Shown: in pieces, positions 1-55,163 of the stretch
How the letters are laid out: each line of letters starts with the position of its first letter
How positions within the stretch are numbered: position 1 is the stretch's first letter
Origin: Dehalococcoidia bacterium
GTDB taxonomy: Bacteria > Chloroflexota > Dehalococcoidia > Tepidiformales > Tepidiformaceae
Assembly (NCBI GenBank): GCA_020432105.1
Contig: JAGQGZ010000001.1
Location: 1 to 55,163, forward strand
Length of the DNA stretch: 55,163 nt
Reading direction: 5' to 3'
The notes under the pieces: generated by a model
What the model saw: only the letters and a program-made list of their open reading frames with translations
The model's database searches: none
What the model was told of the DNA's origin: nothing
Position numbers and translations under genes: made by a program

Positions 1-94
1 AACGGGGGCCTCTCGGCGTGTGTGGGGTATTTGCCTGGGAATGCGGGCAAGACATGTGCTCAGCGACTAGAGTGGGTAACCGCTGTTTCTGAGG

Positions 95-1152
95 ATGGTC
101 ATGTCAAAACTACGCATTGGATTCATCGGTGCCGGCGGCAACACCCGAAGCCGGCACATCCCGGGATTCCTGGAACTCGACGACATTGAATTGGCTGGTG
201 TGGCCAACCGGACCCGCGAGAGCAGCCAGGCAGTGGCGGACGAGTTCGCCATTGAGCGCGTTTATGACTCTCCCGCCGACTTATCGCCGACGCGGCTATC
301 GATGCGGTCTGCATTGGCACCTGGCCCTATCGCCACCGGGATTACACGGTGGCCGCCCTGGCGGCCGGCAAGCACGTGCTGTGCGAGGCACGGATGGCAA
401 TGGACGCTGCCGAGGCGGCCGAGATGCTCGACGCCTCCGAACGGCGACCCCATCTCGTTGCCCAGCTGGTGCCTGCCCCATTCGACCTGAAGAGTGGCGC
501 GACGATCACCCGGCTCCTCGAAGAGGGTGCAATCGGGGAGGTGCGCGAGGTTGCCGTCGTCGCGCTCAACGGCAGCGCACTCGACCCTGCTACGCCCGTC
601 CACTGGCGACAGCAGACGAGGTACTCGGGTCGAAACATCCACTCGCTGGGAATCTGGTCGGAGGTGGTCCAGCGTTGGCTGGGTGAGGCACGGACGGTGA
701 TGGCACATGGCTCAACCTTCGTGCCGGAACGAATGGACCCGGCGACCGGAGAATCGACGCCGGTGGAGGTGCCGGACACGGTGGCTGTGGCCGGCTCGCT
801 GATGAACGGCGCCGCCTACACCTATCGAGTGAGCAACGTTGCGGCCGGCACCCACCAGAACGGCATCACCGTCTTTGGCACGAAGGGTGTCATCCAATGG
901 CTTCCGAACGACACCGCCAGCCTGACGACAGACGGAGAAGAAGCGCAGCCGATCGTGCCCGACTCCGGGACTGCCCGGGGTTGGCGGGTGGAGGCGGACT
1001 TCGTTACCTCAATTCGCGAGGGGGCCCCGGTACGATTCACGAGCTTTGCCGATGGCCTGCGGTATATGCGGTTCATCGATGCCGCCTGGCGGAGCCTCCA
1101 GGATGGATGTGCAGTGGAAGTCCAGGCCGGCAGCGGGACGAACCAGGGTTAG
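95..1152 (+). pseudogene. Gfo/Idh/MocA family NAD(P)-dependent oxidoreductase, frame interrupted by an apparent single-base deletion at about 281-285 (true pseudogene or sequencing error)
   Basis: The Rossmann N-terminus (SKLRIGFIGAGGNTRSRHIPGF...VYDSPADL) is in the frame of ORF 95..490. The expected continuation IADAAIDAVCIGTWPYRHRDYTVAALAAGKHVLCEARMA is in the frame of ORF 349..1152, which is open only from 268 (TGA at 265-267). The two parts join if one base is added at TTA|TC. The GAGGA SD favours ATG 101 over 95. Confidence 0.8.
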
Positions 1153-1789
1153 AAGCCGGCAACGACCTCTGCCGAGAACTGACCCTTCAGGCGGTTCTGA
1201 ACGTCGCTAAGGTCTTCAGAAGCGGAGTCAGTGTATTCGACCGTGCCGCAAATGTAGTCGCCTGCTTCGTCGACGGTGACGGTGCCCTGTGCGGTGTGCA
1301 GGCTGCCAAACTGCTCGGTACCGACCTGGGCCACCACGCGGAAGGTGAGGACGCCGAAGTCAGGGGTGTAGTCAATGGTTGTTCCCGCGGTGATGATCTG
1401 TGGGTCCGCTGGCGCATTAAACGTGGTCAGGAACAGGGTCACCATGGCGCCATCGTCCGGAACCTCCGGCTGACTGAAGGCTGAGATATCGTCGTCGCTG
1501 ATCGGGAAATCTGCCAGGTAGATCGTGTAGGCAGCGCCATCGGCGAGCCGGACAGCCTTTGCTGACACGACCTGGAAGGAATCGAGTTCGATACCGGTTG
1601 CGTCTCCAGAAGCTGCCCGTAGCTGAACAGCGTAGGGCGTGTCGGCGCATTTGGACGGCGGGTCAGCGTCGGCCTGCGTTGTGCCCGGCACCTCCGACTC
1701 GCCTGCGAGGGCGCCCGTTGCGGGATCGTTGCCACCGCCGCAGGCTCCCAGGACAAAGCAAAGGAGCGTAGCAACGGTAATCGCGGCAT
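1149..1789 (-). CDS. putative secreted lipoprotein of unknown function (start codon unresolved)
   Basis: ORF 1149..1691 continues in frame upstream through a lipoprotein signal peptide (AAITVATLLCFVLGAC-GGGND, lipobox LGAC). That frame has no ATG/GTG/TTG between the upstream TGA and the lipobox. The only ATG (1789..1787) is offset by one base. No family recognised. Confidence 0.55.
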
Positions 1790-1909
1790 GAGGCCGCCTG
1801 GCGAAGCTATGGGATGGGATCCGAATGACGCTGTCTCCTGCGAGCTGAATCCATGGGGACGCTCCGCACCCGTAATCTTCGTGGAGGGGGCGGATGCGAG
1901 AAAGTCAGC

Positions 1910-2329
1910 TCAGGCGTCTCGTGGGAGCGGACGTACGGCATGAATCGAGGCGGCGGGGAGTCCGAGCCAGAGGAAGGCATCGTGCAGAACCTTGCTGCTT
2001 CCTGCGCGATAGAGGCAATAGCTTCGGGCGTGGGTTGAATCCCAATAGGAGTCGACGCGCTGGATTGGCTGCAGTCCACATGCTGCGCCCTTCCCTTCCT
2101 GCAGTGCTGTGGCGAGCTGGGCGAAGGTGGTCGCCAGCGGGAAGTTGCGGATGACGAGGAATTCATTCATCCCGGGGGCGAACCACTGGTCCGGCTCGCC
2201 GGGAAGCCGTTCCACCCGGGCCTGGTCGGTCCCATCCGGTCGAACCAACTGCGCCGCAAGACCCAGGCGATCTTCTGTGACGAAAAACGTGACCGCTGGC
2301 TCAGCAGTTGCTGCGTAGCCGATACCCAT
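1910..2329 (-). CDS. small protein with a DUF4242-like C-terminal ~87 aa (by-eye match); alternative start at 2170
   Basis: The C-terminal part MNEFLVIRNFP...SYCLYRAGSSKVLHDAFLWLGLPAASIHAV resembles the DUF4242/SCO4226-like pattern (FM..., fC.y.AP, GLP...i.eV). AGGA lies 8 nt upstream of ATG 2329. An in-frame internal ATG at 2170 would give the typical ~87 aa size. Confidence 0.45.
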   Translation of the reverse strand: MGIGYAATAEPAVTFFVTEDRLGLAAQLVRPDGTDQARVERLPGEPDQWFAPGMNEFLVIRNFPLATTFAQLATALQEGKGAACGLQPIQRVDSYWDSTHARSYCLYRAGSSKVLHDAFLWLGLPAASIHAVRPLPRDA

Positions 2330-2475
2330 GATCTCGATCCTACGCGGTTCGCAGCCACGCGACTGCTACGCGGGCTGAACTGGAGTGCACCCAGCTTCCT
2401 ATGCCCGGGGACGATGGCGGGGTCGTTTGTATGGACAGGCGCAGGGGAGGACCGCCGATAAGCGGAGGTACTCTC

Positions 2476-3384
2476 GTGACACAACGACTCTTCCTGGCAG
2501 CCATTGGCACGCTCCTGCTAGCTGCCTCACTACCCGGCATCGCTGCTGCCGGTTCGGACCCGGATGATACGCGGACGACGACCGACACCATCGGCTCTGT
2601 CGTTGGCGAGCCGTCAACTGAACTGGCGGGCACAAAGCTCGATATCGGGCACCGGGTCCGTTGGGGGTTCCGGCGCTGGTGGCAGAACTGGCGCTGCCAG
2701 GTCTATGCGCGGCACGCGCCGCGGTTTTACGACCGGTTCTGCGGTGGGAACAACGATGCACCTTCGCCGACGGCGACACCGGTGCCGACGTCGACGCCGA
2801 TTCCAACGGACACGCCCACACCGGTACCCACTTTGACACCTACTCCCGAGCCAACGGCTACGCCGACGCCCATTCCGGTGCCGATGGGTCAGGCATCGTT
2901 TACAGGAGAGCGGCTCGTCTTCTTCCTGCAGGGCCCGGGTGCCGGCAGTGAGTTCGGCTTCGACATGAGTCCTGGTGGAGGAGCGGCAGTTGGGGGCGAG
3001 TACGCCTGGACTGACGGCGTCTATAACGTCACGTTCTCACGCAACGCAACCGGGTTTACGTTCATCAGCTACAGCGGGGCCGGCCCGAGCCAGTTCGCTT
3101 CGCGGAGCACGACGGCGGTCTGCGGCGCCTGGGACACGCTGCAGGTAGCGATGATTGCCGGTGGCGGTGAGGCCACCATGGAGTTCCGGAATGTCACGAT
3201 CGACGGCGTGGCTGCAGGTGACTTGCTCGATAACGGTGATGGTGTCGCTGCGAATGACTTCTGGACCTTCGCCGGCGACTACGCGGATGGTGTGAGCGTG
3301 ACCGGCCAGCTGGTGATATCGGGATGGAGCAATGAGGAATCGCCTCGGCCACGCCTGGAGGTCACCGTCGGATGCGCTGAATAG
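2476..3384 (+). CDS. secreted protein: signal peptide, Trp/Arg-rich two-Cys segment, Pro/Thr linker, C-terminal beta-rich domain of unknown function
   Basis: GGAGG lies 7 nt before GTG 2476. The signal peptide is VTQRLFLAAIGTLLLAASLPGIAAA. The linker is PSPTATPVPTSTPIPTDTPTPVPTLTPTPEPTATPTPIPVP. The ORF-track start at 2401 is probably an upstream extension. Confidence 0.65.
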   Translation: MTQRLFLAAIGTLLLAASLPGIAAAGSDPDDTRTTTDTIGSVVGEPSTELAGTKLDIGHRVRWGFRRWWQNWRCQVYARHAPRFYDRFCGGNNDAPSPTATPVPTSTPIPTDTPTPVPTLTPTPEPTATPTPIPVPMGQASFTGERLVFFLQGPGAGSEFGFDMSPGGGAAVGGEYAWTDGVYNVTFSRNATGFTFISYSGAGPSQFASRSTTAVCGAWDTLQVAMIAGGGEATMEFRNVTIDGVAAGDLLDNGDGVAANDFWTFAGDYADGVSVTGQLVISGWSNEESPRPRLEVTVGCAE

Positions 3385-3422
3385 ATGGCCAGTGGAGCGG
3401 TAGCTGTGATGGTTTCCCGGCC

Positions 3423-4484
3423 TTAGCTGCCGGCGACCAGGGCGATCCCTGCCACGCAGGCGATTGTCCCGGTCGCCACTCGCAGGTTGAAACGCTCCTT
3501 CAGGAAGATGAGCGCGAGGGGGAGGGCCATCAGGGGCGATGTGGCGGTAAGCACAGCAGCTCGGGCAGCGCCGATCTCGACCACCGCGAAGACATAAAAA
3601 AGGCTACCAACTGCTGTGCCGAGGATGCCCGCCAGAGCGATCACCCAGAGCGATTGCCGGTCGGCGGTGAGGCGACGGAGCTCTCCGCGGCGTGTGACGA
3701 GGGCGAAGAGGAGCAGGCCCGCGGCGCCAACCGGTGTTCGAATGGCCCAGAGACTCACGGCGCCGGCATCGTCTCCGGCATGTGCGAGCAAGAGAGTGGC
3801 CGCGGCCCACGCGAGACTCACACCGACGAGCAACCCGTACCCTTCGACGGTGCGCGTGGCCCACTTTGGGCGGCGGCGAGGGAGAACGACAACGGGACCG
3901 AGGTCGCCAAACGCCTCGAGGGCGGTAGGTGCAGGACCGCTGACCGGGATGCCTTCGAGTGGTCGTTCGGCGCTGGAGAGGACCACCATCGTGATACCTG
4001 CCGCGATGAGGCTGGCCCCGGCAAGGAGACCGAGAGTCACGGGCTCGTCGAGGAAGACGGCGCCGCCCAGGACGGTGAGGCCGATGTATCCGGCGATGGA
4101 TACGGGGAAGGTTTTTGGCATTCCGAGCAGCGAAAGACAGCGGATGTAGGCCGTGTCGCCGAGGCCATAGCCCACCGCACCGCTGAGCACGAGTGTCGCG
4201 AACACAAGCGGTGGAACACTGGTGACCTGGCTGAAACCACCGGTAGCCAGGACGACAACCGGGACGAAAGCGGTTGCCGCCGCTAGCCGAAACCCCGTGA
4301 GGACGACTGCAGATGACCGCGCCGAAAGGGCAGTGAGAGCTGTGGAGGTTGCCGCCCACAGCAATGCGGATGCGAGAGCAGCGGCTGGCCCCACCTGCCA
4401 AGCGTAGGGTCGGGATCTACAGTGAGATAGCGACGGGACCGGGTGTCTCCTGAGTGCCGGGGAGATTCTCCCTGAAACATGCAC
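3423..4484 (-). CDS. EamA/DMT superfamily transporter (10-TM type)
   Basis: Two hydrophobic EamA-like halves are separated by a charged loop (VVLPRRRPKWATRTVEG). The first ~30 aa (MHVSGRISPALRRHPVPSLSHCRSRPY) look non-membrane, so the start may be the GTG at 4394. Confidence 0.75.
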   Translation of the reverse strand: MHVSGRISPALRRHPVPSLSHCRSRPYAWQVGPAAALASALLWAATSTALTALSARSSAVVLTGFRLAAATAFVPVVVLATGGFSQVTSVPPLVFATLVLSGAVGYGLGDTAYIRCLSLLGMPKTFPVSIAGYIGLTVLGGAVFLDEPVTLGLLAGASLIAAGITMVVLSSAERPLEGIPVSGPAPTALEAFGDLGPVVVLPRRRPKWATRTVEGYGLLVGVSLAWAAATLLLAHAGDDAGAVSLWAIRTPVGAAGLLLFALVTRRGELRRLTADRQSLWVIALAGILGTAVGSLFYVFAVVEIGAARAAVLTATSPLMALPLALIFLKERFNLRVATGTIACVAGIALVAGS

Positions 4485-4947
4485 TTTTCGGGCACACTCA
4501 CCTTATCGAAGCGTAAAGAATGATTGATCCCACGGGGTCAGTGTGCGAGCCTGTGGCACTGGAACGACATTCGGTGGCGGGGTGTGCACCGGGTTCCGGG
4601 CCGCGGCATGCCGGCCGGAACTCCCTCTTGCCTTCGCTCCCGGAATCGATTCACTGCGATCTTCATGGAGATCGCTATGGGGGACCTGATCTGACTGCAT
4701 TAGCAAAAACGGAAATGCCGGAGAAGGGCGCTTGAGGTCTGGCCCGCGAAGCCGTTTCGGTTTCGCGCGAACGCTGGCTGAGACTGTCGTCGGGACGCTG
4801 ATGTCCCTGCGGACGCGTGGGACTCACGCGCGCCCGCAGGGCGGCTGGAAGGCGGGAGCCACGGAGTTCCACCTTCCCGACGGTCTGCGGCGGAGGCTGC
4901 CGCACGGGGCAATTGTTCGGCAGCCACGTGCCCAGGCTTCGCGAGCC

Positions 4948-5745
4948 ATGCGGCCGCTCCTGGTTTTCGGGTTCCTGCTCGCGTTTGCCAGCATAGGTGT
5001 CGGTTTTGGTGGGCTCGATGTCGATCCGGATTCGGCCCACGCGCCGGGGACACCGGCGCCGATCGTGATAGTGCGGGCACCCCAGTTCTCCAACGGAGGC
5101 ACGGCCACCGAACCGGCTGAATCTGCCCGGTCGGTTGTCGCCGCCGTCGATGGTGGGCATGTTTCTGCTGCGAATAACCGGCCGAGTGATGACGAAGCGG
5201 CCACCGCCGTCGCCAGCGCGACCGTAGGCGCCACCAACACGGTTGAGCCGAGCCCGACCGCAGAGCTGGATGCAGTGGCGACTGATCCGACGCCGGCCAC
5301 CGTCCCGCCAACAGCAACGGCAGTCCCTGCGGCTGCGACCCCGGCTCCGGCCTGGGAATTCCACCCCGTGACGCACCTTTCGGAAGCAGAGGTGCGCGCT
5401 GCTGCTTCGAGTGCCGGCTGGCCTGCCGGGTTGCTCGACCAGGTAGTGGAAGTCGCATGGTGCGAGAGCAGCTACCGGCCGAATGCAACGAACGGCTGGG
5501 CCTACGGGGTGATGCAGCTGGTGCCCAACTGGTTCGATTACGCCGGTGTGGATTTTGCCCTCTGGACAGATCCGGTGGTAAATCTGCGGGTCGCCTACGC
5601 GGCATACCAGTACGACATTGGCCGCGGCAACACTCCGTGGCAGCAATGGATTTGCCAGCCGTCTGGCGGGGCTGTGGACATCGCCCCCGCGGCCCCCACG
5701 CCCACAGTCACCGCGCCGCCACCTTCGATCCTCGGCGGGCAATAG
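4948..5745 (+). CDS. membrane-anchored lytic transglycosylase (SLT/goose-lysozyme-like catalytic domain)
   Basis: The TM anchor is MRPLLVFGFLLAFASIGVGFGG, followed by an Ala/Thr/Pro-rich linker. The catalytic region VAWCESSYRPNATNGWAYGVMQL has the E-S ... G(L/V)MQ signature. The ORF-track start at TTG 4732 adds an Arg-rich, non-protein-like extension. Confidence 0.7.
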   Translation: MRPLLVFGFLLAFASIGVGFGGLDVDPDSAHAPGTPAPIVIVRAPQFSNGGTATEPAESARSVVAAVDGGHVSAANNRPSDDEAATAVASATVGATNTVEPSPTAELDAVATDPTPATVPPTATAVPAAATPAPAWEFHPVTHLSEAEVRAAASSAGWPAGLLDQVVEVAWCESSYRPNATNGWAYGVMQLVPNWFDYAGVDFALWTDPVVNLRVAYAAYQYDIGRGNTPWQQWICQPSGGAVDIAPAAPTPTVTAPPPSILGGQ

Positions 5746-5860
5746 AAGTTTCACTGGTCAGAGATAGTCTGGGCCGTTACAATTGGCCTCGCCATAGCTG
5801 GCCCGCCCTACCGATCGGTCGGTGCCTGCATGCGGAATAGACTGAGGAAGGCGAAAGAAG

Positions 5861-6901
5861 ATGACAACAGCTGAAGTTTCCGCCCCTGGACTCGACCTTT
5901 CATGGCTGAACGTCGATGAGGGTTGGGGGGCGAACGCGACGCCGGGCCGCAAGGGCCTGACGCTCGACGACCTGAACGTAATGACCTACGGCGATGTGCC
6001 GACGCTGAACGGCCCCGCGACGATGGGTATGCGTGGTGCCCGCCCCGACCCACGGGCCGCCCGCCACGGTCGCCAGATTCACAACAAGGCCGAGGCCTGG
6101 AGTGAGTCGGCCCGGCTGCTTTACGAAGAGGCCCAGACCCGCCAGTGGTCTTCTGCCGTCGACATCCCCTGGGAAACGATCGAGGAACTCCCGGACGATA
6201 TCGAAATGGCGATGTGCACGCTCTGCACGTTCCTGACCCAGGTTGAGTTCATCGCCGGCGACCTCCCCGGCCGCTACATGGGCGAAGTTCACCCGGACGA
6301 ATTCGAAGTCCAGTTGTTCCTCGGGACGCAGCTCATGGACGAGTCGCGCCATGAGGACGTTTTCCGCAAGCGCGCCCTGGTGAACGGTGGCGGCCTTGTT
6401 GATTCCGGTTTCGGTGCGTCGCAGTTGCTCTCGGCCGATAACTTCACCGAGATGACCGCCCGCTTGCACCTTGTTGGCGAAGGATTCGTTCAGACCATCT
6501 TCCGGATGGGCGAACTGATCGCGAACAACGAAGCCGAGAAGCGGATCTATCGTCTCGCTGCACAGGACGAGTCGCGCCACCTGGCCTTCGGTGTAACCCA
6601 CCTGAAGTACCTGATGGAGACCGAGCCGGAGCGCCGCGAGGAGATGCACCACTACCTGGATGTCCAGGAAGGTGCGCTTGGCCAGTCGAACGGTTCGCTG
6701 ACCACCAACCCGGCTACCGGCGAAGCGCTCGCCATCCTCGCCGGTGGTGGCATCGACAAGATCGACGAAGGCTTCCAGAAGCTCATGATCATGCGCAAGA
6801 AGCAGATCAATGAGTACATGCATCGCCTCGAGGTCATCGGTCTTGGTGATCGCCGTGAGCGCATGGCCCCTGCCATGAAGGCATTCCTGGATCCGGCCTA
6901 G
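5861..6901 (+). CDS. ferritin-fold diiron-carboxylate protein with intact ligand set (putative oxygenase/oxidase catalytic subunit)
   Basis: Two E...(~31-33 aa)...DExRH units are present: TQVEFIAG...LMDESRHEDVF and VGEGFVQT...AAQDESRHLAFG. GAGGAAGG SD precedes ATG 5861. Confidence 0.75.
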   Translation: MTTAEVSAPGLDLSWLNVDEGWGANATPGRKGLTLDDLNVMTYGDVPTLNGPATMGMRGARPDPRAARHGRQIHNKAEAWSESARLLYEEAQTRQWSSAVDIPWETIEELPDDIEMAMCTLCTFLTQVEFIAGDLPGRYMGEVHPDEFEVQLFLGTQLMDESRHEDVFRKRALVNGGGLVDSGFGASQLLSADNFTEMTARLHLVGEGFVQTIFRMGELIANNEAEKRIYRLAAQDESRHLAFGVTHLKYLMETEPERREEMHHYLDVQEGALGQSNGSLTTNPATGEALAILAGGGIDKIDEGFQKLMIMRKKQINEYMHRLEVIGLGDRRERMAPAMKAFLDPA

Positions 6902-6905
6902 GACG

Positions 6906-8120
6906 ATGCAACTCAGCCCTGGTACAAAAATCCGCGCGGACGAAGCGGAGTGGCCTGATGCGCTCATCGAGCGCATCGAAGCCTCACCGCTGAAAGATAA
7001 GCAGGTGCGCTCCCTTCTTGCCCTGCGCCTGAACACTGACCGCATGACAGCCTTCCTCGATGCGGCCGACCAGAACGAGCAGGTTTACAAGATGGGCATG
7101 GTCTGGGCCATGCCCACCACGCAGCTTGGCATGCGGGCGCGTCCAGGGCCGAACGGCCTCGGCATGAAGGAGATCAATATCGGCACGTATGCTCACGTGC
7201 CCGACCATTGGCCCTATGAAAACGACACGCCGCTCGGGTCGCATCCGAGTCCCGGGTCATACATGCCCGGTCCCTACGCGATCTACACCAAGAGCGAAGT
7301 CTGGGCCGAGGGCCTGGACGAGCTGTATGACACGGCCATTCGCGAGCGCTGGGCGGCAGCGACGGCTATCGACTGGGCTGCACTGGAAGAGCAGCCCGAG
7401 GAGATAGAACGCGCGATCTGCCAGATCTGCACGCAGTTCGCCCAGCACGGACTCGCCATCCAGAAGGTCCTTGCCTCCTGGATGGAAAAGATCGCCTACG
7501 GCTTCCACGACATGAAGAACTTCGTGTCGACGCAGGTGTTCGATGAGGGCCGCAAGGTTGAAGTGCTGCGCAAGCGGTCACTCGCCAACGGCGGCGGCCT
7601 GGGCCAGCAGAGCTTTGGTACGCTCTACCGTTCCTGGTTCTCAGCGCCGAAGCCGACGCAGGTCCTCATTGCGATCGACGTCATCTACAAGTGCTACGAG
7701 ATCCCGACCTTCAAGAAGCTCGCGGAGATTTGCCCGAGCCCGGTGGACCGGGACATCTTCGCTCGCCTGGCGCACGATTCGGAGCGCCACCTGGAGTTCG
7801 GCAAGCGCCATCTCGAGTACTACGTCCAGCATCACAAGGATGCCCGCGAATTTCTCATCCACTACCTCAACCGTGGCGAGGCCTCGCTCGCGGATGAGCT
7901 CGAGCACTCGCGAGTCGACCTTGAGGCACTCATCGTCCTCCTGGCCGGCGGCGTCGAGCGGCTTGAGGTTGGAATCGAGGAGGTCCGGAAGCTGCGTGAG
8001 GCATCGTTGCGCAAGTACATCGGTGTTCTCGACGAACTCAGCATCGACCGGTTGCCGGAAATCAATCCGCAACTGATCTCCATTGCGCGTGATCCCCAGG
8101 CGGTTGTTGTCGCCGTCTAG
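6906..8120 (+). CDS. degenerate paralogue of the preceding diiron protein (ligand positions largely substituted; putative non-catalytic partner)
   Basis: It lies 4 nt after the previous stop. Shared segments with 5861..6901 include LGMRARPGP vs MGMRGARPDP, W..ATAIDW vs W.SAVDIPW and LRKRSLANGGGL vs FRKRALVNGGGL. The motif positions read QFAQHG, FDEGRK (His to Lys), CYEIPT and AHDSERH (shifted register). Confidence 0.7.
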   Translation: MQLSPGTKIRADEAEWPDALIERIEASPLKDKQVRSLLALRLNTDRMTAFLDAADQNEQVYKMGMVWAMPTTQLGMRARPGPNGLGMKEINIGTYAHVPDHWPYENDTPLGSHPSPGSYMPGPYAIYTKSEVWAEGLDELYDTAIRERWAAATAIDWAALEEQPEEIERAICQICTQFAQHGLAIQKVLASWMEKIAYGFHDMKNFVSTQVFDEGRKVEVLRKRSLANGGGLGQQSFGTLYRSWFSAPKPTQVLIAIDVIYKCYEIPTFKKLAEICPSPVDRDIFARLAHDSERHLEFGKRHLEYYVQHHKDAREFLIHYLNRGEASLADELEHSRVDLEALIVLLAGGVERLEVGIEEVRKLREASLRKYIGVLDELSIDRLPEINPQLISIARDPQAVVVAV

Positions 8121-8146
8121 CATCGCGCCCGTCAGATGAGCCATGG

Positions 8147-8184
8147 GGCCCCGGTATCTCAGTTGCCGGGGCCTTATGCTTTTC
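8147..8184 (+). terminator. possible rho-independent terminator after the diiron gene pair
   Basis: An 8-bp GC stem GGCCCCGG (8147-8154) / CCGGGGCC (8166-8173) with an 11-nt loop is followed by TTATGCTTTTC. The T-tract is imperfect. Confidence 0.4.
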
Positions 8185-8333
8185 GGCGCCATGCCCGGGG
8201 CCGCAAGGACCGGGGGTCGCAATTCGAACACCCTGGTTGGAGATGTGCCGTCGCGCAGCCGAAGAGGTGGCCAACCTCTCCTGCCGCTGCAGGCGTTACC
8301 ATGGCCGCACGCACATTCGAAGGAGCTACGATC

Positions 8334-9164
8334 ATGCCCACCGCGATCCGCCCCGGCCACCGCACCATCACCGCTTTCCTCGACGGGCCCGACAGCATGG
8401 ACATCCGCAATGTGATCCACGCTTCGGATGGCGCCAAGGAGTATGGCTACAAGGCCGCACTCGTGGGCGGCGTGACGGTCTATGGCTGGGCTGCTCCGGC
8501 GATACTCCAGTCGTTCGGGGAGGAGTGGCTGGGCACGGGCTGGGCCGACGTGTCGTTCCGCAAACCGGTGTATCCCGGCGACGAGATGACCGTCGACGTG
8601 ACGCCGGCTGACGACGGCTCGGCCACGCTTGCGATGACGAACCAGGACGCCGCCGTCTGTGTGGGCGGCAGGCTGGGCATGGGCACCCCCGACTTCGCGA
8701 ACGAGTACGTTCTACCGACCCGCCGGACCGCGGAGCCGGAACCGGCGGAACGTCCGCAACTGACGATGGCATCGGCGCCTGTGGGGCAGGACCTGCGGCC
8801 GATGGCCGTGCCGTACATGTCCGAGGACGCCAGGACGTACGCCGAGGAAAAGCAGCGCGACATGGACCCCCGCTGGAGTGAGGAGGGCGGTTATATCCAT
8901 CCCGGTTGGATGGCTGCCCGGATGACGCCGCTGATCCATCACAGCTACCACTACGGCCCCGCCATCCACGCGCGCAGCCAGATTCAGAACCTGCGCCCGG
9001 CACGCCTCGGCCAGGTGGTAACGGTGGCGGGCCATTTCCTCAAGACGTATGAGCGCAAAGGCCACCATTACGCCGTCGTTGACGGCGTGATCCTTGGCGA
9101 GGATGGAACGGAGCTGGCCTTTATCCGCCACACGACGATCTTTGAGGTCGCGAAGCGGGGATAG
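8334..9164 (+). CDS. double hotdog-fold MaoC-like (R)-hydratase/dehydratase family protein
   Basis: AAGGAG lies 7 nt before ATG 8334. The N-terminal half (DGAKEYGYKAALVGGVTVYGW...PVYPGDEMTV) and C-terminal half (YIHPGWMAARM...GQVVTVAGHFLKTYERKGHHYAVVDGVI) each look like a hotdog fold. The ORF-track start at 8136 is an upstream extension. Confidence 0.7.
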   Translation: MPTAIRPGHRTITAFLDGPDSMDIRNVIHASDGAKEYGYKAALVGGVTVYGWAAPAILQSFGEEWLGTGWADVSFRKPVYPGDEMTVDVTPADDGSATLAMTNQDAAVCVGGRLGMGTPDFANEYVLPTRRTAEPEPAERPQLTMASAPVGQDLRPMAVPYMSEDARTYAEEKQRDMDPRWSEEGGYIHPGWMAARMTPLIHHSYHYGPAIHARSQIQNLRPARLGQVVTVAGHFLKTYERKGHHYAVVDGVILGEDGTELAFIRHTTIFEVAKRG

Positions 9165-9166
9165 CC

Positions 9167-9532
9167 GTGGACGCGGTCCTGCGCGCCGCCATCGGCTTCT
9201 TCCTGATGGCGAGCGCTGCACTGGTGGGCGACGCAATCGCGGGCGACGACTGGAACCGGGCAGGTGGCTGGTTCCTTCTCCTGGGGGTGCCATTCATCTT
9301 GATGGCGATGGTCCCTCTTCCTGACTTCCGTTGGTTGAGCATCACGGCTGCGGCGGGCGGCGTCGCACTCGGCCTCGGCCTGTTCACCTTGTTCGCGGCC
9401 AACACCTCCGACTCAGGGTCGGCCGCCATGTGGCTCTACGTGCCGTGGTTCATGGTGCTCGGCTTTTCCGTGTACTGGGCGATGGGAGTGCTCCTCAAAG
9501 GCATCCACCGCCTCGCCGGACTGCATCGCTAG
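9167..9532 (+). CDS. small integral membrane protein (about 4 TM), unknown function
   Basis: GTG lies 2 nt after the MaoC-like stop. The sequence is hydrophobic throughout (FFLMASAALVG, WFLLLGVPFILMAMV, GVALGLGLFTLFAA, WFMVLGFSVYWAMGVLL). Confidence 0.55.
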   Translation: MDAVLRAAIGFFLMASAALVGDAIAGDDWNRAGGWFLLLGVPFILMAMVPLPDFRWLSITAAAGGVALGLGLFTLFAANTSDSGSAAMWLYVPWFMVLGFSVYWAMGVLLKGIHRLAGLHR

Positions 9533-10854
9533 CTCCCCAGCCGCTTGCCTGCCTGTTTCCTCAGCTCCGCACGGTGGTCCGGGTGGGCGATGCTGATCAG
9601 TTCGTTCGCGCGCTCGCGGTCGCTCTTGCCGAGAAGGCGGGCGACGCCGTGTTCGGTAACGACAATGTCGGCGAACTGGCGAGGGACGGTGACGACGGTC
9701 CCCGGTTCCAGCTGCGGCACGATGCGGGTGACAGTCCCGCCTTTCGCTGCTGAGGGGAGGACGGTGATGCTGCGGCCGTTCTTTGCCAGCAGCGCTCCGA
9801 TCGCGAATTCCGGCTGGCCGCCGGGACCGCTCCAGAGTTCGTGACCGAGTGATTCACAGGCGATCTGGCCGTAGAGATCAACCGTCAGTGCGTTGTTGAT
9901 TGCGACCATGTTGTCGTGGCGGGCGATCGTCTGGATGTCGTTGGTGTAGGAAACGTCGTAGACCTCGAACAGGGGATTCTCGTGGATGAACTCGATCTCC
10001 TCCGGTGTCCCGGCGAAGAGCGCCGTGGCCACGAACTTGCCCTTGTGGAGCGTCTTCTGCGAGCCGGTTATGGCGCCGTCGTAGACCAGCTGGTTGAGGC
10101 CGGGCACCGTGATCTCCGAATGGACGCCAAGCTCTTCCAGGCCATCAAGGGCGCCGGCTCCGACGAGCTGGCCGGTCATGGAGCCGGTGCCAATCTGGAC
10201 CGTGTCGCCGTCGCGGATGAACTCCCGGACATAGGCAGCCATAGCCGGGTCGATGGCCGCCCGGTCGCGCATGGGAAGGGGCGGCGGTGCCGCACCCTCA
10301 ACAAGGGCATCGAACTCGCCGACGTGGACCCGGTTGGCGCCGCCGGTCACCGGGTAGCCGGGGAAGATTTCGCCGATTTTCACCCGCGCGCGTTCCACGA
10401 ATGACGCCTTGTTCCACATGGATAGCCCGTAGGAGCAGAAGCCGAAGCGGTCGGGTGGTGAGATGCCGATGAGTGCGACGTCGGCGTGATTGGAGAGGTC
10501 GCCGCGTTCGTCTTCCGGCTTGAAGCGGCGGCTGAATGGGATGCTGACAAAGTCGGATCGCCCTTCGTTTACCGACGAGCGGGCAACGATGGTGTTGAAG
10601 AGTTCGACGCGACCGTGAAAGGCGGTGTGGCCGGGCGCGTACCAGCCGGGGTCGAAGAATGGCGCCGTGGAGAGGACGTGGACGTTCTCCAGGTCTTCCC
10701 GGCGGTCCCAGATTGCCTGGGCGATGGCGGGGGTGATCGAGCCGATAGGCATCACGACGCGGTCACCGTTTCGGACGAGCCTGGCGGCATCGGCCGGTTC
10801 CATGAGGCGGGCGGCATACTCTTCCGCCCACGTTGCATACCTGTTCTTTCGCAT
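9529..10854 (-). CDS. acetyl-CoA hydrolase/transferase family (family I, 4-hydroxybutyrate/succinate CoA-transferase-like)
   Basis: The 441-aa length and motifs are typical of the Cat1/Cat2/AbfT family (VQIGTGSMTG, GVHSEITVPG with candidate catalytic Glu, GGQPEFAIGA, C-terminal ANELISIAHPDHRAEL). Confidence 0.85.
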   Translation of the reverse strand: MRKNRYATWAEEYAARLMEPADAARLVRNGDRVVMPIGSITPAIAQAIWDRREDLENVHVLSTAPFFDPGWYAPGHTAFHGRVELFNTIVARSSVNEGRSDFVSIPFSRRFKPEDERGDLSNHADVALIGISPPDRFGFCSYGLSMWNKASFVERARVKIGEIFPGYPVTGGANRVHVGEFDALVEGAAPPPLPMRDRAAIDPAMAAYVREFIRDGDTVQIGTGSMTGQLVGAGALDGLEELGVHSEITVPGLNQLVYDGAITGSQKTLHKGKFVATALFAGTPEEIEFIHENPLFEVYDVSYTNDIQTIARHDNMVAINNALTVDLYGQIACESLGHELWSGPGGQPEFAIGALLAKNGRSITVLPSAAKGGTVTRIVPQLEPGTVVTVPRQFADIVVTEHGVARLLGKSDRERANELISIAHPDHRAELRKQAGKRLGS

Positions 10855-10970
10855 GCGACGAAATGATACGGGGCGATTTCTTAGCAGCCCGGCTCCCTTC
10901 CGTTTACGTTAGGGTATGGCGCCTGCTAGAGTGCTCCGCAACACGAACGACTTTCGGATAAGGAATGTAG

Positions 10971-12125
10971 ATGGATTTTCACGACTCCCCGGAACAGGCA
11001 ACCTGGCGCAACGAAGTACGCAGCTTCATCGAGTCCGAGCAGCCGGAGCGCGACGAAGCGCCGCTGATGATGGAGCGCGGGCGCAACCCCAGGCTCGCGG
11101 CCTGGCGGGAGAAGATCTCGAAGAAGGGCTGGGTGGCTCCGGCCTGGCCCAAGGAATACGGTGGCGCCGGTCTCGGGGTGATGGAGCAGTTCATCCTGAA
11201 TGAGGAGTTCGCCGAAGCGAGGGTGCCAAACGTGGGAGGCATGGGCACCTCGATGATCGGCCCGACGATCATCATCCACGGAAACGAGGAGCAGAAGCAG
11301 GAGCACCTCGGCGCCATCCTGCGGGGCGAAGTGCAGTGGTGCCAGGGCTACAGTGAACCCGGCTCCGGGTCTGACCTCGCGAGCCTGCAGACACGCGCGG
11401 TCCGCGACGGCGACGACTTCGTCATCAACGGCCAGAAGATCTGGACCAGCGGGGCACATACAGCCGACTGGATGTTCATGCTCGCCCGTACGGATCCCGA
11501 TGCACCGAAACACCGCGGGATCACCTATTTCCTCATGGATATGAAGAGCCCCGGCGTGACCGTGCGGCCGCTCATCAACATGGGGAACATGCACAACTTC
11601 AATGAGGTCTTTTTCGAGGATGTGCGGGTACCTGCCAGGAATGTACTCGGCGAGATCGACCGCGGCTGGTACATCGGGACGACCACTCTCGACTTCGAGC
11701 GCAGCAGCATTGGCAACTCTGTCGGCCAGCGCCAGACGCTGGAGTACTACCTGCGTTACATCAAGCAGAACAACGCCGATGTCTCCGGCACGGTGAAGGG
11801 CGAGCTTGCCGACCGCTGGATCGAGGCGATGACTGCCAAGAACCTCAGCTACCGGGTGATCACCATCCAGGCGGAGGGTCGGGTTCCGAACCACGAGGCC
11901 TCCATCGCCAAGATGTTCAACACCGAGCTGAGTCAGCGCATCGCCCGCACGGCGATGAAGGTGCTGGGCACCGCCGGTCAACTGACCGATGCCGAACAGG
12001 CGCCGATGAAGGGGCGTGTCGCAGCGAGCTACCTGGCGACGGTGAGCAGCACGATTGCCGGTGGCACCAGCGAGATCCAGCGCAACATTGTTGCCACGCG
12101 GGGCCTGGGCCTGCCGCGGGCGTAG
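10971..12125 (+). CDS. acyl-CoA dehydrogenase family protein
   Basis: ACAD hallmarks are present (GYSEPGSGSDLASLQTRAVRDGDDFVINGQKIWTSGA; C-terminal IAGGTSEIQRNIVA). It is a paralogue of 16668..17864. Confidence 0.9.
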   Translation: MDFHDSPEQATWRNEVRSFIESEQPERDEAPLMMERGRNPRLAAWREKISKKGWVAPAWPKEYGGAGLGVMEQFILNEEFAEARVPNVGGMGTSMIGPTIIIHGNEEQKQEHLGAILRGEVQWCQGYSEPGSGSDLASLQTRAVRDGDDFVINGQKIWTSGAHTADWMFMLARTDPDAPKHRGITYFLMDMKSPGVTVRPLINMGNMHNFNEVFFEDVRVPARNVLGEIDRGWYIGTTTLDFERSSIGNSVGQRQTLEYYLRYIKQNNADVSGTVKGELADRWIEAMTAKNLSYRVITIQAEGRVPNHEASIAKMFNTELSQRIARTAMKVLGTAGQLTDAEQAPMKGRVAASYLATVSSTIAGGTSEIQRNIVATRGLGLPRA

Positions 12126-12150
12126 CCACCGAATAGCGCACACCATTGGA

Positions 12151-12186
12151 GATGCCCGGCACCTGCTGCCGGGCATCTTTCGTTTT
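12151..12186 (+). terminator. rho-independent terminator
   Basis: A perfect 11-bp stem GATGCCCGGCA / TGCCGGGCATC with a 5-nt loop is followed by TTTCGTTTT. It lies 25 nt after the ACAD stop. Confidence 0.75.
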
Positions 12187-12210
12187 AGCAGGATCACCTA
12201 GACTTCCTCC

Positions 12211-13020
12211 GTGATTACGGTCCGGGCCTATGGGAACGCGGGGCCGCCGCTATTCGTCCTGCACGGCGGGCCGGGTGCGGCCGGCTACATGGCGCCCGTG
12301 GCGAGGAAGCTGGGTCGTGACTACCGTGTTTTCGAGCCGTTGCAGCGGCGGAGTGGCGATATCCCCCTCACGGTCGATCAGCACATCGCAGACCTGCACG
12401 AGGTAATCAAGGTGCACTGCCCGGGTGAACGGCCTGCACTCGTCGGGTCTTCCTGGGGAGCGATGCTGGCACTCGCGTCTGCTGCTGCGCACCCAGGGAC
12501 GTTCGGGCCACTGGTGCTCATCGGGTCCGGGACGTTCACGGACGAATCGAGTGCGGAGTTTCACCGCGTGCTCGATTCGCGCGCGGCCCCGGGTGTAGAC
12601 GACCGGATCCGCGCAGCCGCTGAAGCTACCGACCCGGACGCCGCACTCGCCGCTATCGCCAGCGATCTTGATGCGCCGTATTCTTTCGACCTTCTCGACA
12701 GCCGGTCGGACAACGAATGGGTGGATGCCAGGGGTAACAGGGAGACGAATGACGACTGGAGCCGGCGCCGAACTGCGGGTGAGTTTCCGGCGAGCTTTGC
12801 GGCAATCAAGCAACCGGTGCTGATGATCCACGGCGCCGTAGATCCCCATCCCGGGCCGATGATTCGCGATAGCCTGTTGCCGGTATTGCCCCGGCTTGAG
12901 TACGTGGAACTGGACCGCTGCGGTCACTATCCCTGGCGGGAGCGCTTCGCAAGGGATAGGTTCTACGAAGTCCTGAGGAGCTGGCTCGCGAAGCATCTGC
13001 CCGGGACGCCAGCGGCGTAG
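12211..13020 (+). CDS. alpha/beta hydrolase (S33 proline-iminopeptidase-like HGGPG motif)
   Basis: It has VLHGGPGAAG, the nucleophile elbow GSSWGA and a C-terminal CGHYPW. There is no clear SD before GTG 12211. Confidence 0.75.
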   Translation: MITVRAYGNAGPPLFVLHGGPGAAGYMAPVARKLGRDYRVFEPLQRRSGDIPLTVDQHIADLHEVIKVHCPGERPALVGSSWGAMLALASAAAHPGTFGPLVLIGSGTFTDESSAEFHRVLDSRAAPGVDDRIRAAAEATDPDAALAAIASDLDAPYSFDLLDSRSDNEWVDARGNRETNDDWSRRRTAGEFPASFAAIKQPVLMIHGAVDPHPGPMIRDSLLPVLPRLEYVELDRCGHYPWRERFARDRFYEVLRSWLAKHLPGTPAA

Positions 13021-13022
13021 AA

Positions 13023-13763
13023 TTGCGGACGATGCATCAACCGCTTGTCATCGGTCACGCCTGCGCGGGTGGAGAAGCGCCGCACAACACGCTGGCCGGT
13101 GTGCGAGCCTGCCTGGCGACTGGCGCCCAGGCCATGGAGATCGATGTTCAGCTCAGTGCTGATGGTATCCCGGTGCTCATGCACGACAACACCGTGGACC
13201 GCACGACCAACCTCAGCGGCCCCGTGTCGTCGTTTACGGCGGCCGAGTTGGCGAAGGCGGATGCCGGCGACGGCGAGAAGGTACCGACGCTGGCCGAGGT
13301 ACTCGACCTTGTGGATGGCCGGCTCACTGTACTCTGCGAACTGAAGCGGACAGAAGGCGAGGCCGCCCGCGATTCGGCCCTCGTCGATGCGGTGGTGGCA
13401 GCGGCGATCCGTCGTGGTAGCGAAGCCTGGACGGGCATCCATTCGTTCAATCTCGATATCGTCGAGCGAGCCCGGGCCCTGGCACCGGAGTTGTCCGCGG
13501 CAGTCATCTCGGGACCGGTCGAGGGTGAACGGCAGGACACGTTGTTCCACGGCGCACTTGTCCGCGGGGCACAGGCGATCTCGGTTCATCACAGTTGCAT
13601 TGATTCCGAGTTCGTTGTGGCGGCCAAGCGGCGTCAGCTCACCGTCTGGACCTGGACGCCGGACGAGGAAGCCGTATGGGAGCGCCTTGCCGAAACCGGT
13701 GTGGACGGCATCATCACCAACTACCCAACGAGGCTCACACGATTCCTGGCGAGCAGGCACTGA
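13023..13763 (+). CDS. glycerophosphodiester phosphodiesterase (GDPD) family
   Basis: It has VIGHACAGGEAPHNTL...MEIDVQLSADGIPVLMHDNTVDRTTN and a C-terminal GVDGIITNYP. The start is TTG 13023 or ATG 13032. Confidence 0.85.
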   Translation: MRTMHQPLVIGHACAGGEAPHNTLAGVRACLATGAQAMEIDVQLSADGIPVLMHDNTVDRTTNLSGPVSSFTAAELAKADAGDGEKVPTLAEVLDLVDGRLTVLCELKRTEGEAARDSALVDAVVAAAIRRGSEAWTGIHSFNLDIVERARALAPELSAAVISGPVEGERQDTLFHGALVRGAQAISVHHSCIDSEFVVAAKRRQLTVWTWTPDEEAVWERLAETGVDGIITNYPTRLTRFLASRH

Positions 13764-13851
13764 CTCGCAGGCCACCTGCCCACTGTGGCCCTTGACGACG
13801 GCGGAAGTCCCGGCGGCGGATAGCTCGCCGCTCGCTGCTTATACTTCGGGG

Positions 13852-16596
13852 GTGCCGGAAACCGAAAAGGGCCCACGACTCGTCATCCTCGACTCTCACG
13901 GGATACTGTTCCGGGCGTTTTTTGCCTTCGCCAACAGCGAGCACCCGCTGATGACATCGAAGGGCGAACTGACCTTCGCCACGCACGGCTACGCGGAGAC
14001 GCTGATCCGAGTGCTCGACCAACTGAGCCCCACGCACATCTGTGCCGCCTGGGACGCACCGGGCAAGACCTTTCGGCATGAAGCGAGTGAGGCGTACAAG
14101 GCTACGCGGCGCGCCACTCCATCGGAGCTGCTGGTCCAGATGAAGCGCGTAAGGGAGATGCTCGATGCGTTCGGCATCCCAATCTTTGAGGCGCCGGGGT
14201 TCGAGGCTGATGATGTGGCCGGGACCCTGGCCCGGATGGCTGCCGAGCAGGGGATACAGACCTACATAGCGACGCTGGACACCGACCTCGTCCAGCTTAT
14301 TGGGCCGAAGGTAAACCTGTTTATGTTCCGGCCCTACCAGCGCGATACCATCGACTACAACGAGAAGCGGGCGGCCGAACGCTACGGATTCAGTCCCATC
14401 TACATGATCGATTACAAGGCGCTCAAGGGGGACACGAGCGACAACATCGAAGGCATCAAGGGCATCGGCGAGAAGACCGCAACGAACCTCATCCGGGAGT
14501 ACGGCACCGTCGAGTCTATCTACGAGCACATTGACGAGATAAAGGGTGCGCTGAAGACGAAGCTGGCCGACAACGAAGACCGGGCCATCGCCAACAAAGA
14601 GCTGGTGACGATCAAGACGGACCTTGATATCGATTTCGACCTCGAGGCCTGCCGCGTGAAGAACTTCGACCGCGAGAAGATCGCCGACATCTTTCGCGAG
14701 CTCGAATTCCGGATGCTTGCGGGGAGGCTGGACGAGGTGCTCGGGATGGCGACGGCCGGGGCCGCTGCCGCAGATACGGCCGACACGAAGTACGAAACAG
14801 TGACCGGCAAGGAAGCGCTGGAAGCGGTGGCCCGCGCGATTCGTGAGAAGGGGTCGGTGGCCGTCAACACGTTTTCGACAGCGGGCGAAGAGGTCGGGGA
14901 GATGCTTCTCGGTATTTCCCTGGCAACCGAACCCGGGCGGGCCTGGTATGTCCCGGTTGGGCATGCGCCGCGGCTGGACGACGACGTCCCCCAGCTACCG
15001 ATTGAGACGGTAGTCGAGGTCCTGGGGCCCACCTTTGCCGACGCGAGCATTGCCAAAGCGGCGTACTCGGCCAAGTACGTGAAGCATCAGCTCGACAAAG
15101 CGGGCATGGCGTTTGAGGGGACGGATTTCGATGCCTCGATCGTCGCCTTTCTGCTCGGTGAGACATCGTCGACGCTTGCACCCCTGGTGAATGAGCGGCT
15201 GGGAATCCAGGTGGCAACGCCGGTAACGCTGACGGGAACGGGTCGCAAGGCGACACCGCTGGCACAGGTGGAGATAGAGGAAGTGGCGCTTAGTGCCTGC
15301 CAGTACGCCGACATGGTGCTACGGCTGCGTCCCGAGCTGGAACAGCAGCTGGCAGAGCGCGAGCTGGTCACGTTGTATGAGGAGATTGAGTTGCCGCTCA
15401 TGCCCGTGCTCTACGAGATGGAGCGTGTGGGCATGTACATGGACCCGGAGGTGCTCCGCCAGATCTCGATCGCGATGGTCGATGACATCGCCCGGGCCGA
15501 ACGCGAGGTCTACGAGGAGGTCGGGCACGAGTTCAATATCGGGAGCCCGAAGGCCCTGAGTGATGTGCTGTTCGGCGAGATGGGACTGCCGAAGACACGA
15601 AAGACGGCCCTTGGCTACAGCACCGACCAGCGGGCTCTTGAATCGCTCAGAGCTACGGCGCCGGTCGTGGACAAGATCTTCGAGTGGCGAGCACTGACCA
15701 AGCTGAAGTCGACCTACCTGGATGCGCTCCCGGCGACCATCGCGAGAGATGGCCGGATCCACACGGACCTGCAACAGACCGTAGCGGCCACCGGCCGCCT
15801 CAGCAGCACGAATCCGAACCTCCAGAACATCCCGGTGCGAACCGATGCAGGGCGTGACATTCGCCGGGCGTTCGTCGCGTCACACTTCGAGGAGCCTGTC
15901 CTGGTCGCCTGCGACTATTCACAGATCGAGCTCCGCGTGCTGGCCCACATCACCGCGGACAAGGGACTGGTCGACGCCTTCCTTGACGATCAGGACATTC
16001 ATCGGACCACCGCGGCCACGGTCTTTAGTGTGAAGCCCGAGGAGGTGACCCGGCAGATGCGGGACATCGCCAAGATGGTGAACTTCGGCATCGCCTACGG
16101 CATGGGTGAATTCGGCCTGGCGAGCCGTACCGGCCTCAGTCGCGAGGAGGCAGCGGACTTCATCAAGAGCTACTACACGAACTTCCCGGGCATCAAGGAC
16201 TGGCAGGAAGCAACCTTGAACGAGACGAAGAACAAGGGCTACGGGGAGACGTTGTTCGGCCGCCGGCGCTACCTGCCGGCGATCCACAGCTCGAACTTCC
16301 AGGTGCGTTCGGCGGCCGAACGTGAGGCGATCAACATGCCGATCCAGGGCACGGCTGCCGACATCATCAAGATTGCGATGATCCGGATAGCCGATGCCAT
16401 GCGTGAGCGGGAACTTTCGAGCCGCATGATCCTCCAGGTTCACGACGAATTGATCTTCGAGTGCCCGGAGGACGAGTCAGGGCAGATTGGGGAACTGTGC
16501 CGAGAGATCATGCCTGCCAGCCTCGAGATGAAGGTGCCGCTGAAGGTTGATTTGAAGAAAGGCCCCAACTGGGGACAAATGGAGCCGATCGCGTAA
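13852..16596 (+). CDS. polA: DNA polymerase I
   Basis: A 5'-nuclease N-terminus (LVILDSHGILFRAFFAF) is followed by pol motif A DYSQIELRVLAH, motif B RDIAKMVNFGIAYG and motif C LQVHDELIFE. The start is GTG 13852 (alt. TTG 13792). The ORF-track start at 13387 overlaps the GDPD gene and is an extension. Confidence 0.95.
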   Translation: MPETEKGPRLVILDSHGILFRAFFAFANSEHPLMTSKGELTFATHGYAETLIRVLDQLSPTHICAAWDAPGKTFRHEASEAYKATRRATPSELLVQMKRVREMLDAFGIPIFEAPGFEADDVAGTLARMAAEQGIQTYIATLDTDLVQLIGPKVNLFMFRPYQRDTIDYNEKRAAERYGFSPIYMIDYKALKGDTSDNIEGIKGIGEKTATNLIREYGTVESIYEHIDEIKGALKTKLADNEDRAIANKELVTIKTDLDIDFDLEACRVKNFDREKIADIFRELEFRMLAGRLDEVLGMATAGAAAADTADTKYETVTGKEALEAVARAIREKGSVAVNTFSTAGEEVGEMLLGISLATEPGRAWYVPVGHAPRLDDDVPQLPIETVVEVLGPTFADASIAKAAYSAKYVKHQLDKAGMAFEGTDFDASIVAFLLGETSSTLAPLVNERLGIQVATPVTLTGTGRKATPLAQVEIEEVALSACQYADMVLRLRPELEQQLAERELVTLYEEIELPLMPVLYEMERVGMYMDPEVLRQISIAMVDDIARAEREVYEEVGHEFNIGSPKALSDVLFGEMGLPKTRKTALGYSTDQRALESLRATAPVVDKIFEWRALTKLKSTYLDALPATIARDGRIHTDLQQTVAATGRLSSTNPNLQNIPVRTDAGRDIRRAFVASHFEEPVLVACDYSQIELRVLAHITADKGLVDAFLDDQDIHRTTAATVFSVKPEEVTRQMRDIAKMVNFGIAYGMGEFGLASRTGLSREEAADFIKSYYTNFPGIKDWQEATLNETKNKGYGETLFGRRRYLPAIHSSNFQVRSAAEREAINMPIQGTAADIIKIAMIRIADAMRERELSSRMILQVHDELIFECPEDESGQIGELCREIMPASLEMKVPLKVDLKKGPNWGQMEPIA

Positions 16597-16667
16597 ACGG
16601 CAACGGCACCCGGTGAACGTCACGCGTGTAGAATTCGGCCCACTACACATCTGACGGAGAATTTCGC

Positions 16668-17864
16668 ATGCGATTTGCCGACACACCCGAACTCGCCACG
16701 TGGCGAACGACGGTCCGCAGCTTCCTCGACGAACACTGGCACAGCACCGGTAGCGACGATGAGTCCGAAGCCGCAACGAGCATGGAGAACGAAGAGCAAT
16801 TCCAGGCACGGATGAAGCGCTCGCAGGCATGGCTCGACAAGCTGGGCGAGAATGGCTGGATCGCCCCGGCCTGGCCCAAGGAATATGGCGGCGCCGATAT
16901 GTCCGTGCTTGAGCAGTTCGTGCTGAGCCAGGAGCTGACCCAGGCGGGAGCGCCCACCAGCCGCCAGATGCTCAACCTTGTGGGCCCAACGATCATGCTC
17001 CACGGCACGGACGAGCAGAAAGCCGAACACCTTCCACCGATGCTCCGGGGCGAGGTGGCATGGTGCCAGGGCTTCAGCGAACCGGGCTCGGGTTCTGACC
17101 TTGCGAGCCTCCAGACCCGCGCCGTGCGCGACGGCGACGACTACGTGGTCAACGGCCAGAAGATCTGGACCAGCGGCGCTCACAGGGCGGACTGGATGTT
17201 CATGCTCGCCCGCACCGACCCGGATGCACCGAAGCACCGTGGGATTAGCTACCTGCTGATCAACATGAAGGACCCGGGCGTCTCCGTGAGGCCACTAATC
17301 AACATGCACGACGGCCACGTCTTCAACGAGGTCTTCTTCGAGGATGTGCGGGTGCCGGTGCGCAACCGGATCGGCGAGGAGAACCGCGGATGGTACGTCG
17401 GCACGACGACGCTTGACTTCGAGCGGTCGAACATTGCCCGGGTGGTGAACATCAAGAAGAGCCTGGCGAAGGTCCTCGACTACACTCAGGCCAGGGAGGT
17501 GAATGGCGAGGCGGTAGGCCGCCCGCAGCGGATGGAGCTCGCCGACCGAGCCGTCGAGACGGCTGTATGTGAGCTGCTTTCGTTCCAGGTCGTTTCCATC
17601 CAGGCGTCGGGTGGGGTGCCGAACATGGAAGCGAGCATGAACAAGATGTACGGGTCCGAATTGCAGCAGCGAGTGGCCCGCACCGCCATGAATATCACCG
17701 GTATGCGTGGCCAACTCCGCCAGCCCGAAGGTCTGGAGTCGGAACACGGAATCCAGGCGGCAATGAACTACCTTTCAACGGTGCCGGCGACGATCGCTGC
17801 AGGCACCAGCGAAATCCAGCGCAACATCATCGCCACTCGCGGCCTCGGTCTCCCGCGGGGCTGA
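16668..17864 (+). CDS. acyl-CoA dehydrogenase family protein (paralogue of 10971..12125)
   Basis: It has GFSEPGSGSDLASLQTRAVRDGDDYVVNGQKIWTSGA and IAAGTSEIQRNIIA. Long stretches are identical to the other ACAD. Confidence 0.9.
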   Translation: MRFADTPELATWRTTVRSFLDEHWHSTGSDDESEAATSMENEEQFQARMKRSQAWLDKLGENGWIAPAWPKEYGGADMSVLEQFVLSQELTQAGAPTSRQMLNLVGPTIMLHGTDEQKAEHLPPMLRGEVAWCQGFSEPGSGSDLASLQTRAVRDGDDYVVNGQKIWTSGAHRADWMFMLARTDPDAPKHRGISYLLINMKDPGVSVRPLINMHDGHVFNEVFFEDVRVPVRNRIGEENRGWYVGTTTLDFERSNIARVVNIKKSLAKVLDYTQAREVNGEAVGRPQRMELADRAVETAVCELLSFQVVSIQASGGVPNMEASMNKMYGSELQQRVARTAMNITGMRGQLRQPEGLESEHGIQAAMNYLSTVPATIAAGTSEIQRNIIATRGLGLPRG

Positions 17865-17882
17865 GTCGCGCGTCGTGAAATG

Positions 17883-17916
17883 AAAAAAGGGCGGCGCCAC
17901 TGGCGCCGCCCTTTTT
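17883..17916. terminator. bidirectional rho-independent terminator between convergent genes
   Basis: AAAAAA-GGGCGGCGCC-ACT-GGCGCCGCCC-TTTTT forms a perfect 10-bp GC stem with an A-tract on one side and a T-tract on the other. Confidence 0.85.
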
Positions 17917-17936
17917 CGTGTACCGGGGGTTGCCGG

Positions 17937-20201
17937 TTACGAGAGCTGGTTCAACTCCTCGACCACCCGGCGTGGCGAAATCGGGAGTTCGGTGAAGCGG
18001 TGGCCCGTCGCATCCTCAATCGCATTGGCGATTGCGGCGAGCGGCGGGACGATCGGTACTTCGCCTACCCCACGTACTCCGTACGGGTGGCCGGGGTTCG
18101 GTACTTCCACAACGATCGTCTCGATATAGGGAACATCGAGTGTGGTGGGCATCCGGTAGTCGAGGAAGCTCGAGTTCCGGAGGTGTCCTTCTTCGTCGTA
18201 GAAGTATTCCTCGTTCAGGGCCCAACCGATGCCCTGGACCACGCCACCCTGGATTTGCCCTTCGACGTAGGCCCGATGAATGGCCGTTCCCACGTCCTGG
18301 ACAGCTGTGTAGCGGAGGATCTCAACCTTGCCCGTCTCAGGGTCGACTTCGACGTCGACGATGTGGGTGGCGAAAGCGCCTCCCGCACCACGGGCGACCA
18401 GCGAGGCGGAACCGGTGATGGGACCGCCTGTGCGAGCCTGCTGGGCTGCCATCTCCTTGAAGGTCAGGGTCTTGGTCGAGTCTTTCTTGCAGTGGAGTTC
18501 GCCGTCGATGTAGTCGACATCGTCCTCGCTGCAGTTCCAGAGCTTCGCCGCCCGCTCGGCCATCTGCTTGCGGATGTTCATCCCCGCCTCGTAGGTGGCA
18601 AGGCCTGTCGCGAAGGTTACGCGGCTGCCGCCGGTGACGTCGTTGTGGGGGATGGAGTCGGTATCGGCAACGACCGGGCGGACGTCCTCGAAGGGGATCT
18701 GAAGGGTCTCGGCGAGCTGCATGGCAAGGGAGGCGCGAGTGCCTCCGATGTCGGTCGAGCCTTCGATGAGGTTAACGGTGCCGTCGGGGTTGACACCGGC
18801 GATGACCGATGACTGCATGCCTGCATTGAACCAGAACCCGGAAGCAACGCCGCGGCCGCGATTGGGGCCCTCGATGGGCGACTTCCAGTGGTCGCTTGCC
18901 AGCGCTGCCTGGACCGTCTCCTCGGCGCCGATGCGCGGGTGCGCCACCCCGTTGACCATCTTCACGCCTTCGCGCGAGCTATTCGAGTCGCGGAAGTTGA
19001 GCACATCGAGTTTGAGGGCCTTGCAGGCCTCGTCGATGGCCTGCTCGATGGCGAAAGCGGCCGCGGGGGCGCCGGGGGCCCGGTATGCGGCAACCTTTGG
19101 CTTGTTGACGACGACGTCGTACGCGTTGAGCCGGAAGTTCGGGACGTCGTAGGGCGAAAGCATCGTCATCGCACCGGCACCGACCGGTGATCCAGGGAAG
19201 GCGCCGGCCTCGTAGGCCATGGTCGCGTCCACGGCATGGATCTTGCCATCCTTGATGCCGAGCTTGATGTGGATGTAACTGCCGCTGGTGGGGCCGGTGG
19301 CCTCGAAGACGTCGGTGCGGTTCATCGAGATCTTGACCGGCTTGCCCGTCTTGCGTGAGAGGACCGCCGCTACGGGATCGAGATAGATCACCGTCTTGCC
19401 ACCAAAACCGCCGCCGATCTCCAGGGGCGTGACCCGGATCGACGAGAGCGGAACGGCGAGCACCTGGGAGGTGAGGGAGCGCACACCGAAGGCGCCCTGG
19501 GTGCTGGTGTAGATCTGAATTGTGTCGTCGGAGTTCCACATCGCCGTCGACGAATGCGGCTCGATGTAACCCTGGTGGACCATCCGCGTGCGGTACTCGC
19601 GGTCGACAACGTGGTCGGACTCGGCGAGCGCCTTTTCGACATCGCCATCTTCGAAACGGTTGTGCGAAGCGATGTTGCTGGGCTTGTCGCTGGTTTGGCC
19701 GCCCATCACCTTGGTGTGGCGATTCTCATCGAGTAGTGGTGCGTCTTCGCGCATGGCGTCGCGAACGTCGAGGACGGGCGGAAGCAATTCGTACTCGACC
19801 TTGATTGCACGCGCGGCGGCTTCTGCTTCGAAGTGGGACCGGGCGGCGACCGCAGCCACCGCGTGTCCGTGGTAGAGCACCTTGTCGTGAGCAAGGATGT
19901 TGCTGCTGAGTTCTTTCAGGTTGACCGCGGACTCGCCGATGGCTTCAACCTTGTCGGCTGCTGCCGGGAGGTCCGTGTGCGTGGCGACGGCCATGACACC
20001 GGGCATCTTCGCCGCCTCGCTGGTGTCAATCTTGATGACCCGGGCGTGAGCGTGAGGGCTGCGGAGGATAGCTCCGTAGAGCAACCCGGCGGGCTTGAAG
20101 TCCGCGGCGTAGCGGGCGGCGCCTGTGACCTTCTCCGCCCCGTCGGGACGAATTGGGCTGGTGCCGATGATCTTGTAGTCCGGGCGTTCGACTGTCGTCA
20201 T
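17937..20201 (-). CDS. xanthine dehydrogenase/aldehyde oxidase family molybdopterin-binding large subunit (CoxL-like, not a bona fide CODH)
   Basis: It has MTTVERPDYKIIGTSPIRPDGAEKVTGAARYAAD, EIGGGFGGK and AAYRAPGAP. GGAGG lies 8 nt before ATG 20201, and an ATGA overlap joins it to the upstream 2Fe-2S gene. Confidence 0.9.
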   Translation of the reverse strand: MTTVERPDYKIIGTSPIRPDGAEKVTGAARYAADFKPAGLLYGAILRSPHAHARVIKIDTSEAAKMPGVMAVATHTDLPAAADKVEAIGESAVNLKELSSNILAHDKVLYHGHAVAAVAARSHFEAEAAARAIKVEYELLPPVLDVRDAMREDAPLLDENRHTKVMGGQTSDKPSNIASHNRFEDGDVEKALAESDHVVDREYRTRMVHQGYIEPHSSTAMWNSDDTIQIYTSTQGAFGVRSLTSQVLAVPLSSIRVTPLEIGGGFGGKTVIYLDPVAAVLSRKTGKPVKISMNRTDVFEATGPTSGSYIHIKLGIKDGKIHAVDATMAYEAGAFPGSPVGAGAMTMLSPYDVPNFRLNAYDVVVNKPKVAAYRAPGAPAAAFAIEQAIDEACKALKLDVLNFRDSNSSREGVKMVNGVAHPRIGAEETVQAALASDHWKSPIEGPNRGRGVASGFWFNAGMQSSVIAGVNPDGTVNLIEGSTDIGGTRASLAMQLAETLQIPFEDVRPVVADTDSIPHNDVTGGSRVTFATGLATYEAGMNIRKQMAERAAKLWNCSEDDVDYIDGELHCKKDSTKTLTFKEMAAQQARTGGPITGSASLVARGAGGAFATHIVDVEVDPETGKVEILRYTAVQDVGTAIHRAYVEGQIQGGVVQGIGWALNEEYFYDEEGHLRNSSFLDYRMPTTLDVPYIETIVVEVPNPGHPYGVRGVGEVPIVPPLAAIANAIEDATGHRFTELPISPRRVVEELNQLS

Positions 20202-20677
20202 ACCTTGGCCTCCATCTGGTCGGATGCCTTGAGCACCGCGCGAACGATCTTGTCGTAACCGGTGCAGCGGCAGAGGTTGTTGGCCAGCCAATGGCGAACA
20301 CGGGCTTCGTCAGGGTGCGGTTCCTTATCGAGGAGCGCCTTGGAAGCGACGATGAACCCGGGAGTGCAGATCCCGCACTGGAGGGCAGCCTCTTCGAGGA
20401 AGACCTGCTGCAGCGGGTGGAGGCGATCGCCTTCGGCGATGCCTTCGATAGTGGTGACCTCTGCGCCCTCGGTCTCGACTGCGAGTACGCAGCATGAGTT
20501 CACCACGCGGCCGTTCAGGATTACTGAACAGGCGCCACAGTTGCCGTTATTGCAACCTTCTTTGCTCCCGGTTAGTCCGAGGTTGTCGCGTAGCACTTCG
20601 AGCAAGCTCTGGCGTGGTTCGCAGAGGAAGTCGACGTTGTCGCCATTGAGGCGGGTGGATACGTGGGTCCTGCGCAA
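20198..20677 (-). CDS. (2Fe-2S)-binding small subunit of the molybdenum hydroxylase (CoxS-like)
   Basis: Cys clusters are CNNGNCGACSV, CGICTPG and CRCTGY. TTG 20677 has AAGGAG 10 nt upstream and gives 159 aa. The ORF-track start at 20722 overlaps the upstream gene. Confidence 0.9.
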   Translation of the reverse strand: MRRTHVSTRLNGDNVDFLCEPRQSLLEVLRDNLGLTGSKEGCNNGNCGACSVILNGRVVNSCCVLAVETEGAEVTTIEGIAEGDRLHPLQQVFLEEAALQCGICTPGFIVASKALLDKEPHPDEARVRHWLANNLCRCTGYDKIVRAVLKASDQMEAKV

Positions 20678-20678
20678 G

Positions 20679-21554
20679 TTAGCTGTTCTCCTTTGCGCGC
20701 TCGAGTGCGCCGCGCAGTGCACGGACGGTGAGCACCTTGGCCAGGTGTTTCCGCTGTGCGACCGAGCCGCGCATATCGGCGATGGGTGTTGCTGCCGCGG
20801 CGGATGCCTCTCCGGCAGCGGCGAATGTCTCTTCGTTGGCGGGCTTGCCGATCAGTGCCTGTGCTGCCGCGGGCACAACCAGTGGCGTTGGGGCAACCGC
20901 ACCGATGGCAACCTTGGCGTCGGCGATCGTCTCGCCGTCATCCGCCAGCTGGATACGGGCGCCGGCGTTCACCACGGCGATGTCCATCTCGTTGCGGGGG
21001 ATGAAGCGATTGAAGAACGCACCTGAGCGTGGCTTGGGCGCCGGTATCTTAAGTTGGATGAGCAACTCGCCGGGTTGAAGGTTGTTCTTACCGGGCCCGG
21101 CAAAGAACTCTTCGATAGGGAGTTCGCGCGTGCCGCTCTTGGAGCCGATGACGAGCCTGGTGTCCTGGGCGATGAGCGACGGGATAGAGTCGGCAGCCGG
21201 ACTGGCATTGCAGACGTTCCCGCCAAGGCTGGCCCGACCTTGAATCTGGATGCCGCCGATAAGCGAGGCGGAGTCGATGACCGCAGGGAATTTGGCGGCA
21301 ATCTCGGCGTTTTCGTAGATGACAGCACATGGCACGGCGGCGCCAATGGAGAGGCCACCGTCAGCGGTAATTTTCAGGGCCATGAGCTCAGGAATGTGCT
21401 TTACATCGAGCACCTGGTCTGCGTGTCGCCGGTTCTCGCGGAGTTGGACGATGACATCCGTCCCCCCGGCCAGGAGCGCCGTGGTCTTGCCATTCGACAT
21501 CGCCGCGTAGGCTTCATCGAGCGTTCGTGGCGCAACGTATTCAAATGCGTCCAT
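20679..21554 (-). CDS. FAD-binding medium subunit of the molybdenum hydroxylase (CoxM-like)
   Basis: It begins MDAFEYVAPRTLDEAYAAM...LLAGGTDVIVQL and is 291 aa. AAGGA lies 5 nt before ATG 21554. The 419-aa ORF-track version is an upstream extension. Confidence 0.9.
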   Translation of the reverse strand: MDAFEYVAPRTLDEAYAAMSNGKTTALLAGGTDVIVQLRENRRHADQVLDVKHIPELMALKITADGGLSIGAAVPCAVIYENAEIAAKFPAVIDSASLIGGIQIQGRASLGGNVCNASPAADSIPSLIAQDTRLVIGSKSGTRELPIEEFFAGPGKNNLQPGELLIQLKIPAPKPRSGAFFNRFIPRNEMDIAVVNAGARIQLADDGETIADAKVAIGAVAPTPLVVPAAAQALIGKPANEETFAAAGEASAAAATPIADMRGSVAQRKHLAKVLTVRALRGALERAKENS

Positions 21555-21708
21555 ACATATCCTTCTGAACAATGCGGTCGACCGGCTACAAGGCCGATCG
21601 TTGGGCCTGATCATACGGTTCACGCGGGCCCTTGTCTTCGTGGGCGCCATCGCCCCCGGCCCGCGTATACTTCGGTTGCACCAAATGAATCTCGAGGGGG
21701 GTGCGGTC

Positions 21709-22863
21709 ATGTCCCGACCTGTCCTGCGAACACCACTTTGTGACCTGTTGGACATCGAATACCCGGTCGTCCTCGCCGGCATGGGGCCGGTGGCCGGCGG
21801 CCTCACGGGGCCCGTGGCGACTTCCGATCTTGTTGCGGCCGTATCGAATGCCGGCGGCCTCGGCGTGCTGGGGGGCGCAGGGTTCAGCCCCGAACGCCTG
21901 CGCGAGGAGATCAATACCGTCCGCTCGATGACCGACAAACCGTTTGGCGTTGACCTGCTTTTGCCTTCGAACTACATGGGGGGCGCCGCATCGGCGGAAA
22001 TGCCACCGGATCCTCGCGACCTCGTACCGAAGGAAACACTCGCTGGCGTGCGCAAGATCGCCGCCGATCTTGGCATTGAGTGGAAGGAAGATCCCACGCC
22101 GATCCCGGCGCGGAGGGGCGGCGGCCTGAGCGACGGCCAGATGGAAGTCGTGATCGAGGAGAAGGTCCCGGTCTTCGCGAGTGGGCTGGGGAACCCCGCG
22201 CAATGGGTCGACCGGCTGCACGCAAATGGGACGAAAATCCTCTCGCTGGTGGGGAATGTGAAAAATGCCCGGCGGGTGGCCGATGCCGGCGCCGATGTCG
22301 TGGTTGCCCAGGGTACGGAAGCGGGCGGCCATACCGGTCGTATCGCTACCCTCGCGCTTGTACCCCAGGCAATCGATGCTGTCGCTCCCAGGCCGGTGAT
22401 AGCGGCCGGCGGCATAGTCGATGGCCGGGGGCTGGCCGCAGCCCTCGCACTCGGAGCTGTGGGAGTTTGGTGCGGGACAGCGTTCCTCGTTGCGGATGAG
22501 GCGAACCAACCAGAGACCCAGAAACAGCGAATCCTCGCAGCTATTGATGAAGACACGCGCGTTACCCGGCTCTACAGCGGCAAAACGATGCGGAATATCA
22601 CCAACCCCCTCATCGAGGCCTGGGAAGCGAGCGGGCTCCAGGCCCTGCCGATGGGCATCCAGGGAATCCTGACCCGCGACCTCGTCTATTCCATCCGGGA
22701 AGCGGACCGCGAAGACCTCTTGATGAACGCTGCGGGCCAGGCTTCCGGCATGCTCCAGAAGGCGCGTCCAGCCGCCGAAATCCTCCTTGAGATCGTGGAC
22801 GGTGCTGCCGAGATCCTCGCACGGAAACTGCCGGCCACGGTGTCGGCGGTTCCGGCAGAGTAG
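21709..22863 (+). CDS. nitronate monooxygenase / 2-nitropropane dioxygenase-like FMN oxidoreductase
   Basis: It has LLDIEYPVVLAGMG...AAVSNAGGLGVLG and VVAQGTEAGGHTG. A GAGGGGGG SD precedes ATG 21709. Confidence 0.85.
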   Translation: MSRPVLRTPLCDLLDIEYPVVLAGMGPVAGGLTGPVATSDLVAAVSNAGGLGVLGGAGFSPERLREEINTVRSMTDKPFGVDLLLPSNYMGGAASAEMPPDPRDLVPKETLAGVRKIAADLGIEWKEDPTPIPARRGGGLSDGQMEVVIEEKVPVFASGLGNPAQWVDRLHANGTKILSLVGNVKNARRVADAGADVVVAQGTEAGGHTGRIATLALVPQAIDAVAPRPVIAAGGIVDGRGLAAALALGAVGVWCGTAFLVADEANQPETQKQRILAAIDEDTRVTRLYSGKTMRNITNPLIEAWEASGLQALPMGIQGILTRDLVYSIREADREDLLMNAAGQASGMLQKARPAAEILLEIVDGAAEILARKLPATVSAVPAE

Positions 22864-22865
22864 CT

Positions 22866-24116
22866 ATGACAGAGCGCGCACTTGAGGGAGTTCGGGTGGT
22901 CGAGTTCACCGACGAACTGGGCTCCTACTGCGGAAAACTGCTGGCCGACCTTGGCGCCGACGTGGTGAAGGTTGAACCTCCCGGCGGGGGATTGCAGCGG
23001 CGAAACCCGCCGTTCTTTCACGACCGCGAGGGGATCGATACGAGCCTGGATTTCTGGTTCCACAACACATCGAAGCGCTCGATTGTCCTTGATCTCGACG
23101 ACCCGAAGGATCGCGAGATAGCGACGAAGCTAGCGCGCCGGGCCCAGATCCTTCTGGAAGACATGCCTCCCGGACACCTGGCTGAGCACGGCCTCGGTTT
23201 CGACGAGCTAAAGGCCTCCAATCCGGCGCTCGTCTATACCTCGGTCACCGGCTTCGGCCAGACGGGTCCGCATTCCCACTGGGCCTACAGCGACATCGTG
23301 GGGCAGGCCACGGGCGGCGTTATGACCCTGGCGGGCGAGCCGGCCGATCCTCCGAATCAGATAGCGGGGCGGCAGGCAAACATCAGCGCCAGTATCCAGG
23401 CTGCGCAGGGGACAATGGCTGCCCTGCTCTATGCCGAGGCCACCAGCCAGGGCCAGCAGGTCGATGTTTCGGCCCAGGAATCGTTATCGATGTCGCAGGA
23501 AACGGCGATGCAGACGTGGGACTTCCAGAAGAGGAATCGGACCCGCACCGGCGAACGAGGGATGCTCCCGATAAGCCTGCCGGCACTCGGCGTGTACGAG
23601 GCACTCGATGGATATGTCTACGTTATGGTGCTGGCCCCGGCGGGTGCCGACCTGCCCGAGCTCGTCGCCTGGATGGCGGAGGAAGACAAAGCTGAGGATT
23701 TGGGCGAGGAGCCCTACGCCTCCCTCATCGGGACATTGAACATGGCCTACCTGACCCAGGTGATGACGGACCCGTCGAAGGCGGCAGCCGTAGCCGGACA
23801 GTTGCAACACATCCATGAAGTGATCGGCCGCTTCATCGCCAGTAAACCGGCACGCGACGTGTACGAACAGGGCCAACAGCGCAGCCTGCTCTTCGGGCTG
23901 GTGTCGACACCAGAGGACCTCGCGAATAACACGCAGTTGCGTGCCCGTAACTGGTTCCAGGAGGTTGAGCCCGCAGCAGCCGGTGAGGCGGTCGAGTTCC
24001 CCGGTCTCCCCTACCGGCTGAGTGAGACTCCGGGCCGATTGGGGCCGCCGCCGAAGCTGGATGAGCACCGGGACAGCATCCTCGCCGAACTCGATACCGT
24101 GGAGGCAGCGCGATGA
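22866..24116 (+). CDS. family III CoA-transferase (CaiB/BaiF), type-1 member of a two-gene module
   Basis: It has VRVVEFTDELGSYCGKLLADLGADVVKVEPPGGG. It lies 2 nt after the NMO-like stop and is the closest relative of 38836..40074. Confidence 0.85.
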   Translation: MTERALEGVRVVEFTDELGSYCGKLLADLGADVVKVEPPGGGLQRRNPPFFHDREGIDTSLDFWFHNTSKRSIVLDLDDPKDREIATKLARRAQILLEDMPPGHLAEHGLGFDELKASNPALVYTSVTGFGQTGPHSHWAYSDIVGQATGGVMTLAGEPADPPNQIAGRQANISASIQAAQGTMAALLYAEATSQGQQVDVSAQESLSMSQETAMQTWDFQKRNRTRTGERGMLPISLPALGVYEALDGYVYVMVLAPAGADLPELVAWMAEEDKAEDLGEEPYASLIGTLNMAYLTQVMTDPSKAAAVAGQLQHIHEVIGRFIASKPARDVYEQGQQRSLLFGLVSTPEDLANNTQLRARNWFQEVEPAAAGEAVEFPGLPYRLSETPGRLGPPPKLDEHRDSILAELDTVEAAR

Positions 24117-25369
24117 CCGTGAAACCACTCGACGGCATCCGCGTCGCCGATTTCTCCTGGTTTGGTGCGGGGCCCATTGCCGGACAGGCACTCGCCACCT
24201 ATGGCGCCGAGGTTGTGCGCGTGGAGTCGTCCAAGCGCCTCGACTCCCTGCGGGTTGGCCAGCCGTTCAAGCTGGACGACGAAGGGAAGCCCATCTCCAG
24301 CTATAACGTGAGCGGCTACTTCAACAATTTCAACGCCGGCAAGCTCTCGTTCACGCTCGACATGAACACACCGAAGGGCAAGGAGCTGGCCCATAGACTC
24401 GTGGTGGAGAGCGATGTCTTCCTCACGAACTTCACCCCTCGGGTTGTCGACCGCTGGGAGCTGGGTTACGAGCAACTAAAGCAGATCAACCCGCGGATCA
24501 TTGCCGCCTATGCACCGATGCAGGGGATGGAAGGACCGCATCGCGACTTCCTCGGCTTCGGGGCCGTACTGACGCCGGTGACGGGCATCAGTCATCTCTC
24601 GGGCTTTCCGCACCGTCCGCCGATTGGCGTTGGGACCAACTACCCGGACTACGTGGTGAACCCTGGCCACACGGTGACGGCCATCCTTGCCGCCCTGCGC
24701 TACCGCAACCGCACCGGTAAGGGGCAGATGGTCGAGTTGCCGCAGGTGGAGTCCGTGGTGAACATCCTCGGTACATCGCTCTTGAACTACCTGGCGAACG
24801 GCGTGAACGAGGGCCGGATCGGGAACCGCCATCCTGCCGCCGCGCCGCACGGCGCCTTCCGCTGCGCTGATGACCCGACGTCCCTCGGTTCGGAGGACCG
24901 CTGGGTTGCGATTGCCTGCCGCACCGATGTGCAGTGGCAGGCACTTTGCGACGCCTTCGGCCACAGCGCTATGGCGACCGATACGAAGTACGCGACCCTG
25001 GCAGACCGCAAGGCAAACGAGGATCAGCTGGAAGCGATGGTGGGGGAATGGGTGCGCGAGTTGCGGGCCGAAGATGTGGCAGTACTGCTGCAGTCTCGGG
25101 GCGTTCCCGCCGGAGTTGTCCAGAATTCGCAGGACATCCTCGACAAGGACGAGCACATGAAAGCCCGTGGCTACTACCAGTACCTCGACCATTCGGAGAC
25201 GGGGCGCTCTGCCTACGATGGGCCGGGGGCCCGGCTTAGCCTGACACCGGCTGGCCACCGGGCGCCTGCGCCCCTGCTCGGCGAACACACCTTCGAGGTC
25301 TGCGAACGGGTTCTCGGATTGGACCCGGACGAGATCGGCGAATTGGTGGCGGCGGGAATACTGGCATAA
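24113..25369 (+). CDS. family III CoA-transferase (CaiB/BaiF), type-2 member of a two-gene module
   Basis: An ATGA overlap joins it to the upstream gene. It has IRVADFSWFGAGPIAGQALATYGAEVVRVES and is the closest relative of 40075..41289. Confidence 0.85.
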   Translation: MTVKPLDGIRVADFSWFGAGPIAGQALATYGAEVVRVESSKRLDSLRVGQPFKLDDEGKPISSYNVSGYFNNFNAGKLSFTLDMNTPKGKELAHRLVVESDVFLTNFTPRVVDRWELGYEQLKQINPRIIAAYAPMQGMEGPHRDFLGFGAVLTPVTGISHLSGFPHRPPIGVGTNYPDYVVNPGHTVTAILAALRYRNRTGKGQMVELPQVESVVNILGTSLLNYLANGVNEGRIGNRHPAAAPHGAFRCADDPTSLGSEDRWVAIACRTDVQWQALCDAFGHSAMATDTKYATLADRKANEDQLEAMVGEWVRELRAEDVAVLLQSRGVPAGVVQNSQDILDKDEHMKARGYYQYLDHSETGRSAYDGPGARLSLTPAGHRAPAPLLGEHTFEVCERVLGLDPDEIGELVAAGILA

Positions 25370-25426
25370 GGCGGGGGCTTCCCTGTGCTACGATCGCGGT
25401 AGCCCCCCAAACGGAGTCGGAATCAC

Positions 25427-25996
25427 ATGGGAGCACTCATCGCAATTCTTATCGTGGTCGGCATCATTGTCGTCCTCGCGTTCATTCTCTTCGGGATGTA
25501 CAACGGTCTCGTTCGCGCGCGCATTCGCGTGCGCGAGGCGTGGAGCGGCATCGATGTCCAGCTCAAGCGGCGGTCGAGCCTGATCCCCAACCTTGTCGAA
25601 ACCGTGAAAGGCTACGCCGCCCACGAGCGGGAGACGCTCGACGCCGTGACCCGCGCCCGGGCCCAACTCGACAATGCCCAGACCCCAGGGCAGGCGGCCC
25701 AGGCCGACAACATGCTCCAGTCGACGCTGCGCTCGCTCTTCGCCGTCGCTGAAAACTACCCGGACCTGAAGGCCAACCAGAACTTCCTCGAGCTTCAGCG
25801 TGAGCTGACGGACACCGAGGACAAGATCGCCTACTCGCGGCAGTTCTATAACACGAACGTCGGCAACTACAACGAGAAGACCCAGACTGTGCCGACGAAC
25901 ATCATCGCCGGCATGTTCGGCTTCCAGCAGGAAGAGTTCTTCGAGGCCGAGGAGACTGCCCGCGAAGACATCCAGGTCAGCTTCAGCACTCCCTAA
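25427..25996 (+). CDS. LemA family protein
   Basis: An N-terminal TM segment is followed by [43 protein letters not shown]...ENYPDLKAN...YSRQFYN, typical of LemA. Confidence 0.9.
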
Positions 25997-26032
25997 CACC
26001 AACGAACCCGCCGCCAGCCACGGGAGGCAGTG

Positions 26033-26962
26033 ATGGACGTCGCGTCGACTGAACGCGTCCTGGTCTACGACCGCATCGCCGCGAACAAACGCGAGACATG
26101 GCTCCTGATGGGGTCGTTCGTGGTGCTGGCAGGTGGCCTCGCCTGGCTCCTCACCTACGCCTTTCTCGGCGGCTCGATCGGCATCCTCGGCATCGTTGGC
26201 GTTGCGATCATCGGCTACGCGGCCTTCAGCTACTTCGCTTCCACCGCCATCGTCCTCAGCATTTCGGGAGCGCATGAGGTAACGAAGGAAGAGGAGTGGG
26301 AGTTCGTTCGACGGGTTGAGAACCTCTGCATCGGCGCCGGCCTGCCTATGCCGCGGACATGGGTACTGGAGGATTCGGCGCCCAACGCCTTCGCGACGGG
26401 ACGGAATCCGGAGAATGCACATGTGGTGGTTACCAGGGGGCTGCTCGACAAGCTGGAGCCCATTGAACTCGAAGGCGTGATAGCCCACGAACTCTCCCAC
26501 ATCGGGAACCATGACATTCGGGTGATGACGATTGTGACGGTGCTGGTGGGGATTGTTGCGCTGATCAGCGACGTGGCACTCAGGGCTACATTTTTCGGCG
26601 CCGGGCGGCGTTCAGGCAGGCGAGACAGCAACGGTGGCGCTGCCCAGATCGTGATCATCCTTGTCGCTATCGTGGCAGCCATCCTCGCCCCGCTTATCGC
26701 CCAGATCATCAAGATGGCCGTCAGCCGGAAGCGTGAATACCTCGCCGATGCCAGCGGGGCCCTGCTCTGTCGCAATCCGGAGGCGCTGGCCCGGGCCCTG
26801 GAAAAGATCGCCGGCGACAGCGAGCCGCTTGAGGCCGCCAACAAGGCGACCGCGCACATGTACTTCGAGAATCCGCTGAGGGAGCACTCGAGTGCTCTCA
26901 ACGGGCTCTTCAACAGCCATCCACCGGCGGAGGACCGCATCCGGATCCTCCGCGCAATGTAG
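26033..26962 (+). CDS. htpX: M48 family zinc metalloprotease, HtpX-like
   Basis: It has two N-terminal TMs, HELSHIGNHD (HExxH), later TMs and REYLADASGA. GGGAGG lies 5 nt before ATG 26033. Confidence 0.85.
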   Translation: MDVASTERVLVYDRIAANKRETWLLMGSFVVLAGGLAWLLTYAFLGGSIGILGIVGVAIIGYAAFSYFASTAIVLSISGAHEVTKEEEWEFVRRVENLCIGAGLPMPRTWVLEDSAPNAFATGRNPENAHVVVTRGLLDKLEPIELEGVIAHELSHIGNHDIRVMTIVTVLVGIVALISDVALRATFFGAGRRSGRRDSNGGAAQIVIILVAIVAAILAPLIAQIIKMAVSRKREYLADASGALLCRNPEALARALEKIAGDSEPLEAANKATAHMYFENPLREHSSALNGLFNSHPPAEDRIRILRAM

Positions 26963-27016
26963 TGACGGCCCATAGACCTCGAATACGCGGGTTCGAGATT
27001 TCAGGAGGTTGGTGCA

Positions 27017-27508
27017 ATGCCCGAAAAAGAGACAGCGTCAGACAAGGACTCACTGGTACAAGAGCTTGAGTCCGGACATAAGAGGTTTCGCGCGACGATC
27101 GCAAGCCTGCCGGAAGAAGCGTACGAGGAGACCTGGTTGGGTACCTGGTCGCTGACCGAGGTACTGGCCCACATGGCGGGCTGGTTCCGGCAGATGGGGA
27201 GTGCGTTCGAACGTGTTGGGCGGGGTGAGCGCCCTGCCCCCGAGGGTGTCGACCTGGGTGATGTTGAGGCCTGGAACAGCAAGTTTGCCGCGGCGAAAAA
27301 GGCCACCGGGAAGGAGGCCCTGGCAGACTGGGATGCCGCCTATGGCCAGTTCCTTGCTGCTGCCACCGCCCTCACCGCCGACCTGTACGGTATCGACCCG
27401 GAGAAAGGCCGGCCCCGGATCGGAAACCGCCTGATCAGCGGCGCCGGTATCGAGCACTTCGCCGAACACCAGCCCGAAGTTGATGAATGGCTCCGGAGCC
27501 GGGGGTAG
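27017..27508 (+). CDS. DinB/ClbS-like four-helix-bundle protein
   Basis: AGGAGG lies 8 nt upstream. WSLTEVLAHMAGWFRQM ... IEHFAEHQPEV resembles the DinB superfamily / DUF1706 pattern (by eye). Confidence 0.55.
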   Translation: MPEKETASDKDSLVQELESGHKRFRATIASLPEEAYEETWLGTWSLTEVLAHMAGWFRQMGSAFERVGRGERPAPEGVDLGDVEAWNSKFAAAKKATGKEALADWDAAYGQFLAAATALTADLYGIDPEKGRPRIGNRLISGAGIEHFAEHQPEVDEWLRSRG

Positions 27509-27556
27509 ACCAGCATTCCTCACGAGGTTGCGTTGGCACTCGGGTAGACTGTTGCC

Positions 27557-28216
27557 GTGTCGCGGATTGAGATTCCCCTCTTCCCGTTGAAGACGGTCCT
27601 GTTCCCGGGAGGTGAATTACCACTCCTGATCTTTGAGGAGCGGTATCGGACCATGGCCAGGGAGCTCCTGGAGAGGGGCGGGGTCTTCGGCGTGGTCCTG
27701 ATCAAGCACGGCAACGAGGTCGGTGGTGGGGCGGTGCCTCACGATTACGGGACGACTGCGGTAATCGAGGAGGCCGAAGAGACCACCGGGGGCCGCATCC
27801 GCCTGCATGCGCGCGGCGTTCACCGGTTTCGCCTGGTTCGCTCGCTGCCTCCCCGGCCGTATCCCTTTGGTGAAGTCGAGATCCTGGAAGACGAGGGAGC
27901 GATGAGCAGCGTCGAGCTTCGTGCCGCCGAAACCGTGCGGACGATGTTTCCCAACTACTTTCGCCTTGCCTTCTCGCTGACAGAGCAATGGGCACGCACT
28001 CCCGAACTCCCGCCCGGGGGCCATCGTCTCGTTGACTTTGTTATGCGGTGGGTGCAGACCGATGAGGAAGTGAAGCAGCGGATCCTGGAGATTGAGCCGG
28101 CGGGGGAGCGGCTGGCCGCCCTCGCGGAACTGCTGGACGACCTGCTCGCGCGGCTTCGAATCCAGGTGGAGCAGTACCGCCGCCGGAAGTTCGGCGGCTT
28201 TGGCGCCCAGAACTAG
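27557..28216 (+). CDS. LON substrate-binding (Lon N-terminal, PUA-like) domain protein
   Basis: IPLFPLKTVLFPGGELPLLIFEERYRTM is the canonical Lon N-domain start. At ~219 aa it is a stand-alone form. Confidence 0.85.
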   Translation: MSRIEIPLFPLKTVLFPGGELPLLIFEERYRTMARELLERGGVFGVVLIKHGNEVGGGAVPHDYGTTAVIEEAEETTGGRIRLHARGVHRFRLVRSLPPRPYPFGEVEILEDEGAMSSVELRAAETVRTMFPNYFRLAFSLTEQWARTPELPPGGHRLVDFVMRWVQTDEEVKQRILEIEPAGERLAALAELLDDLLARLRIQVEQYRRRKFGGFGAQN

Positions 28217-29433
28217 GGCAGTGCCAGCATCCGCTCCAGTGCGACGAGCGACCACTCACGCGTTTTGGCGTCGACCCGAATCTCATTAGTCACGTGGCCC
28301 TGCACGAGGCCTTCAAGGCACCAGGCCAGGTAAGCCGGGTGGATCCTGTACATCGTGCTGCAGGGGCAAACGACCGGGTCGAGGCAGAAGACCGTCTTGT
28401 CGGGGTTGGCCTCGGCAAGACGCTTGACGAGGTTGATCTCGGTCCCGACGCCCCAGGCAGTTCCTGGCTCGGCTTCCGTTACGGTGCGGATGATTTTCTC
28501 CGTCGAGCCGTTGTCGTCGGCGGCCTGGACAACTTCCCAGCGGCACTCAGGGTGGACGATGACCTTGAGCCCCGGGTGTTCCTCACGGGCCTTCTCGATC
28601 TGCTCGACGCTGAAGCGCTGATGGGTGCTGCAATGGCCCTGCCAGAGGATGACTCGGGCGCGCTTCAAGGCCTCCGGGTCAACGCCACCACCGGGCACCC
28701 GGAAGTTCCAGAGGACCATCTCCTCAAGGGGGATGCCCATGCTGTAAGCGGTGTTGCGGCCGAGGTGCTGGTCGGGGAAGAAGAGAATCTTCTCGCCCCG
28801 GTCGAAGGCATAGTCGAAAGTCTTGGGGGCATTGCTTGAGGTGCAGACGATACCGTCGTGTTCGCCGACGAAGGCCTTGAGGCTTGCGGCGCTGTTCATG
28901 TAGGTGATCGGGACCACGCTGGCGTCATCGCCGAGGGCTTCGTGGATTTCGTCCCAGGCTGCGTAGACGTCGTCAGGGTCGGCCATATCGGCCATGGAGC
29001 AGCCGGCCGCCATGTTCGGCAGCATCACCGTCACGCTCTCCGGGGTGAGGATGTCGGCGGACTCGGCCATGAAGTGGACGCCACAGAAGAGGATGTACCG
29101 CGCCCGGTCCTGGGCGGCTGCCAGCTGGGCGAGCTTGAAGCTGTCGCCGGTAAAGTCCGCGTACTGGATGACTTCATCGCGCTGGTAGTGATGGCCAAGG
29201 ATTACCAGTTGGTCGCCCAGCGTTGCGCGGGCGGTTCGGATGCGCTGATCGAGCTCTTCCGGTTCCATGGCAAGGTATTCGCGGGGGATGTCCTGTTGCC
29301 ACGCCACGAAGGCGGGCTCTTCTGCGAGAGGACGGGGGATGAGTGCATCGGTCGGGCAGGTGTCCGGGTCCGTATAGAGCTCCAGGAGGTCGTTCTTGTC
29401 GACTACGTCCGGAAGGATTGTCGTGGTTGCCAT
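28213..29433 (-). CDS. nadA: quinolinate synthase
   Basis: Typical NadA blocks are present (ILFCGVHFMAESADIL, VPITYMNSAASLKAF, ILWQGHCSTHQRF, VIVHPEC, CPCSTMYRI). GGGAG lies 8 nt before ATG 29433. Confidence 0.95.
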   Translation of the reverse strand: MATTTILPDVVDKNDLLELYTDPDTCPTDALIPRPLAEEPAFVAWQQDIPREYLAMEPEELDQRIRTARATLGDQLVILGHHYQRDEVIQYADFTGDSFKLAQLAAAQDRARYILFCGVHFMAESADILTPESVTVMLPNMAAGCSMADMADPDDVYAAWDEIHEALGDDASVVPITYMNSAASLKAFVGEHDGIVCTSSNAPKTFDYAFDRGEKILFFPDQHLGRNTAYSMGIPLEEMVLWNFRVPGGGVDPEALKRARVILWQGHCSTHQRFSVEQIEKAREEHPGLKVIVHPECRWEVVQAADDNGSTEKIIRTVTEAEPGTAWGVGTEINLVKRLAEANPDKTVFCLDPVVCPCSTMYRIHPAYLAWCLEGLVQGHVTNEIRVDAKTREWSLVALERMLALP

Positions 29434-29447
29434 CGTGCACGCTCCCT

Positions 29448-29472
29448 ACTTAGTGTCACTACGACACTAAGT
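29448..29472. promoter_or_regulatory. perfect 10-5-10 palindromic operator candidate immediately upstream of the nadA SD
   Basis: ACTTAGTGTC-ACTAC-GACACTAAGT. The arms are perfect reverse complements, and the site lies 15-39 nt upstream of the nadA ATG. Confidence 0.6.
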
Positions 29473-29498
29473 GCTTTTCCTACTGTGCCAAATCATTG

Positions 29499-29523
29499 AG
29501 ATGGTGTCAACCGGACACTAAGT
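29499..29523. promoter_or_regulatory. second, imperfect copy of the nadA operator candidate
   Basis: AGATGGTGTC-AACCG-GACACTAAGT. The right arm is identical to site 1 and the left arm matches 7/10. The centres are 51 bp apart. Confidence 0.45.
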
Positions 29524-29556
29524 AGCGTTACAGTCTCCCGGCGAGGGATCAGCAGG

Positions 29557-29859
29557 CTATTTGCGTTTTGGGCGGGGCTTGATCCATCGGCGTTCGATAA
29601 GCCAACGGGTGGTGAGGCGCGAAAGGGCGAGGCCGAGGACGACGGCGACCGCAATAAAGACAACGATGCTGACCGTTGAGCTGGCGGCACTGACGACGAC
29701 GCCCAGCTGCAGGCCGAGGAACATGCCTGCAGCGAGCGCGAAGAAGACGGGGAAGGTGCGCCAGCGCCACTCGGGCAGTTGCCGGACCGCCGTTTCCGGC
29801 GCGGCGGTGGTGGGAACCGGATTGCTCTTGCGACGGCGTCGTTTGCTGGTCGCGCTCAT
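29557..29859 (-). CDS. small basic membrane protein (2 TM), unknown function
   Basis: It has a Lys/Arg-rich N-terminus (SKRRRRKS) and C-terminus (RRWIKPRPKRK) and two hydrophobic spans. An ATGA overlap joins it to the upstream gene. Confidence 0.55.
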   Translation of the reverse strand: MSATSKRRRRKSNPVPTTAAPETAVRQLPEWRWRTFPVFFALAAGMFLGLQLGVVVSAASSTVSIVVFIAVAVVLGLALSRLTTRWLIERRWIKPRPKRK

Positions 29860-30284
29860 CGGGCGCCTGCCAGGAAAGCGATGACATCGGCACGCCGGAA
29901 GAGCAGGACGCCACCGGTCGTCCTCCGGTGTTTGATCGCTCCCGCCTCGACCGCTTTCACGAGTTCCGCTTCTGAAACCTGCGCCAGGTTGGCGGCTTCT
30001 CCGAGATCGAGGACGTCATCCAGAGCACCGTCTTCTGCCAGGAGACAGCTGTTGCAGGCGAACTCGAGAGCCATGTGTTCGTCGCTGATCCAGACGTCGC
30101 CACAGTCCTTGCCTTCGAGGTCCTGCCGCTGGTTCAGGTGGTAGGCCTTGCCGCATTGAGAGCAGAGCGCGAGCGTGTGTGGCTGGAAGCCTTCGCCGCA
30201 CACGCTGCAGAGGTCGGCGGTTAGTTGTTGGCTAGTGGCCACGGCCCGGATGATATCCCAATCTTGACAGGCGCAAAAACGCAT
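29856..30284 (-). CDS. Cys/His-rich zinc-finger protein fused to an excisionase/MerR-type helix-turn-helix
   Basis: The ligand series is C26xxC29-x11-C41xxC44-x4-H49-x11-C61-x15-C77xxC80. The C-terminal LDLGEAANLAQVSEAELVKAVEAGAIKHRRTTGGVLLFRRADVIAFL matches the Xis/HTH_17-type pattern. The first ~14 codons have low GC3, so the start may be the downstream GTG at 30242. Confidence 0.6.
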   Translation of the reverse strand: MRFCACQDWDIIRAVATSQQLTADLCSVCGEGFQPHTLALCSQCGKAYHLNQRQDLEGKDCGDVWISDEHMALEFACNSCLLAEDGALDDVLDLGEAANLAQVSEAELVKAVEAGAIKHRRTTGGVLLFRRADVIAFLAGAR

Positions 30285-30345
30285 CCATATGATCCACCAA
30301 CCTTAGCAATTCTTTGGGGGCAACCCCGGGACACGCGAAGGAGAT

Positions 30346-31080
30346 GTGGTAGAGCTGGCTTCTTTGCCCGCCCCGGCCCTTCTCTTTGAGCGGCTTCAGA
30401 TCAAGCCGCTATCTGGCGAACTCCTCGTCGAAACGCTCACCCATGCCTCATACGTCAACGAATCCGACTCGACGGCGCGGTCGAATGACCGGCTGGAGTT
30501 CCTCGGCGACGCGATCCTGGGCATGGTGGTCGCCAACGAGCTCTTCCTGGCGCTGCCAGACGCGGGAGAAGGTGACCTGACGCGCATGCGGGCGAGCATT
30601 GTGCGGGGTAGTTCGCTGGCCGAAGTCGCCCGCAGGTTCGAACTCGGCCTCCACCTGATTCTCGGGAAGGGCGAAGAGGCTGCCGGTGGCCGCGACCGGG
30701 ATTCGAACCTCGCCGACATGGTCGAGGCACTGGTCGGCGCGGTCTATGTCGAACACGGGTGGCGGCAGGCCCAGGCGCTCGCCCGGCGCCTGTTGAAGGA
30801 GGAATTGGCTGACGTGCTTTCGTCGGGCGTTCCGCTCGATCCGAAGTCTCACCTGCAGCACCTCGTCCAGGCGCGGTGGCACGAACAGCCCGAATATGTG
30901 ACGGTGGACGATGATCCCGGCGATTCTGCCGCACGGTTCACAGTCGAGGTGAGAATCCGTGGCCAATTGCTGGGAGCTGGCCGGGGGTCGGCGAAGCGGG
31001 AGGCGCAGGAACGCGCCGCCCGGGTCGCCATTCGGGCCCTGGTAGAACGTGGCGGGGACGGGGGCAAAGCGTGTACTTGA
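30346..31080 (+). CDS. rnc: ribonuclease III
   Basis: It has LTHASYVNE...NDRLEFLGDAILG (RNase III signature) and a C-terminal dsRBD (GSAKREAQERAARVAI). Confidence 0.9.
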   Translation: MVELASLPAPALLFERLQIKPLSGELLVETLTHASYVNESDSTARSNDRLEFLGDAILGMVVANELFLALPDAGEGDLTRMRASIVRGSSLAEVARRFELGLHLILGKGEEAAGGRDRDSNLADMVEALVGAVYVEHGWRQAQALARRLLKEELADVLSSGVPLDPKSHLQHLVQARWHEQPEYVTVDDDPGDSAARFTVEVRIRGQLLGAGRGSAKREAQERAARVAIRALVERGGDGGKACT

Positions 31081-34000
31081 AGCGGCTCGCCGTCCAGGGC
31101 TTCAAGAGTTTCCCGGAGCGGACGACGTTCGAGTTCGGCCCTGGAATCACCGCGATCGTCGGTCCCAACGGCTCAGGCAAGAGCAACGTCTCCGATGCGA
31201 TTCGCTGGGTGCTGGGCGAACAGAGTTTCCGCAACCTCCGGGCGAAGAAAGCCGAAGATGTGATCTTCGCCGGCACCTCGTCCCGGTCGCCCGTGGGCAT
31301 GGCGGAAGCCATCCTCACGCTGGACAACGAAGATCGCTGGTTGCCGATCGACTTCGCCGAGGTCGAAATCGGACGCCGTGTGTATCGAAGCGGTGAGTCT
31401 GAATACCTGCTGAACGGGTCACGGGTGCGGCTGCGTGATCTCTCTGACCTGCTGATGAAGGCGGACGTCGGACAGAACAGCTACACGATTATGGGTCAGG
31501 GGCTCGTCGACGAGGTGCTCTCGATGTCGCCGGAACAGCGGCGGGTGTTCCTCGATGAAGCTGCCGACGTGAAGCGCTTCCGCATGCGGATCACGGAGGC
31601 GCTGCGTCGTCTCGAGGCGACCCGGGACAACATCGCCCGCGTGGACCTCGTTCTCAATGAGCTACGACCACGCCTCGCGCAGCTCGAACGGCAGGCTGGC
31701 CGCGCCGCGGAGCACGCAAAGCTATCGGCTGAGCTTACGGAGTTGCTCAAGCTCTTCTACGGCCAGCGATGGGCCGATGCCCAGAACGCGTTGACGCGGG
31801 CAATGGCAGCACTGGATCAGCGTGTGGAAGCGAACCAGGAGGCCGAGCAGCGCGTTACCCAGCTGCGAGAACAGATAACGGCCCTGGGCGACGAGATTCG
31901 GCGGCGACGAGAAGCAATTTCGCGGCGCGACACGCGTTCGAATGAGTTCGCCCAGCGTCTTTCGTCGCTGGAACAAAACCTGGACCTGGACCGTGAACGG
32001 CACGCCATGCTCTCGGGCCGCCGTGAGGAATTGCGGATCGAGTTGGAGGCGCTCGAGACGGAGCGGCTGAGCCTCGACACCACCGATGTCGACGAAGGGC
32101 GCCGGGGGATGGAAGTGGGTGAACAGGAGGAGGTGGCGAGGGAAGCCGCGGTGTTGACGCGGAGGCGATTGGACGAAGCCGAGCGCGCCTACGGGATTGC
32201 CCGCGCAAGAGCCCAGGAGCTTCGTGAAGGGGCGGAAGCCGATGAGCGCAGGCTGGGCTCGTTCCAGGCCGAGATGGAAGCAGCGCGACGCCGGATTGCT
32301 GAACTCGAACAGGAGCATGAGCAGTTCGATGCCCGGCGTAAGCAGTCACTGGTGGAGCTGATTGGCTACGGGCGCAAGTACCGGGAGATCAAGGCTGAGC
32401 TCGTCACCGCGGAGGCCACGCTGGCTGCCGCCCGTGGTGAAGCCGACCAGGCTCGGCAACGATTGCAACGAGTACAGGATGAAGTGCGTCGCTACGAATC
32501 GGCGGGCAACGAGGAGCTTCGTGAGCTGGACCGCCTGGAAGGGCGCCTGGATGCGCTGCGGAGAGTCCAGGCCGAACACGACGGCATCGCCGTGGGCACG
32601 CGCCAGTCGCTGATCATGGGGCAGGCGCTGCTCGATGAGGTGCAGCCCGGGTCGCTGGGAGAGGCGCCTGAAATCGAAGGGGTTGTCGGGCTTCTCTCAC
32701 GCCAGATCCGCGTCCCTTCAGGCCTCGAGACGGCAATCAATGCGGCTCTTGAAAATCGCCTGCACTCGGTCATCGTTCGGGAGGAGACCCAGGTACTGAA
32801 GGCGATCAACCTGCTGCGCCAGCGTGGCCATGGGCGCGCCCAGTTCATCCCGCTGGATTCGATCCGCCATGTCTATCCGCTCAACCTGCAGAAGGAGCGT
32901 GGCGTCGTCGGAGTAGCGAGCAAGCTGGTTCGCTGCGAGGGCGAATTCCGCAATCTCCTCGACACCTTGCTTGGCCGGATCATCGTTGTGGAAGACATGG
33001 AAGCCGGGATGCGCATGATCAGCCGCTCGCTCGGTTCGGTGGTGACGCTCGACGGTACGTTCATCGAGCCAACCGGGGTGGTCAGCGGCGGGTCGGCGGG
33101 AACGGATGAGACGGTGTTTTCTCGCCAGAGAGAGCTGGAGGAGCTTCCAGAACGCATTGCCGAACTACGCGAGCGAACCGACCGCAGCCAGGAACGACTT
33201 GAAACGGCGCGAGATTCGCTGGAGCAACTTGTGATCTCAGCGCGTGAAGCAGACAGCCGCTACGACGACCTCCGCAAGACGGGTGATACATCTCGCGTGA
33301 ATCTCGAGCGCGAGCGCCAGAAGCTGCACCGGATTCGCCGTGACCTCGACAGCCTTGTATCGCGGCGTGAGGGGCTCGAACGCGACCAGGTTGAATTGCA
33401 GCAGCGGTACGAGACCGCGCGCGCGGGCATGGCCGAGCTGGAGACGCGGCGAACTGACCGTCGTGCCGACATGCAGCGGGCAGAAGAAGAGGTCACGCGG
33501 ACTACGGAGGAACGGGAGTCGGCGATACGAGCGGTGGCGGAAGCCAGCGGCCGGCTGGCGTCTGTGGAGGGCGAGCGTAAAGCCCTGCAGATGCTGCGCG
33601 AACAGCACGACAAGGCCAAAGAGCGCATTGCCAGCCAGATGACCGCCCGGACCGCGCAGGCCCAGAATTTCGAGGCCGAAGCGACGGCCGTGAGCGAACG
33701 AATTGCCCGCTTGCAGAGCCAGCTGGAAGGGCTGCGTGTCGAGCAGGCACACGCCACCGATGATGTGGCGCCCGACCTGGATGAGCTGCACCGCTTCGAA
33801 ACCCACGAGCGGCAGGTACAGGACGAGCTGGGTGCAGCACATGCCGCCCTGCTGGATGCGGAACGGGCCCGCCTGGATGCTGAAACCGGTGTAGGCCGGG
33901 CTCGCGAACGGCTCGACGTTCTACGCGAGGAGATGGCCCGGGAGGGACTGGGACCGAACGAGGACGGCTCTATCGTGCCGGTCGATGAAGCTTCTCCCCC

Positions 34001-34757
34001 GGAAGAGCCGGTTGAGACCGGGGAAGAACCCTCCGCCACAGAGGAGACCGAGGATCCGGTCGCGGCACCGCGAGTCTCGGGCGCCACCGAAGTCGATCTG
34101 GACGAGATCAGGGTGCGGATAGACGATGTCAGGCGTCAGATCCGGCGGCTTGGGCCGATCAATGAGGAAGCCCCCGGAGACTACGAAGAGAGCAAGGAGC
34201 GGTACGAGTTCCTGACGGGCCAGTTAGAGGACCTGACCCAGGCGGAGGCCCAGTTGCGCTCGGTGATCCATGACCTGCAGGGTGAAATCAAGACGCGTTT
34301 CGATGCCGCGTTTGTGACGGTGAACGAGGCGTTCGGCAAGTACTTCACGTCGTTCTTTGGTGGTGGCAAGGCATCGCTGGCGTTGACCGATCCGGAGGAC
34401 TCGACCGATTCGGGCATCGAAATCACGGCCCAGCCGCCGGGGAAGCGGATCGAGTCGCTGAGCTTGCTTTCAGGGGGCGAGCGCTCACTGACGGCGGTGG
34501 CGCTGCTCTTCGCCCTTCTCGCGGCTAACCCTGCCCCGTTCTGCGTGCTCGATGAAGTTGATGCAGCACTCGACGAGGCGAACGTCGGCCGCTTTGCCGA
34601 TTCGCTGAGTGCACTTTCCGAGAAGACGCAGTTCATTACCGTGACCCACAACCGGCGAACGGTGGAAGCGGCCGACGCCATTTACGGTGTGTCGATGGCC
34701 CGCGACGGTGTTTCCCAGGTCCTTTCGCTCAAACTTTCGGACCTGCCGAAGACGTAG
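31071..34757 (+). CDS. smc: chromosome segregation protein SMC
   Basis: It begins MYLKRLAVQGFKSF and has Walker A GPNGSGKSN, long coiled coils, a hinge, the signature LSGGE and Walker B FCVLDEVDAALD. It overlaps rnc by 10 nt. Confidence 0.95.
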   Translation: MYLKRLAVQGFKSFPERTTFEFGPGITAIVGPNGSGKSNVSDAIRWVLGEQSFRNLRAKKAEDVIFAGTSSRSPVGMAEAILTLDNEDRWLPIDFAEVEIGRRVYRSGESEYLLNGSRVRLRDLSDLLMKADVGQNSYTIMGQGLVDEVLSMSPEQRRVFLDEAADVKRFRMRITEALRRLEATRDNIARVDLVLNELRPRLAQLERQAGRAAEHAKLSAELTELLKLFYGQRWADAQNALTRAMAALDQRVEANQEAEQRVTQLREQITALGDEIRRRREAISRRDTRSNEFAQRLSSLEQNLDLDRERHAMLSGRREELRIELEALETERLSLDTTDVDEGRRGMEVGEQEEVAREAAVLTRRRLDEAERAYGIARARAQELREGAEADERRLGSFQAEMEAARRRIAELEQEHEQFDARRKQSLVELIGYGRKYREIKAELVTAEATLAAARGEADQARQRLQRVQDEVRRYESAGNEELRELDRLEGRLDALRRVQAEHDGIAVGTRQSLIMGQALLDEVQPGSLGEAPEIEGVVGLLSRQIRVPSGLETAINAALENRLHSVIVREETQVLKAINLLRQRGHGRAQFIPLDSIRHVYPLNLQKERGVVGVASKLVRCEGEFRNLLDTLLGRIIVVEDMEAGMRMISRSLGSVVTLDGTFIEPTGVVSGGSAGTDETVFSRQRELEELPERIAELRERTDRSQERLETARDSLEQLVISAREADSRYDDLRKTGDTSRVNLERERQKLHRIRRDLDSLVSRREGLERDQVELQQRYETARAGMAELETRRTDRRADMQRAEEEVTRTTEERESAIRAVAEASGRLASVEGERKALQMLREQHDKAKERIASQMTARTAQAQNFEAEATAVSERIARLQSQLEGLRVEQAHATDDVAPDLDELHRFETHERQVQDELGAAHAALLDAERARLDAETGVGRARERLDVLREEMAREGLGPNEDGSIVPVDEASPPEEPVETGEEPSATEETEDPVAAPRVSGATEVDLDEIRVRIDDVRRQIRRLGPINEEAPGDYEESKERYEFLTGQLEDLTQAEAQLRSVIHDLQGEIKTRFDAAFVTVNEAFGKYFTSFFGGGKASLALTDPEDSTDSGIEITAQPPGKRIESLSLLSGGERSLTAVALLFALLAANPAPFCVLDEVDAALDEANVGRFADSLSALSEKTQFITVTHNRRTVEAADAIYGVSMARDGVSQVLSLKLSDLPKT

Positions 34758-34839
34758 TTCACCAGACCGTATCCAGACGTCCGTGTATGCTCCGAACCCG
34801 CGGCGTGGCCGTGATTCCAGTTGACCCGGAGCTTCGAAC

Positions 34840-35724
34840 ATGAGCGTTCTTCTTGATGCCAACACCCGCCTGCTGGTGCAGGGAATCGGCACCGAGGGTA
34901 CGAACCATATGAAGCGTTCGATCGACTACGGTACGAACGTTGTGGCGGCCATCCATCCCCGGCGTGGCGGCGAGCAGCAGGAAGGCGTGCCGATCTTCAC
35001 GACCGTGGACCAGGCCGTGCGCGAAACCGGCGCGAACGTTTCGATCATCTTTGTCCCCGCGCCGTTTGCCGCCGATGCCATGCTCGAAGCTGTCGCAGCG
35101 GACATCCCCCTCGTTGTTTGCATCACCGAAGGCATCCCCGTGATGGACATGGTCCGGGTGAAGCGAACGCTCTCCGGGCGCAAATCGATCCTCATCGGGC
35201 CCAACTGCCCGGGCGTCATCACCCCGAGCACGAAGACGCGCGTCGGCATCATGCCCGGCGACGTGTTCCTCCCGGGCAAGGTTGGCGTTGTCAGCCGCTC
35301 CGGCACCCTGGTGTACGAAGTCGTGGCCCAGCTCACGAGTCTCGGCATCGGCCAGAGCACCTGTATCGGCGTTGGTGGCGACCCGATTATCGGTACGCGG
35401 CAGGTGGAAGCCGTACGCCTGCTCAATGAAGATCCAGACACCGACGCTATCGTCCTCGTCGGCGAAATCGGGGGGAGTGCCGAACAGGAAGCCGCCGCCT
35501 ACATCAGGGAGCACGTGAAGAAGCCGGTTGTGGCATTCATCGCCGGCGCAACGGCCCCTCCCGGCCGCCGCATGGGCCATGCCGGCGCGATCATCAGCGG
35601 CGAGGACGGCAAGGCCGAGAACAAGAAGGCCGCGCTCCGCGATGCCGGCGCCTACGTCAGCGATTCTCCGGCGGAGATCGGGATTACGATGCAGAGGGCA
35701 CGAGCAGAGCGAGGCTTGCGCTAG
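34840..35724 (+). CDS. sucD: succinate--CoA ligase alpha subunit (or SucD-like CoA-ligase alpha subunit)
   Basis: It has [32 protein letters not shown] and the phosphohistidine loop GHAGAIISG. No sucC gene is adjacent. Confidence 0.9.
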
Positions 35725-35992
35725 CCCTACTGGGAAACCAGGTTCCGTGCCCGGCGGTAGCGAACGCTTCCGCTTCTCCCTGCGGCGTCAAGTGCGTTTC
35801 AATCTTGTCGGGCGAGATGTGGAAGATGTTGCCGTCGATGTCCAGTCCTCCGCTCCGCCCTGTAGTGGAGCACACCAACGATCGGCGGCTAAGCGTGGAT
35901 TCGAAGGCGAATGAGGCCTGGTGAGATCGTGGATTGACCGGCACCGCTGGAGCCACCGGTGAGGAGGTCGGGCATCGGGCGAGTGTAGCCAT
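35684..35992 (-). pseudogene. possible decayed VOC/glyoxalase-family remnant (very tentative)
   Basis: FAFES...TTGRSGGLDIDGNIFHISPD resembles the last beta-strands of VOC proteins (yf.DPdGn.iel), with locally high GC3. No convincing N-terminal half or start is present, and the upstream part looks frame-disrupted. Confidence 0.2.
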
Positions 35993-36093
35993 GGGGCCGG
36001 GGCGGGCGAAACGGTGATTCGGCGGGATGTACGTCGCCGGATTCCGCGTGGCCGATCTGCTAGCCTGCCTCCACTTACTATTGGGAGGCGGCC

Positions 36094-36576
36094 ATGTCCG
36101 ACGGAAGCCCTGAATCCGAAGCCCTGCTGAAACAGCCCTACGGCATCTTTCTCGTAGGCTCACGCGATGGCGACGAGATGAACCTGATGACCGCGAACTG
36201 GGGTACGCAGGTGTCGTTCGAGCCACGGCTGTACGCAATCCTCATCGAGCGGGATGCCCACACGCGGAAGCTCATCGACGCCGGCGGGGCGTTTAGCATT
36301 AGCTACCTCCCCGCCGATTCCGAGCATGTGGTCAGCTTCTACACGAAGCCCGCCGAGGTGGTTGGTAACAAGCTGGGCGAGCATGCATTCATTGAAGCGC
36401 CGCAGACGAAAGTCCCCGTGCTTGAGGAAGCGGTTGCCTGGTTTGAGTGTCGCGTCACACAGACCCACGAGATTGGTGACCATATCCAGTACGTCGGGGA
36501 GGTCGTGGGTGGTGCCGTCAACAGCGACGCCCCTGCCTGGACATTGCAGGAACTCGGCTGGGACTACGGAGGCTAG
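36094..36576 (+). CDS. flavin reductase-like FMN-binding split-barrel protein
   Basis: It has GIFLVGSRDGDEMNLMTANWGTQVSFEPRLYAILI... and WFECRV...GDHIQYVGEVV. A GGGAGG SD precedes ATG 36094. Confidence 0.85.
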   Translation: MSDGSPESEALLKQPYGIFLVGSRDGDEMNLMTANWGTQVSFEPRLYAILIERDAHTRKLIDAGGAFSISYLPADSEHVVSFYTKPAEVVGNKLGEHAFIEAPQTKVPVLEEAVAWFECRVTQTHEIGDHIQYVGEVVGGAVNSDAPAWTLQELGWDYGG

Positions 36577-37445
36577 GCTCCCGGCGTGTTCGCCACGAGG
36601 AACTTGAGGATTGCCTCGACCGTCTCGGGCGTGGTGGCCTGTCCATGTTCGGCGCCTTCCACGGGCAAGTAGGTGACGTTCGGCCGGCCTTCCGCGAGTT
36701 GTTTCCAGCCGGCAACGGGAAACACCGTGTCCCCGGTACCGTAGGGGATAAGCACGGGCATCTGGAGTTCACCGAAGCGGCCTGTGGCGTCGAAGTCGGC
36801 GTAGGCCTCGTACGTCCGGAGCTCGGAGGCGTACTTGGCGATCCGTTCATCGCGGGGCACGGTCGCCAGCTGGGCACGGATGGCGTCCGCTCTCTGCTTA
36901 CGCGCGGCCTCTTCCCCTGGCGATTCTGCCGGCCGTGTGGCCGCAAAGAGATTGAGGCCGACGGTGCCATGCTCCCGCCGGGCTTCATAGGCCGCTTCGG
37001 GCCCGTCGTTCTTGAGGATGCGGATGCGTTCCTTCAGCTTCGCCAGCACCTCCGAATCACGGGAAAGCCAGGGCGCGGACTCGGCAATCACAAGCGAGGA
37101 CGCGACTTCCGGATAGTCGAGGCCGAATTGGACCGTGATTGGGCCGCCGGCTGAAGTCCCCCAGACATGCGCACGGCTATGGCCAAGGTGCCGAAGCAGT
37201 TCCCGAACATCGGCGGCGAACTGGGGCATGGTGTGATCGCTCTCCGGGAAGCCTGAACGGCCGGAGGAGCGACGGTCGTAGAGGACTACCTGGAAATGCC
37301 GGGAGAACTGGTCGACCCAGGCTGGGATACTGCCACCCTGTCCAGTCCCCAGGCCACCGAATCCACCGTGGACGAACACGAGCGGAAATCCGGATCCATG
37401 TAGCTCGTAGTAGATTTCGGTGCCGTTGATCGGAGCGGTGGGCAT
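36573..37445 (-). CDS. alpha/beta hydrolase
   Basis: It begins MPTAPINGTEIYYELHGSGFPLVFVHGG and has the nucleophile elbow WGTSAGG and a C-terminal VEGAEHG. Confidence 0.8.
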   Translation of the reverse strand: MPTAPINGTEIYYELHGSGFPLVFVHGGFGGLGTGQGGSIPAWVDQFSRHFQVVLYDRRSSGRSGFPESDHTMPQFAADVRELLRHLGHSRAHVWGTSAGGPITVQFGLDYPEVASSLVIAESAPWLSRDSEVLAKLKERIRILKNDGPEAAYEARREHGTVGLNLFAATRPAESPGEEAARKQRADAIRAQLATVPRDERIAKYASELRTYEAYADFDATGRFGELQMPVLIPYGTGDTVFPVAGWKQLAEGRPNVTYLPVEGAEHGQATTPETVEAILKFLVANTPGA

Positions 37446-37527
37446 GCCAGGTACCTGCCGTTTGAGACTCCCGGTGTGGGGAGCCAATGCTAGGCCAGGT
37501 GTGCCGCCCGGGCGAGCACGCGGCGGT

Positions 37528-38676
37528 CTACGGGATGTTGGCTGTTGCGAGGATCCAGATCGGTGTACCGCTGGCGATCATCTCGAGATTATTGACGTAT
37601 CCGGGGACGGTGCCGGGCCTGAAATAGCGTTCCCACTGCGTGCCGTCCCAGTGATACACGGCCGTCCACTGGTTGCCGAGCTGGGCAAGGGCCGCCGACG
37701 TACCGTTGGAGGCGCCGCCGTAGGTTGTGAGGTTCCACCCCGCGGCGATGGGACCGAAGGGGGTGCTGCTGCCGCCACCGCCGGTTCCCGGTTTGGGCGT
37801 CGGCGTGTTTGTGGCCCCAGGCTTCGCCGTCGGCGTCTTCGTTGTGCTTGGAGAGGCCGTAGACGTATGCGTCGGAGCCGGGGTGGCCGTGCCAGTGGCT
37901 CCCGCCGGTACCGTTGGCGTCTTTGTTGCGGTTGGCGTGGCGGTGGCCGCCGGAGGCGATGTTGGCGTGCTCGTCGGTTGCGAGCCGCCACCGCCGACGC
38001 TCACCGTTCCGGTGAGGCCGGAAGTGAGCGACCGGTAGGCGAACGAACCGCCACTGGCGAAGGTGTGGGACCAGCTCTGCCCTGCGTAGATCCAGGCACT
38101 GTTGAAGAAATTGGGATCGGTGCCTGGCAACGTCGAGCTAACCGTTTGCGGTGTCGAGCTGTTGTTGGTCCAGGTCACGGTCTGGCCGGCGGAAATACTC
38201 ACCGTCTGCGGGACGAATCCCCCGCTGGTGATGCTCACGCTCCCGGCGCCGCCGCCCCCACCACCACCCTGTGGTGGCGTGCTGGTTGGAGTTGAGGTGG
38301 GCGATGAGCCACCGCCGCCAACCGTGACACTCCCGGTGAGGTTGGTGGTGAGTGACTTGTAGGCGAAGGTGCCGGCATTGGCGAAGGTGTGGGACCAGCT
38401 CTGGCCTGCATAGATCCAGGCGCTGTTGAAGAAGTCAGGGTCGCTGCCCGGGAGGGTCGAGCTAACGGTCTGAGGTGTCGGACTGTTGTTGGTCCAGGTG
38501 ACCGTCGTGCCCGTTCCAACACTGAGGCTCGATGGCGAGAAGCCGCCCGCTTCGATGCTGACGTCAGCTGTAGCCGCATGGGCGTGCTGCGGCGCCGGGA
38601 TGGTTGCGATAGCGATAAGCACCAGTCCCGCGAGGAACAGGCCACCGCTGAATGCCCGTGCTGGATACCGGCCCAT
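37528..38676 (-). CDS. secreted protein: two tandem cupredoxin-like domains lacking copper ligands, Pro/Thr/Gly linkers, small C-terminal domain
   Basis: The signal peptide ends AHA-ATAD. The two repeats are V39-G123 and V147-G231. The linker TSTPTSPPAATATPTATKTPT... is followed by the C-terminal FGPIAAGWNLTTYGG...WILATANIP. Confidence 0.75.
   Translation of the reverse strand: MGRYPARAFSGGLFLAGLVLIAIATIPAPQHAHAATADVSIEAGGFSPSSLSVGTGTTVTWTNNSPTPQTVSSTLPGSDPDFFNSAWIYAGQSWSHTFANAGTFAYKSLTTNLTGSVTVGGGGSSPTSTPTSTPPQGGGGGGGAGSVSITSGGFVPQTVSISAGQTVTWTNNSSTPQTVSSTLPGTDPNFFNSAWIYAGQSWSHTFASGGSFAYRSLTSGLTGTVSVGGGGSQPTSTPTSPPAATATPTATKTPTVPAGATGTATPAPTHTSTASPSTTKTPTAKPGATNTPTPKPGTGGGGSSTPFGPIAAGWNLTTYGGASNGTSAALAQLGNQWTAVYHWDGTQWERYFRPGTVPGYVNNLEMIASGTPIWILATANIP
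37984..38562 (-). repeat. intragenic tandem duplication, 324-nt period (two copies of ~255 nt plus linker)
   Basis: The protein repeats are ~75-80% identical by eye (TVTWTNNSPTPQTVSSTLPGSDPDFFNSAWIYAGQSWSHTFA vs TVTWTNNSSTPQTVSSTLPGTDPNFFNSAWIYAGQSWSHTFA). The DNA copies align with many synonymous differences. Confidence 0.85.
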
Positions 38677-38835
38677 ACAGGCAGATTCGACGGCAGTGGG
38701 TGTTCCGCGGGCGAATGGCCGGGGGCTGACCGGTGACGAATTGGCGGATTCAGGCCGCTGCCGGGCGACTGACCGGGGATTGACGGAGCGGGGTCAAGGT
38801 CTGCTACTCTCTCCGCCCATCGCGGAGGTGGCAGG

Positions 38836-40074
38836 GTGCTCAGTCCGTACAAAGTGCTTGATCTCTCGAACGAACGGGGCCAGCTGGCGGGCCAGATTCT
38901 CGGCGATCTCGGTGCCGATGTTGTGCTGGTTGAGCCCCCCGGTGGGTCTTCGTCGCGGCGGTACGGCCCCTATGCCGGCCAGGTGCCGGACCTGGAGGGT
39001 AGTCTCTTCTTCTGGGCCCTGAACCGGAACAAGCGCTCGATCACACTCAACCTTGAGACTGCCGAGGGTGTCGACCTCTTGAAGCGACTGGCGGCTGAAG
39101 CGGACTTCCTCTTCGAATCCTTCGACCCGGGCTACCTGGACTCCCTTGGCATTGGCTACCAGGCCCTGCGCGACGTGAATCCGCAACTGATCGTGGCTTC
39201 GGTCTCACCGTTCGGGCAGACGGGGCCGAAGGCGAACTGGCCCGCCAGCGACCTCACCGCCCTGGCATCCTCGGTGGCGCTGATGCTGACCGGCGACGAC
39301 GACCGGCCGCCTGTCCGGCTGGCCGTGCCCCAGTCCTTCTTCCATGCTTCGGGCGACGCGGCGGCGGGGGCACTGATCGCCCACTTCGCGCGGTTGCAGG
39401 ACGGGGAGGGCCAGCATGTCGATGCCTCGGCCCAGGCCTCGTCGATGATGGCCACGCAGTCATTCGTGCTTTCGCCTGCGTGGGGTGACATTCCCCTGAG
39501 CCGAACATCCGGCGGAGTGAAGCTGGGCCCCATTCTCCTGCGGTTTGTCCACGAGGCGGCGGATGGCTACGTGTCGGTGACCTTCCTCTTCGGCACTGCG
39601 CTTGGCCCGTTCACCCAGCGACTGATGGACCAGATGTTCGAGGAAGGATTCGTCGACGAGGCGACACGGTCGAAAAACTGGCTGAACTACGTCGACCTCC
39701 TGCTCTCCGGGCAGGAACCGATCCCGGAATTGCTGCGCTGCGTCGATGCCATTGGGGCATGGTGCAAGGCGCACACGAAACAGGAGCTCTTTCAGCTGTC
39801 GCTGCAAAAACAGCTACTCATCGTGCCTGTGGCCACGACCGAGGAGGTGGTGCACTCCCCCCAGTTGGAGGCGCGGGAGTTCTGGCAAGACGTGACCCAC
39901 CATGGCCCGGAACGGACGGTGAAGTACGCCGGCCCATTCGCGAAGTTCAGCGAGTCGCCTATCAGCTTTCGCCTGCCACCACCGCATATCGGCGAACACA
40001 ACGACGAGGTCTACGGGGCGCTGGGTTTGGACGAGACGATGCGACAGGGTCTGTTCGCGGAAGGGGTGATCTAG
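38836..40074 (+). CDS. family III CoA-transferase (CaiB/BaiF), type-1 member of the second two-gene module
   Basis: GGAGGTGG SD precedes the start. It has YKVLDLSNERGQLAGQILGDLGADVVLVEPPGGS. Confidence 0.85.
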   Translation: MLSPYKVLDLSNERGQLAGQILGDLGADVVLVEPPGGSSSRRYGPYAGQVPDLEGSLFFWALNRNKRSITLNLETAEGVDLLKRLAAEADFLFESFDPGYLDSLGIGYQALRDVNPQLIVASVSPFGQTGPKANWPASDLTALASSVALMLTGDDDRPPVRLAVPQSFFHASGDAAAGALIAHFARLQDGEGQHVDASAQASSMMATQSFVLSPAWGDIPLSRTSGGVKLGPILLRFVHEAADGYVSVTFLFGTALGPFTQRLMDQMFEEGFVDEATRSKNWLNYVDLLLSGQEPIPELLRCVDAIGAWCKAHTKQELFQLSLQKQLLIVPVATTEEVVHSPQLEAREFWQDVTHHGPERTVKYAGPFAKFSESPISFRLPPPHIGEHNDEVYGALGLDETMRQGLFAEGVI

Positions 40075-41289
40075 ATGACGGAAGCACCGCTCAAGGGCAT
40101 CCACGTCCTCGATTTCATGTGGGTCATGGCCGGTCCGGCCGCAACGCAGTATCTCTCGCAGTACGGGGCGACGCTCGTCCGGGTCGAAAGTGCCTCCCGG
40201 ATCGATACGGCACGGACCCTACAGCCATTCAAGGACGGGCAGTCCGGTCCCGAACGGTCGGGGCTCTACGCCAACCTGAACTACGGCAAGCTGAACCTCG
40301 CGCTCAACGTCACGAACCCGGCAGCCCGGCCGGTCCTCGACCGCCTTGTGCGCTGGGCCGACGTCATCACCGAGAGCTTCTCGCCGAAAGGGATGGCTTC
40401 GATGGGGATGGACTACGAAGCCTGCAAGAAGCTGAACCCCGGGGTCATCATGCTAAGCAGCTGCCTGAACGGGCATTACGGCCCTGAAGCCCAGCTGGCA
40501 GGTTTTGGGACGATGGGGGCGCAACTTGCCGGTTTTGGAGAGCTGGCGGGCTGGCCCGATCGGGCGCCGGCCGGTCCGTTTGGCGCCTACACCGACTACA
40601 TCGCACCGAAGTTCACGGTTGTCGCACTTCTTGCCGCCCTGGAATACCGGCGGCGAACCGGGAAAGGCCAGTACATCGATCTCTCACAGGCCGAGGCCTC
40701 CCAGCAGTTCCTCGGGCCCGCGCTTCTCGACTACACGGTGAACGGTGTGGTGGACAGCCGGGCCGGCAACACCTCGCAGGAATTCGCCCCCCACGGCGTG
40801 TATCCCTGCCGCGGCGAGGACGATTGGGTGGCCATCGTCTGCGAAACTGAAGACCAGTTCGCGGCGCTGGCAACGGCCACCGGTAACGCGGCCTGGGCGA
40901 CCGATCCTCGCTTTGCCACTCACGACGGGCGGTTGGCCAATCGCGACACCCTCGATGCCCTGCTCGGGGAGTGGACGGCCACGCGGACCCGGGATGAAGC
41001 GGAGTCACTGCTCATCGCGGCTGGCGTCCCCGCCCACCGTGTTTCTGGAGCTTCGGACCTGGCGACGGACCCCCAGTTGATGCACCGCGGCCACTTTGGG
41101 AAAGTCAGCAATGCCGAGCTCGGGGAAGTGACGGTGGAGACGTCGCGGATGAGACTCTCGCGCACTCCACAGGTGCCGCTGGCATCGACGCCGACGCTTG
41201 GTGAGCATAGCCAGGAGGTGCTTTCCGGCATGCTCGGATTCTCGGAGGACGAGATCGTGGAACTGGTCGCAGCCGGCGCCATCGAATAG
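40075..41289 (+). CDS. family III CoA-transferase (CaiB/BaiF), type-2 member of the second two-gene module
   Basis: Its ATG directly abuts the upstream TAG. It has IHVLDFMWVMAGPAATQYLSQYGATLVRVES. Confidence 0.85.
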   Translation: MTEAPLKGIHVLDFMWVMAGPAATQYLSQYGATLVRVESASRIDTARTLQPFKDGQSGPERSGLYANLNYGKLNLALNVTNPAARPVLDRLVRWADVITESFSPKGMASMGMDYEACKKLNPGVIMLSSCLNGHYGPEAQLAGFGTMGAQLAGFGELAGWPDRAPAGPFGAYTDYIAPKFTVVALLAALEYRRRTGKGQYIDLSQAEASQQFLGPALLDYTVNGVVDSRAGNTSQEFAPHGVYPCRGEDDWVAIVCETEDQFAALATATGNAAWATDPRFATHDGRLANRDTLDALLGEWTATRTRDEAESLLIAAGVPAHRVSGASDLATDPQLMHRGHFGKVSNAELGEVTVETSRMRLSRTPQVPLASTPTLGEHSQEVLSGMLGFSEDEIVELVAAGAIE

Positions 41290-41334
41290 TTAGCCAGGCA
41301 GTCGCCATTGACGGGTCTATGCGTGTAGATTCCG

Positions 41335-42657
41335 GTGCACATGGTAACTGAGGTGCCTGGTAGCCCGGTCGGGACCGCCGATGAGGTAGAGGCTCCACGG
41401 TTTTACTTCGGCTACTACCTCGTAGGCGCCGCGTTCATCGCCCAGTTCGTCTCAGTCGGTGCTCAGAACTACATCATCGGCGTGTTCCTGACGCCAATGA
41501 CCGCCGACCTCGGCTGGACCCGCCCCGAGTTCGTTATTGCCCGCACCATTGGCCAGGTGGCGATGGCGGTCATCGGCCTCTTCATCGGCGGGTACGTAGA
41601 CCGCGCCGGTGGGCGGCGGCTGATGACCATCGGGACCGTCATTCTTGGTGCTTCGCTCTTCGCGATGAGCTACGTGCAGGACCTGTGGCAGTGGTGGTTG
41701 CTCAATGGCATCGCCCTCACGGTGGGCTCGGCGATGGTCGGCAACCTCGTGGTCAATATCACGCTGTCGAAGTGGTTCGTCGAGAAGCGGGGCCGGATGA
41801 TCGGTACGGCCTCCATGGGCGTGTCTTCCGCCGGTGTCGTGCTCCCCTTCCTGATGACCGGTGTGGTCGAGGAGTGGGGATGGCGGGCAGGCTGGCGTTT
41901 CGCCTCAATCGGTGCCATGGTGCTGCTCTTCCCGATCGCCGCCCTCATGCGCCGCGCCCCGGAAGACTACGGACTCAATCCGGACGGGCTCACCGCGAGC
42001 CAGATCGCGGCTGGCGGGGGAAAGCTGGCGCAGGCGGATTTTGCGCACTCGATCACCCGGCGCCAGGCGCTGCGGATGCCCCAGTTCTACCTGCTGGTGC
42101 TGGCTTTCGGGATGTTCACGGTGTCGATCACGGTGATGCTGATCAACACCATTCCCTTCATGGAAGACGCCGGCTACAGCTCCCAACGGGCCTCGCTGAT
42201 GATCACGGTCACCTCGATCCCCGCCCTCGTCTCCAAGCCAATCTGGGGCATCTTCATGGATCGCGCCGAACCGAAGCGGCTTGTCTCCTTCAGCGCCACA
42301 GCGACGGGCGGGGCGCTGATGCTGATCGTCTATTCGGTGAGCGCCGGGATCGAGTGGCTGGTGCCCATCTCGTTCGTCCTCCTCGGTTCCGGCTGGGGTG
42401 GCCTGATCCCGCTGCAGGAGACGACGTGGGCCAGCTATTTCGGTCGCCGTTACATCGGTGCGGTGCGGAGCGCAGGGTTGCCCTTTTCGATTGCCCTCGG
42501 CGCTCTCGGGCCGCTCGTCGCGAACTTCTACTACGACGCGGTGGGCAACTACAACGGCGCCTTTATCACCGTTGGAATCTCGTGCCTGGTGTCGGCTGTC
42601 CTCATCCTCTTCGTGCGTCGCCCCGACCGTTCGGCGTTTGGCGCCCCTCCCGCTTAA
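41335..42657 (+). CDS. MFS transporter (12 TM)
   Basis: Hydrophobic periodicity runs throughout, with a GGYVDRAGGRR loop between TM2 and TM3 typical of MFS. Confidence 0.85.
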   Translation: MHMVTEVPGSPVGTADEVEAPRFYFGYYLVGAAFIAQFVSVGAQNYIIGVFLTPMTADLGWTRPEFVIARTIGQVAMAVIGLFIGGYVDRAGGRRLMTIGTVILGASLFAMSYVQDLWQWWLLNGIALTVGSAMVGNLVVNITLSKWFVEKRGRMIGTASMGVSSAGVVLPFLMTGVVEEWGWRAGWRFASIGAMVLLFPIAALMRRAPEDYGLNPDGLTASQIAAGGGKLAQADFAHSITRRQALRMPQFYLLVLAFGMFTVSITVMLINTIPFMEDAGYSSQRASLMITVTSIPALVSKPIWGIFMDRAEPKRLVSFSATATGGALMLIVYSVSAGIEWLVPISFVLLGSGWGGLIPLQETTWASYFGRRYIGAVRSAGLPFSIALGALGPLVANFYYDAVGNYNGAFITVGISCLVSAVLILFVRRPDRSAFGAPPA

Positions 42658-42688
42658 GCGAAGCTGGCGACCTGCGTAGACTCCTTGC

Positions 42689-43846
42689 ATGACCGATTTC
42701 AGTGCTTCCCGCACGCGGTTCTTCACGGAAAGCGTTATCCGCGAGATGACGCGGCTGGCTGCGATGCATGGCGCCATGAATCTTGCCCAGGGCTTCCCGG
42801 ACTTCCCGGCACCGGACTTTGTGAAGCAGGCGGCGGTCGACGCGATCAATGGCGATGTGAACCAGTACGCGATCACCTGGGGCTCGCTGCGACTGCGCCA
42901 GGCCATTGCCGACAAGATGGAGCGGCAGTACGGCCTGCTCATGGACCCCGACCGCGAGGTGACCGTCACCTGTGGAGCGACCGAGGCGATGATGGCCACG
43001 ATGCTTGCCTTCGTAGAGCCGGGCGACGAAGTCATCGTCTTCGAACCGTTCTACGAGAACTACGTGCCGGACGCGGCGATGAGTGGCGCACAGCTCGTCT
43101 TCGTGACACTCCAGGCCCCTGATTTCCGGTTCAGCGCCGACCAACTTCGGGCGGCTTTCTCATCGAAGACGAAGGCGATCATCGTCAACACACCGAATAA
43201 CCCCTGCGGCCGGGTATTCGACCGGGAAGAACTGCAGGTTATCGCTGATCTGTGTCAGGAGTTCGATGTCCTCTGCATCACCGACGAGATCTACGAACAC
43301 ATCCTCTATGTGGACAGGGGCCATGTTCCCATGGCGACGCTCCCGGGCATGTACGACCGCACAGTCACGATCAGCGGCCTGTCCAAGACGTTTAGCGTCA
43401 CCGGCTGGAGGCTGGGGTATTTGACGGCGGCGCCGGTCCTCAGCGAGAGCCTGCGAAAGGTGCATGACTTCCTGACCGTGGGGGCGCCCGCACCCCTGCA
43501 AGAGGCGGGTGCCGTGGCCATCGAGCAGGGCGAAAGCTACTACCCGGAGCTCCGTGCCCTGTACGAACGGAAGTGCGACTTTCTGCTTACTGCGCTCCTG
43601 GAGGCTGGTTTCAAGGCTCATCGGCCAGAGGGGGCGTACTACATCATGGCCGACTTCTCGGACCTCGGGTTTGATGGAAGCGACCGCGACTTTGCGCGGC
43701 ACATGATCGAACAGATTGGGGTGGCGCCCGTACCGGGTTCAAGCTTCTACCACGATGACCGGGCGGGGAGCCACCTGGTCCGCCTAACGTTCTCCAAGAG
43801 CGATGAGACGCTGGCCGAGGCTGCCCGGCGGATTAGCAGGCTCTAA
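42689..43846 (+). CDS. class I/II pyridoxal-phosphate-dependent aminotransferase
   Basis: It has INLAQGFPDFP-type N-terminal (MNLAQGFPDFPAP), NTPNNPCG and the PLP-lysine motif SGLSKTFSVTGWRLGY. Confidence 0.9.
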   Translation: MTDFSASRTRFFTESVIREMTRLAAMHGAMNLAQGFPDFPAPDFVKQAAVDAINGDVNQYAITWGSLRLRQAIADKMERQYGLLMDPDREVTVTCGATEAMMATMLAFVEPGDEVIVFEPFYENYVPDAAMSGAQLVFVTLQAPDFRFSADQLRAAFSSKTKAIIVNTPNNPCGRVFDREELQVIADLCQEFDVLCITDEIYEHILYVDRGHVPMATLPGMYDRTVTISGLSKTFSVTGWRLGYLTAAPVLSESLRKVHDFLTVGAPAPLQEAGAVAIEQGESYYPELRALYERKCDFLLTALLEAGFKAHRPEGAYYIMADFSDLGFDGSDRDFARHMIEQIGVAPVPGSSFYHDDRAGSHLVRLTFSKSDETLAEAARRISRL

Positions 43847-43888
43847 CCTGCGCTTCGACATAGGGTGCCGATTCGCTACGGTTGCTCG

Positions 43889-44380
43889 ATGCGATTCCTG
43901 AGCCTTGCTCTTGTTTCCCTTGTTGCCGTTGCGATGCTGGCGACCGCCTGCGGTGACGACGATGATCCCGATTCGACCGAGCCAACCGGTGACGGCGCGG
44001 ATGCAGGCCTGGGCTTCCCGCTTACGCCTCCCGACGATGCGGTAACCACGGCCTCAGGTCTGCAATATATCGACCTCCAGGCCGGGACGGGGCCGACACC
44101 GACGCACACGACGACGACGTCAGTGACGGTGCACTATCGCGGGTTGCTCCCGGATGGCACCCAGTTCGATAGCTCGTACGACCGTGGAACACCGGCCGAG
44201 TTTCAGCTTGGTGGCGTGATACCCGGGTTCGCCGAGGGAATTGCGACGATGAACACCGGTGGTCACCGGGTTCTTTATATCCCGGGCGAGCTCGCGTACG
44301 GCGCAGCGGGAAACCCCCGCGCGGGAATCGGCCCCAACCAGCCGCTCATCTTCGAGGTTGAGTTGATCGCTTCGAGCTAG
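43889..44380 (+). CDS. FKBP-type peptidyl-prolyl cis-trans isomerase, exported (possible lipoprotein)
   Basis: The signal is MRFLSLALVSLVAVAMLATAC-GDDDD. The FKBP core is VTVHYRGLLPDGTQFDSSYDRGTPAEFQLGGVIPGFAEG...LIFEVELI. Confidence 0.85.
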   Translation: MRFLSLALVSLVAVAMLATACGDDDDPDSTEPTGDGADAGLGFPLTPPDDAVTTASGLQYIDLQAGTGPTPTHTTTTSVTVHYRGLLPDGTQFDSSYDRGTPAEFQLGGVIPGFAEGIATMNTGGHRVLYIPGELAYGAAGNPRAGIGPNQPLIFEVELIASS

Positions 44381-44421
44381 GCCGGCCCGCTGAGACCAAC
44401 ATCTGACGTCTCACATGCTTC

Positions 44422-46908
44422 TCAGTTTGGTGGCGCTCTTCGCTCCATGATTGTTACCGTCCCTGCGGCGCCGTCGATATGGACGAGGTCGCCGGTTCGA
44501 ATGGTTCGGGTGCCGTGGTGGACGTTGACGACTGCGGGGAGGCCGTACTCGCGGGCGATGGTGCTTCCGTGGCTGAGTGCGCTGCCGATGTCCACAACGA
44601 GGCCCACGGCGAGGCCGAATAGGGGTGTCCAGCCGGCGTCCGTAACCGGCGCCACAAGGATTTCGCCCGGCTGGATACCATCGTCGATCGCCGGGTCGCG
44701 GATGACGCGGGCTCGGGCCGTGACCGACCTCGCACTCACCGCCATCCCTGTGAGGACGGTACCGTCCGAGGACGAGGCAGGAGGTAGCGGCGTGGGATGG
44801 CCCCGGAACCGTTCCGGCAGGTCGATATAGCGATTACGTTCCATCTCCTTGCGCCGGCGTGCGACCGTGGTCTGATGGCTGTTTGCCACATCGGTTCCCG
44901 CGAGGATGTCGAGCAATTCCTCGTAGCTAAGGAAGAAGACGTCCTCGACATCGGAGATAATTCCACGCTCGACACACCGGCGGGCGCATTCCTCGATCAG
45001 CGGGTCGGACATGCGGGCGGACCGGACGATGATGGACTTGGTCCGTTCGCGCAGTGCTACGAAGTCCTGGGCATCGCGCAGGAAACGATTGTAGAGCGGC
45101 CGCACGAGCCATCCGATATCGCGGCGAAGGTCCTCAGTGAGGGCGAGGCGAGCAGTCTCCTGGCGTTCAAGGGTGGCCAGAGGCGACTGTTCCACGGGGA
45201 GGTCGAGGTATCCGCGCACCGCGGCAATCACCGGCGAAGGGTCGCTTCGCCAGGTCCGCGTGGAGGCCTCCATTTCGCGCATGCCACGGTGCCCGTGTGC
45301 CCGAAGAAAGGAGCGGTACGCGGCCCGCCATTCGGGTGGCAGCGCCTCTGACCGGGGGTCGACTGAATCATCGCGGAGAGCCGGGCCGATCCCTGTATTG
45401 AGAGCCACCCGCGAGAGATTCCAAATGTCGATGCCGATACGTGCGCTTTCGACATTCTTGAGACCGGTGAGGAGCGTGGGGATTGCCGATTCCGATCGCT
45501 CATCCCCGAGACGGGTCCGGAGCAGGCGTTCGAGGTTCGTGTAGGCCGCTGAGGCAAGGCCGCTGATGTGGAGGTGATGGGCAAAGGCGCGGCCGCTGAT
45601 TTCCTCGCCCGAGAGCAGAAGTGACCGCAACGCGGCATCGGAGCAGTCCCCCGTCGCAAGGGTGAGTCGTTTTCGCTCTGCCTGGCGCACTTCTCGCTCA
45701 AATCGCTCGGTGCGTGTCCGGGCGCCGAAAAGGAGCCGGCCGAGAGGTACCAGGCTACCGGCCATGAAGCGTGCCCGTTTCCGCAGCGGCTCGGAAGGGA
45801 GATCCGCCGTCGCCTCGCCACCGAGGAACTGGATCTCCACACCATCACCGCTGGCGCCGAGAGCCCGCGCACCCAGCATCCTCGTTGTTCCAACGTTGAG
45901 GAAGGCACGGTTGTAGAAGAAGGCAATCCACGGCGGTGACTCGTCCCTGGCGATGAGTCCGAGCCGCTGATAGCCCCGGACGAAGGCCGCCTGGCTGCTC
46001 CGCGTTCCGGTAGACATGGAGAGCGGCGTGAGGAGTCCAGGGAGCACCTCCTGGATATTCGCACTCGTCCACAACTCGTCGGGTCCGGTCGGCGTGTCGA
46101 ACTCGCTGGCCCAGCCGGTGGCGGCAGAATCAGCCGCTGGGGCGGTGGTGGTGATCGGGCGCGATTGGAGTAGCCAGAGCACACCGTCGCGGTCGAATGC
46201 GTACTCGATGTCCTGCTCGCTGCCGAAGAGTTCGGCACAGGCACGTGCCGCAGCCGCAACCTCTATAGCCTGCCTGTCCGTGAGCACCGGCTCACCCGGC
46301 GACTCGCGTTCGACGAGGTGCCCCTCGCGCGTGAGCACGATGTTTTCGGCCTGGGCCAGTCCGCTCACCAGCAACTCGCCCGGTCCCGCTACCGCTTCGA
46401 CCACGATGTGGCCGGGATGGCGACCGGTGGGGTCGTCGGTGAAGGCCACTCCGGCAGCAACCGCATCGACCATGCGCTGCACCACCACGGCCATAGCCGC
46501 CTGGTCGTCGGCTGTGGCCAGGTACCGATAGGCGGTTGCGGACTCGGCATGGAGCGATGCGAGGCAGGTCGCTACGGCTTCGCGGGCAGCTTCGAGGGTG
46601 GGTACGTTCAGGACGGTTTGGTGCTGACCGGCGAACGAAGCATCGCTGGCATCTTCGCCCGTGGCCGAGGAGCGTACGGCAACGGTGCTGCCATCTCCGA
46701 TGAGGCCGTCGCATGCGGAGGCGAAAGCTGATGCGATTTCGGGAGGCCAGGGTTTCCCTTCGGTCAGCGCAGCCGTCGCCATGGTCGTCAGCACGAAACC
46801 GGATGGTACCTGCTTCCCGGCCCGGACCAGCGCATCGAGAGCGTTGCCCTTGCCACCAAGAAGGGCGGCGCCGGCAGGACCATCGCCAAGCACATGAATG
46901 AAGGTCAT
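44422..46908 (-). CDS. PEP-utilising enzyme family protein with rifampin-phosphotransferase-like architecture (ATP-grasp N-domain, long middle domain, C-terminal swivel His domain)
   Basis: The N-terminus is LLGGKGNALDALVRAGKQVPSGFVLT. The C-terminal motif ILVAPVTDAGWTPLF...DIGSALSHGSTIAREYGLPAVV lies ~45 aa from the end, and no PEP/pyruvate TIM-barrel domain follows. The start at ATG 46908 was chosen by N-terminal alignment logic. Confidence 0.8.
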   Translation of the reverse strand: MTFIHVLGDGPAGAALLGGKGNALDALVRAGKQVPSGFVLTTMATAALTEGKPWPPEIASAFASACDGLIGDGSTVAVRSSATGEDASDASFAGQHQTVLNVPTLEAAREAVATCLASLHAESATAYRYLATADDQAAMAVVVQRMVDAVAAGVAFTDDPTGRHPGHIVVEAVAGPGELLVSGLAQAENIVLTREGHLVERESPGEPVLTDRQAIEVAAAARACAELFGSEQDIEYAFDRDGVLWLLQSRPITTTAPAADSAATGWASEFDTPTGPDELWTSANIQEVLPGLLTPLSMSTGTRSSQAAFVRGYQRLGLIARDESPPWIAFFYNRAFLNVGTTRMLGARALGASGDGVEIQFLGGEATADLPSEPLRKRARFMAGSLVPLGRLLFGARTRTERFEREVRQAERKRLTLATGDCSDAALRSLLLSGEEISGRAFAHHLHISGLASAAYTNLERLLRTRLGDERSESAIPTLLTGLKNVESARIGIDIWNLSRVALNTGIGPALRDDSVDPRSEALPPEWRAAYRSFLRAHGHRGMREMEASTRTWRSDPSPVIAAVRGYLDLPVEQSPLATLERQETARLALTEDLRRDIGWLVRPLYNRFLRDAQDFVALRERTKSIIVRSARMSDPLIEECARRCVERGIISDVEDVFFLSYEELLDILAGTDVANSHQTTVARRRKEMERNRYIDLPERFRGHPTPLPPASSSDGTVLTGMAVSARSVTARARVIRDPAIDDGIQPGEILVAPVTDAGWTPLFGLAVGLVVDIGSALSHGSTIAREYGLPAVVNVHHGTRTIRTGDLVHIDGAAGTVTIMERRAPPN

Positions 46909-46944
46909 CCGCGAAGGGTAGCGACTTCCGGAGCTTGTCAAAAC

Positions 46945-46958
46945 AGAACACATGTTCT
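46945..46958. promoter_or_regulatory. LexA (SOS) box of the Gram-positive/Cheo type within a divergent promoter region
   Basis: AGAACACATGTTCT is a perfect GAAC-N4-GTTC palindrome. It sits between a -35-like TTGTCA (46935-46940) and a -10-like TAGCGT (46958-46963) with 17-nt spacing. It lies 36 nt upstream of ATG 46994 and 38 nt upstream of the divergent gene's start at 46908. Confidence 0.7.
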
Positions 46959-46993
46959 AGCGTGATCGGACTGCATACCACGGAGGTACGGCC

Positions 46994-47845
46994 ATGCGCC
47001 TGCTCTGTCTCGACTTCCCCACGCTCCCAATCGCACTTGTGCGGAGAGCGCATCCCCACCTTTCGGAGCGACCGATAGTCCTCCTGGCAGGCCCCGGTGC
47101 GGATGCACCGGTGACCGCCGCATCGCCTGCCGCTATCACGCGCGGAGTGATCCCGGGGATGCCCGCGGTTGCCGCGCGCGGCCGCTGTGCCTCGGCCATG
47201 TTCCTGCCGGAGAATCCTGGCGCGTGTGTGGATGAATTGGAGCGCATTGCAAGTATCATCGCGAAATACGCGACACTTTCTGTCGCGATAACGTCGCAGA
47301 CTCGGATCATGATCGATGTTACGACCGTCAACGACGAAGTACGGATGGGTGAGCGGTTGGCGTCACTCGCCCGGCAATGGACTGGTCTCGAGGTTCGGGC
47401 GGGTGTTGGTTCTTCCCGGTCACAGGCCGAGGATGCCGCAACCCTGGTTCGCCGGGGCGTGGCGATCGACACACGTCCCGCAGGCGAAGATGAACCACCG
47501 CCGCAGGCGATGCAGCCGTTGACCGGGCGGGTCACACTTCGCGGCGAGCCTGATGATGATCAGCGCCGGTTGCGGGGCCTCATTGCCCGGCTTGCCCGGC
47601 TCCAGGACAGCCTGGGACAGGCCTGTCGCGAGGTCACGCTGCGCATGGTTGCCGACGACCTGGTAATGCGTCGCAGGCTCCGGTTCGATCGGCCCACCGG
47701 GGTGTTGGAGGCGCAGGACCGGATCGAGGCGGCCGTGAGTACGGTCCCGGTTGAAGGCCCGGTAGTCCTGGAACTTGAACTTGGACGGCCTGCGCCGCTA
47801 CTGCTTGCCACGCGATATCGCGAGGCGCTTGCAACGGCAGTGTGA
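46994..47845 (+). CDS. short ImuB-like Y-family DNA polymerase paralogue (probably non-catalytic)
   Basis: GGAGG lies 7 nt upstream. MRLLCLDFPTLPIALVRR...PIVLL...AAITRGVIPGMPAVAARGRC...IMIDVTT follows the ImuB/DinB palm-fingers pattern. The conserved D-E pair reads D-V, as in ImuB. It is only 283 aa. Confidence 0.6.
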   Translation: MRLLCLDFPTLPIALVRRAHPHLSERPIVLLAGPGADAPVTAASPAAITRGVIPGMPAVAARGRCASAMFLPENPGACVDELERIASIIAKYATLSVAITSQTRIMIDVTTVNDEVRMGERLASLARQWTGLEVRAGVGSSRSQAEDAATLVRRGVAIDTRPAGEDEPPPQAMQPLTGRVTLRGEPDDDQRRLRGLIARLARLQDSLGQACREVTLRMVADDLVMRRRLRFDRPTGVLEAQDRIEAAVSTVPVEGPVVLELELGRPAPLLLATRYREALATAV

Positions 47846-47932
47846 GGACTCAGGTCTGCTAAGAGTGGCCTGTTAGAATTGGGTGACAGCCGATCCGCCG
47901 GACCGGCCACTTCACCTGACAGGACCCACCAT

Positions 47933-50644
47933 ATGACCGCGCCATCGTCTCGCACGCAGCTACCCCCTGCTTACGAGCCGAAGGAAGTAGAAGGCCGCAT
48001 CTATGAGATGTGGCGCGAGGCCGGTTATTTCCAGCCCCGTGGCGCCGGTAACCCCTACTGCATCATCATGCCGCCGCCAAACGTGACGGGTGAACTCCAC
48101 CTTGGTCATGGTCTCGAAGATGCCCTGACGGACACGCTTGTGCGCTGGCACCGGATGCGTGGAGATCGTGTGCTGTGGGTCCCCGGCGAAGACCATGCCG
48201 GTATCGCCACCCAGAACGTCATCGAACGGGAACTTGCCCGGGAGGGGCTCTCGCGCCATGACATCGGCCGCGAGGCCTTTGTCGAACGAACCTGGATGTG
48301 GGTTCGCAAGTATCGCTCCCGGATTGCCGAGCAGCATGCCAGGCTCGGAGCAAGCGCCGACTGGGAACGCGATGTTTTCACGCTCGACCCGGCGATCGTG
48401 AAGGCCGTACGGACGACGTTCGTGAATCTCTATCGCGACGGGCTCATTTATCGCGGCCTGCGAATGATTAACTGGTGTCCGCGCTGCGAGACTGCGTTGA
48501 GCGATCTCGAGGTCGACTACGAGGAGGAGCAGGCAAAGCTCTACTACCTCCGGTACCCAATGATGGGCGAGGGTGGGATGCCGCTCCCCGACCACGTGAT
48601 TGTCGCAACGACGCGGCCGGAGACGATGCTCGGCGATACGGCGGTGGCGGTGAACCCCAGGGACGAGCGCTATGAGAGCAAGATCGGCCGGATGCTCGGG
48701 TTGCCGCTCGTGGGCCGGGAGATCCCGGTCGTGCCCGACGATTCTGTGTCGATGGAGTTCGGTACCGGCGCGGTGAAGGTGACCCCGGGGCATGACCCGA
48801 ACGACTGGGAGATCGGTCAGCGCCACGACCTGCCGGCGATCGTCGTGCTCGATCGCAATGCGGTGCTCAATGAGGAGGCCGGGCCCTACGAAGGACTGAG
48901 CGTGGAGGCCGGCAGGGCCGCAGTGCTACGTGACCTCGACGAAGGGGGCTTCCTCGACAGGGTCGAGGACTACACGCACTCAGTCGGCAAATGCAGCCGC
49001 TGCAAGACGCACGTTCAGCCGATCCCGAGCGAGCAGTGGTGGGTGGATGTCCACAAGGAGTACCTGCCCGGCCGGTCACTTTCGAGTGCCGCCGCCGAAG
49101 CTGTCCGCCAGGGGCACATCCGCATCGTCCCGCAGCGATTCGAGAAGGTGTACCTGAACTGGATGGATAACATCCGTGACTGGTGTGTCAGCCGCCAGCT
49201 CTGGTGGGGTCACCAGATCCCCGTGTGGTACTGCGATTGTGGCGAGATCATCGCGGCGATCGAAGACCCGGCGGCCTGTCCGAAGTGCGGCTCCTCGGAG
49301 CTGAGGCAGGACGAAGACGTGCTCGACACCTGGTTCTCCAGTGGTCTCGCCCCCCACGCGGACCTTGGTTGGCCGGACGAAGATGCCGAAGATCTGCGGA
49401 CGTACTACCCGACCAATGACATCCAGATGGGCTACGACATCATGTTCTTCTGGTGCGCCCGGATGATCATGCTCGGGCTGTACAACATGCAGGATCGCGG
49501 TTTCGAAGAGTCGGTTCCCTTCCGCAATGTCCTCTTCCACGGCCTCATCCGCGACAGCAACGGCGAGAAGATGACGAAGTCGCGGGGGAACGTCGTCGAT
49601 CCGCTGCTGTCAGCCGGACAGTACGGTGCCGATGCGTTCCGCTTCGGCCTGTTGACGGGCGCCACCCTCGGTGCCGACCAGCGCTACAGCGATGATCGCC
49701 TGACATCGGCGCGCAATTTCGCCAACAAGCTCTGGAACAGCGCTCGCTTCGTGCTCCAGAAGCTCGACGGTTTGCCGGTTAAGGCGCCTCACCCGCTCGA
49801 TCGCGAGTCGATGGCGCTTGAGGACCGCTGGATCCTCTCGCGGCTGGAACAGCTTGCGCAAGATGTAGATTCACTCCTCACATCGTTCCAGGTGGGGGAG
49901 GCCGGCCGTTACATCGAGGACTTTCTCTGGAATGAATTCTGCGACTGGTATATCGAATTTGCGAAGGTTCGACTGACTGCCGGAGACGACTCACCGAAAG
50001 CGGTCCTGGCCTATGTCCTCGACTACGGCCTTCGGTTGCTGCACCCGATCATGCCGTTTGTGACCGAGGAGCTCTGGCAAAACCTCCGGGGCCACCTCGG
50101 CAGCGATATGCCCGACCAGCTCATCGTGGCCTGGTACCCCCGGAGCGGCGGCAACTGGAAGGACGCTGCATCGGAAGCGGCGATGGCACACGTCATCGAA
50201 GTGAACCGAACGATCCGCAACCTTCGCACGGAAAACCGCCTTGAGGCTGGCGCCCGGCCGGAAGTGATCCTGCGTGCCGGGGCGATGGCGGACGCGTTGC
50301 GAGCGACGGCCGGGGCAACGGAGTTCACCTCACGGGTGACGCTGACGGTGACTGCGGCCGATGCCACCATGCCCGAAGCGGAATACGCCTTCGGCCGGGT
50401 GGGAGACACGGAGGTAGCGGTTACGCTTCCGCAGGTCGATTCGGATGCTGAGATCGCAAGGCTTCAGAAGGAACTCGACGAGGCTGAGGTGTACATTGGC
50501 CGCCTCGAAGCTCAGCTTGGCAATGCGCAGTTCCGGGACAAGGCACCGGCGAAAGTGGTCGAGGGTGTTGAGCACAACCGCGACGAAGCGAGGCAGCGTG
50601 CGTCGGGCCTCCGTGAGCGGATCGAGAGCCTGAAGCAGGCGTAA
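47933..50644 (+). CDS. valS: valine--tRNA ligase
   Basis: It has HIGH motif PPPNVTGELHLGH, KMSKS motif EKMTKSRGN and a C-terminal coiled coil. The ORF-track start at 47879 is an upstream extension. Confidence 0.95.
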   Translation: MTAPSSRTQLPPAYEPKEVEGRIYEMWREAGYFQPRGAGNPYCIIMPPPNVTGELHLGHGLEDALTDTLVRWHRMRGDRVLWVPGEDHAGIATQNVIERELAREGLSRHDIGREAFVERTWMWVRKYRSRIAEQHARLGASADWERDVFTLDPAIVKAVRTTFVNLYRDGLIYRGLRMINWCPRCETALSDLEVDYEEEQAKLYYLRYPMMGEGGMPLPDHVIVATTRPETMLGDTAVAVNPRDERYESKIGRMLGLPLVGREIPVVPDDSVSMEFGTGAVKVTPGHDPNDWEIGQRHDLPAIVVLDRNAVLNEEAGPYEGLSVEAGRAAVLRDLDEGGFLDRVEDYTHSVGKCSRCKTHVQPIPSEQWWVDVHKEYLPGRSLSSAAAEAVRQGHIRIVPQRFEKVYLNWMDNIRDWCVSRQLWWGHQIPVWYCDCGEIIAAIEDPAACPKCGSSELRQDEDVLDTWFSSGLAPHADLGWPDEDAEDLRTYYPTNDIQMGYDIMFFWCARMIMLGLYNMQDRGFEESVPFRNVLFHGLIRDSNGEKMTKSRGNVVDPLLSAGQYGADAFRFGLLTGATLGADQRYSDDRLTSARNFANKLWNSARFVLQKLDGLPVKAPHPLDRESMALEDRWILSRLEQLAQDVDSLLTSFQVGEAGRYIEDFLWNEFCDWYIEFAKVRLTAGDDSPKAVLAYVLDYGLRLLHPIMPFVTEELWQNLRGHLGSDMPDQLIVAWYPRSGGNWKDAASEAAMAHVIEVNRTIRNLRTENRLEAGARPEVILRAGAMADALRATAGATEFTSRVTLTVTAADATMPEAEYAFGRVGDTEVAVTLPQVDSDAEIARLQKELDEAEVYIGRLEAQLGNAQFRDKAPAKVVEGVEHNRDEARQRASGLRERIESLKQA

Positions 50645-50646
50645 GG

Positions 50647-51171
50647 ATGCTGAACCCGGAGATCGAGGTGCTGCTCGGCCGCGCTGCTACCGCCAGGTTC
50701 CAGTTGTGGTCACTCGTCGCAGTGCTCGAGGACGGGCACTTTGACCAGCGTGCAGAGGGCGATACCTGGTCGGTTCGTGAGCATTTGGCGCACGTTGCGG
50801 CCGTGGATCGGGTAACCGTGGAAATGGTGGAAGCACTGGCGGGCCCGAGGCTGGACCTTTCGCCGTTCCTGGCGCTGCGAGAGCGGCGACGGCTGGACGC
50901 ACTGGCAGACCCGGGCGGCGTGCAGGCAGCGGCCCCACATGCGCGTGAGGTGGTCGTGGAGCGACTGAGGTCGTTAAGTCCGGAGCTGCTCTCTATCGAG
51001 GTGGTGCTTCCGGCGCGAGACGCGTGGTCGGCCCCCGTTTCGATGCAGCTACGAAGCTACCTTGCCGAGTGGGCAAGCCACGACACGCATCACGAGGCCG
51101 CGATCCGCGAGGCCGTGCGGACGAGCATCAGCCCGGCGGCGCTGGCCCTGGCCGCCCGGTCGCGGCGGTAG
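50647..51171 (+). CDS. DinB family protein
   Basis: It has WSVREHLAHVAAVD ... ASHDTHHEAAIREA (a DinB-type His triad pattern). It lies 2 nt after the valS stop. Confidence 0.75.
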   Translation: MLNPEIEVLLGRAATARFQLWSLVAVLEDGHFDQRAEGDTWSVREHLAHVAAVDRVTVEMVEALAGPRLDLSPFLALRERRRLDALADPGGVQAAAPHAREVVVERLRSLSPELLSIEVVLPARDAWSAPVSMQLRSYLAEWASHDTHHEAAIREAVRTSISPAALALAARSRR

Positions 51172-52066
51172 ACCTGCGCGACCGCGCCCGGTCGATGCCC
51201 GCGCCGCGGACTCCAATGAGGACACCGGCAAGAATCAGCGGTCCACCGACAATCACCCCCGCTGAGGGGTTTTCGCCGAGGATGGGGATCGCGAGCAGGG
51301 TCGCGAGGACGGGCTCGCCGAGGCCGGCGATGCCAACCGTCACCACCCGATAGTGGGCCAGGGCCCAGTTGAATGCCGTATGTCCGACAACCTGGGGCAC
51401 AAAGGCGAGCAGCACGATGAATGTCCACGTTTCACCGTCGAAACCGGCGGTCCGGGGTTGCACGACCAGGATGGAGGCCCAGATCCCGAGTGCCGCGATG
51501 GTGTACACGGTGGCCGAGTAAGACGTCGTGCTGATGTCGGCCCGGACCGTACGGCCGATGGTGCGGTAGAGCGCCCCGAAAACACCCGCGGCCAGTGCGA
51601 GTGCGTCGCCCTGGAGCTGGCCGGGATCCTCGATAAAATCCCGGCCACCGATGATGGCGAGTCCGACGCCGGCGAGGGCGATTCCCCACCACTCGGCACG
51701 ATTTGGCCGTTCGCGAAGCAGGGCCCAGGCAAAGAGTGCAGACAACAGCGGCTGCATCCCGACAATGACGACGCTGCTTCCGACGGACGTTCTTTCGAGC
51801 GATGCGAACCAGGTCCAGAAGTGGGCGGCGAGGAAGATGCCGCTGGCCGCGAGGAGGGGGAAGTCGGCACGGGCCGGCAGGCGGTCACGGCCCGTTGCCA
51901 CAAGAGTCACCCCGGCGGCGCTCATGACGGCTGCTGAAATGGCGAGCCTGTAGCCGGCGATGGTCAGGGCAGGGGCATCGTCGGCGAGGCGGAAGAAAAT
52001 GGCGGCGAACGCAGTGCCGGCCACTCCCAGGGCGAGGCCGGTCGAGGCCGGAATACGGCGTCTCAC
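51128..52066 (-). CDS. EamA/DMT superfamily transporter
   Basis: It has ten hydrophobic spans in two EamA-like halves. Its 3' end overlaps the convergent DinB gene by 44 nt. Confidence 0.85.
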   Translation of the reverse strand: MRRRIPASTGLALGVAGTAFAAIFFRLADDAPALTIAGYRLAISAAVMSAAGVTLVATGRDRLPARADFPLLAASGIFLAAHFWTWFASLERTSVGSSVVIVGMQPLLSALFAWALLRERPNRAEWWGIALAGVGLAIIGGRDFIEDPGQLQGDALALAAGVFGALYRTIGRTVRADISTTSYSATVYTIAALGIWASILVVQPRTAGFDGETWTFIVLLAFVPQVVGHTAFNWALAHYRVVTVGIAGLGEPVLATLLAIPILGENPSAGVIVGGPLILAGVLIGVRGAGIDRARSRRSTAATGRPGPAPPG

Positions 52067-52069
52067 CGT

Positions 52070-53443
52070 TTACACGTGGCGCCCGGGCATCGCCCCTGCT
52101 GCCATACGGCCGATCGCCGTCGCCGGTGGGTCTCCATACACATACTCACGGATGATGCCTCGCCAGGGCCCCTCGGTGTCCAGGCCCGCGAGTACGCCGG
52201 CAAGACCAAAGTTGATCCGGGTGAGGAACACCATCCCGGGAGGAATGTTGCAGTAGCGATTGATCTCGCCGCCGGGTCCTGTGGTCTGGCTGTTGCGTCG
52301 GACCATCTCCGCCGCAAGATCACGGGTGAAGTGCACGGTGTCTTCGAGTATGGGTGCCCAGAACCAGTGCATGTGCTCATAGAGCTCGGCGGTGGAGAAT
52401 GGCGCTCCGCGATGGAGGATGCCCACGTTCTCGCAGGCCGCCCGCCATTCGTCCAGTTTTCCTTCCATCAATGCCCGGATGATTGATGCGAAGCCTTCCA
52501 CCGTCTCGCGGTCGAATTCGGCGACGCATCCATAGTCGACAAACGCGACCTTTCCGCCGGGCATGAGCACGTAGTTGCCTGGGTGGGGGTCGCCGTTGAA
52601 GAGGCCGTGGCGGTAGATCGAACCGAACGCGAAACGGAAGATGACCTCCGCCACGTGGTTTCGGTTGCCGGCGTCCCATTCCTTTGCGGCTCGCAAGGGC
52701 AGCCCTTCGACATAGTCCTGGGTGAGGATGCGGGCGGTGGAGAGCTCCCGAACAACGGCCGGGACAACGATGAATGGGTGGTCTTCGTACAGCCTGCCGA
52801 AGCGTTCCTGGTTTTGGGCTTCGCGGGTGTAGTCGAGCTCGGCCGAGATACCTTCCCGCAGTTCGCTGGCGATGGCTGCGCCGTCGAGGCCACGGGCGAA
52901 CAGGTTCCCCAGGCCAACCACGAGTCCCACGTTCGCAAGATCAGCATCGATGGCGGCGGCCACGCCCGGGTATTGCACCTTCACTGCCACCTGCCTGCCA
53001 TCCCGCGTTTCGGCGCGATGGACCTGGCCGATGGATGCCGCCGCAAATGGCCTGGTCTCAAAGTGCCTGAAGATCTCTCCCGGCGATCGTCCAAAATCCT
53101 CCTGGAAGACCTGTTCCACCAGTCCGAACGCCATTGGCGGCGCCTGTGAATGGAGTGAGCTCAACCTGTCGGACAGCTCTTCCGGGACGACGCCGGTCAT
53201 CAGCGACATCACCTGGCCAAGCTTCATCGCGGCGCCCTTCATCTCCCCCATCGTGCGGGCGACGTCTTCGCCGGTCTTGAGCGATGCCTGGCGCTGTCGC
53301 TCCTCCTTCGACCTGGACGACGGCAGCTGGGTCCGGAGCCAGCGCAGGAGTGCCCGCCCGGCAAGCCCGGCGGGGATGGCCGTTCGGCGGAGGCGATCCA
53401 CCGGGATGCGATTGGATGCGGGGCGGGGCGAGGGCATCGTCAT
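52070..53443 (-). CDS. ABC1/UbiB (AarF) atypical kinase family protein
   Basis: It has KLGQVMS, ASIGQVHRA, VAVKVQYPGV and FNGDPHPGNY. ATG 53443 was chosen as the start; the ORF-track start at 53584 adds a non-homologous extension. Confidence 0.85.
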   Translation of the reverse strand: MTMPSPRPASNRIPVDRLRRTAIPAGLAGRALLRWLRTQLPSSRSKEERQRQASLKTGEDVARTMGEMKGAAMKLGQVMSLMTGVVPEELSDRLSSLHSQAPPMAFGLVEQVFQEDFGRSPGEIFRHFETRPFAAASIGQVHRAETRDGRQVAVKVQYPGVAAAIDADLANVGLVVGLGNLFARGLDGAAIASELREGISAELDYTREAQNQERFGRLYEDHPFIVVPAVVRELSTARILTQDYVEGLPLRAAKEWDAGNRNHVAEVIFRFAFGSIYRHGLFNGDPHPGNYVLMPGGKVAFVDYGCVAEFDRETVEGFASIIRALMEGKLDEWRAACENVGILHRGAPFSTAELYEHMHWFWAPILEDTVHFTRDLAAEMVRRNSQTTGPGGEINRYCNIPPGMVFLTRINFGLAGVLAGLDTEGPWRGIIREYVYGDPPATAIGRMAAGAMPGRHV

Positions 53444-53609
53444 AGTTGCAGTTTCCGGGGCCGCGGCTGCAGCGTCGAACGCTCCGCAGCACTTTCGGTG
53501 GTGGCGTTTCGGTGAACCTTGCGTGAAACCCCTTACAGAGCAGGGATACCGTCTATCGATGTATAGCCGATGATGGTTGGACAACCTGGTATAGAGGAGG
53601 TGCGTAACG

Positions 53610-53819
53610 ATGAGTGGAATCTTCTATGACGGAACGCACCGCCGTGTTGTCCGAGTGGTCGGCACGCCGGATCCGGGATGGCGCCTGGTCACCCACGACC
53701 TCACCCCGGCGGTGAATGAATGCCGGCGCATCTTGCGGGAGTGGATGGAGTCTGAGGACCTGTTCCTTGTCGATTGGTCGGCACTTGCGCAGCCCTACCA
53801 TGAGCGGCGCTCTGCCTGA
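53610..53819 (+). CDS. small hypothetical protein (69 aa)
   Basis: A strong SD, AGAGGAGG, lies 9 nt before the ATG, and GC3 is high. It lies 20 nt upstream of the next gene. No family recognised. Confidence 0.5.
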   Translation: MSGIFYDGTHRRVVRVVGTPDPGWRLVTHDLTPAVNECRRILREWMESEDLFLVDWSALAQPYHERRSA

Positions 53820-53839
53820 GTCTGCGGCAATAATGGGAT

Positions 53840-54544
53840 ATGCCCGTCCCGATCGACCCGATCCTGGAGAGACTGGAAACCCGTGAGGACCCCACCGTTG
53901 AGCGCGTCGATGTCGGTCCGCGCCTGAAGAGCCGCGTCGCGGTGTTGCCGGCATCCTTTAACCCGCCGACCCTTGCCCATGTCGAGCTGCTGGAGCGAGC
54001 GAAGGATGTTCCGGGCATTGCGACGAGCGCCGCGCTTCTCACCACGCGAAACGTCGACAAGGGACTCTTCGGTGCCAGTCACGGTCACAGGGTGGGGATG
54101 CTCCTGGGCCTCGAGCTACCGGCGACCGGTGTGCTGGTTTCCAACGCCGCGCGAATCGCCGAGCAGGCAGCTGCCCTGCGCGACATGTTCCCGGGACAGG
54201 ACTTTGACTTCGTCGTCGGGTATGACACGCTCGTCCGGCTGTTTGACAGGCGCTACTACGATGGCGAGATGCACGAAGTGCTGGCCACCTACTTCCGGCA
54301 CCATCGTGTGATTGCCGCAACAAGAGGGGAGTTCGACGTCCCGGCGATTGAGCGCTACGTCGAATCTACGGCCGATGCCCGGAACTACGGCGACCGGATC
54401 GTCCCGCTGAACCTGGAGTCAGAGCTGATGCACGTGTCCTCCACGGCTGTTCGTGAACGCATCGGTGAAGGGGTTTCCGTTGATGTGCCGCCCCGCGTGC
54501 ACCAGTACATCCGGGAACACAAGCTCTACGAACCTGCGCCTTAG
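53840..54544 (+). CDS. cytidylyltransferase-fold nucleotidyltransferase, NaMN/NMN adenylyltransferase (NadD)-like
   Basis: VAVLPASFNPPTLAHVELL occupies the (H/T)xGH position as T-L-A-H. The C-terminal HVSSTAVRERI corresponds to the ISSTxIR motif. Confidence 0.65.
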   Translation: MPVPIDPILERLETREDPTVERVDVGPRLKSRVAVLPASFNPPTLAHVELLERAKDVPGIATSAALLTTRNVDKGLFGASHGHRVGMLLGLELPATGVLVSNAARIAEQAAALRDMFPGQDFDFVVGYDTLVRLFDRRYYDGEMHEVLATYFRHHRVIAATRGEFDVPAIERYVESTADARNYGDRIVPLNLESELMHVSSTAVRERIGEGVSVDVPPRVHQYIREHKLYEPAP

Positions 54545-55163
54545 AGCAGCGAAGCGATGTCGGGGCCACCCTCGGTCACCAGGACGCCACGCTCCCGGAG
54601 ACCATCGATAGCTTCGTCATCCAGGCCAAGGAGTTCTCGCAGGACGTCCGGGCCATCCACTCCGAAATCCGGGGGCGGACCGGAGATGCCCGTCTCGCTT
54701 CGCGACATGCGAACCGGGGTGTTGGCGATGGGAAGCCTGCCGGCCTCGGAATGCTCCACCTCGACGATCATCTTCCGGTGGGCAACCTGGGGGTCGGCCA
54801 TCACCTCGCCTACGGTGTTGAGCGGGCCGCAGGGGATGCCGACGGCCATGAGTTCGTCCATCCACGCCGCTGTCGTTCGCTTGCTGAAACCATCGTTGAG
54901 CATCGGTTCCAGGGCCGCGTGGTTGGCGGTACGGCGGGGACCGGTGTTGAATCGCTCGTCGTCGAGCAGTTCGGACTTGCCCAGCAGTCCGCAGAGAAGC
55001 TGCCACTGGTTCTCCCCGCCAAAGGCAAGCGCGACGACGATGTAGCCGTCGGCCGTGGGAAACGCCTGGAAGGGTGTCGCACTGGGATGACGGGTGCCGA
55101 GCGGCTCGGGATCCTTCCCGGTGATAGCACGCCGGACGATCGCGTTTTCCAGCACGCTGACCT
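54541..55163 (-). CDS. family III CoA-transferase (CaiB/BaiF), C-terminal part only (5' end beyond the window edge)
   Basis: The frame is open to the window end. It has HPSATPFQAFPTADGYIVVA...DERF...RTANHAAL...GIPCGP. It overlaps the convergent 53840..54544 stop by 4 nt. Confidence 0.85.
   Translation of the reverse strand, partial: VSVLENAIVRRAITGKDPEPLGTRHPSATPFQAFPTADGYIVVALAFGGENQWQLLCGLLGKSELLDDERFNTGPRRTANHAALEPMLNDGFSKRTTAAWMDELMAVGIPCGPLNTVGEVMADPQVAHRKMIVEVEHSEAGRLPIANTPVRMSRSETGISGPPPDFGVDGPDVLRELLGLDDEAIDGLRERGVLVTEGGPDIASLL

Follow-up and report, generated by a model that had tools for sequence, protein, structure and literature searches.

Results

Gene layout and surroundings of the locus

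In the window, by which we mean the whole 55,163-nt stretch of DNA analysed here, two co-oriented open reading frames lie 4 nt apart, with the positions, strand and lengths given in the original prediction. The proposed paralogy of their products also held, as BLASTP aligns the two proteins over 320 aa with 29% identity (E 2e-42).

5844..5851, + strand: Shine-Dalgarno-like sequence GAGGAAGG, 9 nt ahead of the ATG of gene A, read directly in the sequence
5861..6901, + strand: gene A, an open reading frame whose 346-aa product is R2-like, has the ferritin fold and contains a complete dimetal-carboxylate site; the predicted catalytic subunit
6906..8120, + strand: gene B, whose 404-aa product is paralogous to A and has a degenerate metal site; the predicted non-catalytic partner

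A promoter-like site upstream of A (5755-5783) was not above chance expectation, a scan of the region for promoters and terminators remained at chance level, and nothing was conserved when six upstream regions were aligned for a regulatory motif. The gene 3' of B encodes a MaoC-like hotdog protein with a probable start at 8334, 213 nt past B, and is one of several CoA-related genes downstream of B in the window (MaoC-like, CoA-transferase and acyl-CoA dehydrogenase). These genes are absent after B even from relatives of about 80% identity (L007-L009) and were therefore not used as evidence for a CoA-ester substrate.

Subunit A has a complete and invariant set of metal ligands

The two-fold diiron-carboxylate signature that had been read in A is present: E129 (TQVEFIA) is followed 32 residues on by E161/H164 (LMDESRH), and E207 (LVGEGFV) is followed 30 residues on by E237/H240 (AQDESRH). 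The features of the subunit are as follows.

5861..6085, + strand: N-terminal extension of A, residues 1-75, with conserved W15, G32, Y43 and R58; predicted to be disordered in the monomer model (pLDDT <50, residues 1-72)
6245..6247, + strand: codon of ligand E129 (helix 1, TQVEF), the same in every A-type protein (79) and throughout the alignment of 42 sequences
6341..6352, + strand: codons of ligands E161 to H164 (DESRH, first ExxH), from alignments and hhalign against E. coli NrdB
6362-6364, + strand: F168, which occupies the R2 radical-tyrosine position
6365..6394, + strand: RKRALVNGGG loop past the first ExxH helix, nearly invariant in intact and degenerate subunits family-wide
6479..6481, + strand: codon of ligand E207 (LVGEGF); the invariant H203 and Q211 lie to either side of it on one face of the helix
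6569..6580, + strand: codons of ligands E237 to H240 (QDESRH, second ExxH), from alignments and hhalign

All six ligand positions are invariant in an alignment of 42 sequences with 61-81% identity, and because of this invariance among homologues the pattern is not due to chance; in the A-type proteins from 87 loci the ligand columns read EEHEEH without exception (79/79). The residues first named as ligands in A do fall in metal-ligand columns, with the E/ExxH/E/ExxH set complete. In hhalign, E161, H164 and F168 are aligned with E115, H118 and Y122 of E. coli NrdB, and F168 is invariant in the 42-sequence alignment. The R2-type tryptophan (W96) and the residues of the His-Asp network are conserved as well. 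With respect to what characterizes the superfamily, A has both the four-helix-bundle core and the two E...ExxH motifs, and B has the fold without the motifs. A thus has an intact, invariant dimetal site and is predicted to be the catalytic subunit.

Subunit B has a degenerate site but remains constrained

6906..7289, + strand: N-terminal extension of B, residues 1-128, a small helical domain (5-61) followed by the highly conserved unstructured stretch PDxWPYENDTPLGSHP
7449..7451, + strand: column 1, G182 in place of Glu (alignments)
7545..7556, + strand: columns 2 and 3, E214 (mostly Ala in orthologues) and K217 in place of His (alignments)
7569..7598, + strand: RKRSLANGGG loop, the counterpart of the loop in A (alignments)
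7689..7691, + strand: column 4, K262 in place of Glu, with Lys invariant among B orthologues (alignments)
7779..7790, + strand: columns 5 and 6, S292 in place of Glu, H295 kept (alignments)

The degeneracy of this site had been recognized in the original prediction, although the residues listed for it (Q/H, E..K, the E of CYEIPT and a shifted E..H) need correction, the aligned positions being G182, E214, K217, K262, S292 and H295. Two of the six ligand columns are thereby kept in the B protein of the window and one in most of its orthologues. The conclusion is strengthened by the fact that most orthologues (50/73) read G-A-K-K-S-H, and the site is degenerate in every partner protein examined (73/73). 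The motifs W..A.DIPW and RKRxLxNGGG, which had been listed as common to the two proteins, are real and near-invariant in both subunits, but MGMRGARPDP of A and LGMRARPGP of B, listed with them, do not align; GMRARPGPNGL of B pairs with GANATPGRKGL of A. B, although faster in its evolution than A, is still under constraint, as seen from 59 invariant columns among 43 orthologues, and more than 210 orthologues were found at 48-82% identity.

Family, fold and database placement

The 1506 homologues of A are all unnamed or named 'ferritin-like domain-containing'. At 90% clustering the family counts over 1500 sequences of the A type and over 1300 of the Acidimicrobiia type, with about 100 clusters at 50% identity (E < 1e-30), and its hosts are aerobic Dehalococcoidia and Tepidiformales, sponge-associated and marine Chloroflexota and Acidimicrobiia. 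The family keeps at least 60% identity across an entire class, and two to three copies are present in at least 11 assemblies. Scans of A and B against Pfam and NCBIfam gave at most sub-threshold matches to R2, R2lox and COQ7, and neither protein is assigned to a curated family whose substrate is known. Neither these profile searches, nor the ligand columns, nor the conservation of the pairing described below contradicted the original prediction.

The ferritin/R2 fold expected for both proteins was recovered by AF2 models and Foldseek. The model of A is of moderate quality (pLDDT 73) and matches ADO, R2lox, R2, PaaAC, VlmB and MMOH; for B (pLDDT 81.5) the top 25 Foldseek matches are all R2lox. 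Searched against the PDB, the A profile matches VlmB (E 1.6e-5) and R2lox (E 4e-4 to 1e-3), and a single-sequence search gave a marginal VlmB match for A and noise for B. By sequence and fold, A and B are nearest to R2lox and RNR R2, and the hallmarks of both are missing. The likeness drawn earlier to bacterial multicomponent monooxygenase (BMM) alpha/beta, PaaA/PaaC and Rnr2/Rnr4 can be kept for the logic of a catalytic subunit with a dead paralogue, which all three display, but not as a statement of relationship, since the nearest sequences are those of R2/R2lox rather than of BMM or PaaA/PaaC. Our search of the literature on Chloroflexi diiron heterodimers, R2lox phylogeny, sets of SCP2, ferritin-like and ferredoxin proteins and Tepidiforma ferritins returned no description of the A/B family.

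Fusions of family members were seen, among them P0364 (joined to a lycopene-cyclase-type fragment), P0377 and B-like proteins fused to SnoaL, but they occur too sporadically for interpretation. In the plasmid collection the sole matches were ferritin-like genes of 22% identity, located in clusters of Xenorhabdus and Pantoea, and these were uninformative.

Conservation of the pair and origin of the dead partner

An intact gene followed by a co-oriented degenerate one was found at 76 of 77 informative Chloroflexota loci; at one Chloroflexota locus (L084) A stands alone. A is better conserved than B at 68/68 loci, with a median identity to the window proteins of 64% as against 44%. The pairwise divergences of A and B are correlated (r = 0.96), and the pairs are therefore co-inherited. 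In neighbour-joining (NJ) trees, which are simple distance trees, A2 and B2 group with 96% and A3 and B3 with 87% bootstrap support, compared with 2% for B2 and B3. This branching suggests that the dead partner arose twice independently, which in turn suggests that the heterodimer has been selected for. From the conserved adjacency, the co-diversification and the two independent origins of the pair, we infer that A and B form a physical heterodimer.

Genomic partners in related lineages

In Acidimicrobiia and related metagenome loci, A is followed by a gene for a protein of about 150 aa, here called X, and then by a 2x[4Fe-4S] ferredoxin gene at 31 loci, and by X without the ferredoxin at 16 further loci. 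A third lineage has X ahead of A (27 loci), with a degenerate paralogue after A at 23 of the 27. Altogether X adjoins the intact subunit at 74 of 76 informative loci of these related lineages. The only NCBI name of X is 'hypothetical protein' and it has no match in Pfam; its profile finds as best PDB match the Thermus sterol carrier protein 2 (E 0.006 over 80 residues), so that X appears weakly SCP2-like. The possibility that the N-terminal extension of B is a fused X was rejected, as no similarity was detected by BLAST or with the X HMM. TetR regulators, P450s, SDRs, acyl-CoA dehydrogenases and hydrolases recur near the type I and II operons.

The earlier statement that the pair has no adjacent redox partner is correct for this locus, where no reductase, ferredoxin or effector gene adjoins it, and for Chloroflexota in general, but not for the sister lineages, in which genes for a ferredoxin and a small accessory protein lie beside that of the catalytic subunit. 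Within the 55-kb window there is no ferredoxin, reductase or X homologue and not a single CxxCxxCxxxCP motif; among the 86 other Chloroflexota loci only one (L009) has these partners. No conserved operon partner was found in Chloroflexota, where a given neighbour family occurs at 18 of the 87 loci at most, reflecting clade synteny. Such clade-limited neighbours of the A-B pair include some with links to metal or thiol homeostasis, namely a DtxR-type repressor, a CopC/CopD-cytochrome c fusion, DsbD and proteins resembling DsbA.

Discussion

Taking these observations together, we consider it probable, though well short of certain, that A and B constitute a heterodimeric O2-activating dimetal enzyme with A as catalytic and B as structural subunit, probably fed by a ferredoxin and acting on a hydrophobic substrate. 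In such an enzyme, A and B would assemble into a dimer of the R2/R2lox type, a ferritin-fold obligate dimer, in which E129, E161/H164, E207 and E237/H240 of A would coordinate a pair of metal ions (Fe2 or Mn/Fe) for the activation of O2. B would be a duplicate stripped of its metal ligands; as it keeps the fold, dimer-type scaffold residues (W, the D..R pairs, the RKRxLxNGGG loop and Y319/Y371) and a conserved N-terminal arm, a structural or substrate-presenting role is suggested. By analogy with the sister lineages, electrons may come in this organism from a ferredoxin encoded away from the pair, as would be the case in Chloroflexota generally. The candidate substrate, for example a fatty-acyl or isoprenoid-like compound, would be hydroxylated, desaturated or otherwise oxidized.

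A broader proposal, which we put forward tentatively, is that A/B represents, in Chloroflexota, a widespread and so far unrecognized multicomponent R2-like oxygenase. This would consist of a catalytic and a dead subunit, an SCP2-like substrate carrier and a dedicated ferredoxin and have a lipid-like substrate, and its dead-partner heterodimer would have evolved twice independently. Some of the most difficult oxidations in biology are the work of ferritin-fold dimetal enzymes, which hydroxylate methane and arenes, desaturate, form alkanes, N-oxygenate and generate the radical used in DNA synthesis, and new families of them have repeatedly yielded new chemistry. The A/B family is large and strongly conserved, is found in abundant environmental lineages and is without a Pfam or NCBIfam model. 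We know of no function established for R2lox since 2009, and for a family nearest to R2lox the genomic context now provides testable partners in the ferredoxin and the SCP2-like protein; Tepidiforma offers cultured hosts. If the multicomponent oxygenase reading is true, these partners would for the first time hint, at the level of the operon, at what the long-enigmatic R2lox branch of the ferritin superfamily does. The apparently repeated evolution of a dead partner lends itself well to asking why dimers of this kind turn asymmetric.

R2lox (PDB 4HR0, 3EE4) agrees with the pair in its ferritin/R2 fold and with A in the E/ExxH/E/ExxH ligand set, and the profile alignment also shows W-x-x-A-x-D-I-x-W near the N-terminus of both. 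A fatty acid is bound by R2lox as a hydrophobic ligand, and its physiological function is likewise without assignment (PMC9314684). However, A scores far below the R2lox models (28.2 bits against a cut-off of 194 for NCBIfam NF006200, and 21.1 against 315 for NF006202), two identical subunits make up R2lox as against the intact-plus-dead pair of A/B, and the long N-terminal extensions of A and B and the ferredoxin and SCP2-like partners of their relatives are further differences. R2lox is also marked by a Mn/Fe cofactor and by an ether cross-link, which in GkR2lox joins V72 and Y162, near ligands E69 and E167 (residue numbers following PDB entry titles and the literature). The tyrosine of this Tyr-Val cross-link is missing in A, which has no Tyr in the turn ahead of E207 (residues 195-207, FTEMTARLHLVGE).

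PaaA/PaaC and BMM alpha/beta follow the same logic of a catalytic diiron subunit with an adjacent, homologous and ligand-less one, but we see no sign that A and B belong to them. A and B match PaaA/PaaC at the level of the fold without a detectable sequence relationship (hhalign E 0.33 for E. coli PaaA and 0.23 for PaaC), neither protein matches Pfam PaaA_PaaC (PF05138) or Phenol_Hydrox, genes for PaaB, PaaD, PaaE or MmoB-type partners are not found nearby, and subunit sizes and extensions differ. In the COQ7-COQ9 and Ubi hydroxylase-UbiJ/UbiT (SCP2) systems, a small lipid-binding protein serves an oxygenase that acts on a very hydrophobic substrate. Through the weakly SCP2-like X these are functional analogues only, as homology of A with COQ7 is not demonstrated (NCBIfam E 0.087) and X is not near the pair of the window. 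BioE, described as a homodimeric ferritin-like oxygenase that cleaves acyl-CoA/ACP (PMC12704756), is probably a different enzyme; at the Chloroflexota loci neither bio genes nor a GntR/MocR-type BioL gene are conserved beside the pair.

Among other explanations, it is unlikely that the pair serves stress defence or metal homeostasis, either as a ferroxidase in iron handling or as a rubrerythrin-like peroxidase that reduces H2O2 or lipid hydroperoxides with electrons from ferredoxin. The ligand set E/ExxH/E/ExxH is also that of bacterioferritin and rubrerythrin, a divergent DtxR/IdeR-type iron-dependent repressor is encoded at 9 loci, the CopC/CopD-cytochrome c fusion, DsbD and DsbA-like thioredoxins occur in some clades, a catalase gene lies upstream at one locus (L092), and genes of a substrate pathway are not conserved around the loci. 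On the other hand, these metal-related neighbours represent clade-specific synteny and are not family-wide, and the TetR, P450, SDR and acyl-CoA dehydrogenase neighbours of types I and II suggest small-molecule metabolism. Furthermore, sequence and fold are nearest to R2/R2lox dimers rather than to cage ferritins or rubrerythrins, with no match to Pfam Rubrerythrin or Ferritin, and iron-storage and peroxidase systems are not known to include a conserved dead partner or an accessory protein of the SCP2 type.

It is also improbable that A and B work separately, A as a homodimeric enzyme and B as a regulator, chaperone or ligand binder. Acidimicrobiia-type A occurs without a degenerate paralogue and can therefore presumably homodimerize, A is solitary at L084, and B has an N-terminal helical domain of its own. 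However, gene order and orientation are fixed at 76/77 loci with short gaps, whole pairs co-diversify, an intact-plus-dead pair arose independently in two lineages, and B keeps scaffold residues common to A, a pattern that fits the known obligate heterodimers Rnr2/Rnr4 and PaaA/PaaC.

We give little weight to the idea that A is a VlmB/AurF-like N-oxygenase, or another tailoring oxidase of specialized metabolism, with B as an accessory. The top PDB match of the A profile is indeed the homologue of azoxy synthase VlmB (6d9f/8wvr), weak Pfam AurF matches occur in some Acidimicrobiia-type members and in P0364, and very distant ferritin-like relatives lie in NRPS-like clusters on Xenorhabdus and Pantoea plasmids. 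The alignment with VlmB is nevertheless a short local similarity limited to the two ExxH helices, including the FR(K/R)xxL segment, and A of the window has no AurF (PF11583) match even at E <= 1. AurF has an extra His ligand four residues before the last Glu (HxxxExxH); the corresponding residue of A, four before E237, is A233, so that the third His ligand is missing. No biosynthetic gene cluster surrounds any of roughly 170 loci, and the class-wide identity and the multiple copies per assembly noted above are atypical of tailoring enzymes for specialized metabolites.

Finally, it is very improbable that the two proteins form a class I RNR beta subunit of an unusual sort, generating the radical or oxidant for an NrdA encoded elsewhere in the manner of yeast Rnr2/Rnr4. 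In favour of this, the fold agrees, the ExxH columns of A line up with those of E. coli NrdB (hhalign E 0.004), Pfam Ribonuc_red_sm gives a weak match (E 0.005), and W96, the His-Asp network and second-sphere Asp residues are common to both. Class Ic RNR, the only class with Phe where the radical Tyr would be, provides a precedent for F168, and yeast Rnr2/Rnr4 is a precedent for an R2-type dimer with one paralogue devoid of metal ligands. Against it, A reaches 16.7 bits against the PF00268 cut-off of 33.6 and B does not match, A has no conserved Tyr after the last helix and ends in ...DRRERMAPxxxxFLDP without a recognizable alpha-binding tail, no nrdA-like gene is found among the annotated window genes or the recurrent neighbour families, there are two to three copies per genome, and the relatives are tied to two partners that RNR can do without, a ferredoxin and the SCP2-like X.

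The gene pair and its family

The two genes considered here, A with an intact dimetal site (the putative catalytic subunit) and its neighbour B with a degenerate one, are arranged in tandem on the + strand of a window with a G+C content of 62-66%. The best protein matches of the window point to a Dehalococcoidia or Tepidiformaceae-like Chloroflexota genome as its source.

5861..6901, + strand: A, ORF of 346 aa
6906..8120, + strand: B, ORF of 404 aa
8334-9164, + strand: MaoC-like double-hotdog gene, next after B (weak match; start 8334 most likely, with a GGAG site ahead)

Upstream of A we find GAGGAAGG with a 9 nt spacing to the ATG; 4 nt separate the TAG of A from the ATG of B, and, taking start 8334, the intergenic region between B and the MaoC-like gene is 213 nt. 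A and B are clear paralogues: a 320-residue alignment shows 29% identity (E 2e-42).

Neither protein reaches a Pfam or NCBIfam threshold, the matches being solely sub-threshold ones to RNR R2, R2lox and COQ7. A PDB search with the A profile returned 6d9f/8wvr, a homologue of VlmB, at E 1.6e-5, and R2lox from Geobacillus at E 4e-4 to 1e-3. Using hhalign, A could be aligned with E. coli NrdB (E 0.004), with E161/H164/F168 falling on NrdB E115/H118/Y122 and E237/H240 on E238/H241; the same comparison with E. coli PaaA and PaaC gave nothing (E 0.33 and 0.23). AF2 models of moderate to good quality were obtained for A (pLDDT 73, residues 1-72 disordered) and for B (pLDDT 81.5), the latter showing a small helical domain at its N-terminus. 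In Foldseek the A model matched generic ferritin-like oxygenases, namely ADO, R2lox, R2, PaaAC, VlmB and MMOH (E about 3e-3 to 2e-2), and the B model matched R2lox alone among the first 25 matches (best E 1.7e-4). No described family in these profile and fold searches claims A or B, as had been anticipated, and the nearest are R2 and R2lox. The features that mark out the closest families are absent: A has Phe at the position of the R2 radical Tyr and, unlike R2, no Tyr tail at its C-terminus, it lacks the Tyr of the R2lox Tyr-Val cross-link, and it has no counterpart of the third His ligand of AurF. The pair is therefore filed as a new family on the R2/R2lox branch, outside every described family; the family is new and uncharacterised, within a known kind of enzyme.

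Metal-site residues of A and B

The ligand set of A consists of E129, E161/H164, E207 and E237/H240. All six positions are invariant in 42/42 homologues with 61-81% identity, and the corresponding columns read EEHEEH in each of the 79 A-type proteins from 87 loci. B carries G182, E214, K217, K262, S292 and H295 in these columns. Among the 73 partner proteins scored, 50 read G-A-K-K-S-H and the rest have other non-ligand combinations, so that the original prediction was right, and generally so, in stating that B cannot build the same metal site, although some of its column assignments within this degenerate site were off. Several non-ligand features are common to A and B: W96 (B W149) within the R2-like 'RQWSSAxDIPW' motif, the Asp and Arg flanking each former ExxH motif, the RKRxLxNGGG loop and Y319 (B Y371). 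Their retention in both sequences points to a shared scaffold or interface.

Conservation and neighbours of the pair in Chloroflexota

A search of one genome per species yielded 371 relatives, the best 80 of which are all from Chloroflexota. By tblastn, a second family member follows A on the same strand in 76 loci, the contig edge is reached after A in 3 further loci, and a single informative Chloroflexota locus, L084, has A alone with no degenerate paralogue after it. Together with the paralogy and the invariant ligands of A, this co-occurrence across genomes bears out the proposed adjacent pair of one intact and one degenerate protein. L084 (OY969711.1) is the third copy in its genome, with two complete pairs, L038 and L082, on the same chromosome. 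A is better conserved than B in 68/68 loci (median identity to the window proteins 64% versus 44%), and from locus to locus the divergence of A tracks that of B (r = 0.96), indicating that the pairs are inherited and duplicated as wholes. Two or three pairs are present in each of at least 11 assemblies.

No flanking gene is conserved around A-B in the 87 Chloroflexota loci, every neighbour family being present in at most 18. The neighbours found are clade-specific and include a CopC/CopD-cytochrome c fusion, an alpha/beta hydrolase, a Na+/H+ exchanger, a RecF-like ATPase, a DAG-kinase-like protein and a divergently transcribed DtxR-type repressor. In the clade with the fusion (L032, L034, L041, L047, L048, L050, L053, L054, L056 and L074), this 749-aa protein is encoded directly upstream of A on the same strand, with CopC and PD40 genes further upstream; downstream of A-B are genes for the alpha/beta hydrolase, the Na+/H+ exchanger with TrkA domains, DsbD_TM and a 3-hydroxyisobutyrate-dehydrogenase-like protein. 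In another Chloroflexota clade (L069, L070, L077, L078, L081, L083, L086 and related loci) a divergent iron-dependent repressor of the DtxR/IdeR type with a FeoA/SH3 domain lies upstream of A, with a response-regulator-GGDEF-HD protein beyond, and this isoform could be subject to metal-dependent regulation.

Partner genes in other lineages

A second large branch of relatives belongs to Acidimicrobiia. These proteins are 43% identical to A and have the complete ligand set and no degenerate paralogue; A is instead followed by a conserved protein of ~150 aa, X, and then by a ~130-aa 2x[4Fe-4S] ferredoxin whose C-terminus is extended by a Cys-rich stretch. This conserved extension of about 70 aa has at least 8 Cys, arranged as zinc-ribbon-like CPxCG / CxxC pairs, and is apparently restricted to the A-X-ferredoxin operon.

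L087, 9595-9978: ferredoxin with Cys-rich extension
L088, 9550-9954: ferredoxin with Cys-rich extension
L089, 9575-9973: ferredoxin with Cys-rich extension
L090, 9893-10282: ferredoxin with Cys-rich extension

A metagenome scan added 80 loci to the seven found earlier (L087-L093), giving 87, of which 76 are informative. The order A then X (type I) is seen in 47/76, with a ferredoxin next in 31 of the 47, and X then A (type II) in 27/76, with a second family member after A in 23 of the 27; one locus has A then ferredoxin without X and one has A alone. In the X-then-A lineage the second member is degenerate at all loci scored (AEHGVS, QALAAQ, AWLGTQ and others), bar one with an additional intact copy. 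Pfam returned no match for X, and NCBI lists it as 'hypothetical'; the best PDB matches of its profile are Thermus sterol carrier protein 2 structures, 2cx7 and 1wfr (E 0.006 over 80 residues). Near the type I and II operons lie, among others, TetR regulators (often divergent), P450s, SDRs, luciferase-like monooxygenases, acyl-CoA dehydrogenases, hydrolases and DsbA-like proteins.

No 4Fe-4S ferredoxin motif is present within the 55-kb window, and the X HMM finds no copy of X there. The motif occurs in 2/86 other Chloroflexota loci, L009 and L051, and L009 is the only one with a small ferredoxin and the only Chloroflexota locus with X, which lies about 2 kb 3' of the pair, beside the genes of a Zn-dependent alcohol dehydrogenase and of a 7Fe ferredoxin. 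The reported lack of a redox partner thus holds for the window but not for the family, which has ferredoxin and accessory partners in other lineages. In L009, whose A is 80% identical to that of the window, A-B is followed within 10420-14188 by a GAF-histidine kinase, a response regulator, X (12311-12817), the dehydrogenase and the ferredoxin (84 aa), the last three being co-oriented.

Coq4-domain proteins are encoded a few kb from the A-X-ferredoxin operon in the Acidimicrobiia-type loci L092 (10509-11690) and L093 (9018-10001); a cytochrome P450 is near the latter, and L098 and L099 share syntenic neighbours with both, the P450 included. The link through Coq4 to quinone hydroxylation is intriguing but is seen in this one syntenic group only. 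In three B-like proteins an N-terminal SnoaL/NTF2-like domain replaces the helical domain of the window B (P0328 by Pfam match; P0246 and P0255 judged by eye, without a Pfam match). The A-like P0364 is fused to a lycopene-cyclase-type flavoprotein fragment and scores above the Pfam AurF threshold.

Origin of the degenerate partner

In neighbour-joining trees of 61 representatives, type II degenerate and type II intact subunits group together with 96% bootstrap, Chloroflexota A and B fall on one side of a split with 87%, and all degenerate subunits come together with 2%. Such groupings, from a simple distance method, indicate that the dead partner arose from two separate duplication events, after each of which one copy lost its metal site; there seem to have been two origins of the asymmetric dimer.

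Proposed function and alternatives

R2-type proteins are obligate dimers, and we suggest that A and B form such a dimer turned asymmetric. A would retain an O2-activating dimetal site, Fe2 or Mn/Fe, which sequence alone cannot distinguish, and B, which keeps the fold, the common scaffold residues and an N-terminal arm of very high conservation, may support the structure or present the substrate. The sister lineages encode a dedicated ferredoxin, which speaks for a reaction that needs an external electron supply, as with a monooxygenase or desaturase, and the organism of the window would probably likewise depend on a ferredoxin. The SCP2-like X, the R2lox-like fold and the TetR and P450 neighbours argue for a hydrophobic substrate. 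The earlier interpretation is thus supported, and can be refined by placement in an R2/R2lox-like family, by partners in other lineages and by the apparent dual origin of the asymmetric dimer.

A role in metal or oxidative stress, as ferroxidase or peroxidase, would account for CopCD, DsbD, DsbA, DtxR and catalase among the neighbours, but we regard it as unlikely because these neighbours are clade-specific and the fold and partners are better suited to an enzyme. Slightly less probable still are independent functions of A and B, which the fixed pairing and repeated origin make hard to accept. The local similarity to VlmB and AurF might suggest a tailoring oxidase; this similarity is short and the sole basis for the idea, cluster context is missing, and we consider it rather improbable. 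A role as RNR beta is very improbable, as the defining features of that family are not found. Cultured Tepidiforma strains make experimental work on the proposed heterodimer feasible.

Other genes in the window

A CoA-ester cluster lies directly 3' of the pair, at 8334-9164 (+), 9167-9532 (+), 9529-10854 (-), 10971-12125 (+) and 16668-17864 (+), and encodes the weak MaoC-like protein, a 121-aa membrane protein without a Pfam match, a 4-hydroxybutyrate/acetyl-CoA-transferase-family enzyme and two acyl-CoA dehydrogenases, one closest to PimC. Relatives with about 80% identity lack this cluster beside the pair, so it is probably linked to A-B by chance. Further genes are as follows.

17937-20291, - strand: CoxL/xanthine-dehydrogenase-type molybdopterin subunit
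20198-20722, - strand: [2Fe-2S] CoxS-like small subunit, adjoining the CoxL-type gene
21601-22863: nitronate-monooxygenase-like gene
22866-24116 and 24113-25369, + strand: tandem family III CoA-transferases (Pfam)
38836-40074 and 40075-41289, + strand: second tandem pair of family III CoA-transferases (N-terminal sequence similarity only)
52070-53584, - strand: ABC1/UbiB/COQ8-type atypical kinase (Pfam ABC1, E 6e-65)
54541-55155, - strand: family III CoA-transferase, partial at the window end (N-terminal sequence similarity only)

The CoxS-like protein, the sole small iron-sulfur protein among the annotated ORFs of the window, is a molybdoenzyme subunit rather than a free ferredoxin. The ABC1/UbiB/COQ8 family is tied to quinone and lipid handling. 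Paralogue expansions have been described for aerobic Dehalococcoidia and SAR202-like genomes, and the family III CoA-transferase set looks like one of these.

Follow-up and report, generated by a model that had tools for sequence, protein, structure and literature searches.

In Gram-positive bacteria, Bacillus subtilis among them, the LexA (DinR) operator is known as the Cheo box, and its optimum in B. subtilis is reportedly CGAACATATGTTCG. In the Chloroflexi, the LexA of Dehalococcoides ethenogenes is likewise said to bind GAAC-N4-GTTC. A LexA operator can also serve two genes at once, as in Escherichia coli, where a single SOS box is common to the divergent uvrA and ssb genes. The motif GAAC-N4-GTTC has been described for B. 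subtilis and Mycobacterium tuberculosis and, by extension, for Gram-positive bacteria (PMC3323433). The imuB-dnaE2 cassette has been reported to be LexA-regulated wherever it is present (PMC3323433; PMC3919608). In the literature searched, nothing specific was found on the LexA motif of the Chloroflexota, nor any description of a short ImuB family.

The window analyzed here, a stretch of 55,163 nt from a Chloroflexota bacterium, carries this motif within a 14-mer palindrome between two divergent genes, one for a small ImuB-like protein (mini-imuB) and one for an RPH-like PEP-utilising enzyme (Table 1). The surrounding sequence reads ...ggagcTTGTCAaaacAGAACACATGTTCTAGCGTgatcgg...cacGGAGGtacggccATG. 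The GAAC and GTTC arms form perfect inverted repeats 4 nt apart, and the palindrome lies within the 17-nt spacer (46941-46957) of the predicted mini-imuB promoter, its final T being the first T of the TAGCGT -10 hexamer. The ATG of mini-imuB at 46994 follows 36 nt after the operator, and 85 nt separate it from the start of the RPH-like gene at 46908, with both start codons reproduced by independent gene calls on ten metagenome contigs. An earlier note on this DNA had described a GAAC-N4-GTTC site with perfect arms inside the promoter spacer, and direct reading bears this out along with its coordinates for the operator, the hexamers, the 17-nt spacer and the 36 nt to the ATG. The placement within the spacer recurs in orthologs, and the divergent start and 85-nt intergenic region that the note gave agree with the independent gene calls.

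Table 1. Features of the divergent promoter region, its flanking genes and the imuB-dnaE2 promoters compared with it (positions are those of the window).
Feature	Position	Strand	Sequence or product	Basis and remarks
RPH-like PEP-utilising enzyme gene	44422-46908	-	828 aa	PPDK_N, Rph_4th and PEP-utilizers domains
Putative -10, RPH-like gene	46915-46920	-	TACCCT	ends 6 nt before the ATG; inferred
Putative -35, mini-imuB	46935-46940	+	TTGTCA	direct reading; predicted
Putative -35, RPH-like gene	46936-46941	-	TTGACA	opposite-strand overlap with the mini-imuB -35; box 3 nt away; inferred
Operator	46945-46958	.	AGAACACATGTTCT (14-mer palindrome AGAAC-ACAT-GTTCT)	direct reading and orthologous loci
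Putative -10, mini-imuB	46958-46963	+	TAGCGT	direct reading; predicted
Shine-Dalgarno, mini-imuB	46982-46986	+	GGAGG	direct reading; GGAGG or GGAG-like at the same place in most orthologs
Mini ImuB-like gene	46994-47845	+	283 aa	Pfam, AlphaFold2, Foldseek, profile alignment
valS (valine--tRNA ligase)	47933-50644	+		downstream neighbour of mini-imuB
imuB-dnaE2 promoter, L047			TTGACA-N17-TAAAAT-AGAACATATGTTCTA
imuB-dnaE2 promoter, L048			TATAAT-AGAACATATGTTCTA
imuB-dnaE2 promoter, L049 and L050			TATAAT-AGAACAAACGTTCTA
imuB-dnaE2 promoter, L051 and L052			TATAAT-AGAACAGACGTTCTA
imuB-dnaE2 promoter, L053			TATAAT-AGAACAAAGGTTCTA

Downstream of mini-imuB lie valS, rather than dnaE2, and then a gene of the DinB_2 superfamily. 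A predicted promoter of its own (TGtTAGAAT, 47871-47879) probably sets valS outside the regulated unit. The window contains polA, smc, valS and metabolic genes, with no other SOS genes or boxes, and no SOS gene was found in the 3' extension beyond it.

Taken alone, the single site in the window is not beyond chance, as GAAC-N4-GTTC occurs once against 0.68 occurrences expected and at least once in 45 of 100 shuffles of the window. With up to two mismatches allowed, the motif is not enriched in the window (8 found, 13.5 expected). The G+C content of the window is 63.8%, its TAGCGT -10 hexamer is weak, and the mini-imuB promoter was not called by the promoter scanner, since the hexamers of the window, with 8 of 12 matches, fall under its threshold. 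The one match against 0.68 expected would suit a palindrome that came about by chance within an AT-rich spacer of the promoter and plays no part in regulation. The evidence that takes the operator beyond chance is its conservation across 32 orthologous upstream regions.

Footprinting drew on the 32 orthologous loci, from Chloroflexota genomes and metagenomes, in which the upstream region was readable, representing 27 distinct sequences; ortholog scans gave 11 loci in GTDB genomes and 19 in JGI metagenomes. Metagenome-assembled genomes among these loci are labelled as uncultured Chloroflexia, Dehalococcoidia, Tepidiformaceae and Anaerolineaceae, while the rest come from metagenomes. The box occupies the same promoter position in all 32 loci, between a TTGAC-type -35 and a TAnTnT -10 and 38-48 nt before the ATG; 30 copies are perfect, and the other two, identical in sequence, have one mismatch. 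The G, A, A, C and G, T, T, C arms are invariant in 26 of the 27 distinct sequences, the exception being the GCAC of the one sequence common to L029 and L031. The preceding base is A in 25 of 27, and the T and A that follow GTTC, which also form the start of the -10 hexamer, are invariant. Within the core, a purine stands at position 1 in 26 of the 27 sequences and a pyrimidine at position 4 in all 27, with the two middle bases varying freely, giving a family consensus of [T/C]AGAAC-RNNY-GTTCTA; several orthologs carry exactly GAACATATGTTC. The -35 element is TTGAC or TTGNC at the same offset, and the T, A and final T of the -10 hexamer are invariant (27/27). Free variation is seen in the 6-7 nt that separate the -35 from the box and in all sequence outside the promoter. 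The orthologous proteins are down to about 31-35% identical, a divergence that has left unconstrained bases time to randomise.

The genes around the box change from locus to locus. Upstream of mini-imuB stands an RPH-like gene, a subtilase, an FKBP gene or a methyltransferase, and downstream valS, a CoA-transferase, a DAP epimerase or a serine-acetyltransferase-like gene. As the box stays with mini-imuB while its neighbours change, it appears to serve a global regulator that acts in trans, not one encoded locally. Across about 404 kb of ortholog loci, nearly all matches to AGAAC-N4-GTTCT with at most one mismatch are the mini-imuB promoter site itself. The eight arm positions, invariant in 26 of 27 distinct sequences beside spacer positions that vary, together with the recurrence of the motif at a second, unrelated set of promoters described below, make a chance origin extremely improbable. 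By sequence and conservation, the palindrome is a genuine operator of the LexA-binding kind, and every ortholog examined has kept it. A role in RNA was also considered and rejected, since the palindrome lies upstream of the predicted transcription start of either gene. The window has no match to an Rfam family and no tRNA gene.

The second set of promoters belongs to the canonical cassettes of the phylum. In the Chloroflexota, full-length ImuB proteins of 460-500 aa combine the IMS, IMS_C (PF11799) and DUF6504 (PF20114) domains, and their genes lie directly upstream of dnaE2. Five distinct imuB-dnaE2 cassette promoters carry the box (Table 1), in each case as the only GAAC-N4-GTTC of a locus of roughly 13-21 kb. 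Here the box directly follows the -10, in the arrangement TTGACA-N17-TA[T/A]AAT-AGAAC-N4-GTTCTA. The presence of an identical TAGAAC-N4-GTTCTA at five imuB-dnaE2 promoters constitutes evidence for LexA at the level of the regulon. It also sustains the claim of the earlier note that imuB-type genes are LexA targets, as the Chloroflexota cassettes carry the operator and the cassette is reported to be LexA-regulated (PMC3323433). The further claim that motif and gene support each other holds as well, with the qualification that it rests on a relative of imuB and not on imuB itself.

In its resemblance to the Cheo box, the operator agrees in the arms, in the spacing and in an AT-rich R-N-N-Y core, and further in its overlap with predicted core promoter elements and in a target gene of the translesion-synthesis type. 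It differs in its flanks, which are A/T (TAGAAC...GTTCTA) rather than C/G. The match in arms, spacing and core suggests that the operator is probably bound by LexA, and this reading is well supported.

Searches for the regulator gene itself covered several sets of sequences. With tblastn, neither LexA nor RecA was found in 240 kb and then 404 kb of ortholog loci, and a LexA profile search of 692 kb of Chloroflexota loci gave no match. Neither a B. subtilis nor a Roseiflexus-type query found a Chloroflexota LexA on plasmids, and viral contigs gave only distant LexA relatives. A protein search with a query 89% identical to the LexA of Roseiflexus sp. RS-1 recovered Chloroflexota LexA proteins. 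The lexA promoter available for comparison was of the Roseiflexus sp. RS-1 type only, from the class Chloroflexia (L054-L063).

This promoter departs from the canonical arrangement. The upstream region of the Roseiflexus-type lexA lacks a perfect GAAC-N4-GTTC; its promoter, TTGACA-AGAACAGGTGTGTTATGT-CATAAT, has a box with two mismatches in the spacer between the -35 and -10. In the leader, the everted repeat GTTC-N4-GAAC occurs twice, as GTTCTATCGAAC and GTTCTGTGGAAC, 21 bp apart. Given that GTTC-N4-GAAC has only five occurrences in 572 kb of loci, two copies within 33 nt are not attributable to chance. The half-site is that of the Cheo box in a different arrangement, and the repeats recall the LexA motif of the Verrucomicrobia, which is said to be TGTTC-N4-GAACA. 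Additionally, the recognition-helix region of the Chloroflexia-type LexA, SSTSVVAYNL, is unlike the SSSTVHGHL of B. subtilis LexA. The lack of a perfect box at the Roseiflexus-type lexA promoter suggests that LexA specificity may not be uniform across the phylum. However, the promoter comes from a different class from most carriers of mini-imuB, so it neither confirms nor refutes LexA as the regulator in the lineage of the window.

Both the arrangement of the Roseiflexus-type lexA promoter and the divergent recognition helix would suit a regulator other than LexA for the translesion-synthesis genes of the Chloroflexota, such as a dimeric helix-turn-helix repressor with a GAAC-type half-site. 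Such a regulator would have to share the arms, spacing and R...Y core of the Cheo box and act before both mini-imuB and imuB-dnaE2, whereas LexA is the only regulator described for the cassettes (PMC3323433). No candidate local regulator gene accompanies the mini-imuB or imuB-dnaE2 loci examined, so that none travels with the box. Against such a regulator there is also the D. ethenogenes LexA, whose reported target is exactly this motif. A non-LexA regulator is therefore unlikely, and LexA remains the probable binder, with confidence held at that level by the arrangement of the Roseiflexus-type lexA promoter.

The target gene was termed ImuB-like in the earlier note. Its ImuB-like nature is confirmed, but it is not a canonical imuB, being a gene for 283 aa without the thumb, the C-terminal domain or a nearby dnaE2 or imuA. 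The only Pfam match of the protein is IMS, the N-terminal domain of Y-family polymerases (residues 7-145, E 2e-14), and NCBIfam gives only weak matches to DNA polymerase IV, far under the cut-offs. Neither IMS_C nor the DUF6504 region, both present in full-length Chloroflexota ImuB, was detected by Pfam, and neither dnaE2 nor imuA was found within 10 kb in the window or the orthologous loci examined. The identity of a canonical imuB was rejected on these tests of domain content and dnaE2 linkage, and the gene is for this reason called ImuB-like rather than ImuB.

A word-index protein search with mini-ImuB returned only four relatives, whereas an exhaustive search of representatives, based like the AlphaFold2 model on a 5-sequence alignment, delineated a discrete family of 62 clusters (at 50% identity) at E <= 1e-30. 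Proteins of the family have 280-316 aa, and nearly all of these clusters are 280-314 aa long and match over their full length. Past the family, scores fall sharply to E 1e-15 to 1e-8, and the relatives, mostly of about 160-550 aa, match only over the first 150 residues or so; those with names are annotated as 'protein ImuB' or as 'DNA polymerase Y family protein'. The seven distant relatives that were read (P0082, P0085, P0087, P0097, P0130, P0168 and P0141) all have an ImuB-type N-terminus, M-R/W-V-A/V-C-...-P-x-L-P-V, and all lack the D-x-D catalytic motif. Judging by these sequences, the nearest relatives of mini-ImuB are ImuB-type proteins.

The AlphaFold2 model (pLDDT 86, pTM 0.75) begins with a unit of palm and fingers (residues 1-158). 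At the place expected for the thumb there are only about 17-20 linker residues, which are non-helical, and a beta-alpha-beta-beta-alpha-beta domain follows (residues 176-265). In Foldseek the whole chain aligns to Dbh, Dpo4, M. smegmatis Dpo4, DinB, Rev1 and Pol kappa/iota (E 1e-18 to 1e-14), with Dbh, Dpo4 and DinB as the top matches, and a profile search of the PDB gave DNA polymerase IV (E 5e-13). The Y-family palm and fingers fold is thus present by Pfam, Foldseek and profile alignment alike. In the profile alignment, residues 14-153 of mini-ImuB correspond to 16-155 of the M. smegmatis enzyme and residues 174-266, weakly, to 240-334. By this jump from polymerase residue 155 to 240, mini-ImuB lacks the helix-hairpin-helix thumb (about 156-239 in polymerase numbering) but retains a domain resembling the little finger.

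The catalytic carboxylates are not conserved. At the position of the first catalytic Asp, placed by eye against the Dpo4 sequence, the family has D, E, Y, F, W or L, with D7 in the protein of the window. Where the M. smegmatis enzyme has the catalytic D-E pair (WDEAYL), the protein of the window has T-R and the other members mostly D-H. By alignment, mini-ImuB has lost the catalytic carboxylates and appears to be catalytically dead. The extreme C-terminus is conserved, with L279 and A282 invariant and some members ending in QMLLRAAG or QLLLRAAS; a clear beta-clamp motif (QL[SD]LF or QLxLxL) was found in none of the aligned family members. This C-terminus could be a docking peptide.

Compared with the imuA-imuB-dnaE2 cassette (Abella 2004; Erill 2006; Warner 2010), the mini-imuB system shares a catalytically inactive Y-family protein whose N-terminus (MRLLCLxFPxLP) is of the ImuB type, closest database relatives that are ImuB proteins, and the operator found at the Chloroflexota imuB-dnaE2 promoters. 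However, mini-imuB is a solitary gene, neither dnaE2 nor imuA lying within 10 kb of it, and its product has about 300 aa against the 460-550 aa of full-length ImuB. The full-length protein has a thumb and a C-terminal IMS_C/DUF6504 region reported to bind DnaE2 and ImuA', and mini-ImuB is without both. Mini-ImuB would most likely be a non-catalytic, damage-induced accessory or regulator of translesion synthesis that is derived from ImuB.

The divergent gene encodes a protein with the three-part architecture of RPH (ATP-grasp/PPDK_N, Rph_4th and a PEP-utilizers swivel domain). Against NF041857, the equivalog model for rifamycin phosphotransferase, it scores 265 bits with a cut-off of 999, and the RedH, PigC and PEP-synthase models score it equally or better, all under their cut-offs. 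As the protein falls far under the equivalog cut-offs for rifamycin phosphotransferase, PEP synthase and the prodigiosin ligases, the gene is named RPH-like by its architecture. Among the 32 footprinted loci it is the divergent neighbour of mini-imuB in 18, in copies with 45-69% identity to the protein of the window, and the box lies 36 to 97 nt from its start across loci. In the other 14 loci, some of them on short contigs, no RPH-like gene was found next to mini-imuB and the box is present, which indicates that the box belongs to mini-imuB.

On the minus strand, the window reads AGAAC...GTTCT-gtt-TTGACA-N15-TACCCT-tcgcgg-ATG, in which TTGACA is a perfect -35 hexamer; the position of the putative -10 relative to the ATG implies a leaderless RPH-like mRNA. 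Of 15 distinct loci with a divergent RPH-like gene, 13 have the element TAC[C/A/T]CT, against none of 10 without the gene. In two clades the element stays 15-16 nt from the shared -35, whereas the gap between it and the RPH-like ATG ranges from 6 to about 70 nt, which fits a promoter element. The overlapping -35 geometry with a spacer of 15-16 nt is found in the clade of the window and in the clade of L022/L034/L036/L037/L038, and there the minus-strand -35 is TTGACA or TTGTCA, 3-4 nt from the box. In other clades, a -10-like element of the RPH-like gene lies 37-50 nt from the box with no overlap of -35 elements.

These observations extend the LexA reading to the possibility, raised in the earlier note, that one operator serves both divergent genes, with the RPH-like gene also under SOS repression. 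Co-repression is sterically plausible in the two clades with overlapping -35 elements, where a bound LexA dimer would sit 3-4 bp from the RPH-like -35, and the conserved TACCCT beyond that hexamer and the divergent pairing kept in more than half of the loci point in the same direction. There is precedent in E. coli uvrA-ssb, which likewise has a single LexA-type box in a short region between divergent genes; there are differences in that the predicted -35 hexamers overlap on opposite strands here, and in that the second gene is for a metabolic or antibiotic-kinase-like PEP-utilising enzyme. Nevertheless, the box is equally conserved where no adjacent RPH-like gene was found, and the wider gap of the other clades does not fit such sharing. 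In addition, a spacer of 15 nt is poor for sigma-70, and a repressor upstream of a -35 hexamer need not repress. To our knowledge, SOS control has not been described for the RPH-like family of PEP-utilising enzymes. Shared control of both genes is plausible in the clade of the window, if somewhat less likely than not.

For mini-imuB, the proposed mechanism begins with a trans-acting repressor, most probably the LexA of the source Chloroflexota bacterium, which would bind the palindrome in the spacer of the sigma-70-type promoter of this stand-alone gene. As the operator sits in the spacer and its last base is the first of the -10, a bound LexA dimer would keep RNA polymerase off the promoter. 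Upon DNA damage, RecA-stimulated self-cleavage of LexA would release the repressor and mini-imuB would be expressed. In the clade of the window, the same bound repressor may also dampen the RPH-like promoter. In combination, LexA as the binder, the predicted hexamers as the real promoter and mini-imuB as a damage-inducible gene make up what is probably the best joint explanation. It builds on an established site and geometry, on established conservation in every ortholog examined, and on the established presence of the motif at the imuB-dnaE2 promoters of the phylum.

Such regulation is ordinary SOS logic, and the unusual part is the target gene, which is moderately novel. The fuller picture, of an undescribed SOS-controlled, thumb-less mini-ImuB that acts as a new translesion-synthesis accessory or regulator and is partly co-regulated with an RPH-like PEP-dependent kinase, is doubtful as a whole. 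If it were true, the shared LexA box and overlapping -35 elements would make the RPH-like enzymes the first of their family to be placed under DNA-damage control. The known rule that LexA represses mutagenesis genes through GAAC-N4-GTTC would be extended to the poorly studied and mostly uncultured Chloroflexota, for which the 27 distinct mini-imuB sites and 5 imuB-dnaE2 sites provide the basis of a phylum-specific search matrix. The promoter-operator module kept in every ortholog examined marks mini-imuB as a likely core damage-inducible gene of the bacteria that carry it. Furthermore, leads on how LexA specificity and the content of the SOS regulon evolve are offered by the RPH-like gene, with its possible co-repression, and by the unusual half-site arrangement at the Chloroflexia lexA promoter.

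The promoters of mini-imuB, the gene for the small ImuB-like protein, and of the divergent RPH-like gene for a PEP-utilising enzyme are apparently arranged back to back, with putative -35 hexamers (TTGTCA and TTGACA) that overlap on opposite strands. The -10-like TACCCT of the RPH-like gene ends 6 nt before its ATG, and its mRNA is thus predicted to be leaderless.

Downstream, mini-imuB is separated from valS by 87 nt (47846-47932), a gap with no terminator-like hairpin, and valS has its own predicted extended -10 element (TGtTAGAAT, 47871-47879). A gene of the DinB_2 superfamily, damage-inducible by name, starts 2 nt past the valS stop codon (50647-51171), and its ortholog likewise lies directly 3' of valS at two other mini-imuB loci (L014 and L015). 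In the mini-ImuB protein family, the final 5-8 residues are conserved (residues 275-283 of the window protein), with L279 and A282 invariant and endings that include LLRAAG, LRRAS and LATAV. These residues fall within a low-confidence tail of the AlphaFold2 model, and the conserved C-terminus may be a docking peptide.

The window also contains polA and smc. In one Tepidiformaceae MAG (L024), genes for a type IB topoisomerase and a RecQ-family helicase are found close to mini-imuB. No Cheo box (GAAC-N4-GTTC) was found upstream of polA or smc, or at either L024 gene.

Coordinates of promoter elements, boxes and neighbouring genes
Feature	Locus	Position	Remark
polA (DNA polymerase I)	window	13387-16596	5'-3' exonuclease domain
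smc	window	31071-34757	
Putative back-to-back divergent promoter elements	window	46915-46941	minus strand
Bacterial type IB topoisomerase gene	L024	11559-12791	
RecQ-family helicase gene, long	L024	16668-20123	HRDC and HTH_40 domains
Anaerolineae-type imuB-dnaE2 cassette promoters with box	L047; L048; L049; L051; L053	7147; 9915; 9954; 9954; 9954	
lexA promoter region, Roseiflexus sp. RS-1 type	L054	9890-9985	upstream of lexA (10001-10657)

At the five Anaerolineae-type imuB-dnaE2 cassettes of Chloroflexota, none of which has an adjacent imuA, the predicted promoters are near-consensus (TTGACA-N17-TATAAT), and a single copy of TAGAAC-N4-GTTCTA per locus lies directly 3' of the TATAAT-type -10.

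The lexA promoter of the Roseiflexus sp. RS-1 type (L054, and likewise L055-L063) contains no canonical Cheo box. A two-mismatch box, AGAACAGGTGTGTT, is located between its TTGACA and CATAAT, and the lexA leader carries the everted repeats GTTCTATCGAAC and GTTCTGTGGAAC, spaced 21 bp, in a half-site arrangement similar to the Verrucomicrobia motif. Together, the everted repeats and the lack of a canonical box in these promoter sequences suggest that LexA half-sites are arranged differently in the class Chloroflexia.
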